Shown piece after piece: positions 1-64,000 of a DNA stretch of 64,000 nt (the first letter of the stretch is position 1; each line of letters begins with the position of its first letter). This DNA comes from Planctomycetota bacterium (GTDB taxonomy: Bacteria > Planctomycetota > UBA1135 > UBA2386), in contig CANMWZ010000001.1 in assembly GCA_947501605.1 (NCBI GenBank), positions 32,001 through 96,000 on the forward strand, in the 5' to 3' direction. A model generated the notes under the pieces. That model was not told the origin of the DNA, did not search any database, and saw only the letters and a list, made by a program, of their open reading frames with translations. Both the position numbers and the translations under genes were made by a program.

Positions 1-2
1 CG

Positions 3-488
3 CGGCGACTGGTGGAGCGCGGCGTGCGCTTCGTCGAAGTCCTCTGCCCCGATACCGGCCACGATCGCTGGGATCAGCACAGCAATCTGAGAAACGGCCT
101 GGCCGACAACTGCCGCATGGTGGACCAACCGATCGCAGCCCTGCTCGAAGACCTCGCCGCGCGCGGTCTGCTCGACGAGACGCTGGTCGTCTACTGCGGC
201 GAGTTCGGCCGCACGCCGTTCGCCCAGGGCCACAATGGCCGCGACCACAACCCATTTGGCTTCACGACCTGGATGGCTGGTGGCGGCACACGAGCGGGTG
301 CGAGCTACGGCGCCACGGACGACTACGGCTACGCGGCGGTCGAGAACCCATTCACGGTGCACGACCTGCATGCCACCATGCTCCACTTGCTCGGCATCGA
401 CCACGAGCGCTTCACCTTCCGCTTCGGTGGCCGCGACATCCGGCTGACGGACGTCTACGGCAACGTGCCGCACGCGCTGCTGGCGTAA
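3..488 (+). CDS. DUF1501 domain protein (5'-truncated by window edge)
   Basis: Motifs [40 protein letters not shown] are typical of DUF1501; frame is open to the window start. Confidence 0.9.
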
Positions 489-578
489 CGCCCTTTGCAG
501 CCCCGGTGTTTCTAGCTCCGGTGGAAGGAAGTCGCCGGCTGAAGGCAGGACGAGCCCGCACCAAGCGCGGGTGCGGCA

Positions 579-642
579 CCCAAACCACGAGGGGCCCAAA
601 CCATGAGGGGCCCAAACCATGAGGGGCCCAAACCATGAGGGG
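579..642. repeat. Tandem repeat, 4 x 16 bp CCCAAACCA(C/T)GAGGGG
   Basis: Copies start at 579, 595, 611 and 627 with no spacers; preceded by a GC hairpin CCGCACC..GGTGCGG (~556-576) between convergent genes. Confidence 0.95.
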
Positions 643-804
643 CTGGGCACCTAGCGGCCACCCACCGAGCAGGCAGGACGGACTCGACTTGCTGACGGCG
701 GCGGTAGCGTCTGCGTCCGTCAGCGTCCAGGTGAAGAGGTAGTGCCCTCGCCAGCCGACTGTTGGCGCCCGTGCCGACCCGCTGCGCTGCCCCGCACCAA
801 CGCC

Positions 805-1512
805 TCACTCGTCGTTGCTACGTCCGAACAAGCCGAGCCGGGACGCCCAATACAGCAGCACGAGCAGCGAGCTGATGAAACCGGCGACATAGGTAAGGGC
901 CGCGGCGTTCAACACCGTACGCGCCCCCGGCAGTTCCTCCGCCGTGAGCACCGCGCTGTGCTCAAGGGTCAGCATGGCGCGCCGACTGGCGTCGAACTCG
1001 ACCGGCAGCGTGACCAGCGTGAAGAGGGTTGACGTCGCGAACAGCCCAAGGCCGAGCCAAGTCATCAGCGGCGAGCCGCTGACCCCGCCCATGAAGGCTG
1101 CCGCCATGATCACATAGATGCCAATGTTGGTACCGATGTTTGCGACCGGCACCCAAGCCGAGCGGAATCTCAGTGGGATGTAGCCCTGAGCGTGCTGGAT
1201 CGCATGGCCAACTTCGTGCGCAGCGATGCCGACCGCGGTGATGCTCCGCTCGCCGTAGACGATCTCGGACAACCGCAGGGTCTTGCTGCTCGGGTCGTAG
1301 TGGTCGGTCAACTTCCCGGGGACCGATTCGACCTGTACGTCGCGGATGCCGTTGGCCTGCAGGATCGCGCGCGCGACCTGCGCGCCAGTGAAACCAGAGC
1401 GCGTAGCGATCTGACTGTAGTGAGCCGTCGCCGCCTTGACCCTGGCCGAAGCGAGGAGGCCGAGGAGCAGGCCGATACCGATAACGAACCAGTAGAACGG
1501 ATCGAACAACAT
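805..1512 (-). CDS. Membrane-bound neutral zinc metallopeptidase (Zn_peptidase_2/YugP-like)
   Basis: LTDHYDP, AAHEVGHAIQH (HExxH), TLPVEFDASRRA, AAALTYVA; start chosen at MLFDPFYW. Confidence 0.92.
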   Translation of the reverse strand: MLFDPFYWFVIGIGLLLGLLASARVKAATAHYSQIATRSGFTGAQVARAILQANGIRDVQVESVPGKLTDHYDPSSKTLRLSEIVYGERSITAVGIAAHEVGHAIQHAQGYIPLRFRSAWVPVANIGTNIGIYVIMAAAFMGGVSGSPLMTWLGLGLFATSTLFTLVTLPVEFDASRRAMLTLEHSAVLTAEELPGARTVLNAAALTYVAGFISSLLVLLYWASRLGLFGRSNDE

Positions 1513-1650
1513 CGCGATGGAGTCTCTCTCTGGGGACCGGCCACGTGGTAGCCCACGGTGAGACCCGAATCCAGGCCGGACCCGTGGCCATCGACCCAAC
1601 ACCCAACTACCTGTGGTCACAATGATCGTTGTCTCCTAGGCTGCAGCGCC

Positions 1651-2112
1651 ATGCAGAATCTGCGCGCCGAGATCCAGCAGACGAAGCCGTTCTCCTCGCC
1701 CGCGGAAGAGGCGTTCTTGAACTTGCAGCGCACCGCAGACCAGTTGCTGGCTGTCGAGGCTGGCTTTCTCGCCGGCTACGAGCTGACGCCAGCGCAATAC
1801 AACGTCCTCCGCATCCTGCGGGGCGCTGGCGAGCCAGGGCACCCCTGCCAAGAGGTCGGCGCACGCATGATTTCGCGGGTCCCCGACGTAACTCGGCTGC
1901 TTGACCGCCTGGAGAAGGCCGGACTCGTCGAGCGCCGCCGGTGCACCAAGGACCGCCGCATTGTCTACGCCATGATCCTGCCGAAGGGGCTCACCCTGCT
2001 GGCCCAGCTCGACACTCCGATGGCGGCCCTGCCGCCGCAGATGTTCGCGGCGCTCACCAAGACGGAGATCCGGCAACTCAACGACCTGCTCGTCCGCGCC
2101 CGCGGCAGTTGA
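1651..2112 (+). CDS. MarR family transcriptional regulator
   Basis: LTPAQYNVLRILRGA, PDVTRLLDRLEKAGLVER, DRR winged-helix motifs. Confidence 0.92.
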   Translation: MQNLRAEIQQTKPFSSPAEEAFLNLQRTADQLLAVEAGFLAGYELTPAQYNVLRILRGAGEPGHPCQEVGARMISRVPDVTRLLDRLEKAGLVERRRCTKDRRIVYAMILPKGLTLLAQLDTPMAALPPQMFAALTKTEIRQLNDLLVRARGS

Positions 2113-2177
2113 GCCGACGTTCTCCTGCAGGCGCCATTTCTCGTTGTCACGAGCTCCCTCCCGACAAGCACCTGACT

Positions 2178-2291
2178 CCGAATGGCGGCAACGACTACGC
2201 GCTGACTCTCGCGATCCTGGTCGCGGGACTCTTCGGCACCGGCCCCGACCGTGTTGCCCTTGTCCGCGAAGCCGCGGACGCAACGGCCTAG
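2178..2291 (+). pseudogene. Probable DoxX-family C-terminal remnant
   Basis: Translates PNGGNDYALTLAILVAGLFGTGPDRVAL..stop, resembling the DoxX C-terminal NGGxEY-x-L..GPG motif; no start codon or N-terminal part; lies between marR and pirin. Confidence 0.5.
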
Positions 2292-2413
2292 AAGTGCTCG
2301 AGCAACTGGCCTGCACCGGAGGCCGAACCGCCGAGTCCAAGTCCGCGACACCGCGATCGACCGTCGCCGCCGGCCGCAGCCACCATCCAACTGCAGAACC
2401 ACTACGAACCATC

Positions 2414-3109
2414 ATGATCACCCATCGCATGAGCAGCGCCCGCGGCTACGCCGACCACGGCTGGCTCCAGAGTTGGCACACGTTTTCGTTCGCCGACTAC
2501 CACGACCCCCTACACACGGGCTTTCGCTCACTCCGAGTCCTCAACGAGGACATCATCGCGGCCGGGACCGGCTTTGGAACCCATCCGCATCGCGACATGG
2601 AGATCCTGACGTGGGTTCTCGAAGGCGCTCTCACCCACGCGGACAGCATCGGCAACGGCGCGCCGATTCGGCCCGGCGAGGTGCAGGTCATGTCGGCTGG
2701 CACCGGGATCCTGCATAGCGAACACAACCACAGTGACGCGCGGACCCACTTGCTGCAGATCTGGATCCGGCCCGACCGCCACGGCTTGGCGCCGCGCTAC
2801 GACCACCGCACGATCGATCGCGCGGCCATGCACAACCAACTCGCCGAGATCGCCGGTGCCAAAGGCGGCACGGGCCTTGTGAGCCTCCACCAGGACGTCC
2901 GCATTCTGGCCGCCGACTTGGAGCCAGAAACCGCAATCGAGCACACGCTCCGCCCTGGCCGCGGGCTCTGGATTCAGGTCACCAAGGGCGCCGTCCGCCT
3001 TGGCAACCTCGTGCTGCAGCAGGGCGACGGTGCTGCGGTCGAGGGCGAACCCGCAGTGCGGCTCACGGCAATGCACCCAGCGCAGGTGCTACTGTTCGAT
3101 CTCCATTGA
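2414..3109 (+). CDS. Pirin family protein (YhhW-like)
   Basis: RGYADHGWLQSWHTFSFADY, GFGTHPHRDMEI, MSAGTGILHSE, LLQIWI. Confidence 0.95.
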   Translation: MITHRMSSARGYADHGWLQSWHTFSFADYHDPLHTGFRSLRVLNEDIIAAGTGFGTHPHRDMEILTWVLEGALTHADSIGNGAPIRPGEVQVMSAGTGILHSEHNHSDARTHLLQIWIRPDRHGLAPRYDHRTIDRAAMHNQLAEIAGAKGGTGLVSLHQDVRILAADLEPETAIEHTLRPGRGLWIQVTKGAVRLGNLVLQQGDGAAVEGEPAVRLTAMHPAQVLLFDLH

Positions 3110-3198
3110 CGGCAGCTTGCAGGCAGGACCCTTCCCTCGCCGGGAGCGCTGCCTATCCTGTGAGCCTCGCCCGCCGAACCCCCGGCCGGAGGATCCTG

Positions 3199-4155
3199 AT
3201 GCGAAGTCTGCCGATGCTGTTGCTGTTCGCGCTTGCAACAGCCTGTTCCTCGACCGCAAGCGACGAAGAGCGCCAACTCGCCTCCTTCCAACGCAACGCT
3301 GGTCTCTACTTCGAAAGCGGCAAGTACGACCAAGCCATGGGCCTGATCGAACGCGGCCTCGAACTCGAACCCGACGACTACAAACTGCTGTCGCTGCGCG
3401 CCTGCATCCATCTACGCCAGAGCGGCGCCGCTGGCGGTTCTGAGCAGCGCCAACTCGATATGTCGCTGAAGGGCTTTGCCGAGGTCTATGACCAGCGCGC
3501 GCCCTCGCGCCACGACCGCTACCTGCTGTTCTACTACGCCCTGGCACGACAGAAGCAGGGTCTCCGCCTGATGGCCGAGGCCGCGCGCGTCGACCCGCAG
3601 CAAGAAGACAGCAAGGAGATCACTGCCGAGAAGAACGCAGCCGCAGACACGGAGCTCGCCGCGGCCCGCGACATGCTGATGGTACTGCTCGATCGCGGCG
3701 AGATCCCACGACTGTGCCATTACCACATGGTGCAGATCGCAGCGGTCACTGGCGAAGAAGTGGCGCTGCTCGAACATGGCGAGAAGTACCTCGTCGCGGT
3801 TCAAAAGGACCAGGATCTGACCCAGGCCGAGATTGACCGGACCACGGTCTATGGCTGGGAGCAGTTCCAAAAGAGCGGGCTCAAGCAACTTCGGGGCGAC
3901 GAGATCGGCGTTCGCGAACTGCTGGCCCAACACCTGTACCAGCGCGGCGAGTACGAGCCTGCGCTCGCTCACGTCGACGCGGTTCTCGCGATCGATCCGA
4001 CCCGCAGCGACGACCACTACAACCGCGGCATCATCCTGCGCAAACTCGGCCGGACCGAGGAGGCAAAGGACGACATGCGCACATTCCTCGCCACCACCTC
4101 GCTGCCGCCTGACAGCCCCAAGGTCCAGGACGCGGTTCAGGCACTGGTGCAGTGA
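3199..4155 (+). CDS. TPR-repeat lipoprotein
   Basis: GGAGG RBS at 3188; lipobox LATAC; TPR-like helices (LYFESGKYDQA, AIDPTRSDDHYNRGIILRKLGRTEEA). Confidence 0.8.
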   Translation: MRSLPMLLLFALATACSSTASDEERQLASFQRNAGLYFESGKYDQAMGLIERGLELEPDDYKLLSLRACIHLRQSGAAGGSEQRQLDMSLKGFAEVYDQRAPSRHDRYLLFYYALARQKQGLRLMAEAARVDPQQEDSKEITAEKNAAADTELAAARDMLMVLLDRGEIPRLCHYHMVQIAAVTGEEVALLEHGEKYLVAVQKDQDLTQAEIDRTTVYGWEQFQKSGLKQLRGDEIGVRELLAQHLYQRGEYEPALAHVDAVLAIDPTRSDDHYNRGIILRKLGRTEEAKDDMRTFLATTSLPPDSPKVQDAVQALVQ

Positions 4156-4649
4156 GCGACGGTTCGCCGGAGCCACTGCCGACGCCGCGTCCAACCGCGA
4201 TGCACGGCCTCTCCACGCGAGCGCGCCTGCACCAGACCCGCGAATTCCAACGCGTGTACCAACGCGGCACGCGCGCCGCCGGCGAGTGGATCACAGTCGT
4301 CCTCATGCGTCAGGCGACCCCGCGCGGAACGCGACTCGGCGTCTCCGTCAGCAAGGACAACGGCTCCGCGGTGTGTCGCAACAAGATCAAGCGCTTGCTC
4401 CGCGAGGCCTTCCGACTCGAACGCAACAGCCTGCCGGCGGACCTCGACATCGTGCTGATTCCGCGTCCGCGCGAGGAGGCCGTGCCGCTGGCGGCACTGC
4501 GGCAAGAGCTACAACACCTCTGCGCGCGAGCGCTGGACTCGAAGCGGCGCCCCGATCACCGCCGCAGCGATCGCAGCAAGCCCGAAGCTCGCGGAGGCAA
4601 GTCGAAGCCCGAAGTTCGGCGCACCAAAGCCCCACGGGATCAGCGATGA
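4152..4649 (+). CDS. rnpA: Ribonuclease P protein component
   Basis: RL..REFQRVY, RLGVSVSK, SAVCRNKIKRLLREAFR (RNR motif); GTGA overlap with the upstream stop; alternative start ATG 4200. Confidence 0.93.
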   Translation: MSDGSPEPLPTPRPTAMHGLSTRARLHQTREFQRVYQRGTRAAGEWITVVLMRQATPRGTRLGVSVSKDNGSAVCRNKIKRLLREAFRLERNSLPADLDIVLIPRPREEAVPLAALRQELQHLCARALDSKRRPDHRRSDRSKPEARGGKSKPEVRRTKAPRDQR

Positions 4650-4864
4650 GGTGGCTCCTGATCGCCCCGGTCTGGCTCTACCGCGTGCTCATTTCGCCGT
4701 GGAAGCCGCGTTGCTGTCGGTTTGAGCCGTCGTGCTCAGGCTACGCCCTCGAGGCCTTGCGCACCCACGGAGCACTGCGCGGCACGCTGCTGACCACACG
4801 ACGCATCGTGCGCTGCCACCCGTTCACCGATCCGGCCTTCGACCCGGTCCCGCCTAGGGAGTGA
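4646..4864 (+). CDS. yidD: Membrane protein insertion efficiency factor YidD
   Basis: 72 aa MRWLLIAPVWLYRVLISPWKPRCCRFEPSCSGYALEA..RCHPF..DPVP; ATGA overlap with rnpA. Confidence 0.93.
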   Translation: MRWLLIAPVWLYRVLISPWKPRCCRFEPSCSGYALEALRTHGALRGTLLTTRRIVRCHPFTDPAFDPVPPRE

Positions 4865-4918
4865 ACGGTCCCGCCTAGGGGTTAACGGGTCCCGCCTAGG
4901 GAGAGACCCGTCCCGCCG
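4846..4918. repeat. 21-bp-period tandem repeat, core GGTCCCGCCTAGGG (3 copies plus 1 degenerate)
   Basis: Core at 4846, 4867 and 4888, degenerate copy at ~4909; first copy is the 3' end of yidD. Confidence 0.9.
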
Positions 4919-4941
4919 CAGCAGCCGCACGCAGCGCGAAC

Positions 4942-6537
4942 TCAGCGTGCACGCCAGATGTAGATCGACTCGTCCTTCGGGCCGATCCACAAGGGCAGCA
5001 CCAGGAGCAGTTCACAGTGCAACAGCAGGGCGGCCCGCAACGTGCCATCCGCGTCCTTCTCGGCCAGCTCCGGAAGGGCCGCAAGGAAGAACGGCACCCG
5101 CTGTTCGCGCCGCGCGCGCTCGATGATGCTCCGCACGTAGCGACCGCCAGCGTCGCTCGCACCGTTGGCAGTCGCGGCGATGTCGTGGGTCTCAATGCTG
5201 CGCAGATCGAAGACATCGGGGGCAACCGCACTCGCCTCACTGCGGTAGCGATCCGGCTGCAGGTAGTAGGCCAATACGGGTTCGTGCGTCGTGTGCACGA
5301 CGCATGGAGCGCCGCCCGCCGCCTGTTGCACATACTCGCTCGCGTCCCGCCAACGACCGCGATCGCCACACTGCACTGTCAGGTACAGGTAGTCACAACT
5401 CGCGAAGTCCCCGCACAAGAGCACCGGCAGCAACAGGCTGAAGGCAAGGCGCCGTGTACGGTCCGCGCTCGCCGCCAGCTCGAATAGCCGCATGGATGCC
5501 ACGCCAGCCAACAGCATCACTGCGGGCAACGCGATCAAGGCATAGCGGGCGGTCACCTTGACCATGCCCGCGCCGACCACGCCGAATAGCACGATCGGCA
5601 CCGCTGCCCAGCACAGCAAATGCAGGGCTGGCCCTTCGAGTCGCTTGCGAACCACCATGCACGCTCCGCACGCAGCCGCACAAAGCAGTGGCAGGCGGAA
5701 ATAGAACACTGTGGTCTGCAGCCAGTGCATGAGGGACGGCGCCACGTCCTGCTTTGCATCCTGGAAGCCGCGGAATGGCGGCAGCAACAGTAGCAGTGGT
5801 TCGAGCACCAGAAGGAGGCCGACGATCAGCAGCAGCATCGCCACCAAGCGGCGGCCGTCGCAGCGTCTGGAATCGAGCACCAATACCAATACGAACGACG
5901 GCAGCAGCACGAGGCTTGTCGGGTGGCACGTCGCCGCCAACGCAAGCCAACCGAAGGCAAACGCAGTGCGACGGCGCGATCGCTGCTGCCGACCGAGCCA
6001 GAACTCGCCTGCAGCGACCATGCCGAACAACACGACCAAGGCGTAGGCGCGCGCGTTCTGGCTCCAGTAGAGATGCCATGGATCGAGCGCGAGATACAGC
6101 GCTGCGAGCAACGCCGCGCCAGTACCGACCAGGTGCCGACCGTAGAGCGCTAGCAGCGGAATCGTCGCGATGCCACACAGCGCGAACGGCAATCGCAACA
6201 GCCCCTCACTGGCGTGCGGAAGCACACCGAGTTCGAGCAGGCCCCGCAGCATGAGATACGAGGTTGGATACCAGCGCCGTGCTTGCTCGAAGAACTGATC
6301 GAGCGGCACCGAGACATCGCGCCATGTGTGCCCCTCGTCAACCCAGATCGACCAGTCGTCGAGGCCCCATAGTCGCAGCCCTGAGGCCAGCGCCGTAATG
6401 GCGAACAGGATGCCCCACTGCAACAGAGAGAGCGACGCCGCTACTCCAGCACTCTGCTCCACGTTCGCCTCGGCCTCGACCACAGCGCGGGTGCGCGGCG
6501 GCGATAGGTGGAGGGCGAAAGGGAGTTCGACAGTCAT
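4942..6537 (-). CDS. GT-C fold membrane glycosyltransferase (PMT/ArnT-like)
   Basis: LRLWGL..SIWVDEGHT acidic loop, LRLPFALCG, PWHLYWSQNARAY, many TM segments; ATGA overlap with the upstream gene. Confidence 0.8.
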   Translation of the reverse strand: MTVELPFALHLSPPRTRAVVEAEANVEQSAGVAASLSLLQWGILFAITALASGLRLWGLDDWSIWVDEGHTWRDVSVPLDQFFEQARRWYPTSYLMLRGLLELGVLPHASEGLLRLPFALCGIATIPLLALYGRHLVGTGAALLAALYLALDPWHLYWSQNARAYALVVLFGMVAAGEFWLGRQQRSRRRTAFAFGWLALAATCHPTSLVLLPSFVLVLVLDSRRCDGRRLVAMLLLIVGLLLVLEPLLLLLPPFRGFQDAKQDVAPSLMHWLQTTVFYFRLPLLCAAACGACMVVRKRLEGPALHLLCWAAVPIVLFGVVGAGMVKVTARYALIALPAVMLLAGVASMRLFELAASADRTRRLAFSLLLPVLLCGDFASCDYLYLTVQCGDRGRWRDASEYVQQAAGGAPCVVHTTHEPVLAYYLQPDRYRSEASAVAPDVFDLRSIETHDIAATANGASDAGGRYVRSIIERARREQRVPFFLAALPELAEKDADGTLRAALLLHCELLLVLPLWIGPKDESIYIWRAR

Positions 6538-7547
6538 GTCTGCAGTACGGTCCAGCAGGCTGCATCGGCCGGATCGGGGGGCACGACGAGAACCCGGATC
6601 GAGGTGCCCGATGGCAAGGGTCGCAGCCAACCGCGCAACTGCACGCTGGCCGCCTCGTCGAACACCGCACGGTGCTGGTCGTCGAAGGTTGCTTCGATCG
6701 CACCGCACGGCGTGATCACGATTGCATGCGCCCCAAGCCCGGAGCCGGTCCAGCGCACCGACAGCGACTGCAGCGCACCGTCCATCGTGCGCACGAACGC
6801 GGCCTCGATGTCATAGCGGCGTTCGAGCCTCCCCGTCAGCGCCGGCAGCGGCAGACACGTGTCGCCACGGAGTTGCAGCAGCGGCAGGTCGAGCCGTCGC
6901 AGCAGCGGCGCCGCCGCAGAGTTGGCCCGCACCGCGAGAATCGCAACTTCCCCGTCGGCCCACGGCGCGCGCAATCGCAACGGCAGCGCCCGCGCGTCGT
7001 GCTCCGCGACTTCGTCGGCGAACACCACTCCAACCACCGGGACCTTGGCGGAGCCCACACTCTTGGCGACGGCCGCCAGGGGCGAGGCCAACCGTGCAGA
7101 TGTATGCGCAGCACGCAGCGCGACGATCGCTGGCAGGGCAAGGACCACGCCGAGAAGCGCGAGGCTCACCAGTCCGCGTTCGCGCAGACTGGGCGCCAAT
7201 GCGACTGCGACCACGGCACCAGCCGCGGCGAACGCATGCGAGGTCCACTCCGGCAAGGCCAGCGGCAGCGCCAACAACGGCAGGGTCCCCGTCAGAGTCA
7301 CGGCGACAAAGGCGCCAAAGGAGCCGGCGCGGACGCCACGCGCCGAGAAGCGCAGCCAGAGCATCACCAGCGACGCTGCCGCGATGGCCGCAATCGGGCC
7401 GCTCGCCCAGCGCCGAACCACGGCGAAATCGCCGGCCAGGACTTCGCCCGCATTCGGCTCGAACGGCGACCGCAGCCCGGCCACGGTCGCGATGGTCGCC
7501 GCGGTGCAACCGAGACTGAGCAACAAGGGGATCCAGGACGGGCGCAT
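6534..7547 (-). CDS. Hypothetical integral membrane protein
   Basis: About 5 hydrophobic segments then a soluble C-terminus; translationally coupled to the GT-C gene; start uncertain. Confidence 0.6.
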   Translation of the reverse strand: MRPSWIPLLLSLGCTAATIATVAGLRSPFEPNAGEVLAGDFAVVRRWASGPIAAIAAASLVMLWLRFSARGVRAGSFGAFVAVTLTGTLPLLALPLALPEWTSHAFAAAGAVVAVALAPSLRERGLVSLALLGVVLALPAIVALRAAHTSARLASPLAAVAKSVGSAKVPVVGVVFADEVAEHDARALPLRLRAPWADGEVAILAVRANSAAAPLLRRLDLPLLQLRGDTCLPLPALTGRLERRYDIEAAFVRTMDGALQSLSVRWTGSGLGAHAIVITPCGAIEATFDDQHRAVFDEAASVQLRGWLRPLPSGTSIRVLVVPPDPADAACWTVLQT

Positions 7548-7630
7548 CGAGCGCGGCAGACTACCGACGCCAGTGCGTGCGCGCCGCATGCCGATTGAGT
7601 TCGCGTGCCGCTTGCTGCATCGTCCAACGC

Positions 7631-10342
7631 GTGAGCGACGCCCACAACGCATCGACCGGGGCTCCGTGTCCGGACCACGCGATCGCGCCCGCACCGCGGC
7701 TCCGCCGCTGGCTCGCGCTGGTGCTGATCTGGCCGCTGCTGCTGTTGCTACCGTGCCTCTCCGGGGCGCGCGTGTTCCTGCCGTACGACCTAGCGCAGTA
7801 CCCGCCAGCAAGCCTGCTGGCGACCGACGAGGAAGTCTCGGCGATGCGGGCCGAGAGCAACTACGACGTGACGGAGACGCCAATCTGGTTCGTTCCCGAA
7901 CTGCAGCGGGCGCGCCACACCCTGCTCGCCGAGGGCACGCTGCCCAACTGGAACCCGACGGCGCGCACCGGGACGGCGCTGTTGCCCCACGGCCACGACG
8001 CGATCTGGTACCCGTTCACGTGGCCGTGCCTGCTGTTCTCGGACCCCTCGCGCTGGCTGGCGTGGCTCGCGCTGTGCAACCTCGCCACCGCCGGGATCGG
8101 CATGCTCGGGTTCCTCTTGGCACTCCGCCTGCACCCCGCTGCCGCCGCCTTCGGAGCCATCGCGCTGGCGATGTCGACGACGCTGAGCGCCAACGCGCAC
8201 AACTACCCGCGCCTGTCGAGTCTGGTTTGGCTGCCGAGCATGCTGTGGGCACTGCGGGTTGCGGCCGACGGCCAAGGTCGTCGCCGGGCGCGCGCGCTCT
8301 GCGGCTTTGCCGCGGCCTTTGCCCTCACCTGGCTCGGTGGCTTCCCGCCGTACGCGTTGCCGTGCTCGGCAGTAGCAATGGTCTACGGCCTCGCGCTCGC
8401 CGCAGAGGACGCCAAGACGAAGGGCCTCCACAACGGCCTGCGGCGGGCGTTGCCGCTCGCCGGAGCCGCGCTGCTCGGGGTCCTGCTGTGTGCGCACTAC
8501 CTGCTGCCGGCGTTCGCGTTCTTTGGCGAGAGCGCTCGATCCCTGGCTCCGAACCTCGATCGAATCTCGCAAACGAAGTTCGATCGTTACGGCCTCCTCG
8601 GCTGGCTGCTGCCCGATTTGTTCGGCCGGCCGGACCTGTCGACGACGCTGCCCTACGGCAATGCGCCACTGCCACTCTTGCTCGGGAATCGCACGAGTGC
8701 CAACGGCACGGTCCTGCTCCCCAACTTCAACGCCACGGAGTACGCGCTGTTCTCGGGGACGATCGTCGCCTGGCTCGCGTTGCTCGGCCTGATGGCTCGC
8801 GACGCAGCGCACCGCTGGCTGCCGCTGCTGTTGCTCGCGAGTTGCCTCGGGATGGCCTTGTTCGTGCCTGGCTTCGCCCAACTGTTTCTGTTGCCAGGCC
8901 TCCGCGTCGTGCCGCCGCTGCGCTGGCTCGGTCCGTGCGCGTTCCTCTTGGCCTGGCTCGCAGCCCAAGGCCTGCAGACGGCGCTGCGCGGTGACGCTCG
9001 CCTGCGCCTGCCGCTGGCAGCTCTGCTAGCGCTTGGAACTGCGGCCGTTGCCCTCTGGTTCTCGTTTCAGTTCGACGATGGCGATGTGTTTCGACACTGG
9101 CGCATTGCCGAGCAGCTCGCCGCTCACTTCGGTTCCACGGCACCCGATCCGGCGAGCATCACACCGGAGCGCATCGAACAACTGGTACTGCGCGGTCCTG
9201 GCGGCGACTACGCCGCGAACGGCGCCGCCCTGGCGGCAGTCGCGACGCAGCGGGCTGCCGCACTTCACTTCCTGGCGGGCCTCGCGCTGCTGTGGCTGTG
9301 GCGAACGCGAAGCCATGACCGCCGAGCGCGATGGTTGCCGTTTGCCCTGGCCGCTGTGATCACGTTGACCGGCGTCGATCTGTGGCTTGCCGACCGCACC
9401 TTCGACCGCGGCATCGCCAGGCCGCACCACGAGCGCACCGAGGTGCACGACTTCCTCGTTGCCGAGCGCGCGGCGACCGCGACTACCGGCGGCTTCATGA
9501 TCGCGCGCGCAGCACCGACCACGCTGGCGACCGAGTTGCCCGAGCCAAGCCAATTGCCACCGGGCACGCTGGGCCCTGAGGGCATTCGGGACCTGCAGGC
9601 CTACACCTACTTCGACAGTCGCTCGATCCAACCGTGGACCGCGCTGCTGAGCAAATCGCTCGGCGACGACGCCGGCCTCGGCATCACCGGCAAGGGCTAC
9701 TTGACCGCGTGTCTGCCCGACGACCCCCTAGTGCTGGCCAGTCCACTTCTCGACCTTTTTGGCATCCGCTACGTGCTGAGCACGTCGCCGCTGCAGCACG
9801 GCGGGCAGCGCACCGGACCGCAGTTGCGCAGCGCCCGCGGTGAGTTCTTCCTCTACCAACGGGCAACCGCACTCCCACGCGCCTTTGTCGTCGGTTCGCT
9901 GCAGCAGTTCGATCGCGACGCCGACGTGATCGCGGCCATGGTGGAAGAGGGCTTCACTCCACGGCTGACGGCACTGGCGCAGCGCGCGGACACCAGCACC
10001 ATCGATGCGGCGACCCTCGACGCGGCAGCTTCGCAGCGCAGCGTGCGTTTCGTCCGCGACCATGCCGTCGACATCGAGATCGCGATCGGGGACGGGCCGG
10101 CTGGACTGCTCGTGCTGTGCGATACGTTCTTCCCCGGTTGGACCGCCAGCGTCGATGGCACCGATGTGCCGGTCGCACGAGTGGACCACAGCATGCGCGG
10201 CGTGATGGTGCCTGCCGGGGCACACACCGTTCGATTCCGCTACACGGCCGCGCGCCAGCAACTGGGTCTCGCCCTGTTCGGGATCGGCCTTGCGGTCCTC
10301 GTTATCACGCTGCGGCGATCGCGAAGCTCAAGACTGGCCTGA
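7631..10342 (+). CDS. YfhO-family GT-C membrane protein
   Basis: LPNWNPTARTGTALL, many TM helices, C-terminal ALPRAF..LLVLCDTFFPGWTASVDG..VPAGAHTVRFRY; start uncertain (GTG 7631). Confidence 0.82.
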   Translation: MSDAHNASTGAPCPDHAIAPAPRLRRWLALVLIWPLLLLLPCLSGARVFLPYDLAQYPPASLLATDEEVSAMRAESNYDVTETPIWFVPELQRARHTLLAEGTLPNWNPTARTGTALLPHGHDAIWYPFTWPCLLFSDPSRWLAWLALCNLATAGIGMLGFLLALRLHPAAAAFGAIALAMSTTLSANAHNYPRLSSLVWLPSMLWALRVAADGQGRRRARALCGFAAAFALTWLGGFPPYALPCSAVAMVYGLALAAEDAKTKGLHNGLRRALPLAGAALLGVLLCAHYLLPAFAFFGESARSLAPNLDRISQTKFDRYGLLGWLLPDLFGRPDLSTTLPYGNAPLPLLLGNRTSANGTVLLPNFNATEYALFSGTIVAWLALLGLMARDAAHRWLPLLLLASCLGMALFVPGFAQLFLLPGLRVVPPLRWLGPCAFLLAWLAAQGLQTALRGDARLRLPLAALLALGTAAVALWFSFQFDDGDVFRHWRIAEQLAAHFGSTAPDPASITPERIEQLVLRGPGGDYAANGAALAAVATQRAAALHFLAGLALLWLWRTRSHDRRARWLPFALAAVITLTGVDLWLADRTFDRGIARPHHERTEVHDFLVAERAATATTGGFMIARAAPTTLATELPEPSQLPPGTLGPEGIRDLQAYTYFDSRSIQPWTALLSKSLGDDAGLGITGKGYLTACLPDDPLVLASPLLDLFGIRYVLSTSPLQHGGQRTGPQLRSARGEFFLYQRATALPRAFVVGSLQQFDRDADVIAAMVEEGFTPRLTALAQRADTSTIDAATLDAAASQRSVRFVRDHAVDIEIAIGDGPAGLLVLCDTFFPGWTASVDGTDVPVARVDHSMRGVMVPAGAHTVRFRYTAARQQLGLALFGIGLAVLVITLRRSRSSRLA

Positions 10343-10451
10343 GCTTCCGTCGACACTTCGACGTGATCTCACGTGCTCGCGCGGATTCGACCCGTGGTTG
10401 CCGCGCGCAGCCGGGACGCGCTCGTCAACGGACTGACGGGGGCCGCCGCTC

Positions 10452-12377
10452 GTGAGCATGTTCGGCAGCGGCCGCCGCGAAGGGGTCATCACCGTACTCG
10501 GCCTTTGCGTCGCGGCGTTGACCGTCCATGCCGTCGGCACGTTGACGGGCCTGAGCGATGGCTTTGAAGGCGACCAGGTGCTGGCGCGCGGCATGGAGGC
10601 GGCGCATCGGGTCGCGGCAGACGGCAACGTGCCGCTCTGGGACCCCGCAGGCGCCGGTGCCCCGCTGTGGGCCGGCGGTGCGGAGATGCTCTACCCGCCA
10701 TGGTGGCTGCTCGGCCGCGGCCACGACGAATTCTGGCTGCCGGTCCTGGTTGCACTGCACGCGATGCTCGCCTGTGCCTTCGGGTTCCGTTTCCTCCGTG
10801 CCCAGGGTCGCAGTCGCTACTCCTCGTTCGTCTGTGGTGCCGCCTATGGGCTCGGGGCGCACACCGGTCACCTGTCGGCCAACCTCCCCGAACTGGCGGC
10901 ACTGGCGTTCGCACCATTGGCACTCGAGATCTTGCAGCGCATCGTGCGGGGCGAGCGGCAGCGTCATGTTGCACCGTTGCTCGGGCCGGCGTTGACCATC
11001 CCTTTCTGGACTGGCGGCGTCGCGACCGCGGCGTGCACATCGGCGCTGGTCGGCGTCTGGCTGTTTGCTTACGCGATCCACGAACGCCACCGACGCGGCC
11101 GGCTGCTGCTCATCGGCGCCAGCACGACGGCGGTCGTCGCGCTGCTGACGGCCCCAATGTGGCTCGGAGCGATCGAGATGCCAAGCCACTCGATCACGCA
11201 ACCTCACAACCCGGAGTTGCTGCAGACGGTCCGGCGCGTGGTCGGGCCGCTGCTGCTGTTCTTCGCGATCCTGGGCGCGCTGCGCCGCCAACGCAGTGCC
11301 TCGACGTTCCGCTGGCTCGCGTTTGCCGGCATCGGCGCCGCCATCGCGTTGCTGCTGCCGCTCGTACCAACGAAGTTCGTGGCTGCGACCCTGTGGCAGC
11401 GCGAGCCCGACGCGTTCTGGTGGCCGGTGCACTTCGCGCTCGTCCTGCTCGCCAGCAACGGCCTTGACGACTTCCTCGATCTGCCGCTCCGCCGCCGCGC
11501 AGCCACGGCCTGGACCATGGTGTTCGCGACCGGCATCGCACCACTCGGCTTCGTGCTCGGCGAACGTGCGGCTTCGTTCCAGGTCGAGGCCGCGGTCTTG
11601 TTCGCGCTGGCGATGCTGTTCGCCATGTGGCGCTACCTTGGCATACTTCGCTTCAAGACCGTGGTCGCAAGCGCGGCGCTCATGTGGCTCGCCGCGGCGA
11701 CGCTCCACGAACAGGCGCGCGCCGTCCGCGCGCCGCTGCCGATGTCGGCGCTGCCGATGTTCGGCTCGCACGAAGATCGTCCCGGCGCCCCCGCGGTCGA
11801 GACCGACCCACTGTCGCCGCTGGAACAACCGCGCGCACGAATCGCCTTCGACCTGTTTGCCGCCGACGACGAAGCCCGCAGCGCAGCAAAAGCACGCCCG
11901 ACTCTCGGCACAGGTCTGCGGGGCTTGCCCGCCGACTTCGTGTCTTTGGCCGTCGTTGACGCGCGGGTCGAGCAGGTCTTCGAAGGCAATGCGGTCAGTG
12001 AGTACCGCGTGACAATGCGGCGGGGACGGGGAGCACTGATCGTGAACGACACCTGGACGCCAGGTTGGCGCGCGACAGTCGATGGCGTCCCGACTCCGCT
12101 ACTGGCGACCTCGCTGGGGGCTCGAGCGGTGCTGTTGGACGGCGGCACGCACACGGTCCACTTCGACTACCAACCGCGAGCTCTCTACATCGGCGTGCCA
12201 CTCGGCATCGTCGGCGGCTCCTTTGCACTGCTCTGGTTCTTGGTCGCATTCACGCGGCGCGTGGTCTCATCGCGCAAGAACGTCGAGAAGGGGCGCCTCA
12301 AGCAGAAGGTCAGAAGGCCACCGACCGCAGCCAAGCCCGCCATGGCAACAAAGGCCATCGACGGATCGATCTCGTAG
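10452..12377 (+). CDS. YfhO-like membrane protein (shorter paralog)
   Basis: VPLWDPAGAGAPLW..LYPP, TM helices, LIVNDTWTPGWRATVDG..GGTHTVHFDYQP. Confidence 0.75.
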   Translation: MSMFGSGRREGVITVLGLCVAALTVHAVGTLTGLSDGFEGDQVLARGMEAAHRVAADGNVPLWDPAGAGAPLWAGGAEMLYPPWWLLGRGHDEFWLPVLVALHAMLACAFGFRFLRAQGRSRYSSFVCGAAYGLGAHTGHLSANLPELAALAFAPLALEILQRIVRGERQRHVAPLLGPALTIPFWTGGVATAACTSALVGVWLFAYAIHERHRRGRLLLIGASTTAVVALLTAPMWLGAIEMPSHSITQPHNPELLQTVRRVVGPLLLFFAILGALRRQRSASTFRWLAFAGIGAAIALLLPLVPTKFVAATLWQREPDAFWWPVHFALVLLASNGLDDFLDLPLRRRAATAWTMVFATGIAPLGFVLGERAASFQVEAAVLFALAMLFAMWRYLGILRFKTVVASAALMWLAAATLHEQARAVRAPLPMSALPMFGSHEDRPGAPAVETDPLSPLEQPRARIAFDLFAADDEARSAAKARPTLGTGLRGLPADFVSLAVVDARVEQVFEGNAVSEYRVTMRRGRGALIVNDTWTPGWRATVDGVPTPLLATSLGARAVLLDGGTHTVHFDYQPRALYIGVPLGIVGGSFALLWFLVAFTRRVVSSRKNVEKGRLKQKVRRPPTAAKPAMATKAIDGSIS

Positions 12378-13459
12378 ACCTCGCCAGCGATCAGGGTCCC
12401 GGCGGCCATGCCGATGCCGCTGCTGAAAGCACCGAGCAGACCTTGGGCCGTCGCTTGCAACTCCGGCTGCACCCGGCGGCGCAAGAACTGCAGTGCGCCC
12501 AGATAGGTGACGCCGAAGCTGATCGCGTGCAGCCAGTTGATCGAGGCGATCGCCCACGGCGACACCATGACGGCGAGCAGCAGCCAACGCACCACCGCGC
12601 CGCACATGCCGATCAACAACAGGGTCGTCGGTCGCAACCGCTCCGCCAGGTCGCGAACAAAGAAGAACAGTACGATCTCGGCGACGACGCCTTCGGCCCA
12701 CAGCAGACCGGCCGTGCCCTCGTCGATGCCAAAGGTCCGCCAGTGCAGAGTCGACAGCGCGTAGTAGCCACCGTGGCTGCCTTGCAGCAAGCCGTTGGCG
12801 AGAAAGAACAGCACGAACGACTTGTCCGACAGCATCTGCGCCACCGGCGCGCGCTGGTTTACATTCGGCTGGCGGACAACGCGAGGCAGTCGCAGCGCGA
12901 ACACCCACGAGACGGCGAGCAGGACCAAAATGACCGCGTGGATCGCGGAGCTCGGCCACCAGCGCAGCAACCAACCCCCGGTAACGATCACGCAAAGGAA
13001 CGAGATCGAGCCCCAGACCCGGACCCGCGTGTAGCGAAACCCGTGCTCGCGCGCCGTCTCGATCGCCAGGTTGTCGAGCACAGAGTGCAGCGGTGGGTAG
13101 GTGCTGCCGTAGAGCACGCAGCACAAGAACAGCGGCCACAGCCCGCGCGCGAAATCGAAGCACGCGAACGCGACCACACTGAGGAAGGACAGCAGCACGA
13201 CCATCGCCGTCGGCCGACCGTTGCGGTCGACTCGCTGGCTGAGCAGTGGCCCCGCGACCGTGCGAGCAAAAATCTGACCCGACTGCGCCTGGGTGACCTC
13301 GCGGTGCGACAGCCCCCCCACGTCGTGCAACCAGACGGGAAAGAACTGCATGTAGATCCCCAGCGCCGCGTAGGTCGCGGCATAGAACGCCGCGAGTCGC
13401 GAGAACGGGCTCTTGGTCGGGGGAACGGGTGCGGGCGTGTCGATCCGCGCATCGGACAT
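12185..13459 (-). CDS. MFS transporter (HcaT/nucleoside:H+ symporter-like)
   Basis: YTRVRVWGSISF, LLWAEGVVAEIVLF, LHAISFG, ATAQGL; about 12 TM segments. Confidence 0.88.
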   Translation of the reverse strand: MSDARIDTPAPVPPTKSPFSRLAAFYAATYAALGIYMQFFPVWLHDVGGLSHREVTQAQSGQIFARTVAGPLLSQRVDRNGRPTAMVVLLSFLSVVAFACFDFARGLWPLFLCCVLYGSTYPPLHSVLDNLAIETAREHGFRYTRVRVWGSISFLCVIVTGGWLLRWWPSSAIHAVILVLLAVSWVFALRLPRVVRQPNVNQRAPVAQMLSDKSFVLFFLANGLLQGSHGGYYALSTLHWRTFGIDEGTAGLLWAEGVVAEIVLFFFVRDLAERLRPTTLLLIGMCGAVVRWLLLAVMVSPWAIASINWLHAISFGVTYLGALQFLRRRVQPELQATAQGLLGAFSSGIGMAAGTLIAGEVYEIDPSMAFVAMAGLAAVGGLLTFCLRRPFSTFLRDETTRRVNATKNQSSAKEPPTMPSGTPM

Positions 13460-13523
13460 CAGCACGACAGTCGGCGCCACGTTGTTGTCGCCAGCGCTCC
13501 CGCTCGTGATGATGCGCGCCGCC

Positions 13524-13611
13524 GCGGGGGTGGCGGAACGGCAGACGCAGCGGACTTAAAATCCGCAGGCCGGCAACGGCCGTGAGGGTTCGACTCCCTC
13601 TCCCCGCACCA
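13524..13611 (+). tRNA. tRNA-Leu (anticodon TAA)
   Basis: Acceptor GCGGGGG/TCCCCGC, D-loop TGGCGGAACGGCAGACGC, anticodon arm GCGGA-CTTAAAA-TCCGC, long variable arm GGCCG-GCAA-CGGCC, GTTCGA T-loop, encoded CCA. Confidence 0.97.
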
Positions 13612-13638
13612 CTTGGCGCATCGCAGAATCGTCGCGAG

Positions 13639-14046
13639 TCAGGCGTCGTGGAAGCCGAGGGCCACCAGAACGCAACTGCCGTCATCGATCACGTGCAAGC
13701 CCGCCGCCCTCGCCGTCGCCGATGCGTCCGCCGCTTCCGCTCCCGGCTGGAACCACAAGTACTGGATGCCGCGGGCGATCGCGTCACTGACGATCGCCGC
13801 GGCGGCCGCTGGGGGTGCGACGACCGACGCGGCGTTCACGGTTGTCGGCACCAAGCGCAGCGAAGCAAAGACCTGCTGACCTTCGACCTCGATGCCCTTC
13901 TGATTGACGGCTACGACCGGCTGCGCGTGCTGCAGATAACAGCGCAGCACCTTGTTGCCGTACTTCTCGCGATCGGTCGAGGCGCCGACGACGGCGAAGG
14001 AACCCTGGGCGAGAAACGCTGCGATGTCGACCCGATGCCGCTTCAT
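13639..14046 (-). CDS. CoA-binding protein (YccU-like)
   Basis: FAVVGASTDREKYGNKV, LWFQPGAE, C-terminal CVLVAL; start uncertain. Confidence 0.88.
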   Translation of the reverse strand: MKRHRVDIAAFLAQGSFAVVGASTDREKYGNKVLRCYLQHAQPVVAVNQKGIEVEGQQVFASLRLVPTTVNAASVVAPPAAAAAIVSDAIARGIQYLWFQPGAEAADASATARAAGLHVIDDGSCVLVALGFHDA

Positions 14047-14114
14047 GGCGACCATCAAACCAACGCGAGCGCCAAATGCGAGCAGCCGATAGCCATCGCT
14101 ATGCTGCGCTGACC

Positions 14115-15788
14115 ATGGCTGTCGATGCGAAGATCCCCCGCGGTTCGCGCCGCGCGTTCCTCCTCGGCGCCGGCGCCTTGACCGCGCCGGCAATGCTCCC
14201 CAGCAGCACCGATAGGCCAAACGGCGAACCCGAAGACATGCAGGCCGTGGCCCGCCTCGCCAATCTGCAATTCAGCGACGCCGAGTGTCAGCTCGCGAGC
14301 GGCCGACTGAAGGACCAGCGCCAGGAGATCACGGCGCTGCGCCGCACCCCCATCCCGTTCGAGCTGTCGCCGTGCGCGTCGTTTGAGCCCGTGCCTCTTG
14401 GACAACCGCTGCCGCGTGCGGGCAAGGGCATGACGTGGACGCCGGCCGCAGACCTTGAACCGCCGGTCGACGACGACGAAATCGCATTCGCCGAGGTGCC
14501 ACAGCTTGCGGCCTGGTTGCGGACCGGCGACGTCACTTCGCGCCGCCTGACCGAACTGTCTCTCGCGCGGCTTCAGCAACACGATCCGCGACTGCACTGC
14601 GTGATCACACTGCTGCGCGAGGAAGCCCTGCGTACCGCAGACGAACGCGACGAGGAGCTGCGCCTCGGCAAGGCGCGATCGCCGTTGCACGGGATCCCTT
14701 ACGGCGCCAAGGACCTGTTCGCCTGGCCGGGGGCGCCGACGACCTTCGGTGCTGGCCCCTACCGCAACCACGTCTGGGACCTGCGCGCGACCGCGCTGCA
14801 CAAGCTGCACGAGGCCGGCGCCGTGCTGGTCGCCAAGCTGTCGCTCGGCGCGCTGGCGATGGGCGATCTCTGGCATGGCGGCCGAACCCGCAACCCGTGG
14901 AACCCGGACGAAGGCTCGAGCGGGTCCTCGGCCGGTTCGGCGAGCGCCGTCGCCGCCGGCCTCGTGCCCTTCGCCCTCGGCACCGAGACGTTGGGATCGA
15001 TCGTATCGCCCTGTCGACAGTGCGGCGTCGGCGGTCTGCGCCCGACGTTCGGCGCAATCTCGCGGCACGGCGCGATGCCGTTGTCGTGGACGATGGACAA
15101 GGTCGGCCCGATCGCACGTTCGGCGTTGAGCCTCGGCCTCGTCTTCGACGCGATCCGCGGCCGCGACGACAAGGACCCGTCGGCGCGCGATGCGACGTTT
15201 GCGTTCGACCCGGAGCGCAGCCTCGCGGGCCTGAAGGTCGGCGTGGTGACCGATGGCGGCAGATGGCGCGACGAAGACCGAGCCTTCGTGAAGTGGCTCG
15301 AAGGCCACTGCGGCGCGGCCAAGCCCGTCACCCTGCCGCGCGCGCCCTACGGTTCAATGCTGTTGATGCTGCACGCAGAATCGGCGGCGGCCTTCGACGA
15401 GTTGCTGCGGGCGGGCAAGCTCGGCGAGTTGCCGGGCCAAGACGAAGGCGACTGGCCCAACCAGTTTCGCGCCGCCCGCTGCATCCCGGCGGCGGACTAC
15501 CTGCAGGCGAGCCGGCTGCGCACCCAGTTGATCCACGACATGGCGGCGGTCATGGCGGGCATCGATGTCCTGGTGGCACCGACGCACGGCGGCGCGACGA
15601 TGACGTGCACCAACTTGACCGGCCATCCAACCCTGGTGCTGCCCGTCGGCAGCAGCGACCTGGAGAAGGGCCGACCGACGGTTCTGGGCCTCACCGGTGG
15701 GCTGTACGGCGAGGCGGCGCTCCTTCACGTCGCCGCCTCCTGGCAGCGCGAGACGGACTGGCACAGGCGGCGGCCGACGCTGCAGTAA
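14115..15788 (+). CDS. Amidase-signature family enzyme, probably Tat-exported
   Basis: SRRAFL twin-arginine motif; SPLHGIPYGAKD, GSSGSSAGSA, GTETLGSI (Lys-Ser-Ser triad). Confidence 0.92.
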   Translation: MAVDAKIPRGSRRAFLLGAGALTAPAMLPSSTDRPNGEPEDMQAVARLANLQFSDAECQLASGRLKDQRQEITALRRTPIPFELSPCASFEPVPLGQPLPRAGKGMTWTPAADLEPPVDDDEIAFAEVPQLAAWLRTGDVTSRRLTELSLARLQQHDPRLHCVITLLREEALRTADERDEELRLGKARSPLHGIPYGAKDLFAWPGAPTTFGAGPYRNHVWDLRATALHKLHEAGAVLVAKLSLGALAMGDLWHGGRTRNPWNPDEGSSGSSAGSASAVAAGLVPFALGTETLGSIVSPCRQCGVGGLRPTFGAISRHGAMPLSWTMDKVGPIARSALSLGLVFDAIRGRDDKDPSARDATFAFDPERSLAGLKVGVVTDGGRWRDEDRAFVKWLEGHCGAAKPVTLPRAPYGSMLLMLHAESAAAFDELLRAGKLGELPGQDEGDWPNQFRAARCIPAADYLQASRLRTQLIHDMAAVMAGIDVLVAPTHGGATMTCTNLTGHPTLVLPVGSSDLEKGRPTVLGLTGGLYGEAALLHVAASWQRETDWHRRRPTLQ

Positions 15789-15875
15789 GCGCCTTCGAAC
15801 CGGCCGCCAAAAGCACTCCGTGCTCACGTTCCTTGCAGCTGGCGGCGTAGCGTGCTGCGCTCCGTGACCCCAGCG

Positions 15876-16901
15876 ATGCAACCCGACGCGCCCTTGCCCC
15901 CCATCGCGATGTCGACGCCAGTCGTCGCCGCCGATCCTTCACCCGCGCAGAGCCGCCACCGTCGTCTCGCCGCGTTCGGCATCGCCGCAGCCTCGCTGCT
16001 CATGGTCCGCTGTGCAACCGCGCCGCCGGTGCGCGAGTTCGATGAGATCACCGCCGCCGGCCAGAGCTTCCACACCGGCACGCCGATCGTGCGGTGGGAC
16101 GACCAAGGCGGCTACGACGCCTACCAGACGCAGAAGCGCTTCCAGACCGACGAACCGCCCGACGGCAAGATGCGCTACCGCAAGGTGCGCGCCAACCTGC
16201 CCGCCGCCCTCGAAGCGAGCGTGATGGCGCGCGGCTTCACGCTCGACGAACTGCGCTCGGTCGTGCACGTGTTCGTGCTGCACTTCGATGTCGCCGGCAC
16301 CTCACGCCAGTGTTTCAAGATCCTGCAAGATGTGCGCAACCTGTCGGTGCACTTCATGCTCGACACCGACGGCACGATCTACCAAACCCTCGACCTGCAG
16401 GAACAGGCGCACCACGCGACCTATGCCAACTGCTACTCGATCGGCATCGAGATCGCGCACCCAGGCTGTTGGCCGCGTGAACGGCACCCCGACATGCTGC
16501 GGTGGTACGACAAAGACGAGCAGGGCTGGTTCATGAAGTTCCCAGCGTTCCTCGGCGAGACCGGGATTCGCACGAATGGCTTCGTGCCGCGCCCCGATCG
16601 CCCCGACGTGATCGCCGGTGTGATTCACGGCAAGACCTACTACCAGCTCGACTTCACCAACCAGCAATACGGCGCGCTCGCTCGGCTGTGCGCGACACTG
16701 CACCGTTTGTTTCCGCGTATCCAGCTCGACGCGCCGCGCGACCCCAACGGCGCGATCCTGACCACCAACCTCGCACCGGAGCAAATGGCGACCTTTGAGG
16801 GCATCGTCGGCCACTTCCATGTGCAGGCGAACAAGCAGGACCCGGGCCCTGCGTTCCAGTGGGAACGCCTGCTGCGCGAAGCGCGCGCGCTCGCGGAGTG
16901 A
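15876..16901 (+). CDS. N-acetylmuramoyl-L-alanine amidase (Amidase_2), exported
   Basis: FVLHFD, LSVHFMLDTDGTIYQ, AHHA..N..SIGIEI, GHFHV..KQDPGPAF; hydrophobic N-terminus ending VRC. Confidence 0.88.
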   Translation: MQPDAPLPPIAMSTPVVAADPSPAQSRHRRLAAFGIAAASLLMVRCATAPPVREFDEITAAGQSFHTGTPIVRWDDQGGYDAYQTQKRFQTDEPPDGKMRYRKVRANLPAALEASVMARGFTLDELRSVVHVFVLHFDVAGTSRQCFKILQDVRNLSVHFMLDTDGTIYQTLDLQEQAHHATYANCYSIGIEIAHPGCWPRERHPDMLRWYDKDEQGWFMKFPAFLGETGIRTNGFVPRPDRPDVIAGVIHGKTYYQLDFTNQQYGALARLCATLHRLFPRIQLDAPRDPNGAILTTNLAPEQMATFEGIVGHFHVQANKQDPGPAFQWERLLREARALAE

Positions 16902-16908
16902 GGCTGGC

Positions 16909-17409
16909 TTGGCCCTTGATGCAGCGTTGGCCTGCCGCAGCATCAGCGCGCGCGACGACCACGCCATCGCGGCGGTCATCCGCGACGTGATGACCGAACA
17001 CGGCTGTTCGGGCCCGGGCTTTTCGATCCACGACCCCGAAGTAGCGGCAATGAGCGCGGCCTACCAGAGTCACGAGAGCCGCTACGTCGTCGTCGAGCAC
17101 CTCGGCGAAGTGGTCGGCGGCGGCGGCTTTGCGAGGCTTCCGGGGTCGGCGCTCGCGGAGGCGACGTGCGAGTTGCGCACGATGTACTTCCGCTCCGTCG
17201 CGCGCGGCCGCGGTCTTGGCGCCGAACTGCTGCAGCACTTGCGGAGAGCGATGCGCGAGGCGGGCTATCGCCGTTGCTACCTCGAAACGACGACGCCAAT
17301 GCACGCTGCCCAAAAACTCTACCGGCGCGCCGACTTCGCCGAACGCTGCGGCTCGATGAGCAACACCGGCCACCACGGCTGCGATCGGTTCTTCCACCGA
17401 GAACTGTGA
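16909..17409 (+). CDS. GNAT N-acetyltransferase (YjgM-like)
   Basis: IAAVIRDVMTEHG, VVGGGG, CELRTMYF..RGRGLG, CYLETT..AQKLY; TTG start inferred. Confidence 0.85.
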   Translation: MALDAALACRSISARDDHAIAAVIRDVMTEHGCSGPGFSIHDPEVAAMSAAYQSHESRYVVVEHLGEVVGGGGFARLPGSALAEATCELRTMYFRSVARGRGLGAELLQHLRRAMREAGYRRCYLETTTPMHAAQKLYRRADFAERCGSMSNTGHHGCDRFFHREL

Positions 17410-17564
17410 GGCTGTGACGGCTAGGTTCGACTAGGCCTTGCGCCGCTGGCAATGGACCTTTGGGTAGCCCTTCTGGCGGTGCGGACTAGATCGGGTGAAG
17501 ACGCTCGCAAGACGGAGTCGGCTGCTGGCCGAAGAACCGTCGAGAACGAGTTGCTGCACCGCTG

Positions 17565-20048
17565 ATGGACTGGATCACTTCAACCTATGGGGCGCTGTCT
17601 GCGGCGCCATCTTGGATCTCCTGGCCGGTCGCCGCAGCCCTGCTGCTGGCGCCGCTTCACCTCGGTGCACGGCTGTGGCTCTTCACCACGCTGACGGCCG
17701 CCACCCTGTGGCTTTGCGGTGCGCCCGTGTGGTTGTTCGCCGTGGTCATGGCGCCGCTCGTGTTCTTCTTGGCCCCGCCACTGCGCACGATGCTCAGTGC
17801 CCGCGTGCTGAAGCTGATGCGGGATGGTGGCTTCTTGCCGCAGATCAGCGAGACCGAGCGCACCGCGATCGCGGCCGGAACCGTGTGGCTCGACGGCGAG
17901 CTGTTCAGCGGCAAGCCGAACCTCGAACGCCTCGCGTCGGCGGACTACCCCGATGTCTCGGCGGAGGAGCGCGCGTTCCTCGACGGTCCCGTCGCTCGCG
18001 TTTGCGAGATGACCGACGACTGGGAAGTCACGCAGGCGCGCGACCTGCCACCCGCGGTCTGGGACTACCTGAAGCGCGAACGCTTCTTCGGCATGATCAT
18101 CCCCAAGGAGTACGACGGCCTCGGTCTGTCGGCGTCGTGCAATAGCGCCGTCGTCACCAAGCTGACATCGCGATCCCTGCCGCTGGCAATCACGGTGATG
18201 GTCCCCAACTCGCTCGGACCGGCCGAGCTGTTGATTCACTACGGCACCGAAGCGCAAAAGGACCGCTGGCTGCCAGCGCTCGCTCGCGGTGAAGAGATCC
18301 CGTGCTTTGCGTTGACCGAGCCGGGTGCGGGTTCGGACGCCGGCGCAATCAACGCCAGCGGCGTGGTCTTCCGCGGCGACGACGGTCGCCTGATGGTCCG
18401 CCTGACCTGGAACAAGCGTTACATCACGCTGGCAGCGGTCTCGACCGTGCTCGGCCTCGCGTTCCAGTTGCACGACCCGGAGAACCTGCTCGGCAAGGGC
18501 CCATTCCTCGGCATCACCTGCGCGCTGATTCCGACTTCGGCGCAAGGCGTCGTCCTTGGCAAGCGCCACGACCCGCTCGGCGTGCCGTTCTACAACTGCC
18601 CGACCAGCGGCAAGGACGTCGTCGTCCCGCTCGAAGAAGCTGTGATCGGCGGCGCCCAGGGCGCGGGCCACGGCTGGCGCATGCTGATGGAGTGCCTCGC
18701 GGCTGGCCGTGGCATCTCGCTGCCCGCCTGCAGCACGGGCGGTTCGCAATTGACGGCGCGCGCCGTCGGCGCCTACGCGGCGGTTCGCACGCAGTTCGGC
18801 ATGCCGATCGGCAAGTTCGAAGGCATCGAGGAGCCGCTCGCGCGCATCGCCGGCTTCAACTACATCCTCGAAGCCGCGCGGCGCTACACCTGCGGTGCTC
18901 TCGACGCCGGCGCCAAGCCCGCGGTCGTCACCGCGATGATGAAGTACAACACCACCGAGATGTGGCGTCAGGTCGTCAACGACGGCATGGACGTCATGGC
19001 CGGTGCCGCCATCTCGCGCGGTCCGCGCAACCTGATGGCCAATGCCTACACCGGCACGCCGATCTGCATCACCGTCGAGGGTGCCAACATCCTCACGCGC
19101 ACGCTGATGATCTTCGGCCAGGGTGCCATCCGCTGCCACCCGTACGCCTTCCACGAGATCGAGGCGCTGGCGCAGAACGACATCAAGCGCTTCGACAAGA
19201 ACCTGTGGGGCCACATGGGCCACGTCGTGCGCAACGGCGTGCGTTCGGTGCTCTTGGCGCTGTCGCGCGGTCGCCTCGCGGCCTCGCCGGTCAGCGGCCC
19301 GGCTGCGCCGTACTGGCGCAAGCTGAGCTGGGGCTCGGCGAAGTTCGCCTTCTGGGCGGACGTCGCGATGGGCACGCTCGGCGGCAACTTGAAGCGCAAG
19401 GAGAAGATCACCGGCCGGTTCGCCGATGCGTTCTCCTGGCTCTACCTCGGCGCCGCCGTGCTGCGCCGCTTCGAAGCCGAAGGGCGCAAGCAGGAAGACC
19501 TGCCGCTGCTGCGCTGGAGCATGGACTACGCGTTCTCGCGCATGCAGGTCGCGTTCGACGGGCTGTTCCAGAACCTCGAAGTGAAGGGGCTGACGTGGGC
19601 GATTCGCGGCCCGCTCACGTGGTGCTCGCGCCTCAATGGACTCGGCAGCGGCCCGAGCGATCGCATGGGCGGCAAGGCAGCACGAACGCTGCTGCAGCCG
19701 TCCGCGCAACGCGATCGCCTGACGCCGGCGATGCACATCCCGCAGAGCCCGACCTCGGCACTGGGCCGACTCGAGCACGCACTGCAGCTCAGCCTCGAGG
19801 TGGAGCCGATCCACAAGAAGCTGAAGGACGGCATCAAGACCGGCCGTCTGCCGAAGGCGCGCCCGGACCAGTTGCTCGATCGCGCGTTGGAGATCGGGCT
19901 GTTGACCGAAGCGGAGCGCACGCTCGCACGCGATGCCGAGGCAGCGCGCGCGGAAGCGATCGCGGTCGATAGCTTCACGCTCGAGGAGTACAAGCGCACG
20001 GCGCTGTCGAGCGGCACGACGGAACGGCCCGTCGGCGCCCGCGGGTAA
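17565..20048 (+). CDS. fadE: Acyl-CoA dehydrogenase, FadE type with DUF1974-like C-terminus
   Basis: 827 aa; PQISETER, VMVPNSLGPAELL, CFALTEPGAGSDA, WNKRYITLA, ITVEGANILTR, LKRKE. Confidence 0.93.
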   Translation: MDWITSTYGALSAAPSWISWPVAAALLLAPLHLGARLWLFTTLTAATLWLCGAPVWLFAVVMAPLVFFLAPPLRTMLSARVLKLMRDGGFLPQISETERTAIAAGTVWLDGELFSGKPNLERLASADYPDVSAEERAFLDGPVARVCEMTDDWEVTQARDLPPAVWDYLKRERFFGMIIPKEYDGLGLSASCNSAVVTKLTSRSLPLAITVMVPNSLGPAELLIHYGTEAQKDRWLPALARGEEIPCFALTEPGAGSDAGAINASGVVFRGDDGRLMVRLTWNKRYITLAAVSTVLGLAFQLHDPENLLGKGPFLGITCALIPTSAQGVVLGKRHDPLGVPFYNCPTSGKDVVVPLEEAVIGGAQGAGHGWRMLMECLAAGRGISLPACSTGGSQLTARAVGAYAAVRTQFGMPIGKFEGIEEPLARIAGFNYILEAARRYTCGALDAGAKPAVVTAMMKYNTTEMWRQVVNDGMDVMAGAAISRGPRNLMANAYTGTPICITVEGANILTRTLMIFGQGAIRCHPYAFHEIEALAQNDIKRFDKNLWGHMGHVVRNGVRSVLLALSRGRLAASPVSGPAAPYWRKLSWGSAKFAFWADVAMGTLGGNLKRKEKITGRFADAFSWLYLGAAVLRRFEAEGRKQEDLPLLRWSMDYAFSRMQVAFDGLFQNLEVKGLTWAIRGPLTWCSRLNGLGSGPSDRMGGKAARTLLQPSAQRDRLTPAMHIPQSPTSALGRLEHALQLSLEVEPIHKKLKDGIKTGRLPKARPDQLLDRALEIGLLTEAERTLARDAEAARAEAIAVDSFTLEEYKRTALSSGTTERPVGARG

Positions 20049-20218
20049 GCCGCGGCGGCCTCGGTCCCAGACCCGAGCCGGGGCGTCAACGGACGCGCCG
20101 GCTCGCGGCGTTTAAAGGGGGCCATCCGTCCCGCAAACCCCGAATCCGCCCAGGTCGGTAGGGCTTCGCCGCCCGGCCCTGCTACCCTCTTCCCCCGCCC
20201 GCCTCCGGGCACCCCTCC

Positions 20219-21481
20219 ATGCTCCTGTTCGTCCTTTCCGTCGCGTTCGCGCTGATCGTCTCGTTCATCTCGTCGTTGCTCGAAGCTGCGTTCCTGAGCA
20301 TCACCCCATCGCGGGTCGAGAACTTGGCCAGGAAAGGCAAACGCGCGGGCCTTCTGCTGCGGGAGTTCAAGGGCAAGCCTGAGCAGCCGATCGCCGCCAT
20401 CCTGGTGATGAACACCATCGCCAACACTGCTGGTGCCGCGGTTGCGGCAGCGAGCTTTGTCGTTGCCTTCCCGGATGCACCAGACTGGTGGTTCGTGGTT
20501 GCGTTCACGGTCGTAGTGCTGCTGTTCACCGAGATCACGCCGAAGACGATCGGCGTCGTGCACGCCAACTCCTTGGCGGTGCCGGTCGCCCACACGGTGG
20601 ACCTGCTCGTTCGGATACTGCGCCCCCTGTTGGTGGTGACGCGCTTGGTCTCCCACCTGGTGGGACAGCGAGACGGCGAACATCACCAATCCCTGGAGGA
20701 AATCCGGCTGCTGGCGACCGCCGGCCATGCCCAAGGCGCCTTCGGTTCGTTGACCGCCGACATCATCGCCAACGCCACGCGCCTGCGCGATCGGCGCGTG
20801 CGCGACGTAATGGTGCCCAGGCATCGCGTGGCCTTCTTGTCCGGCAAGAACAGCATTGGCGAGACGCTCGAAATGCTGCATCGCACGGGCCACAGCCGGT
20901 TCCCCTACTCGCCCACGGGTGAGCTCGATGACACCAAAGGTGTGATTCTGACCAAGGAGTTGCTGTTCCACCTGCGCGAGCATCCGGCCCCGGATTGGAC
21001 CGAGCTGATGGTGCCGCTGCTGATCGTGCCGGAGACCGCGAAGCTCAACCACCTGCTGCGGAGCATGCAGAAGGAGCAGCGCCACATGGCGATGGTCGTC
21101 GACGAGTACGGGGCCATGAAGGGCCTCGTGACCCTGGAAGACGTGCTCGAAGAGATCGTCGGCGAAATCCAGGATGAACTCGACGACGACGCGACCGAGC
21201 TCGTGTCCAAGCCGGACGGGCAGATGCTGTGCCGCGGCCAGACCGAGGCGCGCAAGGTGTTTGCCAAGCTCGATCTCCACGACGTCGAGACCGAGAGCCA
21301 GACGATCAGCGGGTTCCTTGCCGAACAACTCGGCGATGTCCCGTGGGCCGGCGCCGAGATCGACTTCCGCGGCTACCGCTTCGTCGTGACCAAGGCCAAC
21401 AACCGCCGCGCCGATCGCGTACGCATTCTGCCGCTGCCCGAGCAGCTCGAGGCCGACGCCGACGGCAACGATGCGAGCTAG
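20219..21481 (+). CDS. CNNM/hemolysin-family protein (DUF21-CBS-CorC)
   Basis: SLLEAAFLS, EITPKT, VMVPR, HSRFP, VVDEYG..GLVTLEDVLEEIVGEI. Confidence 0.92.
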   Translation: MLLFVLSVAFALIVSFISSLLEAAFLSITPSRVENLARKGKRAGLLLREFKGKPEQPIAAILVMNTIANTAGAAVAAASFVVAFPDAPDWWFVVAFTVVVLLFTEITPKTIGVVHANSLAVPVAHTVDLLVRILRPLLVVTRLVSHLVGQRDGEHHQSLEEIRLLATAGHAQGAFGSLTADIIANATRLRDRRVRDVMVPRHRVAFLSGKNSIGETLEMLHRTGHSRFPYSPTGELDDTKGVILTKELLFHLREHPAPDWTELMVPLLIVPETAKLNHLLRSMQKEQRHMAMVVDEYGAMKGLVTLEDVLEEIVGEIQDELDDDATELVSKPDGQMLCRGQTEARKVFAKLDLHDVETESQTISGFLAEQLGDVPWAGAEIDFRGYRFVVTKANNRRADRVRILPLPEQLEADADGNDAS

Positions 21482-21613
21482 TGACTGCTGGATGACAAAC
21501 GCACAGGCCGCTCGCCTGCTGGGATGCACCGACCTCGAAACCGCGAGTGGCGTCGAAATCCCCGCATCGATGCAGCTGGGAAGGCGACAGCAGGGATGGG
21601 TAGCATGCCTCGC

Positions 21614-22057
21614 ATGAACCTGCGCAGTCAGATCGCGCCGTTCGCGTTCGCTGTAGTCCTGCTGCTGCTACTGCCGTTTGTCGTCAACGCCCAGTCAGGT
21701 CGCACCACGTGGCCAAGGCGTGAGATCCTCGATGCAATCCGGTTCGTCGAGAGCAGCAACCTGGACAACGTGCAGGACGGCGATGGCGGTCGCGCCATTG
21801 GTCCGTACCAGATCCACGAGGTCTACTGGGACGATGCGCGCAAGCGCGAACCAGGCATCGGTGGCAGCTATCAGGATTGCCGACAGCGAGCCTATGCGGA
21901 ACGGGTGATCGCCGCCTACATGCGCCGCCATGTCGAATCGGCGTGGGCCGAGGGCAACGCCGAGATCATCGCCCGCACCCACAACGGTGGGCCGCGCGGC
22001 GCGCAGAACCCTGCGACGCGCGACTATTGGCGTCGCGTGCGCGCCCGCTTGCCCTGA
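21614..22057 (+). CDS. Secreted lysozyme-like protein (resembles i-type lysozyme/destabilase)
   Basis: Signal peptide; AIRFVES, GDGGRAIGPYQIHEVYWDDA, ARTHNGGPRG, YWRRV. Confidence 0.75.
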   Translation: MNLRSQIAPFAFAVVLLLLLPFVVNAQSGRTTWPRREILDAIRFVESSNLDNVQDGDGGRAIGPYQIHEVYWDDARKREPGIGGSYQDCRQRAYAERVIAAYMRRHVESAWAEGNAEIIARTHNGGPRGAQNPATRDYWRRVRARLP

Positions 22058-22082
22058 AGCAAGGGGCGCGCGTCCCGTCGCA

Positions 22083-23972
22083 TCAGAACTGGAACACGTT
22101 GCGCCAACTCGCCCACGCTGGCGCTGGCCAGACGATGCCGTTGTGCAGGTCCGCCGACTGAAGGTCGACGCCAGTCAGGCCCGGCGGCAGCGCGAACCAT
22201 GTGTTCAGCCCCGAGGCCGGGACCGCCTGGCTTCCCAGGGTCAGCAGCAGCGCGTCCGTCGGCAGGCACAGGAAGCCACGATCGCCGACGCCGAAGTTGA
22301 AGCCTGCCGTCAGTCCGCTGAAGTTGGCGAAGACCCAGGTCTCGTCCCCTTCCTTGGCGCGCGACATCACGGTGAGGCCGTCGGCGGCAAGATGCAGCGG
22401 CGGGATGACTGAAGTGCTCATCGCGGCGCTGTAGTCGAAGCGATCCCAGGTGAAGACCGTGCTCGTGCCGCGGGGCAACTCGCCGGCCTGAGGCTGCAGC
22501 AACCCGCAGCGCGTGTTGGTGGCGAGTTCGCCATCCGGGCCGAGCAGGCCAAAGTAGAAGTCACTACCGCGGACCTGGACGCTCGACGGCGAGCAGTTGT
22601 CGACCAGGTAGGTGTTGACGTCACCGAAGCCGGCGATCGAGGTCGTGAGCGTTCCCAGCGCCGCCGTGCCGTTCGGTGAGTACGCACCGACGGTGCCCGA
22701 CAGGGTGAAGTCGCCGACCGCACCAACGTACGGCGTGACCGCCGCCCAGTAGACGCCCGCCGGCAAGCTCATCGCCACGCGGCTGTAGTACTGGTGCGGA
22801 CCGAAGGGATCGTCATCTTCGACGTCGAGCAGGTAGTCGAGGTCGCGATCGAGCAGCGCGAGGTTGGTGTCGAACACCGGACTCACCGGACCGTCGTCGG
22901 TCTGCATGTCGAGGTGCGCCTCGCTCGAGAGGTCGATCCGCACGAGCCGCATCGACTCCGCTCCGACGAGATCCCCCACGGCGCTGCCAGCCGACGCCAG
23001 ATCGGCGAAGACCACCGGCACAGCCGAGAAGTTGACCGTGAAGGAACTGCCACTGCCGCCCGCCGGTTCCGAGACGTAGGCGAAGTACTGGCCCGCAGGC
23101 AAGTCGATGTCCGCCGCGGCGTCGAGTCCACCGACCGAGCTGTCATCGTTCGAGAACACGACAACGCCGTCAGCGCGCTGGATCACCAGTGCGGTGTCGA
23201 CGCTGGACGAAACCTGCAGGTCGATCCTGCTGTCCGGGACCGTGAACGAGAACACGTCGTGCAGTACCGCACTGGCCGGAATCTGCGTCGTGCCCGAGCC
23301 AGCACCGCTCAAGGCCGCAACTGCAACATCATCGCGTCGCGCGACCAGGTCGTAGGTACCGCCGCCGGTGCCGTTGTAGCCCGAGACCTCGAGGTAGTAC
23401 GTGCCCGCCGGGAGATAGACGCTGACGCTCGACATCGCCGGGAACGAGTTGTCGTTGACCGCGATCGGGTCGCCCTTGTAGTTGCGCACAGTCAGCCACG
23501 AGTCGGCAACCGGATGGGCGCCAGCGGCGTTGACATCAAACGTGTAGAAGCCGTCCGCCGCGGCGACGTAGCGCCAGCAATCGACGTCGTCGAGATCCGT
23601 GCAGTCACCGCTTGCGGTCTGGCCGGCCATGTCGTCCGCCCATTGCCAGCCGTCGTTGGTCTCGTGCTCGAACGCGTTGTCGACCGAGATCGCCTGCACG
23701 CTGCCGCTGGTCGGGGCCTCGATGTTCTGACGCCACGCGGGCAACGCCGTTCGGCCTTTGCCCTGCATCGAGCGATGGGCGCTCTTCAGTTGCAGCTGCT
23801 GCTCCGGCGTCTGCGCGACACCCGCGAGTGAGGCTTGCTCGAGCACTCGCTTCATTGTCGCATTGCGCAACTGTGGGTACTGAGTCTGGAGCCAATCGCT
23901 CATAGGCCGCGACTGTGCATTGGCGAGTCCGGCGATAAGGCCGGCAGCTAGGAAGAAACGACCAAACGACAT
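22083..23972 (-). CDS. Secreted protein with tandem PPC-like (pre-peptidase C-terminal) beta domains
   Basis: Signal peptide ending ANA; HETND; repeats D(S/T)xL..NDD/EDD..LPAGxY; GGAG RBS; no catalytic domain recognised. Confidence 0.72.
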   Translation of the reverse strand: MSFGRFFLAAGLIAGLANAQSRPMSDWLQTQYPQLRNATMKRVLEQASLAGVAQTPEQQLQLKSAHRSMQGKGRTALPAWRQNIEAPTSGSVQAISVDNAFEHETNDGWQWADDMAGQTASGDCTDLDDVDCWRYVAAADGFYTFDVNAAGAHPVADSWLTVRNYKGDPIAVNDNSFPAMSSVSVYLPAGTYYLEVSGYNGTGGGTYDLVARRDDVAVAALSGAGSGTTQIPASAVLHDVFSFTVPDSRIDLQVSSSVDTALVIQRADGVVVFSNDDSSVGGLDAAADIDLPAGQYFAYVSEPAGGSGSSFTVNFSAVPVVFADLASAGSAVGDLVGAESMRLVRIDLSSEAHLDMQTDDGPVSPVFDTNLALLDRDLDYLLDVEDDDPFGPHQYYSRVAMSLPAGVYWAAVTPYVGAVGDFTLSGTVGAYSPNGTAALGTLTTSIAGFGDVNTYLVDNCSPSSVQVRGSDFYFGLLGPDGELATNTRCGLLQPQAGELPRGTSTVFTWDRFDYSAAMSTSVIPPLHLAADGLTVMSRAKEGDETWVFANFSGLTAGFNFGVGDRGFLCLPTDALLLTLGSQAVPASGLNTWFALPPGLTGVDLQSADLHNGIVWPAPAWASWRNVFQF

Positions 23973-24447
23973 GATGAGTCTCCGAGGGAGTGCAAACGCC
24001 GCTGGAGTAACGACTCCCGGCATGGATAGGGAAAGGCAACGCAGCGAGTCCGTCCTGCGAAACCTCCGGAGATTCTTACCACGAATCCGAGTCTTGGGGA
24101 TGGGCTCCTCAGCGGTGGCGAACAGACCGACGGGAATCCACGCACGCGGCTGTTTGGACCATGCATCGCGGGCCATCCGCACTCCATGTGGCAGGACCGA
24201 TGCCATCGCAACCTCACACACGCGCTCGCTTCGCTTCAGGGAGCGCTCGGCGCTGGCAGCACGGCCAACCGCACGCTGGCTACGAATCTGTCCCCACCGC
24301 CAAAAATCGCGGGAGCGAGCTGCCGTGAACCTCCTCGCTGGGCCAGCCCCTGTCGCCGAGCGCCAATCGGGAGTGCGACGAGAACGCCGACGGATCGGCC
24401 GTTAGCAGGCAGTTCTCGCGCAGCCGAGAAGAGAGCCCTGGTGCCGC

Positions 24448-25317
24448 TCAGCCCTCGCGACCTGCGATCAGGCCGAGCAGCGCCGCGACCGACAGCACGT
24501 CGAGGCGATTGTGCTCCAAGACGCGGTCGATCTGCCCCGTCCGATCGCGCAGCCATTGGAGAAATGCCACCGGCGCTTCGCTGCCAGGCAAGTCGTCCGC
24601 ACGGTGCAGAGAGAGCCGCTGTTCTTCGACCGTGCGCAGCTTGCAGTCGGGGAGCTGCTTGCCGAACGCGCGGCGCGCGGCGTAGTAGAGATCGAGATGC
24701 TGAGCCGTCAAGATCGGTGCCTGCAACCGATGCACCGCAAGGCGGGCGGCGATGCGATGGCGATCGAAGCTCTTGCCGACGTAGCTGACCAACACGGGCC
24801 GTTGCTGCAAGCGCTCGGCCACGGCCATCAACATCGCCGGCTCCTCGCCGAAGTCGCGCAAGAACAGCTGTTCCAACACGAAGAACCCATCCTCGAACCA
24901 ACCGAGACCGACGTTGAACACCACGGTGCCTGCGCCGCCCGAAAGGCCCGTCGTCTCGGTGTCGAAGAACAAGCACTGGCGCGGGTCCAGCGTCGCAAAC
25001 GCCGGGTCCTTCGCCAACACCGCGAGGCGGTCCCCGTCCAAAAGCAGCGCGCGGCCAAGCGCCATCGCGCCATGACGGTGTGCGAGCGGGTAGCGAAGCT
25101 GACGTCGCCAGTAGACCCCGTGGGCATTCTGCGCGACTTCCCCTGGAGGCAACTCGACGGGGCTCAGCTTGGCGCGTCGCTCCTGCAGCCGCCGCTGCAG
25201 CAGGGCGCGCAGCTCGTCGCCCGTCTCGACCGGTAACGCGCCTGGCAGTTCGGTGCTCGTCCGTTCGCCGCCGCGTCGAAACGCCGCGCGCAGCTTCTCT
25301 CGATCGGGAGCAACCAT
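24448..25317 (-). CDS. mrfB: RNase H-like DEDD exonuclease (YprB/MrfB-like)
   Basis: FFDTETTGLSGGAGT, VSYVGKSFD, HLDL, LEHNRLDV; TGATG coupling to the helicase gene. Confidence 0.85.
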   Translation of the reverse strand: MVAPDREKLRAAFRRGGERTSTELPGALPVETGDELRALLQRRLQERRAKLSPVELPPGEVAQNAHGVYWRRQLRYPLAHRHGAMALGRALLLDGDRLAVLAKDPAFATLDPRQCLFFDTETTGLSGGAGTVVFNVGLGWFEDGFFVLEQLFLRDFGEEPAMLMAVAERLQQRPVLVSYVGKSFDRHRIAARLAVHRLQAPILTAQHLDLYYAARRAFGKQLPDCKLRTVEEQRLSLHRADDLPGSEAPVAFLQWLRDRTGQIDRVLEHNRLDVLSVAALLGLIAGREG

Positions 25318-27638
25318 CAGTTGCTGGCCTCGCCAGTCGTGGCCTTGTCGCACGGCACTGCCTCGTCGAGCAGCCCCTCGAGAATGGCGACGGCGACCTG
25401 CTTGGTGCGGGCGCCAAGGCTGGGGTGGGGCCCGACGCACGCCGGACATCCGGAGGCGCACGGGCACCTCGTCGCCACGCCGAGTGCCGCGCGCAGTATC
25501 TCACGATGCGTGCGGAACACGCGCTCGGCAAGACCGACGCCCCCTGGCACGCGGTCGTAGAGGATCAACGCCGGCGCGCAGAAGTGCGGGTGCCGCACTT
25601 CGGCCAGCACTCGAATGTCGCCAGGGTCGACGCGCAAGAACAGCGGCACGAGTCCTTGCAGCAACTCGCCGATGCCCTGCAGGCACCCGGCCTCGCCACC
25701 GCGCAAGAAGCCAAGGCGCAGAACCAGTTCGGGTCGCAAGACCAACGCACAGGCCTCGGTCTCGAACTCCTCGGGCGGCAGGTGGATCTCGCCGATGCCG
25801 ACGTTCTCACGGGTGTAGAACTTGATCTTCTTGAACGCCTTGGCGAGCGTGCTCACGTGAACCTCGCCACGGTGCGCGTGGTAGCCGGCATACTCGAGCG
25901 TTTCATCGACGCGCAGCAGCTTGACGTCGGTCTCGGTATCCGCCTCCGTGTAGTAGTCGGCATCGACCTTGCGGACGAACGCCCGTCGGTCCTGGTACTC
26001 GAAGCGCTCGACGATCCAGGTGTCGCCTTGATGGCCGTAGATCGCGCCTTGGTAGACCTCGGTGATTGCCGAGGGCCGATCGATCTCGGCCAGGATCGTC
26101 CGCGTCTCCACGTCCTGGATCGTGACGTTGTCCATGTCGGCAGCGGTGAGGCTGACACCCTCGGCCGGATAGGTGAGATCGGCGTAGTGGTAGCGTCCGC
26201 CCTGCTTCACCAGGACCTGCATGTCGTGTTCGAGGAACTCGAGCACCTGGTCGATACCCTGCGCTTGCCCGAACCCGTCGTTCGCGTCGATCGGCAACTC
26301 GAACGCCGCGCAGCGAACGTGGTTGGTCAGGATGATCGGGTTGTCGGGATCGATCGCGACCGCGTCGCGCCGCCCGTCGAACAGGTACCCCGGCTGGTGC
26401 ACCAAGAACTGGTCCATCGCGGAGCTGCGCGCCACGAACACGACCGCGCTCTCCTGCGTGCGGCGTCCGACCCGGCCGGCGCGTTGAAACGTGCTCGACA
26501 CCGTCCCTGGGTAACCGACCAGCACGCAGACATCGAGACTGCCGATGTCGATGCCGAGTTCGAGAGCACTCGTCGACACCACGGTCTTGATCGAACCACT
26601 CTTGAGTCCGCGCTCGATACTGCGCCGCAACTCGGGAAGGTAGCCGCCGCGATACCCCGCGACCGACTCCTGCGCGACGTGCTTCTTGGCGGCGTCGTCG
26701 CGCAGGTACTTCAGCAGCACCTCGGTACCGTTGCGCGAGCGCGTGAAGAAGATCGACTGCAGGTCTTGGCCGATCAGCTCGCTTCCGAGCTGTCGCGCCG
26801 CCTCGCTCGCCGGCACGCGCAGGCCCTGCGCCGGGCTCAAGAGTTGGGGGTTCAAGAACAGGAAGTGCTTGCGTCCCCGTGGGCTACCGTCGTCGTCGAC
26901 GACTTCGACTTTGCGCTCGAACAGCCGCTTGCCGTGTTCGCCGGCATTGGCGACGGTCGCCGACGCACCACAGAACACCGGGTCGCTGCCGTAGTGCCGA
27001 CAGACGCGCTGCAGTCGCCGCAGCACGTTGGCGACGTGGCTGCCGTAGATGCCCGACAACGTGTGCAATTCGTCGACGACCACGAAGCGCAACGCCGAGA
27101 ACAGCCCTTGCCACTTGGTGTGATTCGGCAGGATGCCGGTGTGCAGCATGTGCGGATTGGTCAGCACGAGATGCCCCTTCTCGCGCAGCGCCTGCCGCAC
27201 CGACGGCGGCGTGTCGCCGTCGTACACGGCTACCGTGAGATCCTCGCGACCGACGGCAGTGAGCAGCCCTTCCAGGTCGCGCATCTGGTCGCGCGCGAGG
27301 GCCTTGGTCGGAAACAAGTAGAGCGCCCGCGCCTGCAAGCCATCGCGCAACAACGCGTCGAGCACAGGCAGGTGGTAGCACAGCGACTTGCCCGACGCCG
27401 TCGCCGTGGCGACGACGACGTGCTTGCCCTCGTGCAAGAGGTCCGCTGCCAGTCGCTGGTGGCAATACAGCTCGATGGCCCCGCGACCCTCGACGGCGCG
27501 CCGCAGTTCGGGCAGCAACCACTCGGGATACGGCGCCATGCGCGCAGGCCTCGGCTCTTGGCAGTGCCAGGCTTCGACCTTGCCAGGCGCATCCCGCTCG
27601 TTGCGCCGCAGTTTCTGCACGAAGCTGCTCAGGTCCAT
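25317..27638 (-). CDS. mrfA: DEAD/DEAH helicase with DUF1998 (MrfA/YprA/Hrq1 family)
   Basis: TATASGKS, FPTKALARDQ, YDGDT, VVDELH, STSALELGIDIG, QRAGRVGR, C-terminal CPCASGCPAC. Confidence 0.92.
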   Translation of the reverse strand: MDLSSFVQKLRRNERDAPGKVEAWHCQEPRPARMAPYPEWLLPELRRAVEGRGAIELYCHQRLAADLLHEGKHVVVATATASGKSLCYHLPVLDALLRDGLQARALYLFPTKALARDQMRDLEGLLTAVGREDLTVAVYDGDTPPSVRQALREKGHLVLTNPHMLHTGILPNHTKWQGLFSALRFVVVDELHTLSGIYGSHVANVLRRLQRVCRHYGSDPVFCGASATVANAGEHGKRLFERKVEVVDDDGSPRGRKHFLFLNPQLLSPAQGLRVPASEAARQLGSELIGQDLQSIFFTRSRNGTEVLLKYLRDDAAKKHVAQESVAGYRGGYLPELRRSIERGLKSGSIKTVVSTSALELGIDIGSLDVCVLVGYPGTVSSTFQRAGRVGRRTQESAVVFVARSSAMDQFLVHQPGYLFDGRRDAVAIDPDNPIILTNHVRCAAFELPIDANDGFGQAQGIDQVLEFLEHDMQVLVKQGGRYHYADLTYPAEGVSLTAADMDNVTIQDVETRTILAEIDRPSAITEVYQGAIYGHQGDTWIVERFEYQDRRAFVRKVDADYYTEADTETDVKLLRVDETLEYAGYHAHRGEVHVSTLAKAFKKIKFYTRENVGIGEIHLPPEEFETEACALVLRPELVLRLGFLRGGEAGCLQGIGELLQGLVPLFLRVDPGDIRVLAEVRHPHFCAPALILYDRVPGGVGLAERVFRTHREILRAALGVATRCPCASGCPACVGPHPSLGARTKQVAVAILEGLLDEAVPCDKATTGEASN

Positions 27639-27707
27639 CCCAGCACCTGCGATCGATCGCTACCGCCCATCCCAGGATGCTAGCGGCGGCGCTCGCGAAG
27701 ACGATGG

Positions 27708-28703
27708 TCAGCGCCCGACGGTCACTCGCGCAGGCTGAGGCAGCAGGAAGACGCGTTCGAACTCGCGCATGACCGGCTCTGGTCCGAAGCGCTCGCTGTA
27801 GGCGTCAAAGCTCCCGCCGAGCGGGCGGAACGCCGCCAGAATGCGGCGCAGATCGTCCGGGTCCTGGTAATAGATGCCCTTGTCGCCCAAGACCTCGATG
27901 TGGTAGCGGTCCGGGCTGCCGAGCCAGGTGATCACCGGCTTGTGCCGGATCGAGAACTCGGCGCACGCGAGCCCGAACGTCTCGCCCTCGTGCCGCGCGT
28001 GCAGCATCGCATCGCAGGTCTGGACGAACTTCGTCTTGCGAACGAGATCGAAGGTCGCCGGTAGATGGACGATCCGCGGGTGCGGTTCGCAGAACGCCGC
28101 GGTGTTGAGGAACACGAACCAGAGGTCTTGGCGCGCGAGGACCGCGGCGCGCACTTCGGCATGCACGAACGGCAGATCGAAGGTCGACGCCCCGCCGTGG
28201 CGGCCGAGCACCGTTGCCTGGGCCGGAATGCCGAGTTCGCGGCGCAGATCGCCCTCGACCTGAGGCAGCCAGACCATGTACGGCACGACCGGGCAAGGCT
28301 GCCCGCCATCGAGCCCGCGATGCAACGCCACCCACGACGAGATCGCCGCATAGACGTCCCCATGCGGCTCCTTGCACTCGAAAACGCAGTGAACGACCGT
28401 ACGCCCGTGGGGCGGACTCGGCACCTCCCATGGCGGACGCTTGCCATGGTCCTGCACGTAATAGACGTCCATCGGTTCGAGCCACAGCCGCAGGTCGTCG
28501 CGATCGCGATAGAGCAACACGGTGAACCTGCTGCGAAACTTGTCGAGCGCCGACACCGTGGCACGCGCCGGGCACAGGATGAAGCTGCGGTTGCCGAGCA
28601 GTTCCTCGTTGCCGAGTGCGTAGTCGAACAGGGCGACGTCAGTACCGCGTTCGAGGAGATGGCCGGCGTCGAAGGCCACGTTGAGGCGCTGGGGACGGTT
28701 CAT
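27708..28703 (-). CDS. GT-B (GT4-like) glycosyltransferase
   Basis: CDAMLHARHEGETFGLACAEF matches the ExFGxxxxE motif, followed by KPVIT. Confidence 0.8.
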   Translation of the reverse strand: MNRPQRLNVAFDAGHLLERGTDVALFDYALGNEELLGNRSFILCPARATVSALDKFRSRFTVLLYRDRDDLRLWLEPMDVYYVQDHGKRPPWEVPSPPHGRTVVHCVFECKEPHGDVYAAISSWVALHRGLDGGQPCPVVPYMVWLPQVEGDLRRELGIPAQATVLGRHGGASTFDLPFVHAEVRAAVLARQDLWFVFLNTAAFCEPHPRIVHLPATFDLVRKTKFVQTCDAMLHARHEGETFGLACAEFSIRHKPVITWLGSPDRYHIEVLGDKGIYYQDPDDLRRILAAFRPLGGSFDAYSERFGPEPVMREFERVFLLPQPARVTVGR

Positions 28704-29096
28704 GGTTCGCACCTGACTGCCCGCGGTTGATCGGCACATTCAAGGCCCCTTCCCAAGGACCGATCGCGGATCGCGGCGGCGCGGCGCGCCCTGGCTGCCG
28801 CTCGACCCAACCCGCAGATAGGATTTCTTGGTCGTCTGCATGCCGGTGCACCAGCCGGCCGACCATGCACCGGTCGGCAGTCTCAGCCACTGGCTCGACC
28901 CCGAGGCGATCCGCAGCGATACCTTGAAGAACTCTCCCCGGTGGGCCCGCGAACGAAGCCGATCAACGAAGTGGCAAGAAAGGACTGGTGGCGAAAGCCC
29001 TAGATTCCGCGGAAAGTTCGCGACGCCGCCATCGACCGACGTGCCGGCCGCAGCCGCTGGCGCCTCCTGCGACCACAGCTACCCAAAGAGCACCAC

Positions 29097-29792
29097 GTGC
29101 CTGAGATTCCACCACCCCTTGGCTACCAACCGGCGGCTCTGCCCGCCGACGAGCCCGAGCGACTGCGAACGCTGCGGCTCCACCAGATCCTCGATACGGC
29201 CGCCGAACAGGCGTTCGACGACCTGGTGAACCTCGCGGCCCTGATCTGCGACGCGCCCATCGCTGCGATCTCCCTCGTCGACACCTCCCGGCAGTGGTTC
29301 AAAGCCAAGGTCGGCCTGTCGGTCGCTTCGACCCCGCGCGACATGGCGTTCTGCGCGCATGCAATTCTCGGCACCGACCTGATGGTCGTCGACGACGCCA
29401 CCGTGGACCCTCGCTTCGCCGAGAACCCGCTGGTCACGGGCGATCCGAGGATCCGATTCTATGTCGGGGCGCCGCTCGTCATGGCAAACGGGACAGCGCT
29501 CGGCACCGTCTGCGTCATCGACCGCAAGCCGCGCACCTTGTCGGCCACACAGCTACGCGCCATGCAACTGCTGCAACGGACCGCCGTGCACTTGGTCGAG
29601 GTCCGCCGCGCGCGGCTGGATCTGGAGGCGATGGCGAAGTTGTTGCCACTGTGCAGTTGGTGCCGCAACGTCCGCAACGACAAGGGTGAGTGGGTCGAGT
29701 TGCACCGCTACGTGCAGGACTCCATGCCGGTCACCCACGGCATTTGTCCGGCTTGCATGGTGCAGCAGCTCGCGCAACTGGAACGGCGGTAA
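29097..29792 (+). CDS. GAF domain protein with C-terminal Cys/His motif
   Basis: EPERLRTL..ILDT..FDDL, ISLVD..RQWFKA, FCAHAI, IRFYVGAPL, GTVCVID; C-terminal LCSWC..HGICPAC. Confidence 0.88.
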   Translation: MPEIPPPLGYQPAALPADEPERLRTLRLHQILDTAAEQAFDDLVNLAALICDAPIAAISLVDTSRQWFKAKVGLSVASTPRDMAFCAHAILGTDLMVVDDATVDPRFAENPLVTGDPRIRFYVGAPLVMANGTALGTVCVIDRKPRTLSATQLRAMQLLQRTAVHLVEVRRARLDLEAMAKLLPLCSWCRNVRNDKGEWVELHRYVQDSMPVTHGICPACMVQQLAQLERR

Positions 29793-29802
29793 GCCTCGCC
29801 GC

Positions 29803-30549
29803 CTACGCAGTGGCGCCAGCTCCTTTTGCCGGCGCACTCACTGCGGCGGCACCTTTGACGACTAGGTAGTGCGCCGAAGTCCAGTGCTCGCCGGCCCAGG
29901 TGTCGGGCTCCGCCAGCACGACGCGCCCACCATGCGCCCGCACGGCAGCATCGATGTTTGGCCGCGGCAGGCAGTGCATCTCCATGCGCGCTTCGTCGAC
30001 CAACTCGTCGTCACCAGCATTCTGGAACGCTCCTTCGCGGATCACCGCCACCGGCGCCTGGAAGAAGAGCAGGCCACCTGGTTGCAGCACACGAACGAAC
30101 TCACGCACGTAGGCCTGCTGGTACGCCGTGCGCATGTGCTGCAGCACGATCGCCGACAGCACAAAGGCGAGGCTACCGGTCTCGATCGCACGAAGGTCTG
30201 GGTGCTGGTTGTGCAGGTAGCGGACCTTGTCGCCAAAGCGGTTGTGCTGCATCGCACCGCGCACCATCGACGCGCTGATGTCGACGCCCGTGACGTGATC
30301 GAAGTGCGGCGCCAGCGCCTGCGTCAGGCGACCAAGTCCGCAGCCAAAATCGAGCGCCCTGCCGCGCGGCACCAGAAACCGATGCAGCGAGAGCCAGGAC
30401 CCGAGCCACGCGATCGTCTCGCGGCCGGTCAAGAAGAACGCCTCGTGGTCCCAGGCCCCCCCCTTCTTGGTGTCATCCGTCAGGATCGCCCACATCGGGT
30501 CCTGCTTGGCGAGGTTCTCCCAGTTACGGGCAAGACGGTCGAAGTGCAT
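29803..30549 (-). CDS. Class I SAM-dependent methyltransferase
   Basis: ALDFGCGLGR, GVDISASM, IVLQH, RVLQPGG. Confidence 0.9.
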   Translation of the reverse strand: MHFDRLARNWENLAKQDPMWAILTDDTKKGGAWDHEAFFLTGRETIAWLGSWLSLHRFLVPRGRALDFGCGLGRLTQALAPHFDHVTGVDISASMVRGAMQHNRFGDKVRYLHNQHPDLRAIETGSLAFVLSAIVLQHMRTAYQQAYVREFVRVLQPGGLLFFQAPVAVIREGAFQNAGDDELVDEARMEMHCLPRPNIDAAVRAHGGRVVLAEPDTWAGEHWTSAHYLVVKGAAAVSAPAKGAGATA

Positions 30550-30587
30550 GGCGTGAGATCTGCCACAGGCTAGCCGACGAAGGCGCC

Positions 30588-30968
30588 GTGGAAACCCCGC
30601 CTCGCGCGGCTCGATCGCACCGGGCCGACGGTTCCGCTAGGCTCGATCCCCGCATGCGCGCCGGCAACGCCGCCATGGACCGGGATCGCCAACGCACTTG
30701 TCGTGCTCGCCGGCGAACTCGACGACAAGCAGCGCCGGTCCAAAGAGCCACTGGCCGACCTGCGCGACTTGCTCCCAGCGCTGTGCCTCGACCTCTCGAC
30801 GACCAAGGCCGGCAAGGCCACTCTCGAAGTCCACAGCGACCTCATCGACGTTGCCTGCAGGTGCTCGGGCAGCAGGCGCAGAGCGACTCGTTTGGGGGGC
30901 CGGTCGAGACCAGCTTCGCCGTGCTGTTCTTGAAGAATGCCGCACTCCCGGCGATCACCGGCAGGTGA
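30588..30968 (+). pseudogene. Possible degraded remnant of a prenyltransferase/squalene-oxidase-repeat protein
   Basis: Ends LGQQAQSDSFGGPVETSFAVLFLKNAALPAITGR*; the middle reads protein-like only in another frame (WTGIANALVVLAGELDD...). Confidence 0.35.
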
Positions 30969-30993
30969 TTCGCTACGTTGCCGCGCCACGTCG

Positions 30994-32061
30994 ATGAACC
31001 GCCGCCTCCGCAAGTTCCTGCTGCCAGCGCTGGCGGCGACGTTCGGCCTCGCACTGGCGTGCCTCGCGACCGAACTCCTGCTGCGCGTCGTCGACCCAAT
31101 CGGGCTGAACTACGACCGTGAGTTCCAGCGCTACCGCAACGAGGCGCTGACCTTCGACTGGGATGGCAAGGACCTCGCGACCTTTGATTTCGAAGGTCGC
31201 CTGTTTCGGCACAAGCCAAACCTCGACCTACAGCTCGGCAGCTTTCGCCTGCGCACGAACAGCCTGGGATTCCGCGGGAATGCCGTGTCAGAGCAGAAGC
31301 CCGAGGGGGCGTTCCGCGTGCTCGTGCTCGGCGACTCGGTCGCGTTCGGCTGGGGCGTCGACGAAGCCGCGACGTTCCTTCGCCGCTTCGAGGCCGAGTG
31401 GAACACGACGAATGCGCGCCAGATCGAGGTCGTGAACGCCGGTCACCTGGTCTACGACTCGGTGCAAGAATGGGCGTTGCTTCGCGACCAGGGTTTGGCG
31501 TTGCAGCCCGATCTCGTGCTACTCGTCTACGTCGTCAACGACATCGAACCGTCACGCGACATTGTCGAGGAAGGGCTCGGCCGCCGGCTGCCCGACCCAA
31601 AAGAGGCAGTGCCCGACGCAGGCGACTTCTACACCCGCGTTGCACCGTGGCTCCGCAGCGTCGGCATGCACGCGACCGCCGAGCTGGTCTTGCTGCAGAG
31701 TGACCCCAAAGCCCGCTTTCTCGCAGCGACGCCGAGCGGCACAACCTACGAGCCAGAGCAGTTCGGCCACGGTCCGCGCGGTTGGCCGCGCAGTCAGGCG
31801 GCGCTGCTGGCGATGCGCGACGCCTGCCGCGAGCGCAGCATCCCGTTCGTAGTGCTCGACCACACCTTGCCAGTGCTGCGACCGCTGCCGACGTTTTGTG
31901 CGCAGTCGGCGATCCCCTGCGAGGACTTCCACTTCACCGCCGAAGAGTTGCATCAGCCGATCTACAACTCGGCCAAGGACACGCATGCGAACGCGCGCGG
32001 CAACGAACTGCTGCTGCAGAAACTGCGGCGCATCGCCGAGCAATTGCCGCTGCCGCGCTGA
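30994..32061 (+). CDS. Membrane-anchored SGNH/GDSL hydrolase
   Basis: N-terminal TM; TNSLGFR, VLGDSVAFGWG (block I), VVNAG, YVVND, DTHAN (DxH). Confidence 0.87.
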   Translation: MNRRLRKFLLPALAATFGLALACLATELLLRVVDPIGLNYDREFQRYRNEALTFDWDGKDLATFDFEGRLFRHKPNLDLQLGSFRLRTNSLGFRGNAVSEQKPEGAFRVLVLGDSVAFGWGVDEAATFLRRFEAEWNTTNARQIEVVNAGHLVYDSVQEWALLRDQGLALQPDLVLLVYVVNDIEPSRDIVEEGLGRRLPDPKEAVPDAGDFYTRVAPWLRSVGMHATAELVLLQSDPKARFLAATPSGTTYEPEQFGHGPRGWPRSQAALLAMRDACRERSIPFVVLDHTLPVLRPLPTFCAQSAIPCEDFHFTAEELHQPIYNSAKDTHANARGNELLLQKLRRIAEQLPLPR

Positions 32062-32128
32062 CTAGGTGGGGTCACGCCTCGACTGGCATTCCTGATCGAC
32101 GAGGCCACTCGCCCACGCCCACCGGCGG

Positions 32129-32971
32129 TCAGCGGCCGCGCGGCGAAAAGAACGGGAAGTCGCCCCCCATGCCGAAGAGGCTGCTGATCGAGAACTCCCC
32201 CGAGGGCGCGGAGATCGGGTCGCCCGGCGCGTGGTAGCTCATGTGCTCGTAGATCAGGTCCTGCTTGGTCGCCGTCGCGCGCCACTGCAGACGCATGCGG
32301 CCGATGATCCACGACAGGTCGAGCGCCTGCACTTCGCCAGTGCGCGCATCGATCGTGACCTGCACATCTTCACGGGCAGAACGCAGCGTGCGATGACCGG
32401 GCTGCTCGCCCGAGACGAGCATCTCGATGTCGTCGGCCTTGCGCAGCTTGCTCAGAGTGCGGTCGATGACGTTCAACATCAGCGGCAAGGGGTGGTTGGT
32501 GCCAAAAGCCATCGGCTCACCGACCTCGACGCCCGTCGGCGTGATCGCCCAGCCGCCGCTCGGCGCGTAGCCAGCGCGGAACACCATCTGATCGAACGGC
32601 CCTCGCAGCTCCACCAGCATGCGCTCGCGCCCACGCAAGAGGAGTCGAGCTTCCATCGACCCGGGTAGCGACGACAGTAGATACTCCCGATCGATCGGCT
32701 GCGCGGCGCGAACGGCAGCGCGGTCGAGGAGCGAGGACACCGATTCTGGCTCATGCCGGGCCAGCACGAACACCAGCACGGTGATGATCGCCGCTGCTAG
32801 CCCAATGGCGATGCGCAGGAACGCTGGCGGACGCTGCTTGGGCTCCGCGTGCGCCTTCGCGATCGCCAGCTTCACCGCGAGCAACGGATCCACAGGGTGT
32901 GCGACGCGGTCGAGCAGCGCGTCGACCAACAATTCGTCAGCCCGGTCGTGGCTCTCGGGCTTGGTCGTCAT
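32129..32971 (-). CDS. Probable membrane anti-sigma factor
   Basis: ATGA-coupled to the ECF sigma gene; short cytoplasmic N-terminus, one TM (IAIGLAAAIITVLVFVL), extracytoplasmic domain. Confidence 0.65.
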   Translation of the reverse strand: MTTKPESHDRADELLVDALLDRVAHPVDPLLAVKLAIAKAHAEPKQRPPAFLRIAIGLAAAIITVLVFVLARHEPESVSSLLDRAAVRAAQPIDREYLLSSLPGSMEARLLLRGRERMLVELRGPFDQMVFRAGYAPSGGWAITPTGVEVGEPMAFGTNHPLPLMLNVIDRTLSKLRKADDIEMLVSGEQPGHRTLRSAREDVQVTIDARTGEVQALDLSWIIGRMRLQWRATATKQDLIYEHMSYHAPGDPISAPSGEFSISSLFGMGGDFPFFSPRGR

Positions 32972-33612
32972 GCCCCACTCCCCGCACCATCGCCCAAGTC
33001 CAAGACAGACAACCGCCGGCGGACACAGTCGCGCAGCGCCAGCCGCGCGCGGGTGAGGATCTTGCGCGTGTTGTCAGCGGAGAGCCCTAGCCGCATCCCG
33101 AGCTGCGGGGCGGGCACGGATTCGAAGTAGGTGCCTTCGACCACCTCGAGACTGCGCGGCGCGAGTTCGCGCAGGCAATCCTGCAGAAAGGCGATCTGGT
33201 CGTCGAAGGTGTCGCCCGGCCGCTTGCCGATGCGGGCAAAGCGATCCTCGAGCACATCGAGGATCTCGGGCGAGAGCTCGAGCATGCGCTTCTTCGAGCC
33301 GTGGGCCAGCAACAGACGCCGCGCGATACCGCGCAACCAAGCCGAGAACGGCCGGGATTCGTCGAATCGAGCCAAGGACCGCCAGGCCACGACCACGGTG
33401 TCGGCAAACAGCTCCTCGCGCAGACCGGCTTCGTGCACGATGGCGCGCAGATAGGTCTGCAGCATCGGCGCATGTTCGCGGATCAGGATCTCGAACATCG
33501 GCCGCGCCGCGATGCCAGGGGAGTGCCCGGGGGCGGGGTCCGAGAGATACGGAACCGACCCGACATCCTGGGCGCCGATATCGTTTGGCCCTGCGGGCGA
33601 TGGATCGAGCAT
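32968..33612 (-). CDS. ECF-type sigma-70 factor
   Basis: FEILIREH, FDESRPFSAWLRGIAR (region 2), LQDCLREL..LTRARLALRDCV (region 4); start may be 33498. Confidence 0.88.
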   Translation of the reverse strand: MLDPSPAGPNDIGAQDVGSVPYLSDPAPGHSPGIAARPMFEILIREHAPMLQTYLRAIVHEAGLREELFADTVVVAWRSLARFDESRPFSAWLRGIARRLLLAHGSKKRMLELSPEILDVLEDRFARIGKRPGDTFDDQIAFLQDCLRELAPRSLEVVEGTYFESVPAPQLGMRLGLSADNTRKILTRARLALRDCVRRRLSVLDLGDGAGSGA

Positions 33613-33750
33613 GGCAGGAGCGGCTGTCACGAACCCCCGGGAGGAGAGGAACCGGACCGTCATATTGCGAGCCCGGCGAGCAAGTGGGACAGGAATCCGG
33701 CACAGAACCACAGCCGGCGCGTATCAGCGGCCCTCCGAATCCAGACCGAC

Positions 33751-34473
33751 ATGTTCAAGACCACGCTGCCATCGATCGTTCTCCCCTTCCTGTTCGCCTT
33801 GGCGCCCGCCACCACTGCCCTGGCTCAGGCAACGCCGCCGGCCACCCCGCCCGCCACCCCGATTGCCGAACCCAGGCAGGAGCCGACCGGCACCGCGGGG
33901 ACCCCCGCCGGCCAGCCCGAGAAGCCGATGCCGAAGGCAGACGCGAGAGACGCCACCAAGTCCGCGACCGCCAAGGTCACCGAACCCGCCTTGGGCACCG
34001 TAGAACTGCGCAAGAAGTCGTTCCACCTGGATGGCGATGGCCTCGCTCTGCAGGGCTATGACCCGCTGAGCTACTTTCTCGCCAAGGGGCCGACGCTTGG
34101 CAAGAAGCAGTTCGAGCACACAGAGCGCGGGGTCACCTACCACTTCGTCTCGAAGGAGAACCGCGACGCGTTCGCCGCCGAACCGCAGAAGTGGGAACCG
34201 CCCTACGGCGGCTGGTGTGCCTACGCCGTGATCGACGGCGAGAAGGTCGACATCGACCCCCTGAACTTCGAGGTCATCGACGGCAAGGTCTACCTCTTCT
34301 ACAAGGGTTTCTGGGGCGACGCGCGCGACAAGTGGCAGGCGCGCATCAAGACCAAGAACGCAACCAAGGTGGTCGCCGAAGCCGACGCTGGCTGGAAGAA
34401 GCTCGAGGCCGCCGATCAGGCCATCGTCGACGACGAGCAGAAGGCCAAGGCCAAGAAGGCGGCGAAGAAGTGA
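33751..34473 (+). CDS. Secreted YHS-domain protein
   Basis: Signal peptide and Pro/Ala linker; ALQGYDPLSYF, YHFVSKENRDAF, PPYGGWCAYA, IDP..F..IDGKVYLFY. Confidence 0.87.
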   Translation: MFKTTLPSIVLPFLFALAPATTALAQATPPATPPATPIAEPRQEPTGTAGTPAGQPEKPMPKADARDATKSATAKVTEPALGTVELRKKSFHLDGDGLALQGYDPLSYFLAKGPTLGKKQFEHTERGVTYHFVSKENRDAFAAEPQKWEPPYGGWCAYAVIDGEKVDIDPLNFEVIDGKVYLFYKGFWGDARDKWQARIKTKNATKVVAEADAGWKKLEAADQAIVDDEQKAKAKKAAKK

Positions 34474-34489
34474 TCCCCTGACGCGGGGC

Positions 34490-35533
34490 TCACTTCGTGT
34501 CGGCCGCGCGGATCGCGTTCAGCGATGCCTGCATCGCCTCGATGTCGGCATCGGTCAGGTGCAGCCTGGCCGCCTTCAACATCGTCGCGAAGTGCGCGAC
34601 CTCCTCGGGCTGGTAGGGGAAACCAGTGTTCCCCTTTGGTCCTTCGCTGTGCGCCAGCACTTTGCCGTCGGCATCGCGGAAGACAAACCAGGGGATGCCG
34701 CCGCCCTCGGTGAGCCCAGCGTCCTTGCGGTAGCCGTCGAGCATTGCCTGCCCGCCGGTCATGCGATCGGTGTCGATCTTGCAGTCGACGAACTCCTTGC
34801 TGAGGATCGCCGCGATCTCCGGTCGCCGCATCCAATCTTCGAGGCGGTGGCACCAGCCGCACCAGGGCGCGCCGAAGTGCAGGAAGACGCGCTTGTTCTC
34901 CTGCTTGGCAAGCGCCTGCGCTGCTTGCATCACGTCGCTCGCGACCAGTGCCGTTGCGGCGTGCTGCTTCAAGAAGGCGTCGAACTTCTTCGGATCGTGG
35001 CCGTCCTTGCCGTCGATCTTGGCTTCGAACGGCTCGGTATTCTGCTGCGCCAGCGCCTTGCCGTCGGCATCGAGAACCGTGAGGAAAGGGATGGCCTTGA
35101 ACTCAGCCCCCAGTTCCTTGGCGAGGTCCAGGTGTTTGTCGAAGCGGCCGACGTCGACGTGAACGACCTCGTACTCGTAGTTCAACGTGCGCGCGACCTG
35201 ACGGTCCGACTTCATCGTGCCGGCAAGCCACTTGCACCAGCCGCACCAGTTGGCGCCCCATTGGATCAGGACCCGCTTGTTCTCGCGCTTGGCGCGGACC
35301 AGAGCAGCGGCGACGTCCTGCTTGGCATCGGCCTTCTCGTCGTAAACGGGCTTCTGCTCCGGGGCCTGCCGCTTGCTGCCGGTGAGCGGGATCGCAGCCG
35401 TTGGCGCCGCAGCAGCTGGGTCTGCCGGTGCAACGGGCGTAGCGGGTGCAACGGGTGTTGCCGGGGCTTGCCCCACGAGGACACTGACCAACGCCAACGA
35501 CAGCGCCAGTAGACGAAGCAGAGGGAACGACAT
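34490..35533 (-). CDS. Secreted tandem thioredoxin-fold protein
   Basis: Two AxWCGWC active-site motifs, each followed by IPF/IPW cis-Pro loops; signal peptide. Confidence 0.88.
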   Translation of the reverse strand: MSFPLLRLLALSLALVSVLVGQAPATPVAPATPVAPADPAAAAPTAAIPLTGSKRQAPEQKPVYDEKADAKQDVAAALVRAKRENKRVLIQWGANWCGWCKWLAGTMKSDRQVARTLNYEYEVVHVDVGRFDKHLDLAKELGAEFKAIPFLTVLDADGKALAQQNTEPFEAKIDGKDGHDPKKFDAFLKQHAATALVASDVMQAAQALAKQENKRVFLHFGAPWCGWCHRLEDWMRRPEIAAILSKEFVDCKIDTDRMTGGQAMLDGYRKDAGLTEGGGIPWFVFRDADGKVLAHSEGPKGNTGFPYQPEEVAHFATMLKAARLHLTDADIEAMQASLNAIRAADTK

Positions 35534-35624
35534 CGCGATCAACACGGCCAAGACCGTGCCCCGAGGATTGGTGGCGCCGCGAAGGGTCCGCGACGCGGCT
35601 TTGGATGCTACTGCCTCTGGGTCG

Positions 35625-36164
35625 TCAGCTACCGAGCGTCGCCAGGACTTCCTGGAGTCGGCGCAGAGCCCCGAGCGAGAATCCGCGGTCGTGGAAGAAG
35701 ACCACGACGCCGGTGCGATCCAGCAAGGCGACGCGCCCAGGCAGGCCGTCGTCGTTGCCGGTGCATTGCGCAATGGCGCCACCGTCGCCGTAGACGGTCA
35801 CAACGCCCCCCCAATCTTCTTCGGGGATGCCACGGCGCATGCCGCCGTCAATGAAGCCTGAGAACATGCCCGGCACGAGCCCGGGGATAGTCGGCACTTC
35901 GAAGGTCCGAACGCGCACGGCGGCCAGCGACAGCGCCTGAAGCCAGCGGTCGAGATCGAACTGCGAGTTCTGCTGGTAGCCGATCAACAGCAGCAGCGGG
36001 GCGCCCTTCCCGACCTCGGGCAGCGCTACGGCGGTTCCATCCAAAGCCGTTCCGGTGACGGACGGAAAACGCTCGCCGGTCGGATCGCGGCGCGGGTAGC
36101 TGCTGCTGCACGCCGCGAGACAGCAGCCGAGCAGAACGCCAAGGGCGGTGACGGGACGAGACAT
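35625..36164 (-). CDS. Lipoprotein with thioredoxin-like fold, no CxxC
   Basis: Lipobox LAAC; FPSVTGTALDG..LP, LLLIGY, QFDLDRW. Confidence 0.65.
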   Translation of the reverse strand: MSRPVTALGVLLGCCLAACSSSYPRRDPTGERFPSVTGTALDGTAVALPEVGKGAPLLLLIGYQQNSQFDLDRWLQALSLAAVRVRTFEVPTIPGLVPGMFSGFIDGGMRRGIPEEDWGGVVTVYGDGGAIAQCTGNDDGLPGRVALLDRTGVVVFFHDRGFSLGALRRLQEVLATLGS

Positions 36165-36243
36165 GCGCCAGAGCATGCGCCCGGCTTCGCTGGTTGCACG
36201 CCTCTGGACGCAGGGACCACCGCTCGCCACGCTGCTCGCCCTG

Positions 36244-37071
36244 ATGACCGACCGGCACAAGCACTCCCTCGCCGCACCGTGCCTGTCGCTGCTCGCCGCT
36301 TGCGGCGCGGCGACCGGTCGCTTCCCCGGCACTCTGCCACCGGGGCCGAGCCTGCAAGAAGTTCTCGCCGCGCGCCCACCCGCCGACGACGCCGATCCAA
36401 GGCCCGAGGACGTCAGCTATCGCGTGGAACGCACCGCCTTGATCGACGAACTGCGCGCCCGCTGCCGCGACGTCAAGCCACCGGTCGAACCGCCGCGCCT
36501 CAAGACCCAGAACCTCGTCGAGCCGGTCCGGCTCGACCCCTCGCTGCGCCTCGACGTGCGCTACGCCACGAACGAGAACTTCCTCGGCGCGAAGGTCTAC
36601 GACGAGGCGCGCGTGTTCTTGCAAGCTGAGGCGGCCGTGGCACTGGTCGCGGTCCAACAGTCCTTGGCGGAGCACGGCCTTGGCCTGTTGCTGCACGACG
36701 GCTATCGGCCATGGCGCGTGACCAAGCTGTTCTGGGAAGCGACGCCAGCGGCGCAGCGCGACTTCGTCGCCGATCCAGCGAACGGCTCGCGACACAATCG
36801 GGGCTGCGCCATCGACCTGTCGCTGTGCGACCTCGCCACGGGCGCGCCGCTGGCGATGCCGAGCGACTTCGATGCGTTCACCGCAGCGGCGCACCCCAAC
36901 TACCAAGGCGGCACCCGACTACAGCGCTGGCGACGCGATCTGCTGCGTGCCGCGATGGAGCAGCAGGGCTTTCACGTCTACGACGGCGAATGGTGGCACT
37001 TCGACTTCGAGACCTGGCAGGACTATCCCTTGCTCGACGTACCGTTCGCCGACCTGAACTCCAGCAAGTAG
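36244..37071 (+). CDS. ddpX: D-Ala-D-Ala dipeptidase (VanX/DdpX, M15), lipoprotein
   Basis: DVRYATNENF, DGYRP, SRHNRGCAID (SxHxxGxAxD), EWWHF; lipobox LAAC. Confidence 0.9.
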   Translation: MTDRHKHSLAAPCLSLLAACGAATGRFPGTLPPGPSLQEVLAARPPADDADPRPEDVSYRVERTALIDELRARCRDVKPPVEPPRLKTQNLVEPVRLDPSLRLDVRYATNENFLGAKVYDEARVFLQAEAAVALVAVQQSLAEHGLGLLLHDGYRPWRVTKLFWEATPAAQRDFVADPANGSRHNRGCAIDLSLCDLATGAPLAMPSDFDAFTAAAHPNYQGGTRLQRWRRDLLRAAMEQQGFHVYDGEWWHFDFETWQDYPLLDVPFADLNSSK

Positions 37072-37083
37072 CAACGACCGGCG

Positions 37084-38052
37084 ATGCGACGAGGTGCAAG
37101 GCAGGGTGTCGGCACGGCCGTCACCTTGGCGTTGGCGAGCGTACTCGCCGGCTGTGCGACAGAGCCCTCGGCGGCGCCCAGCATTGCCATCGTCGCCTTT
37201 GCCGAACATGAAACCGCATCGACCTGCACCGACGCGCTGCTGGCCGCACTCGCTGACCACGGCTACCGAGCCGGCCCTTCGCTCCTCGTCGCTCGCTACA
37301 GCGCCGGCGGCGATGCGAGTCACAGTCACGCGGCGTGGGCGGCAGCAGTCCATTCGAAGCCCGACCTCCTCATTGCCCTCGGGTCGCCGATGATCCGTGT
37401 CGCGTGCGCGGGCACGGAGGCGCGACCGACGGTGGCCGCCTATTGCTTTGACCTTGCGGCGGCAGGCGTCGTCGATGGCAACGGCGCCCGCCTACCGTTC
37501 GTCACTGGCGTGACGTCACCACCACCCGTCAACGCGGTAGTCGCGTTGTTGGCTGCCATCCGGCCGCAACCGTTGCGCATTGGCGTCGTCTACAACCCGC
37601 GGGAAGCGATCGCCATGAACCAAGTGCTCACGGCACGCGTGGCCTTCGCGAACGCGGGCATGGCGCTCGTCGAGGCCGAGATCGCGGCCGCGGTAGACAT
37701 CCCGAGTGCCATGGTGCAACTGCGCGAACGCGGCATCGCCGCGCTGTGGAAACTCGGCGACACGACCGTCGCCCCGGCCGCCGCGACGCTGCTGTCGCTA
37801 GCGCGCGACGCCGATCTCCCGGTGATCGGCGACCATGCCCGTCAATTGGACGAAGGCGCGATCGCGTTCGCCGCCATCGACTGGTCGGCGACCGGTCGAG
37901 AAGCTGGCAAGCTCGCCGCCGCGATCCTCGCCGGCGCGAGGCCTGCCGACCTGCCACTCGTTCGCGAGACTGGCGCCCAGGTGGGGTGGAACCGCGAGCG
38001 CGCCGAGGCCCTGCAGCTACGAGTCCTGCGCCCCGATGACCACCCGCGGTAG
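37084..38052 (+). CDS. ABC_sub_bind family substrate-binding lipoprotein (orphan)
   Basis: Lipobox LAGC; VTGV, RIGVVYNPRE, TGREAGKLAAAILAGARPADLP. Confidence 0.78.
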   Translation: MRRGARQGVGTAVTLALASVLAGCATEPSAAPSIAIVAFAEHETASTCTDALLAALADHGYRAGPSLLVARYSAGGDASHSHAAWAAAVHSKPDLLIALGSPMIRVACAGTEARPTVAAYCFDLAAAGVVDGNGARLPFVTGVTSPPPVNAVVALLAAIRPQPLRIGVVYNPREAIAMNQVLTARVAFANAGMALVEAEIAAAVDIPSAMVQLRERGIAALWKLGDTTVAPAAATLLSLARDADLPVIGDHARQLDEGAIAFAAIDWSATGREAGKLAAAILAGARPADLPLVRETGAQVGWNRERAEALQLRVLRPDDHPR

Positions 38053-38145
38053 CCACCGCTGACGGCCGTAGCCGACGGCACGCTCTTCCTCCGCGAACCC
38101 GTCGTCGACCTTGCTGCAGCGCTCGCTGGCCGATGCAATGCGCGC

Positions 38146-39408
38146 GTGCTCGCCGAAGTCGAACCAGAAGTCGCTGCCGCAGTCGTCGCCTTGGTTGGCT
38201 TCTTGCTCGGCTGGGCCTGCGCCACGTGGTTGCGCCGGCAAGATCACAAGACCTTCGTGTTCGCGCGCGCGCCGCAGTTGCCCATCCGCGCTCTGGCAGC
38301 GCATGACGACGCTTGGCTGCGCGGCGCGGTGCGCGCCGACTTGCCACTGCAGTGTCCGTGGTTCGAAATCGACTGCGTGGCCTATAGCTACTCGATCGAG
38401 GTCGAGGTCACGCGCACCGAGACGGTGAGGGACAGCGACGGCAAGACGAGAACGGAGACCCGGACGACCTGGGAAACCCAACACGCGGAATCGGAGTCCA
38501 TCGACTTCGACCTCGACGACGGCGACATGGCACGAATTGCCCTCGGCGAAGGCCAGAACGAGGCCATGGCCAGCATCGGCATGGACTACGAGACCTCGAC
38601 CCGCCGCCACTCGGCCTCGGCACTGCCGGTCGGCACCGAAGTCTCAGTGCTCGGCGTGTGGCGCGACGATCAGACCTTTGGCCCGCTGGCGGCAGTGCCG
38701 CTGCTGGTGACGCGGCAGACCCGGCAACAACGCGTTCAGTCGTCGGCCCGCAGCGAAACCGGCCTGTTCTACGCCGCGATGCTGTTTCCGTTCTTCGGCG
38801 CCGTTGTCGCCGCGGGCTTGGCGACCAAGGCAAGGGATGCCACCGGCTGGCTCGTTGCCGCCGCAATCGGGCTCGTCATCCTGCTGCCGCAGTGGTGGCT
38901 GCTGACCTACAATCGCCTATTGCGGCTGCGCCAAAGGGTGAAGGCTGCCCAGAAGCAGATCGGCATCGAGCTCGCCTTTCGCAGTGATCTCGTGCCCAAT
39001 CTCGTGAGCGTCGTGCGCGCCACTGCGGCCCACGAGCATGGGTTGCTGGCCGACCTCGCCGCGATCCGTAGCGGCGGCAGCGTCGACGACCGCATTCGCG
39101 AAGAACGCCAGTCCGGCGCGGCGATGCGGACCGTCTTGTTGCTGCACGAGCGCTACCCACAGTTGCGAAGCGACACCCTCTACCTCGACCTGCACGATCG
39201 CCTGTGGGCCATCGAAGAGAAGCTCGCGCACGCGCGCTCGTGCTACAACGACGCCGTCACCGAGTGGAACGACCGCCTGCAGCAGTTCCCGTCCGTGCTC
39301 GTTGCCCGTGCCGCTCGGCACCGCGAGGCCGCAGTCTTTGCCGCCGAGGGTGACGAGCAGCTACCGCCGCGCTTGTCTGATATCCCTTCCCCGCCCCATA
39401 GCTCATGA
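38146..39408 (+). CDS. LemA-domain protein with N-terminal GIDE-like membrane domain
   Basis: C-terminal YNRL..RSDLVPNLV..ERYPQL..IEEKLAHARSCYNDAVTEWN..FPS is LemA-like; N-terminal TM-beta domain-2TM. Confidence 0.8.
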   Translation: MLAEVEPEVAAAVVALVGFLLGWACATWLRRQDHKTFVFARAPQLPIRALAAHDDAWLRGAVRADLPLQCPWFEIDCVAYSYSIEVEVTRTETVRDSDGKTRTETRTTWETQHAESESIDFDLDDGDMARIALGEGQNEAMASIGMDYETSTRRHSASALPVGTEVSVLGVWRDDQTFGPLAAVPLLVTRQTRQQRVQSSARSETGLFYAAMLFPFFGAVVAAGLATKARDATGWLVAAAIGLVILLPQWWLLTYNRLLRLRQRVKAAQKQIGIELAFRSDLVPNLVSVVRATAAHEHGLLADLAAIRSGGSVDDRIREERQSGAAMRTVLLLHERYPQLRSDTLYLDLHDRLWAIEEKLAHARSCYNDAVTEWNDRLQQFPSVLVARAARHREAAVFAAEGDEQLPPRLSDIPSPPHSS

Positions 39409-40157
39409 TCCGCCAAGCCTCCACCGCGCTCTTCGCGAGCAGCCTCTTGCTCACGTCTTGTTCCACGACAGAGCGCGAACACACGCGGATCCGCGCCGAT
39501 GCGGCCTTTGGTGGCGGCAAGCTGAAGCACTCGACCAACGGCAGCGCCCTCGACGACTCCGCAACCGCGGCCTACTTCGCCTTCGGGGCAGAAGTCATCG
39601 GCAGGCAGAACCTAGGCGGCGGCGTGCGCTTCCAGACCGTGACCAGCGACGACGACCTCTTCCTGGGCGGCGGGGCAGGCACCCCAGCGCAGGCCTTCGA
39701 CAGCGAGCTGTTCTTGCATGGCACCGGCGTTCTGGGCACCGAGGACAACTCTTTCCCGATTCGCTTCGGACTGTTCTTCCGCAACTACACGCTGGAAGCC
39801 CAACCGACCGGCAACGACATCAACTGGTCCTCCTTCGGCCCTCGCGTGGAAGTCGCTCCCGACATCACGCTCGCCACGACGAACGCGCTCCGCTGGTCGC
39901 TCACGAGTGTGCTTGGCTTCGGCGCCGGAGTCACGACGATCGACACCTCGCCGGCGACGCAGGAGTGGGACACCACGATGGTGCAGGCCGATCTCGCGCT
40001 GGGCACGCGGCTGCAGTTGGAATCGCTGCGCCTCGACCTCGGCTGGATGTGGCGCGGCAGCAGATACGACGAAAGTGATGTCACTGCTTCCACCACGGTG
40101 CTCGAAGCGGACAGTACGTTCTCGGGCTTCACGTTCGGCCTCGGCGCGACCTTCTAG
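39405..40157 (+). CDS. Outer-membrane beta-barrel protein
   Basis: Signal/lipobox LTSC, amphipathic beta-strands, C-terminal GFTFGLGATF. Confidence 0.7.
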   Translation: MIRQASTALFASSLLLTSCSTTEREHTRIRADAAFGGGKLKHSTNGSALDDSATAAYFAFGAEVIGRQNLGGGVRFQTVTSDDDLFLGGGAGTPAQAFDSELFLHGTGVLGTEDNSFPIRFGLFFRNYTLEAQPTGNDINWSSFGPRVEVAPDITLATTNALRWSLTSVLGFGAGVTTIDTSPATQEWDTTMVQADLALGTRLQLESLRLDLGWMWRGSRYDESDVTASTTVLEADSTFSGFTFGLGATF

Positions 40158-40250
40158 CAGAGCCCCGCAGCATCGCCCGATGGCACCGCCCTCTCGCCGT
40201 GCGAACAGTCGCCTCGCGGGTCGCAGGCCACCACGAGCCGATACTGGTGC

Positions 40251-41240
40251 GTGACGCAGCCACCTGAGGCCGACGACTGGGAACCGCTGTCGAACGAGCA
40301 GTTGTTCGCCGACGACAGGTCCTTGCCTGCCAGCCCACCACCGCTCGTCGCCAAGCCGCTGCCACCAAAGCCGCGCGTGGCCAAGCTGCCGCACCCCGTG
40401 TTGCCGCCGGTGACGCCTGCCGCTAGCGCAGTCCGCGCCAATCCCGATGCCGAGCAGCGGGCCCTGCACGAACTGAAGCAACGACTCGCAACCGCCAAGA
40501 AGCGCATGGCCCCGTTGCACGCAGCGTTTGCCAGTGCGACGCGACGGCTGGCCTACGAACCGCCGCTCCCGGTCGAAGCGGCAACCAAGGCCGACGCGCC
40601 CGACGACGACCGCAGTCTCGGAATCGAGTTCGAAGACGGTCACGACCCCCGCGAAGACCAATCGTGGTTCCGCGCGTTGCCGGCGACGGAACAGCAGCGG
40701 CTCGGCACCGCGTGGCGGGCGCAGAAGAACCAGTACTCGGGCGAGAGAGCCCAGTTCTGCTACGACGTGCGCTACGCCGCGATCTGCGGCGCCGGCGTGT
40801 TCGTGTTCGTTGCGATCCTGACGGCCATCGCCTGCGCCGACGGCGGTCGAAGTCTGCAACTCGTGGTCGCCGGTGCGTTCGCCGCCGCCATCGCCCGCGT
40901 GCTCCGCGGTGGACGCTTCGTCTTCGCCATCGCCGGCTTCGCGACCTACGCCCTCGTGATGCAAGATGCCCTGCTGAAGTCGCAGCTGCTGTGGTACGTG
41001 TGGTCGGTCGCCGGCTTCGCGACAGCGCTGATCGGCATCGATCGCGAGATGCGTCAGGCGGGCGGCTTTGGTGGCCGTTGCCTAGTGAGCACCAAGCCGA
41101 CCGAACCGGCAATCGCCGCCGGAAGCCAGAGCCACAGAGCTTCTGACAGCAGCACGTCGACACCCCACGAGGAGAAGAACGCGCTGACGCCGAGCGGTGC
41201 GACCGCGATCGGACGGAACGAGAAGAACAACCGTTCCTGA
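40251..41240 (+). CDS. Hypothetical membrane protein
   Basis: Pro-rich soluble N-terminus and about 4 C-terminal TM segments. Confidence 0.6.
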   Translation: MTQPPEADDWEPLSNEQLFADDRSLPASPPPLVAKPLPPKPRVAKLPHPVLPPVTPAASAVRANPDAEQRALHELKQRLATAKKRMAPLHAAFASATRRLAYEPPLPVEAATKADAPDDDRSLGIEFEDGHDPREDQSWFRALPATEQQRLGTAWRAQKNQYSGERAQFCYDVRYAAICGAGVFVFVAILTAIACADGGRSLQLVVAGAFAAAIARVLRGGRFVFAIAGFATYALVMQDALLKSQLLWYVWSVAGFATALIGIDREMRQAGGFGGRCLVSTKPTEPAIAAGSQSHRASDSSTSTPHEEKNALTPSGATAIGRNEKNNRS

Positions 41241-41596
41241 GAGAACGGCCAGAGGAGCGCAACGCCGAGGCCCCCATCCGTGAGCATGTCGACGAGGCCG
41301 TGCGATGCGATCGACGCGCACAAGAACAGGGAGGCCCGCATCGCCCCCACCTCGCAGCGACGACCGAGCCAAGGTCCGATGACGAAGGCAACGACCACCG
41401 CGAACACCAGACTGTGGGTGCAGCCACGGTGGCCATTCCACGCCTCGTAAGGCACACCCTGGAAGTAGCCGATCGCGTCGAGGTCGGGCATCGCCGACAG
41501 CAATGCAGCAGCGACCAGCAGCGCGCGGCGGCGAACCTTGGGCAACCAGCACGCGAGCGCGAGCGGCACCGCAGGATGCGAGAAGCAGGAAGCCAT
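41054..41596 (-). CDS. Membrane metal-dependent hydrolase (YdjM/YbcI-like)
   Basis: MASCFSH, PDLD, HRGCTHSL, SHGLVDMLTDGGLGVA. Confidence 0.9.
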   Translation of the reverse strand: MASCFSHPAVPLALACWLPKVRRRALLVAAALLSAMPDLDAIGYFQGVPYEAWNGHRGCTHSLVFAVVVAFVIGPWLGRRCEVGAMRASLFLCASIASHGLVDMLTDGGLGVALLWPFSQERLFFSFRPIAVAPLGVSAFFSSWGVDVLLSEALWLWLPAAIAGSVGLVLTRQRPPKPPA

Positions 41597-41624
41597 GGAT
41601 CGGCGATAGGCTAGCCCCTCCTCG

Positions 41625-42650
41625 ATGCGCGCTCCCTCAACTCCGCTCGCCATTCTTCTGGCTGCCCTGCTGTGGTCCACGGCACGCACGCAGACAACAC
41701 CGGCAACCGCGCCGCTTGCTCCGGCCACAGCCGTGCGGTTGGGCGTCTTCTTCTGGCACGACTCTCCCAACGACCAGATCACGTTTGCCGGCATCGAGAA
41801 CGGCTTTCAGGCCGCTGGCCGCGCGGTTCTGTTCGTCGAACGCCGCGCCAACGGCGACCGCGCGCGCGCGCAGCTCGCGTTGACTGAGTTGCGCGCCGCG
41901 GGCTGTCGCCTTTTGTTCGCCATGGGCACGCAAGCGGCGCTGCTGGCGCAGGAGCACGTGCCCGAGATCCCGCTCGTCTTCACTGCGGTCGCCAATCCTG
42001 TCGCCTCGGGAATCACCGCTGCGTGGACCGGCTCAGGCACTTCGGTCGCGGGCGCCAGTTACTGGATCGGGCCGGCGACTCTGGTGCCCGTGTTTCGCCT
42101 CGCAGTGCCCGGCCTGCAGCGCCTGGGCATGTTGCGCTCCGAGACCTCAGGGGTCGTAAGCCGCGCGGAACTCGAAGCGATGCGGGCGTGGATCCGCACG
42201 ACGCCGGGCACGGCGCTGCAGGTAGTCGAAGCAATCGCGCAGAACGACGATGATGTCGAACGCGCCGTCGCCGCCCTGCTGCAGCAAGGCGTGCAAGCGA
42301 TCTGGATCCCGAACGACTTCACCATCTACCAAAATCTGCATCTTGTAACGAAGCAGGCCACCGCCGCCCGCGTGCCGCTGGTCGCCACGGCGCTGGCCGC
42401 GGCGCGCAACGACGCCATCCTCGGGGCCACGGTGGACTTCGAGCTGCACGGCCGTCGCACCGCCGCGCTCGCGCTGCGCATCCTCGACGGCGAAGAGCCA
42501 GGAGCGCTGCCGGTCGACACGATGCATGGCTTCCGCATCCTCGTCAACGTCGACGCTGCGCGCCGAGCTGGTATCGAAGTGCCGCTGTCCTTGCTCGTGT
42601 TGGCCGACGAGTTGATCGCCGAGGAGACAACCGATGACCGCCCCCGCTGA
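41625..42650 (+). CDS. ABC_sub_bind family periplasmic binding protein
   Basis: Signal peptide; AMGTQAA, IPLVFTAVANP, AIWIPND, GRRTAALALRILDGEEPG, VNVDAARRAGI; overlaps the kinase start. Confidence 0.82.
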   Translation: MRAPSTPLAILLAALLWSTARTQTTPATAPLAPATAVRLGVFFWHDSPNDQITFAGIENGFQAAGRAVLFVERRANGDRARAQLALTELRAAGCRLLFAMGTQAALLAQEHVPEIPLVFTAVANPVASGITAAWTGSGTSVAGASYWIGPATLVPVFRLAVPGLQRLGMLRSETSGVVSRAELEAMRAWIRTTPGTALQVVEAIAQNDDDVERAVAALLQQGVQAIWIPNDFTIYQNLHLVTKQATAARVPLVATALAAARNDAILGATVDFELHGRRTAALALRILDGEEPGALPVDTMHGFRILVNVDAARRAGIEVPLSLLVLADELIAEETTDDRPR

Positions 42651-44091
42651 TCTCACACCGCGGGGCACGCACCTCGCCCAGAAGTTGTTGTTCGCCGTGC
42701 TGGCGTTGTCCGTGCTGCTGCTGGTTGTCTTGTGGAGCTTTGTCGGGCCATCGCTCTCGACTTCGTTCCGCGACCGCAGCGATGCACTCGTGCAACACAG
42801 CATCACGGCGATGCGCGAACTGGCGACGCGTCACGCCACGCAACATCGCGATCTGCAGAAGGAACTCGTCGGCCACACCACCGACGCGCGGCGACGGGCG
42901 CTGCTCGACCTGCCGTTTTCGTTGTACCGCGAGCCCGAACAACTCCGCGCCGCGATCGAACGCGACGACCAAGACCGCGCCGAGCGCGTCCACCGCAACC
43001 TAGCTGTGTTGTCCCTCGAGACCGAGCGTCGCGCTGGCACCCAGATCCAAGCCGTGCTCGAGGACCTCCAGTACGAACAGGAGCGGCTGGCCGAGACCTT
43101 TGCCGTGCAGTTGCGCACGATGCACGCCGAACTCTGTGCGCTGTTTCTCGCGGCAGCAGTGGTCGTGCTGGGTCTTGGCCTGCACCGCCTCGTCGTGCGC
43201 CCGGTGCAGCAGCTCCGTGCCGCCACCCGCCGCGTCGCCGCTGGTGACCTCGCAACCTCGGTCTCGGTGCAGAGCCAAGACGAGATCGGCGCCCTGGCGC
43301 AGGACTTCTCGACGATGCTGCAGCAACTGCGGTCGTCGCGCAGCGCCCTCGCGGACCTCAACACCAACCTGGAAGCCCAGGTGGCCCAGAAGACGCACGA
43401 ACTCGCCCAGGCGGCAAAGATGGCTTCGCTCGGCACCCTCGCCGGCGGCCTCGCGCACGAGTTTCACAATTTGATCGGCGGGATCCGTGGTTGTGCCCGA
43501 GACGTGCGCGCCGACGAGACCGATGCGGCCACACAAGAGACCCTCGACGTCATCCTGCGCGCGACCGACCGCGCCACTGCGATCGTCCATCAGCTGCAGC
43601 GCTTCGCCAAGCAGGACAAACGCCAGTTTGCACGCATGGCACTCGACCAAGTTGCCGCGGACGCGCTGCTCCTGCTCGAACCAGAGGCTCGCCGCCGCAG
43701 GGTCACGGTGCACCGCTCGCTCGACGCGAACTTGCCGGTGCTTGGCGACGAAGACGCACTGCACCAAGTCGTCGTCAACCTTGTGACCAATGCACTACAG
43801 GCGATGCCGCACGGGGGCGAACTGCGCGTGCACGGTCGCATCGACGGCGACCGCGTCGAGCTGCTCGTGGCTGACACCGGGTGTGGCATCGACGCAGCCG
43901 ACATGCCGCGCATCTTCGAGCCGTTCTTCACGCGCCGCGCCGACGCCCAAGATCCGCTGCAGCGCGGGACCGGACTGGGACTGTCCGTGACCTACGGCAT
44001 CGTCGAGGCGCATGGCGGTTCGATCGCGGTGCAAAGCACGGTCTCGATGGGTTCCACGTTCACGCTCCGCGTGCCACTGGCGACGAGTTGA
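42634..44091 (+). CDS. Sensor histidine kinase (TM-HAMP-HisKA-HATPase)
   Basis: HAMP DEIGALA; H-box LAHEFHN; NLVTNA; DTGCGI; IFEPFFT; GTGLGL. Confidence 0.95.
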   Translation: MTAPADLTPRGTHLAQKLLFAVLALSVLLLVVLWSFVGPSLSTSFRDRSDALVQHSITAMRELATRHATQHRDLQKELVGHTTDARRRALLDLPFSLYREPEQLRAAIERDDQDRAERVHRNLAVLSLETERRAGTQIQAVLEDLQYEQERLAETFAVQLRTMHAELCALFLAAAVVVLGLGLHRLVVRPVQQLRAATRRVAAGDLATSVSVQSQDEIGALAQDFSTMLQQLRSSRSALADLNTNLEAQVAQKTHELAQAAKMASLGTLAGGLAHEFHNLIGGIRGCARDVRADETDAATQETLDVILRATDRATAIVHQLQRFAKQDKRQFARMALDQVAADALLLLEPEARRRRVTVHRSLDANLPVLGDEDALHQVVVNLVTNALQAMPHGGELRVHGRIDGDRVELLVADTGCGIDAADMPRIFEPFFTRRADAQDPLQRGTGLGLSVTYGIVEAHGGSIAVQSTVSMGSTFTLRVPLATS

Positions 44092-44235
44092 GCCGCCGCC
44101 ACAGAGCCGCCGCTTTTGCCGACGCGGGCATTGGCTCGACGTGGTTTCCCAGTGGACTTCGAGGCCGGCTGCAGCCGCTGGCGCTTTCAAAAAACTCCTT
44201 CTAGAGTCGGCGCCTCACCGAACCGTCGAGGTCCC

Positions 44236-44685
44236 ATGCACCCATCGTTCCGCCTCTCGTTCGTCGCCGCTCTTGTCCTCGCCGCATGCTCGTCCAACAC
44301 GCCCGACCCGTCGCCGACATCGCCCTCGGCGACGAAGCCGCTGGCGCCGTCGCTACCCAAAGATCTGAAGGCTGGCATGAAGGCCATCGAGGAACCATGG
44401 AAGGTGCTCGAAGAGGGCCAGAAGCAGAGCGAGGGTCTGGACCTTGCCGCGATGGCCACTGCCGCCGACGCCTGTGCGTTTGCGATGCACCTCGCCTACG
44501 ACCCGTATGAGGACAAGGAAGTGCCCAACTTCGCGCAGTTCGCGCGCGAGGCCGAAGCGGCGCTGCAGAAGATGGCCGCGGCAGCGCGCGCCGGTCGCGC
44601 CGCAGCCGTGCGCGAACTCGGCAAGAGCTTGCAGGAACAACATTGCGCTCGCTGCCATGACGCCGTCGAGGAAGCGCGCGGCTGA
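44236..44685 (+). CDS. Monoheme cytochrome c lipoprotein (class II, c'/c556-like)
   Basis: Lipobox LAAC; helical; C-terminal CARCH. Confidence 0.75.
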   Translation: MHPSFRLSFVAALVLAACSSNTPDPSPTSPSATKPLAPSLPKDLKAGMKAIEEPWKVLEEGQKQSEGLDLAAMATAADACAFAMHLAYDPYEDKEVPNFAQFAREAEAALQKMAAAARAGRAAAVRELGKSLQEQHCARCHDAVEEARG

Positions 44686-44937
44686 GCTGGCAACACGGCG
44701 CTCGCGATGCGCCGCCCTGGGCGAACTGCATGCCGGCGGCGCAACGCTGCAGCGCGGCCGCAGCGTGCAGCCACGCACTGTGCCGCAAGCGGCCATCTCG
44801 CACGACCACCTGTCGCATCGGTACGACACCGCAGTCGATGCGCGGAACAAGCGCGCCCCGCCATCGTGGCGCGGCCGGTCGCGGGCCGCCTGCTTCAGCT
44901 TCCGCGGCGCGGCGGAGCGGTTAGGCTCCGCGGCCCG

Positions 44938-46377
44938 ATGACCAGCGCCCCGCCCGCCTTGCCCGCAGTCCTCGTCGTCGATGACGAGGAGACGATGCGA
45001 CACTTCCTGTCGCGGGGGCTGAAACGCCTCGGCTTCGAGGTCGAGACGGCAGTCGATGGCCAAGCGGCACTCGACACGCTGGCACAGCGGCGCTTTGCGG
45101 CCGTCGCCCTCGATCTACGCATGCCAGGGCTTGACGGTCTCGCCGTGCTGGCACGGATCAAGGCGCTCGACCCGAGCGTGATCGTGCTGCTGATGACGGC
45201 ACACGGCAACGTCGCCCATGCCGTCGAGGCGATGAAGCTTGGCGCTGCCGACTTCTTGCAGAAGCCGTTCGAACTCGACGAGTTGCGACTCCGCCTCGAG
45301 CGGGCGCTGGCGCTGCAGGATGTGCTCCGCGACAACGAGGAACTGCGGCGCAGCGTCGACCGGCCCGTGGGCCCGGATCTCGTCACCAACAGTGCGGCCA
45401 TGCGCGCCCTGCAGTCCGAGATCTCGCTGCTCGCGAAGAGCCGCGCGACCGTGCTCCTGACCGGCGAGTCCGGCACCGGCAAGACGCTGCTCGCGCGCGC
45501 ACTGCACCAGAGCTCGCCGCAGAAAGATGGTCCGTTCGTCGTCGTCAACTGCCCGGCGATTCCGGAGACGCTGTTTGAATCGACGCTGTTCGGGCACGAG
45601 GCCGGCGCCTTCACCGGGGCGCTGCAACAGAAGGCAGGCCTGTGCGCGCGCGCGGAGGGCGGCACGTTGTTCTTCGACGAGCTGGCCGAACTCAGCCTCG
45701 CGGCACAAGCGAAGCTGGAGCGCTTCCTGCAAGATCGCGAGTTCACCCCGCTCGGTGGCAGCAAGCCGCTGACCGCAACGCTGCGTGTGCTGGCAGCGAC
45801 CAACCGCGACCTGGAAGCGATGGCGCAGCAGGGCACCTTTCGGCCCGAACTGCTGTGGCGGCTCAAGGTCGTCCAACTGCGAGTGCCGTCGCTGCGCCAA
45901 CGCCGCGAGGACATCCCGATGCTCGTGCTGCGGCGGCTGGCGAGTCTGCGGGCGCACTCGGGGCGAGGCCCGCAGACCATGACCGCCGAGGCTTTGGCAG
46001 CCATTTCGGCCTACGACTGGCCCGGCAACGTTCGCGAACTGGAGAACCTGACCGAACGCATGACCGTGATGGCCGGCGATCGCGACCTGCTCGGCAGCGG
46101 GGACCTCCCAGCCGAGATTCGCGGGCTCGCACCGCTCGACGACCCCGGTGACTACGAAGCAGCGCGGCGGCGGTTTGATCAAGCCTACTTCAGTTCCCTG
46201 CTGGTCCGGGCTGGCGGCAACGTCACCGAAGCGGCCCGGCTCGGCGGTCTGTCGCGCGGCCATCTGCACCGACGGCTGCGCGAACTCCAGATCGAGGCCG
46301 GTGCAGCTCGGCACCTGGGACTCCCCTCGATGGAAAGCCCGTCGAGCGACACCGCTGCCGACCCGGCGCGCGAATAG
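44938..46377 (+). CDS. Sigma-54-dependent response regulator (NtrC family)
   Basis: Receiver VVDDE/LDLRMP/KP; GESGTGKT; GAFTGA; FFDE; WPGNVREL; Fis-type HTH. Confidence 0.95.
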   Translation: MTSAPPALPAVLVVDDEETMRHFLSRGLKRLGFEVETAVDGQAALDTLAQRRFAAVALDLRMPGLDGLAVLARIKALDPSVIVLLMTAHGNVAHAVEAMKLGAADFLQKPFELDELRLRLERALALQDVLRDNEELRRSVDRPVGPDLVTNSAAMRALQSEISLLAKSRATVLLTGESGTGKTLLARALHQSSPQKDGPFVVVNCPAIPETLFESTLFGHEAGAFTGALQQKAGLCARAEGGTLFFDELAELSLAAQAKLERFLQDREFTPLGGSKPLTATLRVLAATNRDLEAMAQQGTFRPELLWRLKVVQLRVPSLRQRREDIPMLVLRRLASLRAHSGRGPQTMTAEALAAISAYDWPGNVRELENLTERMTVMAGDRDLLGSGDLPAEIRGLAPLDDPGDYEAARRRFDQAYFSSLLVRAGGNVTEAARLGGLSRGHLHRRLRELQIEAGAARHLGLPSMESPSSDTAADPARE

Positions 46378-46408
46378 CACCCCACCGTTCGCCGCGTGAC
46401 TTCGGCAG

Positions 46409-46424
46409 CGGCACACCCATTGCT
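46409..46424 (+). promoter_or_regulatory. Putative sigma-54 -24/-12 promoter
   Basis: CGGCAC-ACCCA-TTGCT has exact GG-N10-GC spacing and a near-consensus match to TGGCAC-N5-TTGC; ends 14 bp before ATG 46439, directly after the activator gene. Confidence 0.7.
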
Positions 46425-46438
46425 CAGGGCCGAGCCTC

Positions 46439-47425
46439 ATGCGCCACAAGACCCCTCGATTCCGGCCGTCCGCACCGCCAGCGCTGCTGCTGGGCCTTGT
46501 TCTGGTCGGGTGCGCCGCCGCAGGCAAGCAGGCCGAACTGACGGCTCCCCCGATCGCGCACTCCGACCAGCCGCTGGTGCTGCCCGGGATCGAGTCCAAG
46601 AAGGCGGCAGACCTCCCCGGCCTCCACAATGTGGTCGCCTACGCCGACGGTCTCTTGAGCGGCGCAGTGCCCGAGGGCGAGGCGGGGTTCGCGTCGCTGC
46701 AGGCCTTGGGGATCCACACCGTGGTCTCGGTCGACGGCGCTAGGCCCGACGTCGAGACCGCCACGCGCCACGGCATCCGCTACATCCACCTGCCGATCAG
46801 CTACGACACGGTGCCCGAGCTGCGGGCCCTGCAGCTGGCGCAGGTCGTCACCAACACCGAGGGCACGCTCTATGTGCACTGCCATCACGGCAAGCACCGC
46901 AGCGCCGCCGCGGTCGCCACCGCCGCCGTCACCGCCGGCCGGACGACGCCAACCGCCGCCGCCGAGCGCATGAAGATCTCCGGCACGACCCCCGCCTACA
47001 CCGGCTTGTGGTCCGCCGTTCGTAACGCTCGACCTGCCCCGCCCGCCGCCCTCGAGTGCGACCTCGCCACGCTGCCCTCGGTCGCGACGGTCAGTGGCAT
47101 GGTCGCGACAATGGCCGAACTCGACCTCGTCTTCGACCTGGTGAAGATCGCGAAGGAGAATCAATGGCAGGCGCCGTCCTTCCATCCCGACCTCGTCGCG
47201 CCGAAGGAGACGAGCCGCATGCGCGACCTGTTCTCGCAACTGCGGCACGACAAGGACTCGCTACTCCTCAGCGCTGACTACCAGGAGCGACTCCTGCGCG
47301 TGATCGACGAAACCACCAAACTCGACACCGCGGTTCGCGACGGGGATGCTGCTGCGGCCAACACGTGGTTCGACGCAGTCGGCAAGAGCTGCAAGGAATG
47401 CCACAAACCCTACCGGGACCAGTAA
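46439..47425 (+). CDS. Lipoprotein fusing a CX5R (PTP/DSP-like) domain with a C-terminal cytochrome c'-like domain
   Basis: Lipobox LVGC; VHCHHGKHRS P-loop (46877-46903); CKECH (47390-47404) at the end of a helical bundle. Confidence 0.82.
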   Translation: MRHKTPRFRPSAPPALLLGLVLVGCAAAGKQAELTAPPIAHSDQPLVLPGIESKKAADLPGLHNVVAYADGLLSGAVPEGEAGFASLQALGIHTVVSVDGARPDVETATRHGIRYIHLPISYDTVPELRALQLAQVVTNTEGTLYVHCHHGKHRSAAAVATAAVTAGRTTPTAAAERMKISGTTPAYTGLWSAVRNARPAPPAALECDLATLPSVATVSGMVATMAELDLVFDLVKIAKENQWQAPSFHPDLVAPKETSRMRDLFSQLRHDKDSLLLSADYQERLLRVIDETTKLDTAVRDGDAAAANTWFDAVGKSCKECHKPYRDQ

Positions 47426-47435
47426 GCGGATACCC

Positions 47436-48473
47436 ATGCGCCAAGCCCACACCTCTGCGTTCGTGCTCGCCACCCTCGTCCTCCTCAGTTTCTCCAGCTG
47501 CACTCGCGACCCAGCACCGTCTGGCCCGACGATCTACTGTTCGCTCGATGAACAGTTCAGCCGACCGCTGATCGAGCAGTTCGCCAAGGAGCTCGGAGTC
47601 ACGATTCAGGCCCGCTACGACACCGAAGCGGCCAAGACCGTCGGCCTCGTCAGTGCGATCCGCGAGGAGCGCGGCCATCCGCGCGCCTCGGTGTTCTGGA
47701 ACAACGAACTCGCGCACACCGTGAGCCTTGCGCAAGAGGGACTGCTCGAGCCTTACGTGTCCGCAAACGCTGCCGATGTTCCGGCGCAGTTCCGCGACCC
47801 CAATGGCTGTTGGACTGGGTTCGCCGCAAGAGCCCGGATCCTGGTGGTCAACACCCAACTGTTGCCGGATCGCAAGGACTGGCCGACGAGCTACAAGGAC
47901 CTGACGGATCCCAAGTGGAAGGGGCGGTGCGCCGTCGCGCGCCCGTTGACGGGAACGACGCTCACGCACTTCACGGCGCTGAAGAAGGCGCTCGGCGACG
48001 AGGCCTTCGAGCAGTTCTTCCAAGGCATGTTGGCCAACGACGTCAAGTTCTTGGCCAGCAACAGCGCCACTCTGCGTGAGACCGCGGCCGGCAGCGTGGC
48101 GTGGGCCTTCAGCGACACGGACGACTTCCATGTCGGCAAGTTGCGCGGCCAACCGATCGCTTGCGTGTTCCCGGACCAGGGTGCGGGCGAACTCGGCACG
48201 ATGCTGATCCCGAACTCGGTTGGTTTGGTCAAGGGCGGCCCGGACCAAGCCAACGCCAAGAAGCTGATCGACAAGATCCTCGCGCTCTCGACCGAAGGGC
48301 TGTTGGCCGCCGCAGAGAGCGCGCAGATCCCGCTTCGAGCCTCGGTAGATGGGCCGGGAGACGCCGACATCCTGCCGCTATCCGGCTTCCGCGCGATGGC
48401 GTGGGACATCGAATGGACGGCGCAGAACCTCTCGCGTTGCAACCAGGACTTCGGCAAGCGCTTCGGCCTTTGA
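47436..48473 (+). CDS. ABC substrate-binding lipoprotein, FbpA/AfuA-like
   Basis: Lipobox FSSC; WTGFAARAR, DLTDPKWKG, VFPDQG, AKKLID. Confidence 0.85.
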   Translation: MRQAHTSAFVLATLVLLSFSSCTRDPAPSGPTIYCSLDEQFSRPLIEQFAKELGVTIQARYDTEAAKTVGLVSAIREERGHPRASVFWNNELAHTVSLAQEGLLEPYVSANAADVPAQFRDPNGCWTGFAARARILVVNTQLLPDRKDWPTSYKDLTDPKWKGRCAVARPLTGTTLTHFTALKKALGDEAFEQFFQGMLANDVKFLASNSATLRETAAGSVAWAFSDTDDFHVGKLRGQPIACVFPDQGAGELGTMLIPNSVGLVKGGPDQANAKKLIDKILALSTEGLLAAAESAQIPLRASVDGPGDADILPLSGFRAMAWDIEWTAQNLSRCNQDFGKRFGL

Positions 48474-48502
48474 GTCCGCTCCGATCCTGACCCGGACTGA
48501 CC

Positions 48503-50131
48503 ATGATGTCCCGCACCGGCAGACACGGCCTCGTCGCAGAACTCGGGGCCCGCACGCCGATTTGGATTGCCGGCGCCTTCCTGGTCGTGTTCGTAGCGAT
48601 CCCGCTGCTGCTGCTGCTGTGGCAGACCGTCGCGTCGCCGGGCGGCCTGTCGCTGAGCGCGTGGCGGGAACTGCTGGCTGACGAGCGGGATGTCCAGCGC
48701 CTATTCGCGTCGTTGCGCCTCGGGCTCGCGGCAATGGCGGTCTCGGTGGCGCTCGGACTCGGGCACACTTGGTGCTCGCTCGGCCGCGACCTTCCGGGTG
48801 GCGCTTGGCTCGCCCCTCTCGGCATTGCCCCACTCGTGGTGCCGCCGATCTTCGTCGCGATGGGCTTTGCCGACCTGATGCCGGTCTCGGGCTTCTGGCC
48901 CTGCGCGCTGCTCCTCGGTGTTGCCCACGCCCCCTTCGTCGCGGTACTCGCCGCTCGCGGACTGCGCGCCGTCGACGGCCGCGGCTACGAGTCGGCACTG
49001 CTGCTCCGTGGACGCGGGCGCGCCGAACTGTGGCTTGCACGCGCGATCCTGCCCGAGCTGCTTGCCGGCTGCCTGCTCGCCTTCTTGTTCACCGTCGCCG
49101 AACACGGCGTGCCCGAGTTCTTGACCGTCAAGGGCAAGACATGGCACACCTATGCTGAGGGCATCTACTCACGCTGGACGCGCCGAGCAACAGGCGTGAC
49201 CTTCGCCGACCAGCAGAGTCCGATCATCGCCTCGGTGCCGTTGGTTGCAGCATTGCTGACCATGCTCTGGCTGACGCTGCGGCTGCGGGCCCACGCCCAG
49301 GACCGCGCCGTACAGCAACCGCTGCCGCTGCGACCACTGGGTATCTGGCGCGTGCCCGCCTTGCTCGTGCCGGCGCTGTACCTCGGTGCCGGGCTCGTCA
49401 TGCCGATCGTGGTGCTGGTGCGGTGGACGCTCGGCTCGGCGCAGAAGGTCGACCCGATGTCGATCGCATTCGCGCAGAAGAGCTTCCAGAAGGCCATGGA
49501 CCAAGGGCTGCCGGACCTCATGCACTCCCTCTGGCTCGCCGCTGGCACAGCACTCGTCGTCTCGCTGCTGGCGTTGCCGCTGGCGCGCAGAGCGGGCCGC
49601 GGCAACCGCGCGTTGGAGGTACTCTGCGCGTTGCCACTGGCAGCGCCGGCAATCTTGTTGGGCATCGGCCTCGTGCTGACCTTCAACAGCGGGCCGCTCG
49701 CAGAACTGTTCGGCTTCTCCTTCTACGACGGCTGGGGGTTTGCTCTGTGCGGCTACGCGGCGCGCTTCCTGCCGTTTGCGGTGCTGACTTTGGCTGCACA
49801 GGTGCGCCGCGTTCCGATCGGCTCCGACGATGCCGCCCGCTTGCTGCCGCGCTCGCGCTTGGCTCGCGCCGTGTACATCCACCTGCCGCCGCTATTGCCG
49901 GCATCGTGGTCGGCAGCCGTGCTGGTGTTCGTGCTGGCGCTGCGCGAACTCGACCTCGCCGTGCTGTTGCCCGCCGCCAACGCAACGGCGGTCCGCCGCC
50001 TAGCAAACGCCGTGCACTTTCAGCACGAGGACTGGAGCGGTGTCATCGCGCTGCTCTTGCTCACTGCCGCTGTGCTGCTGCCCTTGCTCCCTTCCTTGAT
50101 CGCCGGCCGCCGGCTCCAGTCCCTCTCGTGA
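48503..50131 (+). CDS. ABC permease, FbpB/ThiP-like (two fused halves)
   Basis: About 12 TM segments; degenerate EAA motifs YESALLLRG and DDAARL; FVLALREL. Confidence 0.85.
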   Translation: MMSRTGRHGLVAELGARTPIWIAGAFLVVFVAIPLLLLLWQTVASPGGLSLSAWRELLADERDVQRLFASLRLGLAAMAVSVALGLGHTWCSLGRDLPGGAWLAPLGIAPLVVPPIFVAMGFADLMPVSGFWPCALLLGVAHAPFVAVLAARGLRAVDGRGYESALLLRGRGRAELWLARAILPELLAGCLLAFLFTVAEHGVPEFLTVKGKTWHTYAEGIYSRWTRRATGVTFADQQSPIIASVPLVAALLTMLWLTLRLRAHAQDRAVQQPLPLRPLGIWRVPALLVPALYLGAGLVMPIVVLVRWTLGSAQKVDPMSIAFAQKSFQKAMDQGLPDLMHSLWLAAGTALVVSLLALPLARRAGRGNRALEVLCALPLAAPAILLGIGLVLTFNSGPLAELFGFSFYDGWGFALCGYAARFLPFAVLTLAAQVRRVPIGSDDAARLLPRSRLARAVYIHLPPLLPASWSAAVLVFVLALRELDLAVLLPAANATAVRRLANAVHFQHEDWSGVIALLLLTAAVLLPLLPSLIAGRRLQSLS

Positions 50132-51171
50132 CCTCCAATAACGCTGTCGATGTGCAGGATCTCGTGCTCGAGCGGGGCAGTTTCCGCTTGGGTCCGTGCA
50201 CGTTCCGAACCGCTGCCGGTGGTCGCCTCGCGATCGTCGGACCGTCGGGCTCCGGCAAGACCACACTGCTGCGGTGCCTCGCCGGCCTCGAACGTAAGCA
50301 CTCGGGAACGATCCGCATCGGCGGCGAAGTCATGCACTCCGAGGACCAGGACGTTGCCCCCAACGCGCGCGGCATCGGGCTCGTGTTTCAGGACGGCGCA
50401 CTGTGGCCGCACATGACCGCTTTGCAGCATCTGCGCTTTGCGGCTCCACACCTGGACGAGCGCGCCGCCAAAGCGCTGCTCGATCGCGGCGGCCTCCTCG
50501 CACTCGTACACCGCAAGTCGGGGGCGATGTCCGGCGGCGAAGCGCAGCGCCTCGGGCTGCTTCGCGCCATCGCGGCAAATCCGCGGCTACTGCTGCTCGA
50601 CGAGCCGCTTCGCTCCGTTGACGTTCACCAGCGCGATTCCCTGGTGTTGCTGCTGCGGGCTTTGTGCGACGAACGAGCGCTCACCAGCATTCTCGTGACG
50701 CACGACCGCGACGAGGCCCTGGCCCTGGCCAACGATCTGGTCGTCATGCGCGACGGCCGCATCGTCGAGCACGGTGCGTCGAGTGCATTGCTGACTTCGC
50801 CCAAGACGGCCTTCACGGCCGCGTTCCTGGCTTCGGCGGCGTGCCTGCCGGTCGAAGACGGCGGCAAGGGCATGGCCGCCACACCGTTTGGGCCAATGCC
50901 ATGCACCGGCGATGCGCGCACGCTGCGGCTCGTGCTGATGCCCGGCGACGTGCAGGCGACGCCCGTGACCGACACCTCCGCCCGGAGCACTCCGCGCGGC
51001 ACCGTGATTGCCTGCTTGCCGCAGGGTTCTACGTTCGTCGTGCGCGTTGCGTTCGGCGATCAGATCCTCCCTGCGATGGCGACCGCGAGCATCCGCGCCG
51101 GCGACGCCGCCGAACTTCACCTACAACAGCCTGCGCGCCTTTTGCCGTGGGACGCCCCTCCCTCACCATGA
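50128..51171 (+). CDS. ABC ATP-binding protein, FbpC/PotA-like
   Basis: GPSGSGKT, VFQDGALWPHMT, MSGGEAQR, LLLDEP, VTHD; GTGA overlap. Confidence 0.92.
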   Translation: MTSNNAVDVQDLVLERGSFRLGPCTFRTAAGGRLAIVGPSGSGKTTLLRCLAGLERKHSGTIRIGGEVMHSEDQDVAPNARGIGLVFQDGALWPHMTALQHLRFAAPHLDERAAKALLDRGGLLALVHRKSGAMSGGEAQRLGLLRAIAANPRLLLLDEPLRSVDVHQRDSLVLLLRALCDERALTSILVTHDRDEALALANDLVVMRDGRIVEHGASSALLTSPKTAFTAAFLASAACLPVEDGGKGMAATPFGPMPCTGDARTLRLVLMPGDVQATPVTDTSARSTPRGTVIACLPQGSTFVVRVAFGDQILPAMATASIRAGDAAELHLQQPARLLPWDAPPSP

Positions 51172-52184
51172 ACCTGCCCACTCGCCTCGCCCTCGCCGCC
51201 GCCATCGTCGGCACGTTTGCGGCCGGCATCGCGTTCCTCTCCGGCTGCAACGTCCCGGCTCGAGCGGAATCGTCCCAGCGTTGGGAATCGGCGCGTCAGT
51301 GCCAGAGTTGTCATCCAGAAGCGTTCGCCGAGTGGCAGACATCGCACCACGGCATCGCCTTCACCAATCCCGAAGTGCGCGCCCTCAGCGACGACTTCCG
51401 ACGCGAAGAGTGCATGGACTGCCACCTGCCGCGACCGCTCGCGGTCACCGGCTTCGGCAAGCGCACGTTGCCGCGACGCACCCACTTCGATGAGGGCGTG
51501 AGCTGCATCAGTTGCCACCTTGGCGAGGACGGCGGCATCGTCGCTCGCAACAACCGCCCCGAGGTGCCGTGCAAGCCCAAACGCAGCGAGGCCTTCTTGT
51601 CGGTCGACGCGTGCATGAGTTGCCACAACCAGCACCAGACCACGGACCAGTGGCGCGCGAGCCACTACGCGGCCCAGGGCATCCACTGCACCAACTGCCA
51701 CATGCCCGAGGCAGATCGCAAGCGGCCGGACGGCACGATCCGCAAGGGCCGAAGCCACATCTATCCCGGCGCCCACGACAAGAGCATGTTGGCGAAGGCC
51801 GCTACGTTCACTGCCGAACGACAGGGCAACGAGTTGGTGCTGGCACTCGAAAACACCGGCGCCGGCCACAACTTCCCCACCGAGGAACGCCATCGCGCGG
51901 TCGACCTGGAGTACCAGTTCGAAGACACGACCGGTCCGATCGCTGGCCTTGGCACTGGCGGCGCCCCCGAGTGGAGCCGAGCGTGGCGGTTCCGTCAGCC
52001 CTACCGCGACGAACCCGGCGAGAACACGCAGTTGCCGGCTGGCAAGAAGCATGAAGTTCGCGTTGCGGCACCGGCCGGCGCCACGGCCGTCACGGTGCGG
52101 ATGTGGTATCGACTGACACCGATGTGCAACGATCTGGACCCCCGCAGCACGTTGCTCGAAGAACGCAAGTTGGAGTGGCAATGA
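51168..52184 (+). CDS. Pentaheme cytochrome c, probable lipoprotein
   Basis: CQSCH, CMDCH, CISCH, CMSCH, CTNCH; LSGC lipobox; C-terminal beta domain after AGHNFPT; ATGA overlap. Confidence 0.9.
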   Translation: MNLPTRLALAAAIVGTFAAGIAFLSGCNVPARAESSQRWESARQCQSCHPEAFAEWQTSHHGIAFTNPEVRALSDDFRREECMDCHLPRPLAVTGFGKRTLPRRTHFDEGVSCISCHLGEDGGIVARNNRPEVPCKPKRSEAFLSVDACMSCHNQHQTTDQWRASHYAAQGIHCTNCHMPEADRKRPDGTIRKGRSHIYPGAHDKSMLAKAATFTAERQGNELVLALENTGAGHNFPTEERHRAVDLEYQFEDTTGPIAGLGTGGAPEWSRAWRFRQPYRDEPGENTQLPAGKKHEVRVAAPAGATAVTVRMWYRLTPMCNDLDPRSTLLEERKLEWQ

Positions 52185-53431
52185 GAACCTTGACGACGCT
52201 CTCCGTCCTCGTGGCGATTCTCGCCGCGTGCGGCGGCGAGCCGCAGAGCACCCACCCGAAGATGCCAGCGCTGCCACCGCTGCAACTGCTGCCGCGCATC
52301 GAGGAGTTGAAGCAGCTCGGCAGCCGGCCGGTAGTCAGCTTGTCCGACGTGCAACAGCGGGAGCTTCAGGAGTACGCCGACGTGGTGCTCGGTCTCACCG
52401 AGGCCGACGAACGCATCCAGAAGCGAGCCGAACGCAATCTGCTCGAAAGCGAACACGCGGGTGCCGTTCTCATTCCTGCGCTCAAGCACAAGGACGCCGC
52501 GGTGCGCTCGCGCGCGGCGTGGCTGCTCGGCCGCACGAGTCGATCGATTCTCCAGTTCCCCTTGTTGCTGCGCCTCAAGGACGAAACCGAGCCTGCGGTC
52601 ACGGTGTGGATCGCCGAGGCGCTGCATCGCCTCGGCAATGATGCTGGCCTTGTGTGGATCGACGCGGCGATCAACCACGAAGCCACCGCTCAAGAAGCGG
52701 GCACGGCAGCACTCAACCTGCTGCGAGAGGACGGCGCGACCTTGGCGGAGCAGCCGACGTGGCTGGAACTGCAGCAAGAGCTGCAACAGCGCACGAAGAC
52801 ATGGCGGCGCACCGGCATCGGCTCGCGCGACGGGGTCACCCCCCCGGACGCGGCGGAGGTTCTGGCCATCCTGTGCAAACACCTGTCGATCACCGAGAGC
52901 TTCTTGTTGCGGCCGATCGACGAAGCGAAGTTCGTCATCATCCGCAGCGGTGTGCTGGCGCTGCCGACGGTCGAGATCGCCATCACCGCTGCCGAACCCT
53001 ACCTGCGCTCCGTGGCGCTGCAGATCCTCGCCGAACTCGGACGCACGGCGAACCCGCTGTGCACCAAAACGCTGCCACTGCTCGAGGATCCGCTGACCGC
53101 GGCCTACGCCATGCGCGCGCTCGGCGAACTGGGTTGCAGTGACGCGACGGCGCACTTGGTGGCGCGCCTCTCGAGCCCGGACATCGAACTGCGCGCGAGC
53201 GCCGCCGGTGCGCTCGGCCTCTTTGGCGCCACCGAGCATGCGCCGGCACTGGCAGCCCTGATGGCCGACGCGAACGAGGCGATGGACGTCCGCGTGCAGT
53301 CGGCTTTCGCGTTGCGTTGCATCGGCGACAACAGCGCCGCAGTGGCGTTCCTCGCCGAGCGCAAACAGAAGGGCGACTACCACGCGCCGACACTGCAGAT
53401 CCTCGAAGACCGACTCACGCAGAATCGCTGA
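52181..53431 (+). CDS. HEAT-repeat lipoprotein
   Basis: Lipobox LAAC; repeats such as VRSRAAWLLG, LRASAAGALG, VRVQSAFAL; ATGA overlap. Confidence 0.82.
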   Translation: MRTLTTLSVLVAILAACGGEPQSTHPKMPALPPLQLLPRIEELKQLGSRPVVSLSDVQQRELQEYADVVLGLTEADERIQKRAERNLLESEHAGAVLIPALKHKDAAVRSRAAWLLGRTSRSILQFPLLLRLKDETEPAVTVWIAEALHRLGNDAGLVWIDAAINHEATAQEAGTAALNLLREDGATLAEQPTWLELQQELQQRTKTWRRTGIGSRDGVTPPDAAEVLAILCKHLSITESFLLRPIDEAKFVIIRSGVLALPTVEIAITAAEPYLRSVALQILAELGRTANPLCTKTLPLLEDPLTAAYAMRALGELGCSDATAHLVARLSSPDIELRASAAGALGLFGATEHAPALAALMADANEAMDVRVQSAFALRCIGDNSAAVAFLAERKQKGDYHAPTLQILEDRLTQNR

Positions 53432-53458
53432 ACCGCGCCAAGACTGGGCGCACGGCCG

Positions 53459-54772
53459 CTACTTCGCGGTCGGGGTCGCGGCAGCAGCGGCGTTTGGCAC
53501 GCGACCGGGGACGGCAGCCTGCGGCATGCCGTAGCCCGGCGGTCGCGCCAACAGCACGACTTGGCCGTCGAAGCCGCTGCAGACCAGTTCGTCCGTCGTG
53601 TTGCGACCGTCGAGCTCCCCGACTGCGAGCCAGTGCCCCTGCTGCAGACTCTGCCAGAGCACCTCGGCCTGCCAACCACCGGCGGGACCTCGCGTGATCA
53701 GATGCACCGCCCGGCCGTAGCCGTAGACGGCGACCGCCTCGCGACCATCCTCATGGAAGCGACCGGCAGCGACACCGCGCAGGCCCTGTTCGCCAGCGAA
53801 GACCACCTCGCGGGCGACGCGCCCGTCGGCGCCCTTCTGGTAGCGCAGCAGTACGCCATCGTCACGCGTGGCATAGAGGACCGTGGCCTCCCCGTCGCGC
53901 GCGGGTCGCACGGCAAGTCGCCCCAGACCGCTGGTCTCGTGCGCGAGAACTTCGCTGCGCAGGACCCCGTTGTCCACCGACAGCGACAGGAGATCGCCAC
54001 TGCGTGACACTGCCAGGATCGCCGCCTCACCGGTGCGTGGATCGCGAAGCACCACGGTGTCGCGCACACGACCCACTACCTCCCCCAGCTTCTGCATGCG
54101 GAAGGCCCCAGCCTTGTCGGCGGCCGTCAACTGATAGACGGCGCCAGTGATGCCAAAGGCGAGCAGCTCACAACCCGCACGCTTGCTGTCGACGTCGGCG
54201 GCCAGGACGGCATGAAACTCCTCACCTGGAGCGTGACCGATCTCGACGCTCTGCAATTCGAACTTGCCGAACGGCAACGGCTGCAGCGTCAACTGGTGCA
54301 CGTTGCCACTCTTGCCGGCGGCGTAGAGCTCTTCACCGGGGATCCGTGGGTCGACGTCCGCCGGCGTGGTCGGCGCCAGCCACTGGCCATCGGGCGCGGT
54401 CCAACTCTCGCTCCACTTGCCGCTATAGACCGTCAACACCAACACGCGGCCCTTGTCGTCGGTCGCGATGACCTCGTTGTGACCGTAGACCGCGATGACC
54501 TTGGCCACCTGCAGGTACCACACGCCTGCGTCGCCGTTGTAGATCAACGTGCCACGCCAGTCGGGTGCAGTCGGGACTGGCACTTCGCCTTCGCTCGGAT
54601 GTTGCGGGAACGGCGCCTGTAGCACACCACTGGAGCTGGATTGGCCCGCATCGACAGCGGTCGTCGCCGCACTCTGGCTCGCAGTTGGCACCGCCGCAGT
54701 CGGTCGCGGTGCAGTGCACGAAGACGCGATCAGGGCGAAGGCGAAGATGCGGATCTGCGGGCGGATCGTCAT
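53459..54772 (-). CDS. Lipoprotein with FG-GAP/VCBS-like beta-propeller repeats
   Basis: Lipobox ASSC; repeats ADVDPRIPGEEL, ADVDSKRAGCEL, GELDGRNTTDEL. Confidence 0.68.
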   Translation of the reverse strand: MTIRPQIRIFAFALIASSCTAPRPTAAVPTASQSAATTAVDAGQSSSSGVLQAPFPQHPSEGEVPVPTAPDWRGTLIYNGDAGVWYLQVAKVIAVYGHNEVIATDDKGRVLVLTVYSGKWSESWTAPDGQWLAPTTPADVDPRIPGEELYAAGKSGNVHQLTLQPLPFGKFELQSVEIGHAPGEEFHAVLAADVDSKRAGCELLAFGITGAVYQLTAADKAGAFRMQKLGEVVGRVRDTVVLRDPRTGEAAILAVSRSGDLLSLSVDNGVLRSEVLAHETSGLGRLAVRPARDGEATVLYATRDDGVLLRYQKGADGRVAREVVFAGEQGLRGVAAGRFHEDGREAVAVYGYGRAVHLITRGPAGGWQAEVLWQSLQQGHWLAVGELDGRNTTDELVCSGFDGQVVLLARPPGYGMPQAAVPGRVPNAAAAATPTAK

Positions 54773-54925
54773 CGAATGCAAACGGACAGGGGCATGCGGC
54801 GCGGATGCGCGGTCGCGCACTCTAGCGAACACCGACAGGCGCCGCTCACCGCAGCAAGAGCCAAGTGGCCCACGGCATCGAGCCAGATGCGGCAAACGGC
54901 AACCTGCGCTGCGTTGGCCTACGGA

Positions 54926-56080
54926 TCAGCGGAATCCGTCGCCCGCAAGCACCGGCTCGCGCCGCGCGCCGACGTTCAAGCACAGCGACACGGCAAGCAG
55001 AGTCGCCAGTGCCGAACTGCCGCCGTAGCTCAGCAGCGGCATCGGCAGCCCCGTCGACGGCACGAGCCAGCCGCAGACGGCGACGTGGATCAGCGACTGA
55101 CTACCAATCCAGGCGGCGACGCCGACACACAGCAATCGGCCGAAGCGCTCGCGAGTGCGTTGCGCGATACGCAGCAAGCCGATCACCAGCGTGGCGTAGA
55201 GGCCCAGTACTCCCATGCTGCCAAACCACCCGATCTCCTCGCCGACTACCGCGAAGATGTAGTCTTCGCTGCGGTACGGCAAGAAGTCGTAGCGGTTCTG
55301 CGGCCCGTGCCCGAGACCGAAGCCAGTCATGCCGCCGCTGCCCATTGCGATCAATCCTTGCCACGGTTGGTACGCAGCCTCGCGCAGCAGGTCGCGCACG
55401 TCGCGCGAGTTCTCGTCCCAGTTCCAGTGCTGGGCCCATACGTCGACGCGCTGCTTTTGGTAGCCGTGCATCACCGAGAAGTAGGCGGCGATGAAGGCAA
55501 AGAAGCCGATCGAACACAGCACCGCCACGTGGCGGCCACGCGCACCGGCGGCGTAGCTCATCGCCAAGGTGATGGGAACGTAGACCAGGGTGCTGCCGAG
55601 ATCGGGTTGTACGAGCACGAGGCAGGCTGGGATGCCAGCGACGATGCCGGGCAGCAACAGGCTCGTGCTGAGCGATGCCCGCCGCTCAAAGCGCAGCAAC
55701 GCGGCGAGACCGATGACGGCGCCGAGCTTGGCAAACTCGCTGGGTTGGATCAGCAAACCCGGCAGTGAGTACCACCGCCGCGAGCCATTGATGACCGAAC
55801 CGAACAACGGCAGCCCGAGCAACGACAAAACCGCGCCGCCGTAGGCCAGCCACGCCAGCCGCATCGCGTGCACGTAGTGCGGCAGCAGACACAGCAGGCC
55901 GAAGCCAAGTCCGACGACCAGGAACAACGCTTGCTTGCCGAACTGCGGTGCGAAGCGAGGATCGTCCTGCGTGGTGGAACGCAGGAACGCGAGGCTGACG
56001 ACACAAATGGCGCAGGTGACGAGCCAGAGCCACCAGTCGACGTTTCGCAGCACTGCGAGCGGGTTCTTGTGCAGCCTCAT
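54926..56080 (-). CDS. rodA: Rod shape-determining SEDS glycosyltransferase RodA
   Basis: NGSRRW, IQPSEFAK, QPDLGS, AMGSGG, DYIFAVVGEEIG, TGLPMPLLSYGGSS. Confidence 0.93.
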   Translation of the reverse strand: MRLHKNPLAVLRNVDWWLWLVTCAICVVSLAFLRSTTQDDPRFAPQFGKQALFLVVGLGFGLLCLLPHYVHAMRLAWLAYGGAVLSLLGLPLFGSVINGSRRWYSLPGLLIQPSEFAKLGAVIGLAALLRFERRASLSTSLLLPGIVAGIPACLVLVQPDLGSTLVYVPITLAMSYAAGARGRHVAVLCSIGFFAFIAAYFSVMHGYQKQRVDVWAQHWNWDENSRDVRDLLREAAYQPWQGLIAMGSGGMTGFGLGHGPQNRYDFLPYRSEDYIFAVVGEEIGWFGSMGVLGLYATLVIGLLRIAQRTRERFGRLLCVGVAAWIGSQSLIHVAVCGWLVPSTGLPMPLLSYGGSSALATLLAVSLCLNVGARREPVLAGDGFR

Positions 56081-58500
56081 CGCCGTTCCTCGCCAGGCGT
56101 CGAGCTTCCTGGCAGGTAGCTGGTGTGGAGTCGCGCATTCGCGGCCATCGCCGCCAGCACATCGGCGCACAGCAAACCCGCCGCATCCGCGCCATGCACT
56201 CGATCGGGAACGGCGTAGACGACGGCGCAGAACGCAAGCTGCACCCCGCTAGCCGACGTTCCCGGCAGGTAGCCCGCGAACCACGCATTGTTGGCGTCCT
56301 TGCCATCGAGGACGATCTCGGCAGTCCCCGTCTTGCCGCGCACGGCGAACGGCAGCAGCCCTTCGATCTTGTCCGCGGTGCCCGACTCGACGCATTGGCG
56401 CAGCCCTGCGCGCACGATCGCGAGTTCGTCCTCGCTGGCAAAAAGCGCGTAGCCAGGGCGCCGCTCCCCAGCCCGCAGCCCAAGGGTCGGCAACACCCCC
56501 GTCGCCAGCGCGGCGTAGCACCGCACCACGGACAGCGGGTTGGCCGCGAGGCTGTAGCCGATGCCGCGCATCTGGATCCACTGGTGCTCCTCCGCCCAAC
56601 GCGGCGCGGGCGCGATCGAGAGCGGCAGTTCTGCGACGCGCGGCTGGAAGCGACCGTCGCCACCACCAATGCCGGCAGGCAGCATGCCGAAGCGCCACAG
56701 CGCACGTCGAAGTCCAGGTTCGCCGAGGGCTTCGGCGACTTGGAAGAAGAAGGTGTTGCACGACTCGGCCAGCGCATCGACGGGGTCCGTGCCCTTGGCC
56801 CAGTGGGCGTGATCGCAACGGTAGATGCGTCCGTCCTTGCCGCGGTACTTCTGGCCGCAGGGTTCGAGCGCAGCGAGATCGGCGTGCGGCAGCCCCTGCC
56901 GGGTGGAGACCAGCTGTTCCAACAGGAACAGTGGCTTCACGATCGATCCCAGCGCCCCGTTGCCCCGCCAACTCAACACCGGCGGAACGATCGGGGTGTC
57001 GCCCACTTTGTGCGGTGCGCCTGCGAGTGCCAATACGTCGCCGCTGTTGGCGTCGGCCAGCACCATGGCGACATCGATGCGCTCTGGGTTGGTGCCGCGT
57101 TCTTGCGCAACCTGCCGCCAATGCACGACGGCGCGCTCGATCTCGGTGTCGAGCAAGCGCTGGAGGTCAAGGTCGATCGACAGCGTGACCGGCGAGCCCG
57201 GCAGCACGCGAAGGCTCGACCACAACATCTGCTCGCGTGCAGCAGCATCGTGCTCGACGAGTCGAAGGCCCGGAGTACCACGCAGGGCATCGTCCAGCAT
57301 GGCTTCGATGCCACTCGTCCCGCGACGCTCGCGCGTGCGCAAGACCTGCGTGTAGCTGCGGGTCGCTTCCTGCTCGAGCGACTTCTGGTATCCGGGGAGC
57401 GGCGTCAGATCCTCGGGGACGAGCGCATCGAGACCGTCCTCGAGGGCGTCATCGACGCGGGCTTCGAGATACCCACTGGGGCCAGGACTCTGGTCCAGCG
57501 CTTTCACGGACCCGAGGATCTGCTGCAAGGTCGGCGGCAGCTCGTTTGGGTGCACGCGCCGCAGCGCCGGCTCCAGCAGGAGACCCGGCTGGTCGGTAGC
57601 CGCCACACGGACAGCCGCCGCCAGTTCGAACGGCAACTCGCGCGCAATTGGCCGCGCCATGCGCTCGAGTAGCTCGCCCATGCGGTCCGTCCCGTCGGGA
57701 AGCTTCCGCTGCGTGCGGCGTTGGTCCAGGCAATCGACGCGGAACTGGTCGAGGCGCTGCAACAGTCCGCTGCGAGTGCTGCGAGCGCTGCCATCGCTGT
57801 CACCAAGTTCCTCTTCGTCCAGGTCACGGATCGATGACGGCTCGCCGCGGCGCGTCGCGTCAGCGCGCTGTAGTTCGCGATCGAGCGCCACGAGGCGTCC
57901 TTGCACGGAAGTGAAGCGACGCATCATTGCTTCGAGATCGTGCCCTGGGAGCGCATTGCCAAGCGCGCAATCAGGATCGACCCTGGCCGTGACCAACAAG
58001 GCCTTCCTGACCTCGTTGCGATTCTGTTCGGTGACTGCGCACACGAGCGTCATGGCCGTGGACTGCAGCGCGCGCCGCTCGTCCTTGGGAAGGTCGCCGT
58101 GCAGCAAGACACCGACTGGTACCGACAACAACAGACGAGCCGCAGCCGCCGGACCCAGCGCACTGCCAAAGTAGCTGAAGCGCACTTCACCGCCGGACAA
58201 CCGCGTGGCCAAGGTCGCACCGTGCACCGCGGCGCCGACAGGGTGGCGCAGGCGAAACCGCTCATAGACGCACTCGAGCTCGAAGGTCGGTTCATCACTG
58301 GCGAGCACCGTGCCGTTGCGGTCATGGAGCGAACCGCGCACCGACGGGATGTCCTTGAACGCCCAGCGATTGCGATAGCTGCGAACCAGCCAGTCTTCGT
58401 GCTGATGGCCCATCACGACGAAGAGGTGCGCGCCAACGACCATCAACGCCAGCAAGTAGACCGCGCCGATGCGGACGAGCCGCGACCCACTCGTGCTCAC
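56077..58500 (-). CDS. mrdA: Class B penicillin-binding protein (PBP2-like), unusually long
   Basis: TM anchor, RGSLHDRNG, GTSGIE, SIDLDLQ; SIVK (SxxK), SCN (SxN), KTGT; 807 aa. Confidence 0.88.
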   Translation of the reverse strand: MSTSGSRLVRIGAVYLLALMVVGAHLFVVMGHQHEDWLVRSYRNRWAFKDIPSVRGSLHDRNGTVLASDEPTFELECVYERFRLRHPVGAAVHGATLATRLSGGEVRFSYFGSALGPAAAARLLLSVPVGVLLHGDLPKDERRALQSTAMTLVCAVTEQNRNEVRKALLVTARVDPDCALGNALPGHDLEAMMRRFTSVQGRLVALDRELQRADATRRGEPSSIRDLDEEELGDSDGSARSTRSGLLQRLDQFRVDCLDQRRTQRKLPDGTDRMGELLERMARPIARELPFELAAAVRVAATDQPGLLLEPALRRVHPNELPPTLQQILGSVKALDQSPGPSGYLEARVDDALEDGLDALVPEDLTPLPGYQKSLEQEATRSYTQVLRTRERRGTSGIEAMLDDALRGTPGLRLVEHDAAAREQMLWSSLRVLPGSPVTLSIDLDLQRLLDTEIERAVVHWRQVAQERGTNPERIDVAMVLADANSGDVLALAGAPHKVGDTPIVPPVLSWRGNGALGSIVKPLFLLEQLVSTRQGLPHADLAALEPCGQKYRGKDGRIYRCDHAHWAKGTDPVDALAESCNTFFFQVAEALGEPGLRRALWRFGMLPAGIGGGDGRFQPRVAELPLSIAPAPRWAEEHQWIQMRGIGYSLAANPLSVVRCYAALATGVLPTLGLRAGERRPGYALFASEDELAIVRAGLRQCVESGTADKIEGLLPFAVRGKTGTAEIVLDGKDANNAWFAGYLPGTSASGVQLAFCAVVYAVPDRVHGADAAGLLCADVLAAMAANARLHTSYLPGSSTPGEERR

Positions 58501-58976
58501 GGCAGCTTCTCCGTCAGGGCGCGCAGTGGCGGCAAGCGCCGCAACGGCCACAACAGCACCGGACCGGCGATCGCCGTGAACAACACGTTGGCAAAGTCGA
58601 GTTGCGCAGACGCCGACGGTTGGTCGAACCACAGGCCACCGAGGCCCGCGAGCTTTGGCACGGCGATCGAGCACATGGCTGCGGCCATCGCTTGCCACCA
58701 CCAGTGGTGACGATCGAACAAGGGCCGCATCGGCAGCAGCAGCGCGATGGGCACGCCGATCACGAGGATCTGCACCGGGATCGAAGCTTCATCGACCATG
58801 GCGCGTCCGACCGCGGCACCGAGCAGCAGTCCGGGCAACAGGCGCACGTCGGCAAACAGCGCGCAGAACATGCACACCAGCGCGCCGCAGTCGAGCAACG
58901 GCACGCCGAACGAGGCCGCGAGACCGGCGAGCAAGAAGGCCTGCGGCGCGAGCACGAACCACACGAGCCAGCGCAT
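58497..58976 (-). CDS. mreD: Probable MreD
   Basis: 159 aa, about 5 TM segments, in the canonical position between mreC and mrdA with overlapping start/stop codons. Confidence 0.65.
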   Translation of the reverse strand: MRWLVWFVLAPQAFLLAGLAASFGVPLLDCGALVCMFCALFADVRLLPGLLLGAAVGRAMVDEASIPVQILVIGVPIALLLPMRPLFDRHHWWWQAMAAAMCSIAVPKLAGLGGLWFDQPSASAQLDFANVLFTAIAGPVLLWPLRRLPPLRALTEKLP

Positions 58977-60310
58977 CAGCGGCCCTCCGTCGACATGCGC
59001 GTGCTGAGCACTTCGACGCGCTGGTTGCCATGCAACGCCGGCACCGTGATGCGCCACGTCTTGCGCGCAAGATCTGGTTCGGCCCGTCCCAGCAACAGAC
59101 CCGGTGGGCAGTCGGCGCCATTGCTGCCGGTGAAGACGAAGCCGCCGCCGCCGCCTTGGAAGCCGCCGCGTTCACGGAACCACGCAGTCGCACCGCTGGC
59201 GTAGACCACCTCGCCGTAGATCCCCAGTGGCGCGAGCTCCGGATCGTCGGGCAGAAGCCACAGCGACCACGCGTGTCGCGACGAAGCGAACGGCGTGCAC
59301 AGGCCCTGTCCGAACGCAACGCTGCGCAACGTGCCAAGGCACACCCCATCCTGCACCACCGCGGCGCCATCGGGCAATGACCGCGAGCCCTGCACGAGCC
59401 AACGGCCGCCGCCCTGGTCAGGCAATGGCCCGGCGCGGGCAGGCAGGCGCTCTGGCTGCAATCGCGTCGGGACACTGCCGGGCACCGATTGCCACAAGAC
59501 GACCTGCGGCAGCGCCCGCGGGTCGTGAACCAGTTCGACGAACAGTCCGATGGTCAGCGTCTCGCCGCCGGTCTCGTAGCCCCACACGCGCGAAGTGCCC
59601 AGCAGGAGCCCAGACGGCATGGCGCCGATCCATGGCGCATCGAGCGCGAGAGTTCGCAGCGGCACGCCACCCTCGGCAAACGCCGCCGCGCGATACGGGT
59701 CGTCGTGCAAGGTCGTGCGCAGCGGCGCCGGGTCCACGATCGACGCTGGGCCGACGACGCATCGCAACGTGCTGCCAGCGGCCAACGGCAGGGACGCCGC
59801 CACCTGGCGGCCGTCTGGGTGGTTCAACAGCAGGACGCGCGCCGGATCGGTCGCGAGGTCGGCAGCGGCGGGTCCGATCCCCGGTTGGGCCAAGAACCCG
59901 AGCAGCACGTCACCGCAGGTGACGAGATCCGCGCAGCCTGCGAGGTCTTGGTAGGTGCGATCCAAGAGCAGTTCGCACGGAACACCGCCGCCGCCGCGGC
60001 GGCTGGCGGTGAGCACCGCGCACGCCATCGGCTCGAGCGCCGCGGGCATCAGCGGTCGCACCCGTTCGACGTCGTTTTGGGTGCTGCGCCGCCGCAGCTC
60101 CGACTCCAACTGTGCGAGTCGTGCGAGGTGCTCGCGGGGCAGTGCATAGGCCGGAGCGCCACCGAGCACCGACAGCGCTCGCTGCGGCAAGCACGCAACG
60201 CCGAGCAGGAACCGCTCCACCGGTCGCAGCACTTCGGGCAGGAGCAGCCAGCACAACGCCAGCAGCAGCGTTGCATACAGCCCCACCGGGAATGCATTGC
60301 GCGTCGTCAT
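58976..60310 (-). CDS. mreC: Divergent MreC-like protein
   Basis: Position after mreB; TM and short helix, then MreC-like motifs (RVLLL..PSGLLLG; GAAVVQDGVCLG..FTGSNGADCPPGLLLG). Confidence 0.62.
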   Translation of the reverse strand: MTTRNAFPVGLYATLLLALCWLLLPEVLRPVERFLLGVACLPQRALSVLGGAPAYALPREHLARLAQLESELRRRSTQNDVERVRPLMPAALEPMACAVLTASRRGGGGVPCELLLDRTYQDLAGCADLVTCGDVLLGFLAQPGIGPAAADLATDPARVLLLNHPDGRQVAASLPLAAGSTLRCVVGPASIVDPAPLRTTLHDDPYRAAAFAEGGVPLRTLALDAPWIGAMPSGLLLGTSRVWGYETGGETLTIGLFVELVHDPRALPQVVLWQSVPGSVPTRLQPERLPARAGPLPDQGGGRWLVQGSRSLPDGAAVVQDGVCLGTLRSVAFGQGLCTPFASSRHAWSLWLLPDDPELAPLGIYGEVVYASGATAWFRERGGFQGGGGGFVFTGSNGADCPPGLLLGRAEPDLARKTWRITVPALHGNQRVEVLSTRMSTEGR

Positions 60311-60352
60311 CAACTGCTACCCGACGACGGCCGCCGCGAACCGCGACCGCCG

Positions 60353-61411
60353 TCAGCCGAGGTCTTCACCACCCTCGAGGAACTGCGAGTAGAGCTCGAG
60401 ATTCTCGAGGAAGATGCCGGTGCCGCGCGCGACGCATTCAAGCGGGCGCTCGGCGACGCGGACGTCGAGACCCGATTCGCGCATGATCATCTCGGGCAAG
60501 CCGCGCAGCAGCGCGCCGCCGCCGCAGAGCACGACACCGCTGTCGACCAAGTCGGACGACAGTTCGGGCGGCGTGCGCTCGAGCACTGACTTGATCGCAC
60601 CGATGACCTTGCGGACCGGATCCATCAGGGCTTCGCGCACGTCGATCGACGTGATCACGGCGCGGCGCGGCAACCCGGTCAGCGAATCGCGCCCGCGAAT
60701 CTCGACTTGGATCTCCTCGTCGAGCGGCACGCAACTGCCGGCCGCGATCTTCAGTCGCTCCGCTGTGATCTCGCCGATCAGCAGGTTGAACTTGCTGCGG
60801 ATGTACTGGGCGATGGCGTCGCTGAAGTCATCGCCGGCGACGCGCAAGCACTCGGCCGTCACGACATTGGCCAGGGAGATGACCGCCACTTCGCTGGTGC
60901 CGCCGCCGATGTCGACGACCATGGTGCCACGTGGCTCGTGTACCGGCAGGCCAGCGCCGATCGCCGCGGCCGTGGGTTCGTCGACGAGGAACACGCGGCG
61001 GGCGCCGGCGCGCTCGGCAGAGCCGATGACGGCGCGCTTCTCCACCATCGTGATGCCCCAGGGCACGGCGATGACGACGCGCGGTGCGATCAGACGCTTG
61101 CCGCCCGCAGCCTTGCGGATGAAGTAGCGCAGCATCTTCTCAGTGATCTCGAAGTCGGCGATGACGCCGCTCTTCATCGGCCGAATCGCCTGGAAGCCCG
61201 GCGGCGTGCGGCCAAGGTACTCGATCGCGGCATCACCGACGGCCATGCCATCGAGCAGCACTTCGTTCGATCCCTTGCGCACAGCGACGACCGAGGGCTC
61301 GTCGAGGACGATGCCGCGATCGCGGACGCTGACCAGGGTATTGGCGGTGCCGAGATCGATACCGAGATCGACCGAGAACCGGCTCGCAAGCCACTCGAAC
61401 GCTTTGACCAT
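60353..61411 (-). CDS. mreB: Rod shape-determining protein MreB
   Basis: GIDLGTANT, EPSVVA, GVIADF, EPTAAAIGAGLP, DIGGGTSE, RTPPEL, GGGALL. Confidence 0.97.
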   Translation of the reverse strand: MVKAFEWLASRFSVDLGIDLGTANTLVSVRDRGIVLDEPSVVAVRKGSNEVLLDGMAVGDAAIEYLGRTPPGFQAIRPMKSGVIADFEITEKMLRYFIRKAAGGKRLIAPRVVIAVPWGITMVEKRAVIGSAERAGARRVFLVDEPTAAAIGAGLPVHEPRGTMVVDIGGGTSEVAVISLANVVTAECLRVAGDDFSDAIAQYIRSKFNLLIGEITAERLKIAAGSCVPLDEEIQVEIRGRDSLTGLPRRAVITSIDVREALMDPVRKVIGAIKSVLERTPPELSSDLVDSGVVLCGGGALLRGLPEMIMRESGLDVRVAERPLECVARGTGIFLENLELYSQFLEGGEDLG

Positions 61412-61784
61412 GAACCCCTCCAGGGGCTCCCCGACTTGACGGTGCAGGGCAGGACCGAAGACCAGCAGAAACACGCCACCAGACCATTGGTGGCGCGAAG
61501 GAACGTAGCGGGGCGCAACTGCGAGTCCACCGCAGTCTTTCCACGTTGCTGGCCCGGGTGTGCAGTCCGTAGGCACGCGGGCATGCAGCGTAGCCGCGGG
61601 TGCCATTCGCCATCGCTGCACGGTTAGCCCTTCGCAACGGTCGGCCGGAATGCAAGCGACCCCGCCCACCGTTGCCGGCGAGCGGGGTCGCATATCCCCG
61701 GCCCGGTTTCCCCGGGCCTCTACTGTGCAACGCGGTCGCCCGCGCGCACGTCGTTCCAAGCTAGGGCCCCCATCTCAGGTAGGC

Positions 61785-61842
61785 CGACTGCCGTTCCATG
61801 ACGACTGCCGTTCCATGACGACTGCCGTTCCATGACGACTGC
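61785..61842. repeat. Tandem repeat, 3.4 x 17 bp CGACTGCCGTTCCATGA
   Basis: Perfect copies at 61785, 61802 and 61819, partial at 61836. Confidence 0.95.
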
Positions 61843-61919
61843 GGTGCAATGCCAACCAGCGATACAAGCCACTCCATCAGGCTGGCGAACCCGAGGGTAG
61901 GCCAACCACAGCAGCAAAC

Positions 61920-61956
61920 CTGCCTCAGAGGTAGGTCTGCCTCAGAGGTAGGTCTG
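61920..61956. repeat. Tandem duplication, 2.2 x 17 bp CTGCCTCAGAGGTAGGT
   Basis: Copies at 61920 and 61937; the unit spans the stop codon of the 54-aa gene. Confidence 0.9.
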
Positions 61957-62106
61957 ATTGGCGAGGTAAACCAGCACGACCGAGCCGACGAGCAGGAAGA
62001 ACGTCGCGAGGACAATGCCCTCGTCGATGCCCAACCCGCCGCTCTCGACCTGCTCCAGCGCTACCTCAGGGGCAGCCGCGTCTTCGTTCTTGTTCTTGCG
62101 TGCCAT
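61942..62106 (-). CDS. Small single-pass membrane protein (54 aa), not in the ORF track
   Basis: AAGGAG RBS; MARKNKNEDAAAPEVALEQVESGGLGIDEGIVLATFFLLVGSVVLVYLANQTYL*; GC3-rich codons; starts 32 bp after the upstream stop. Confidence 0.78.
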   Translation of the reverse strand: MARKNKNEDAAAPEVALEQVESGGLGIDEGIVLATFFLLVGSVVLVYLANQTYL

Positions 62107-62138
62107 GATGTCGCTCCTTGTTGGGTTAGCTCGGCGTC

Positions 62139-62987
62139 TCAGTAGCCCGCGAGGTGGGTCGACGCCTTGTCGCCCATCTTGATCTCGCCCTGCTTGATCT
62201 CGAGACGGCAGAACGCCGCGCGGCGCTCGGCATCGATCGAGGTCACCTTGGCTTCGCCCTTGTAGCCCGAGGCATCGTAGATGGCGAAGCTGTAGCCCGG
62301 CTTGACGGCTTCATCCGAAGCTTCGACCAGGATCGTGCAAAGGTTGCCCGTGACGCTGCTGACGGTGCCAGCCAGGGCCGGGACCGCCATGCTCTCGAGG
62401 AAGCCCTTGGCCTTGGCCACATCGACGAGCAGGCCCAGCCGGCCCTTCTCGGCGCCGGCGTCGGCAAGCTGCAGGTCTTTCTGACCGACCGTTTCGTTGA
62501 GCTCGGCAACCTTCTTCTTCAGGTCGCCATTCTCGGCGACGGCCGAGTCCTTGGCGCGAACTGCGTCGTCCTTGTCCTTGCCGGCAGCGAGCGATGCCTG
62601 GTAGGCCTCGCGAGCCTGCGTGAAGGCGGCGTCGGCGTTGCTCTTGATGCCGCCGATTTCGCTGGCGAGCTTCTTGAGGTCCGCGTCCATGCTCGCGTTC
62701 GAACCCTCGAGGCGCTTGACCTCGTCGCGCGAGATGTCGCGCTCATTGCGAGTCTGACCGAGCTCCTGCTCCAGGGTGCTCTTCGACGTCGTCATCGTCG
62801 ACAGCTCCGAGCGCATGCGCTCGTTGTCGGACGTCATCTGGTTCTTGTAGGAGTTGTATTCAGCCTGGACCTTCTCGGCTTCCGACTTCCAGTGGAACTG
62901 CTTCTGGAGATGCGTGCCCGAGAAGCCAACGAAGGTGCCGGCAAGGATCAGGTTGAGGACGATGAAAACGCGACCAATGGGACTCAT
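62139..62987 (-). CDS. Membrane-anchored coiled-coil protein with C-terminal beta domain
   Basis: AAGGAG RBS; MSPIGRVFIVLNLILAGTF TM; about 170 aa heptad-rich region; C-terminal VKPGYSFAIYD..YKGEAKV..GDKA. Confidence 0.82.
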   Translation of the reverse strand: MSPIGRVFIVLNLILAGTFVGFSGTHLQKQFHWKSEAEKVQAEYNSYKNQMTSDNERMRSELSTMTTSKSTLEQELGQTRNERDISRDEVKRLEGSNASMDADLKKLASEIGGIKSNADAAFTQAREAYQASLAAGKDKDDAVRAKDSAVAENGDLKKKVAELNETVGQKDLQLADAGAEKGRLGLLVDVAKAKGFLESMAVPALAGTVSSVTGNLCTILVEASDEAVKPGYSFAIYDASGYKGEAKVTSIDAERRAAFCRLEIKQGEIKMGDKASTHLAGY

Positions 62988-63177
62988 GGTTACCAGGTTG
63001 CTCCTTGCCAGAGGGCGTCTGGGGGGATCATCCAGACGTCTTGGCTCATACCAGGAAAGGTTTGCGAGGAAGGGGTCTGCAGCGAATCCTTGCGCGGCGA
63101 ACGGACACGAGAGTTGAGGACGCAGCCGCGGCAGAACTGCCGAAGGAGGCGAAATCCTAACTCCATACCCAAAGCCG

Positions 63178-63999
63178 TCAAGAACCACCTCTTGGGTCGC
63201 CGGAGCCTCTTGCGCCGACGGCCGCCGAAAGGAACCTGCGGGACCGCAGAACCTTACCCCACATCAGGGCCAAGTGAGCGAGGACGATGGCGAGCCAAAC
63301 CGCAGCCAGCAAGGACAGCCAGCGATGGCTCCATGCCATCGGCGAGAGCCTGCCCGTGCCGAGCGGCAAATCGACACGAAGAACGCGCGCAGCGGGCTGC
63401 GGCGCCGGCGCCGGCGCGAGGGTTGCGAGTACGGACCCATCGCCGTCGACCGCCATCGAAAGACCATCGCTGGTGCACCGCACAATCGGCGTCTCCGTGG
63501 CGATGGCCAGCAGCACCGTGATCGCGACGAGCTGTTCGCGCTCGGCCCCGCCGCGGTACCAGGCCTCGTTGGAAAGCACGGCGAGGAACTGGGCACCAGC
63601 GCCGACGGCGTCGGCCACCACTTCTGGGAACGCGTTGTCGTAGCAGATCAGGCCAGCGAAACCGAAGCCCGGCTCGCGGCTGCCGTTGGTCGGCTCCAAT
63701 CGCAGCGGCGGCAACGCTCGTCCCGGGCGCGCATCGGGGATGCCGACGTTGGTCGCGGCAAAGTCGCGCACAGCGGCCGCGAGCCCTGCGGGCAGCCAGT
63801 CGACCAACGGCAGGGACTCGCCGCCCGGCACCAAGCGCTGCTTCTCGTGATGGCCGAGGTAGCGGCCATCGGCATCCACCAGCACCGCCGCGGGCGTAAA
63901 CCCTCCCTCCCGATGTTCGATCGCGGCGCCAAGGAGCACCCTCACCGACGGCTGCAGCGCGAACGCGCCGCGCATGGCTTCGAACGAGGGTTCGCCATC
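63178..63999 (-). CDS. lnt: Apolipoprotein N-acyltransferase (5'-truncated by window edge)
   Basis: KQRLVPGGE, GLICYDNAFP (catalytic Cys), LSNEAWY, C-terminal TM. Confidence 0.88.
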   Translation of the reverse strand, partial: DGEPSFEAMRGAFALQPSVRVLLGAAIEHREGGFTPAAVLVDADGRYLGHHEKQRLVPGGESLPLVDWLPAGLAAAVRDFAATNVGIPDARPGRALPPLRLEPTNGSREPGFGFAGLICYDNAFPEVVADAVGAGAQFLAVLSNEAWYRGGAEREQLVAITVLLAIATETPIVRCTSDGLSMAVDGDGSVLATLAPAPAPQPAARVLRVDLPLGTGRLSPMAWSHRWLSLLAAVWLAIVLAHLALMWGKVLRSRRFLSAAVGARGSGDPRGGS

Positions 64000-64000
64000 G

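Follow-up and report, generated by a model that had tools for sequence, protein, structure and literature searches.

A candidate redox-coupled metal import cluster with a pentahaem cytochrome in a Planctomycetota bacterium

In Pseudomonas, FpvGH works with FpvCDEF in a periplasmic reductive release of iron that feeds an ABC importer, and this route employs a membrane reductase and a siderophore. The core of the locus described here would follow the same redox-then-import logic, with no protein families seen in common. The FbpABC, HitABC and FutABC importers share with it the binding-protein fold, the fused two-half permease, the ATPase and an anion site with conserved RxR and Asn. However, the binding protein of the window (the whole 64,000-nucleotide stretch of DNA that was analysed) has Asp and Asp-Asp where those proteins have His and Tyr-Tyr, and it carries an inserted D-x-E-x-x-K loop. 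The window cluster further differs in its sigma-54 promoter and in the genes for a pentahaem cytochrome and a HEAT-repeat lipoprotein within the operon, and the homologue from Synechococcus PCC 7002 was not induced by iron limitation or by loss of Fur.

The penta-haem cytochrome c552 of Thermochromatium tepidum (5ZE8) has the whole fold of the window pentahaem, with five haems and an Ig-like stem. In the alignment, 5ZE8 has between its haem motifs 4 and 5 a Cys that the family of the window pentahaem lacks; a putative N-terminal anchor, Cys135, an Arg cluster and the tie to an ABC importer distinguish the latter. MccSep, a polysulfide reductase of Geobacter sulfurreducens (PDB 9WT8, 9WT9), lost its activity in the variants C239H and U325A/C (bioRxiv 10.1101/2025.11.18.688581). 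Five CxxCH motifs, the Ig-like stem and an AGH-x-x-P loop occur in both MccSep and the window pentahaem; nevertheless, the overall similarity is weak (E 3e-4), and the window protein has Glu240 for Sec325 and His156 where C239 should lie. The DSP fold, the G-K-H-R P-loop (AtPFA-DSP1) and the four-helix cytochrome are known from PFA-DSP, TpbA and DUF442 phosphatases and from class II cytochromes, but the window fusion joins both in one periplasmic lipoprotein. The cluster was not found described in a literature search whose reach into subscription papers was small, and, in agreement with the initial annotation, these searches gave no match to a characterised pathway.

Layout and sigma-54 control of the locus

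As the initial annotation had claimed, ten co-oriented genes were found from 41625 to 53431, all on the + strand, and Pfam agreed with the domains assigned. The regulatory module starts with an ABC_sub_bind (PF04392) periplasmic binding protein (41625..42650; Pfam 129.6 bits) and a HAMP histidine kinase with two TM helices and His275 (42634..44091; Pfam). A monohaem class II (c'-like) cytochrome lipoprotein with the motif CARCH (44236..44685) precedes an NtrC-type sigma-54 activator (44938..46377; Pfam, NCBIfam), which comprises a receiver, an AAA+ domain with GAFTGA at residue 223 and a Fis HTH. The phosphatase-cytochrome fusion lipoprotein (46439..47425) combines a dual-specificity-phosphatase-fold domain (HCHHGKHR, with the CX5R loop CHHGKHR at residue 148) with a class II cytochrome c (CKECH). 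The last five genes encode an FbpA-fold binding lipoprotein of a carboxylate-rich subfamily (47436..48473; sequence and profile matches), an FbpB-type fused permease with two BPD_transp_1 halves and about 11 hydrophobic segments (48503..50131; Pfam), an ABC ATPase (50128..51171; Pfam), a putatively membrane-anchored pentahaem cytochrome c with an Ig-like C-terminal stem and the 5ZE8/MccSep fold (51168..52184), and a HEAT-repeat lipoprotein (52181..53431; Pfam). The seven CxxCH motifs reported in three proteins were counted as 1 + 1 + 5. With the start codons chosen here, four of the nine junctions overlap (-17, -4, -4 and -4); 4-nt overlaps join the ATPase, pentahaem and HEAT genes, and the remaining junctions measure 10, 29, 61, 144 and 252 nt. 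A lipobox is present in five of the six exported proteins, as had been proposed for most of them, and absent only from the ABC_sub_bind protein.

No sigma-70-like promoter or terminator signal rose above chance at the locus. Contigs from RNA runs, four of which cover the region, were considered as evidence of transcription and rejected: since runs X1 and X2 are even over all 30 bins, as DNA would be, such coverage is no proof of expression.

The -24/-12 match noted in advance was located at 46409..46423 (+) with one mismatch, 30 nt 5' of the fusion start, and its position is conserved among relatives. A single match of this kind is by itself poor evidence. Sites with at most two mismatches numbered 104 in the window against a shuffle mean of 83. 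Among the 18 operon-type fusion relatives, however, 16 had a box at -27 to -42 with no more than one mismatch and all had one with no more than two; for comparison, a box with one mismatch or none turned up in 9 of 5000 random 62-nt segments of this genome. In the loci without the fusion, a box with at most one mismatch lay 5' of the binding-protein gene in 14 of 27, and the box is also kept in loci without an adjoining activator. The elements of a sigma-54 operon, namely the box, rpoN and an activator carrying GAFTGA, were all found; tblastn gave 18 activator-like matches in this genome at E<1e-30, which leaves the adjacent activator as one candidate for this promoter. The proposed sigma-54 control is supported by rpoN and by a box conserved with and without the fusion gene. 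The suggested link of the two-component genes to the importer also recurs in relatives: kinase orthologues adjoin the importer binding-protein gene in three distant families, and an ABC_sub_bind gene neighbours the kinase gene, its product being the probable sensor partner of the kinase. In five genomes, the binding-protein gene accompanies two-component genes with no permease.

Conserved core and accessory genes

The conserved unit is smaller than ten genes, and its core consists of the binding protein, permease, ATPase, pentahaem and HEAT lipoprotein. The core order was intact in 30/30 related loci with at least 4.6 kb of downstream sequence, these being the loci long enough among 43 located via the binding protein. 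Of 40 loci hand-picked around pentahaem matches, 17 had the core co-oriented (nine Planctomycetota families), 30 had the ATPase gene next to the pentahaem gene (many families), and in 13 these two genes stayed paired while the permease and binding-protein genes lay elsewhere. When nine genomes with split genes were tested, binding-protein and permease orthologues were found elsewhere in all nine. Of 251 sampled genomes, 93 gave a strong pentahaem match and 154 carry the binding protein; the latter was present in 85 of the 93 genomes with a strong pentahaem match versus 69 of the 158 others, a comparison in which kin are not independent. Since those 69 genomes have the binding protein without a strong pentahaem match, the importer can function alone.

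The gene-neighbourhood check found homologous genes co-located in other genomes, but a single system of ten genes was not supported: the monohaem gene was found in no related locus, and of 30 loci, 9 have the fusion gene 5' of the importer and 21 lack it there. A ten-gene conserved system was rejected. Nine of the ten genes (minus the monohaem gene) were seen side by side in 4 of the 43 loci, where many of the 43 contigs are too short to decide. The monohaem gene, whose product matches cytochrome c' clusters with an atlas score of 0.93, had no match in the related loci or in 15 kinase-activator gaps and is a local insertion. Among 38 relatives, 20 have the fusion as a gene on its own, and it is a subclade accessory rather than a core member.

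Other neighbours were also recorded. Homologous importers lie within or beside chromate-resistance genes in three of four plasmid loci examined and in one further genome, and this metal context favours the metal reading. As a general feature the chromate link was rejected, with ChrB_C absent among 25 scanned neighbours from 14 of 20 further loci. ExbB/ExbD genes upstream of one locus (L164) were set aside as uptake evidence, as VWA and TPR genes accompany them. TonB-dependent receptor and TonB genes stand upstream in a second locus (L100), and TusA and DsrE genes just past the core in a third (L147). No gene for a quinol dehydrogenase or other electron donor was seen in the cluster.

The binding protein and the redox proteins

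Pfam and PDB sequence and profile searches placed the binding protein in the FbpA-type fold and family. The nearest solved sequences are the ferric-ion binders FbpA, HitA and FutA (E 2e-20 with the single sequence, 7e-31 with the profile), followed at lower rank by a PLP-binding and a putative aminoethylphosphonate-binding protein. The acidic residues D38, D62, E64, E91, D227, D229 and D230 are each kept in 143-152 of 154 distant homologues. D229 and D230 align with the Tyr-Tyr ligands of FbpA (Asp in 148 and 147 of 154), and D38 with its first-loop His ligand (Asp in 143 of 154); in FbpA these ligands are Y195/Y196 and H9. Such an Asp/Glu-rich pocket, as read from the alignment, argues against a bare oxyanion cargo; in proteins with this fold, Asp/Glu pockets can accommodate amines or the hydroxyls of sugars as well. 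T174, T175, N209, K67, R132 and R134 are conserved and may form a phosphate site. Phosphonate models of NCBIfam are the best matches for all three ABC genes, far below cut-off (78/310, 66/593 and 175/458 bits), and a PhnSTU aminoethylphosphonate importer was rejected on these equivalog cut-offs.

Homologues are annotated as 'iron(III) transport' proteins in the sources. The PCC 7002 homologue, about 35% identical and with no pentahaem beside it, gave values of 0.26 in a fur mutant and 0 to 0.85 under iron limitation, with low counts; siderophore genes carried by that plasmid rose 39- to 332-fold (PMC4628125 Table S2). By analogy, this non-induction speaks against iron starvation as the inducing signal.

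A single-sequence PDB search with the pentahaem gave no match, and its relatives were seen only by profile and fold searches. The profile matched 5ZE8 (E 1e-16) and MccSep (E 3e-4), and Foldseek aligned the fold with 5ZE8 at E 2.6e-15 and TM 0.60. Structural alignment with 5ZE8 gave Z 20.1, rmsd 3.3, 272 aligned residues and 22% identity; the next best Z was 7.6. C135, H156, E240 and the Arg cluster are invariant among orthologues, with seven Arg in 35/35. In 38 of 43 aligned homologues C135 replaces a His, which the five most distant keep, and, as judged from sequence alignment, it is the probable sixth ligand of a His/Cys haem. Identity with MccSep was rejected because both catalytic residues are absent: E240 occupies the Sec325 position, three residues past the AGH-x-x-P loop, in 35/35 orthologues, no Cys or TGA stands there in 43 homologues, and the segment between haem motifs 4 and 5, which in MccSep supplies the Cys ligand of haem 2, has a Cys in 0/43. 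Since the lipobox Cys is present in just 1/35 orthologues, the family is more likely anchored to the membrane by its N-terminal helix. About 20 multihaem ORFs occur in this genome.

Pentahaem and HEAT are fused in-frame in one locus (L075) and in four paralogues, of which the loci lie away from ABC genes in three of four. Co-folding of the pair scored 0.52 against 0.00 for the best control, with 92% of contacts shared between runs and a partner pLDDT of 89; this is rated weak, because just 18 of the 157 solved complexes, along with the two mismatches that pass (2/215), score 0.60 or less. The HEAT lipoprotein is the probable scaffold of the pentahaem.

In the fusion, sequence and fold search set the CX5R P-loop on a DSP fold. 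C148, R154 and H153 are each present in 99/99 homologues. An Asp of TpbA aligns with D123, a candidate general acid that 71/99 homologues retain, and the idea of an enzyme without a general acid was withdrawn on this ground. TpbA, VHZ, Siw14 and DUF442 fall within about 1.5 Z units in the phosphatase-domain fold search; PF04273 (BLH_phosphatase/DUF442) is matched by 47/99 homologues at E 0.001 and not by the window's protein, and the NF040641 score is 21 of 625 bits. The cytochrome domain is a four-helix class II domain with a C-terminal CxxCH (6R6N: Z 13.7, rmsd 2.4, 104 aligned). Cytochromes c556 and b562 have His/Met haem ligation, and the invariant Met225 in the first helix (99/99) points to an electron carrier with His/Met ligation and away from a c' that binds gases. 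Structure and literature searches gave no phosphatase-cytochrome fusion, either solved or described.

Proposed function and alternative explanations

The initial annotation had coupled Cys-based oxyanion chemistry or metal redox to uptake. Since the fusion stands 5' of the importer in a minority of loci and often alone, the core function cannot lie in Cys-based oxyanion chemistry; metal redox fits best. We speculate, with a probability of about 0.4, that the cluster couples a redox step to the import of a candidate substrate, a hard metal cation, rather than serving classical iron scavenging. The five-gene core would be a sigma-54-driven periplasmic redox-then-import unit, in which the HEAT lipoprotein would hold the membrane-anchored pentahaem. 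The Arg-lined cleft of the latter may bind an anionic metal complex or metal oxyanion and shift its oxidation state, most likely by reduction, with the low potential supplied by the probable His/Cys haem. Once set free, the cation, one that prefers oxygen ligands such as Mn, Fe or a different hard metal, would be captured by the FbpA-fold protein, possibly along with an anion of phosphate type, for import by the permease and ATPase, and the upstream binding protein, kinase and activator would set expression. In the present subclade, the phosphatase-cytochrome lipoprotein with its own sigma-54 promoter would have been acquired ahead of the core, where it may remove a phosphate ligand by hydrolysis. 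A resemblance of the core to reductive metal uptake, rather than to classical Fur-controlled FbpABC, falls somewhat short of even odds. FeoB counts against this best reading: it is encoded here and by 223 of the 251 sampled genomes, so Fe(II) import is already covered, and a distribution complementary to FeoB was rejected. The lack of iron induction in PCC 7002, the 69 genomes with the binding protein and no strong pentahaem match, the 13 loci with the pentahaem and ATPase genes apart from those for permease and binding protein, the absence of an electron-donor gene from the cluster and the wider ligand range of Asp/Glu pockets weigh against it too. A more specific version, in which the scaffolded His/Cys pentahaem dismantles metal oxyanions or soluble metal-ligand complexes, such as a pyrophosphate complex of Mn(III) or Fe(III), and passes the cation to the carboxylate-lined binding protein, while the clade's phosphatase-cytochrome destroys the ligand too, is speculative and rather unlikely.

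Unlikely as well is an importer of a phosphorylated organic compound or phosphoanhydride, whose cargo or precursor the fusion would hydrolyse while the cytochromes perform phosphorus redox or keep the catalytic Cys reduced. AtPFA-DSP1 has the loop C-K-R-G-K-H-R, in which His155 acts as base (PMC9038691), and the fusion loop C-H-H-G-K-H-R with its invariant H153 resembles it. The PLP- and aminoethylphosphonate-binding relatives, the six residues of the possible phosphate site and the phosphonate models at the top of NCBIfam would also suit such a cargo. However, those scores are far under cut-off, ferric binders outrank phosphate-ester binders, 21 of 30 loci have no fusion 5' of the importer, and the invariant pentahaem and HEAT genes stay unexplained. 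Sulfur or selenium redox, with a TsdA/MccSep-like His/Cys haem enzyme and a DUF442-type sulfur transferase whose product is imported, is improbable: Glu240 replaces Sec325, the Cys between haems 4 and 5 is missing in 43/43, the acidic pocket is poorly suited to sulfur anions, and sulfur-gene neighbours (TusA and DsrE) occur at one locus only. These points stand against profile matches to MccSep and to 5ZE8 from a purple sulfur bacterium, a conserved extra C135 that could be a catalytic haem ligand, the 47/99 BLH_phosphatase/DUF442 matches and the tie of DUF442 structures with phosphatases.

It is quite unlikely that the importer, its binding protein possibly a sensor, merely shares a sigma-54 operon with a respiratory pentahaem-HEAT pair without mechanical coupling. 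The 69 of 251 genomes with the importer and no strong pentahaem match, the three parts at separate loci in nine tested genomes, the five genomes with the binding-protein gene beside two-component genes and no permease, the numerous multihaem ORFs and the fusion paralogues away from ABC genes would agree with it, but the order invariant in 30/30, the 4-nt overlaps, the ATPase-pentahaem adjacency in 30/40 loci of many families and the binding protein kept in 85/93 pentahaem genomes do not. Least probable is an ordinary, iron-controlled ferric importer of FbpABC/FutABC type with accessory redox genes. FbpA, HitA and FutA as best PDB matches, the 'iron(III) transport' labels and the TonB-dependent receptor and TonB gene of L100 point that way; Asp at the Tyr-pair and His ligand positions, the sigma-54-type promoter and the PCC 7002 values (PMC4628125) point against it.

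Redox-coupled metal import thus remains the preferred reading. An importer encoded with a pentahaem and its probable scaffold suggests that a nutrient, with a metal as the likeliest case, is chemically altered in an undescribed way immediately ahead of uptake. Three subfamilies, the carboxylate-lined FbpA-fold protein, the altered-ligand pentahaem and the phosphatase-cytochrome fusion, are without a characterised member in our searches. The first is routinely annotated as an iron binder. Its ligand, once identified, would put numerous annotations right and tell whether an ABC uptake system can have a multihaem cytochrome as a dedicated component, a matter of relevance to the cycling of metals and phosphorus in sediments and fresh waters. 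Planctomycetota, a large and mostly uncultured phylum, commonly carry the unit. If the more specific version given above is true, more than one third of the sampled Planctomycetota genomes would encode a previously unknown route of metal acquisition.

Gene cluster and its conserved core

Ten ORFs in one orientation, from 41625 to 53431, were confirmed in the window, and the seven CxxCH motifs that the initial annotation had counted in three proteins were recovered. The proposal that most soluble members are lipoproteins was also borne out, with a lipobox found in five of the six exported proteins. Four of the nine gene junctions overlap. Pfam assigned the genes, in order, to ABC_sub_bind (41625..42650), HAMP/HisKA/HATPase (kinase), no family (monohaem gene), receiver/Sigma54_activat/HTH_8 (activator), DSP-like plus Cytochrom_C_2 (the phosphatase-cytochrome fusion, 46439..47425), SBP_bac_6 (importer binding protein, 47436..48473), BPD_transp_1 (permease), ABC_tran (ATPase), Cytochrome_C554-like (pentahaem, 51168..52184) and HEAT_2 (52181..53431). 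Homologues are labelled as Planctomycetota in their source records, and DNA nearly identical to the window occurred in freshwater and freshwater-sediment sequencing runs of two studies.

All ten genes had been taken as one conserved system, a claim that did not hold. When the GTDB genomes were scanned with the importer binding protein, 43 loci were obtained. The order binding protein, permease, ATPase, pentahaem and HEAT was unbroken in all 30 loci with at least 4.6 kb downstream. Among the 30 loci with at least 5.5 kb upstream, the fusion gene preceded the importer in nine and the kinase plus activator in eight. The monohaem gene, whose product shows likeness to cytochrome c' clusters, had no match in any related locus compared, and no CxxCH ORF was seen in the 15 kinase-activator gaps inspected. 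Of 251 genomes surveyed in the phylum, 137 were matched by the pentahaem profile at E 1e-8, 93 of them with an E value no higher than 1e-45; 154 were matched by the binding-protein profile at E 1e-60. The binding protein was present in 85 of the 93 strong-pentahaem genomes compared to 69 of the 158 others, by a hand tally in which kin are not independent. Around pentahaem matches, 40 loci picked for long contigs and family spread showed the co-oriented core in 17 (nine families), a rearranged form in two, the ATPase-pentahaem pair alone in 13 and no nearby ATPase in eight; in the split genomes, the binding protein and permease were located elsewhere in all nine tested. Since the order is intact in 30 of 30 loci, the core recurs across families and its parts are retained in split genomes, the five-gene core is the conserved system.

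Several features of these surroundings were recorded. In loci L108, L110, L112, L113, L115, L116, L118, L120, L128-L131 and L136, the pentahaem gene has the ATPase gene beside it but neither the permease nor the binding-protein gene; in those examined, the surroundings are of a housekeeping type, with HEAT or TPR genes as neighbours. In several families, a second cytochrome gene, of the C554 type and with four haems, immediately precedes the core (L106:10323-11666, L107:10151-11455, L111:10072-11415, L114:10070-11152 and L123:2959-4095). At L100, a divergent TonB-dependent receptor gene and a TonB C-terminal gene (1259-4348 and 9377-10408) precede the core, and the HEAT gene is interrupted by a transposase-like ORF. 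Within the window, a second ABC_sub_bind lipoprotein gene (37084-38052), a distant paralogue of the cluster's first gene, lies 3.6 kb upstream between a D-Ala-D-Ala dipeptidase gene (5') and a LemA/GIDE fusion gene (3'). Two co-oriented genes at 39405-41240 (250 and 329 aa, without Pfam match) are kept 5' of the cluster within the genus and in one further genus. The downstream border (53459-58701) holds a convergent FG-GAP-like gene followed by rodA and pbp2-like genes, and FG-GAP genes recur close to the core and to other importer copies. A tRNA-Leu(TAA) gene is located at 13524-13611.

Pentahaem cytochrome and HEAT protein

The AlphaFold2 model of the pentahaem protein (pLDDT 83.6) matched one PDB entry over its full length, the Thermochromatium tepidum penta-haem cytochrome 5ZE8 (E 2.6e-15, TM 0.60; Z 20.1, rmsd 3.3, 272 aligned; runner-up Z 7.6). 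The profile also matched MccSep of Geobacter sulfurreducens at E 3e-4. MccSep is a five-haem polysulfide reductase in which C239 ligates haem 2 and U325 lies in an Ig-stem loop, and its activity is lost in C239H and U325A/C (10.1101/2025.11.18.688581). The U325 position is E240 in the pentahaem family (35 of 35), and a Cys between haems 4 and 5, the place of C239, was found in none of 43 homologues. Because both catalytic positions differ, identity with MccSep was rejected. E240 itself is not retained in many distant members. H156 lies in the haem 4-5 segment and is invariant in the core set, and C135, between haems 3 and 4, is Cys in 38 of 43 homologues and His in the five most distant. From sequence, C135, H61, H156, H197 and H234 are plausible as the five distal haem ligands, one of them a Cys; by elimination, C135 may face the exposed haem 1. 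The invariant Arg residues (R99, R103, R195, R241, R243, R274 and R276) fit a putative anion-binding surface.

In locus L075, pentahaem and HEAT are joined in frame as a protein of 747 aa with both domains full length. Four paralogues of about 870-900 aa unite pentahaem with HEAT repeats (L104:11045-13681, L124:3518-6121, L125:3476-6166 and L126:7865-10474), one adjoining the core and three elsewhere. Co-folding of the two proteins scored 0.52 versus 0.00 for the best control (contact agreement 92%, partner pLDDT 89), which the tool grades as weak. Of 157 solved pairs 116 passed its mark, as did 2 of 215 mismatched ones, and scores up to 0.60 comprised only 18 of the solved pairs and both mismatches. 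With the fusions as prior evidence, the HEAT protein is predicted as a likely partner of the pentahaem.

Phosphatase-cytochrome fusion and regulation

The model of the fusion (pLDDT 92.5) comprised a DSP-fold domain, for which phosphatases and DUF442 proteins were nearly tied, and a class II four-helix cytochrome. Its P-loop C-H-H-G-K-H-R resembles C150-K-R-G-K-H155-R of AtPFA-DSP1, whose His155 is the proposed base (PMC9038691). C148, H153, R154, M225 and CxxCH were kept in 99 of 99 homologues and D123 in 71, and DUF442 was matched by 47 of the 99. Phosphohydrolysis in the periplasm, with a His/Met electron carrier attached, is the most likely activity of the fusion, and sulfur transfer is an alternative candidate.

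Sigma-54 boxes with no more than one mismatch were located 27-42 nt 5' of the fusion gene in 16 of the 18 operon-type relatives (18 of 18 at two mismatches), within 150 nt of eight of 20 stand-alone fusion paralogues, and at most 200 nt from the start of the binding protein in 14 of the 27 fusion-less loci, the other 13 falling below that mark. By chance, such a box occurred in 9 of 5000 windows of 62 nt. The source genome has two rpoN-type matches. The adjacent activator is predicted as the likely regulator of the cluster's sigma-54 promoter, although the genome holds 18 activator-like matches.

Of 11 further loci compared, five, which belong to three distant families, have genes for a kinase and a short response regulator immediately 5' of the binding protein; an ABC_sub_bind-like gene was detected in four of the five. 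The five kinases scored 224-402 bits on the family profile, on which no other kinase in the source genome exceeded 196, and four match the N-terminal sensor region of the window kinase. The regulators in the activator's place (L139:8036-8806, L140:6205-6963, L142:6240-6953, L144:6328-6999 and L146:8184-8954) have a receiver and a Fis-type HTH without an AAA+ domain. Since kinase orthologues adjoin the binding protein in distant families, the sensor-importer linkage is, on gene order, old. The fusion was by the same kind of evidence inserted between sensor genes and importer in one subclade; outside it, the fusion gene stands alone and its neighbours vary.

Importer ligand and function of the module

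The nearest solved relatives of the binding protein are FbpA, HitA and FutA. In the alignment, the His and Tyr-Tyr iron ligands of FbpA correspond to D38, D229 and D230. D38, D62, E64, E91, D227, D229 and D230 are retained in 143-152 of 154 distant homologues, as are K67, R132, R134, T174, H178 and N209, which suggests a putative site for a hard cation together with an anion site that has been kept. Among plasmid homologues (35-43% identity), those of Sphingopyxis and Pedobacter lie inside chromate-resistance clusters, that of Thiodictyon stands 5' of a ChrB-domain gene, and the one on Synechococcus pAQ7 has unrelated surroundings; in genome G207, ChrB_C is nearby. No pentahaem gene stood beside these plasmid homologues or the G207 copy. 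The same carboxylate-rich ABC importer thus lies among or next to genes of chromate resistance (chrB, chrA, SOD, ChrB_C, DUF1259) in four unrelated lineages (L151:5351-15048, L152:4594-12976, L150:13334-13792 and L145:4735-10455).

We tentatively favor, at a probability of roughly 0.42, a redox step followed by cation import. The HEAT-held pentahaem would act on an anionic metal complex or oxyanion and alter its oxidation state, most likely by reduction, and the carboxylate-lined binding protein would hand the cation to the ABC importer. Nevertheless, the cluster contains no electron donor gene, FeoB is already present in the source genome, and the importer frequently occurs without the pentahaem, all of which count against this reading.

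The importer might instead carry a phosphorylated ligand; we regard this as unlikely. Co-regulation of the genes without mechanical coupling is less likely still. Sulfur or selenium redox, considered with the profile match to MccSep and the replacement of its catalytic residues, appears improbable. Ordinary ferric uptake, suggested by the FbpA-type fold, is the least probable of these. The pAQ7 homologue was equated with SYNPCC7002_G0113 on the basis of its product name and of the order of genes. For the fur mutant, Table S2 of PMC4628125 lists it at 0.26 (p 0.0004), and for three mutants under iron limitation at 0, 0.85 and 0.64; it lists G0019-G0023 and G0081 as up 39- to 139-fold and 83- to 332-fold. 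This expression runs modestly counter to classical iron scavenging, the counts in the region being low.

The source genome also encodes a His-type pentahaem paralogue (contig C1:125738-127162) and, on contigs C1, C18 and C21, some 20 ORFs that each have at least three CxxCH (maximum 23), which suggests extensive periplasmic or extracellular electron transfer. Searches of paper listings returned no description of the cluster, its chromate link, the variant binding protein or the fusion. The redox-plus-import module is real, widespread, undescribed within those listings and assembled from known folds.
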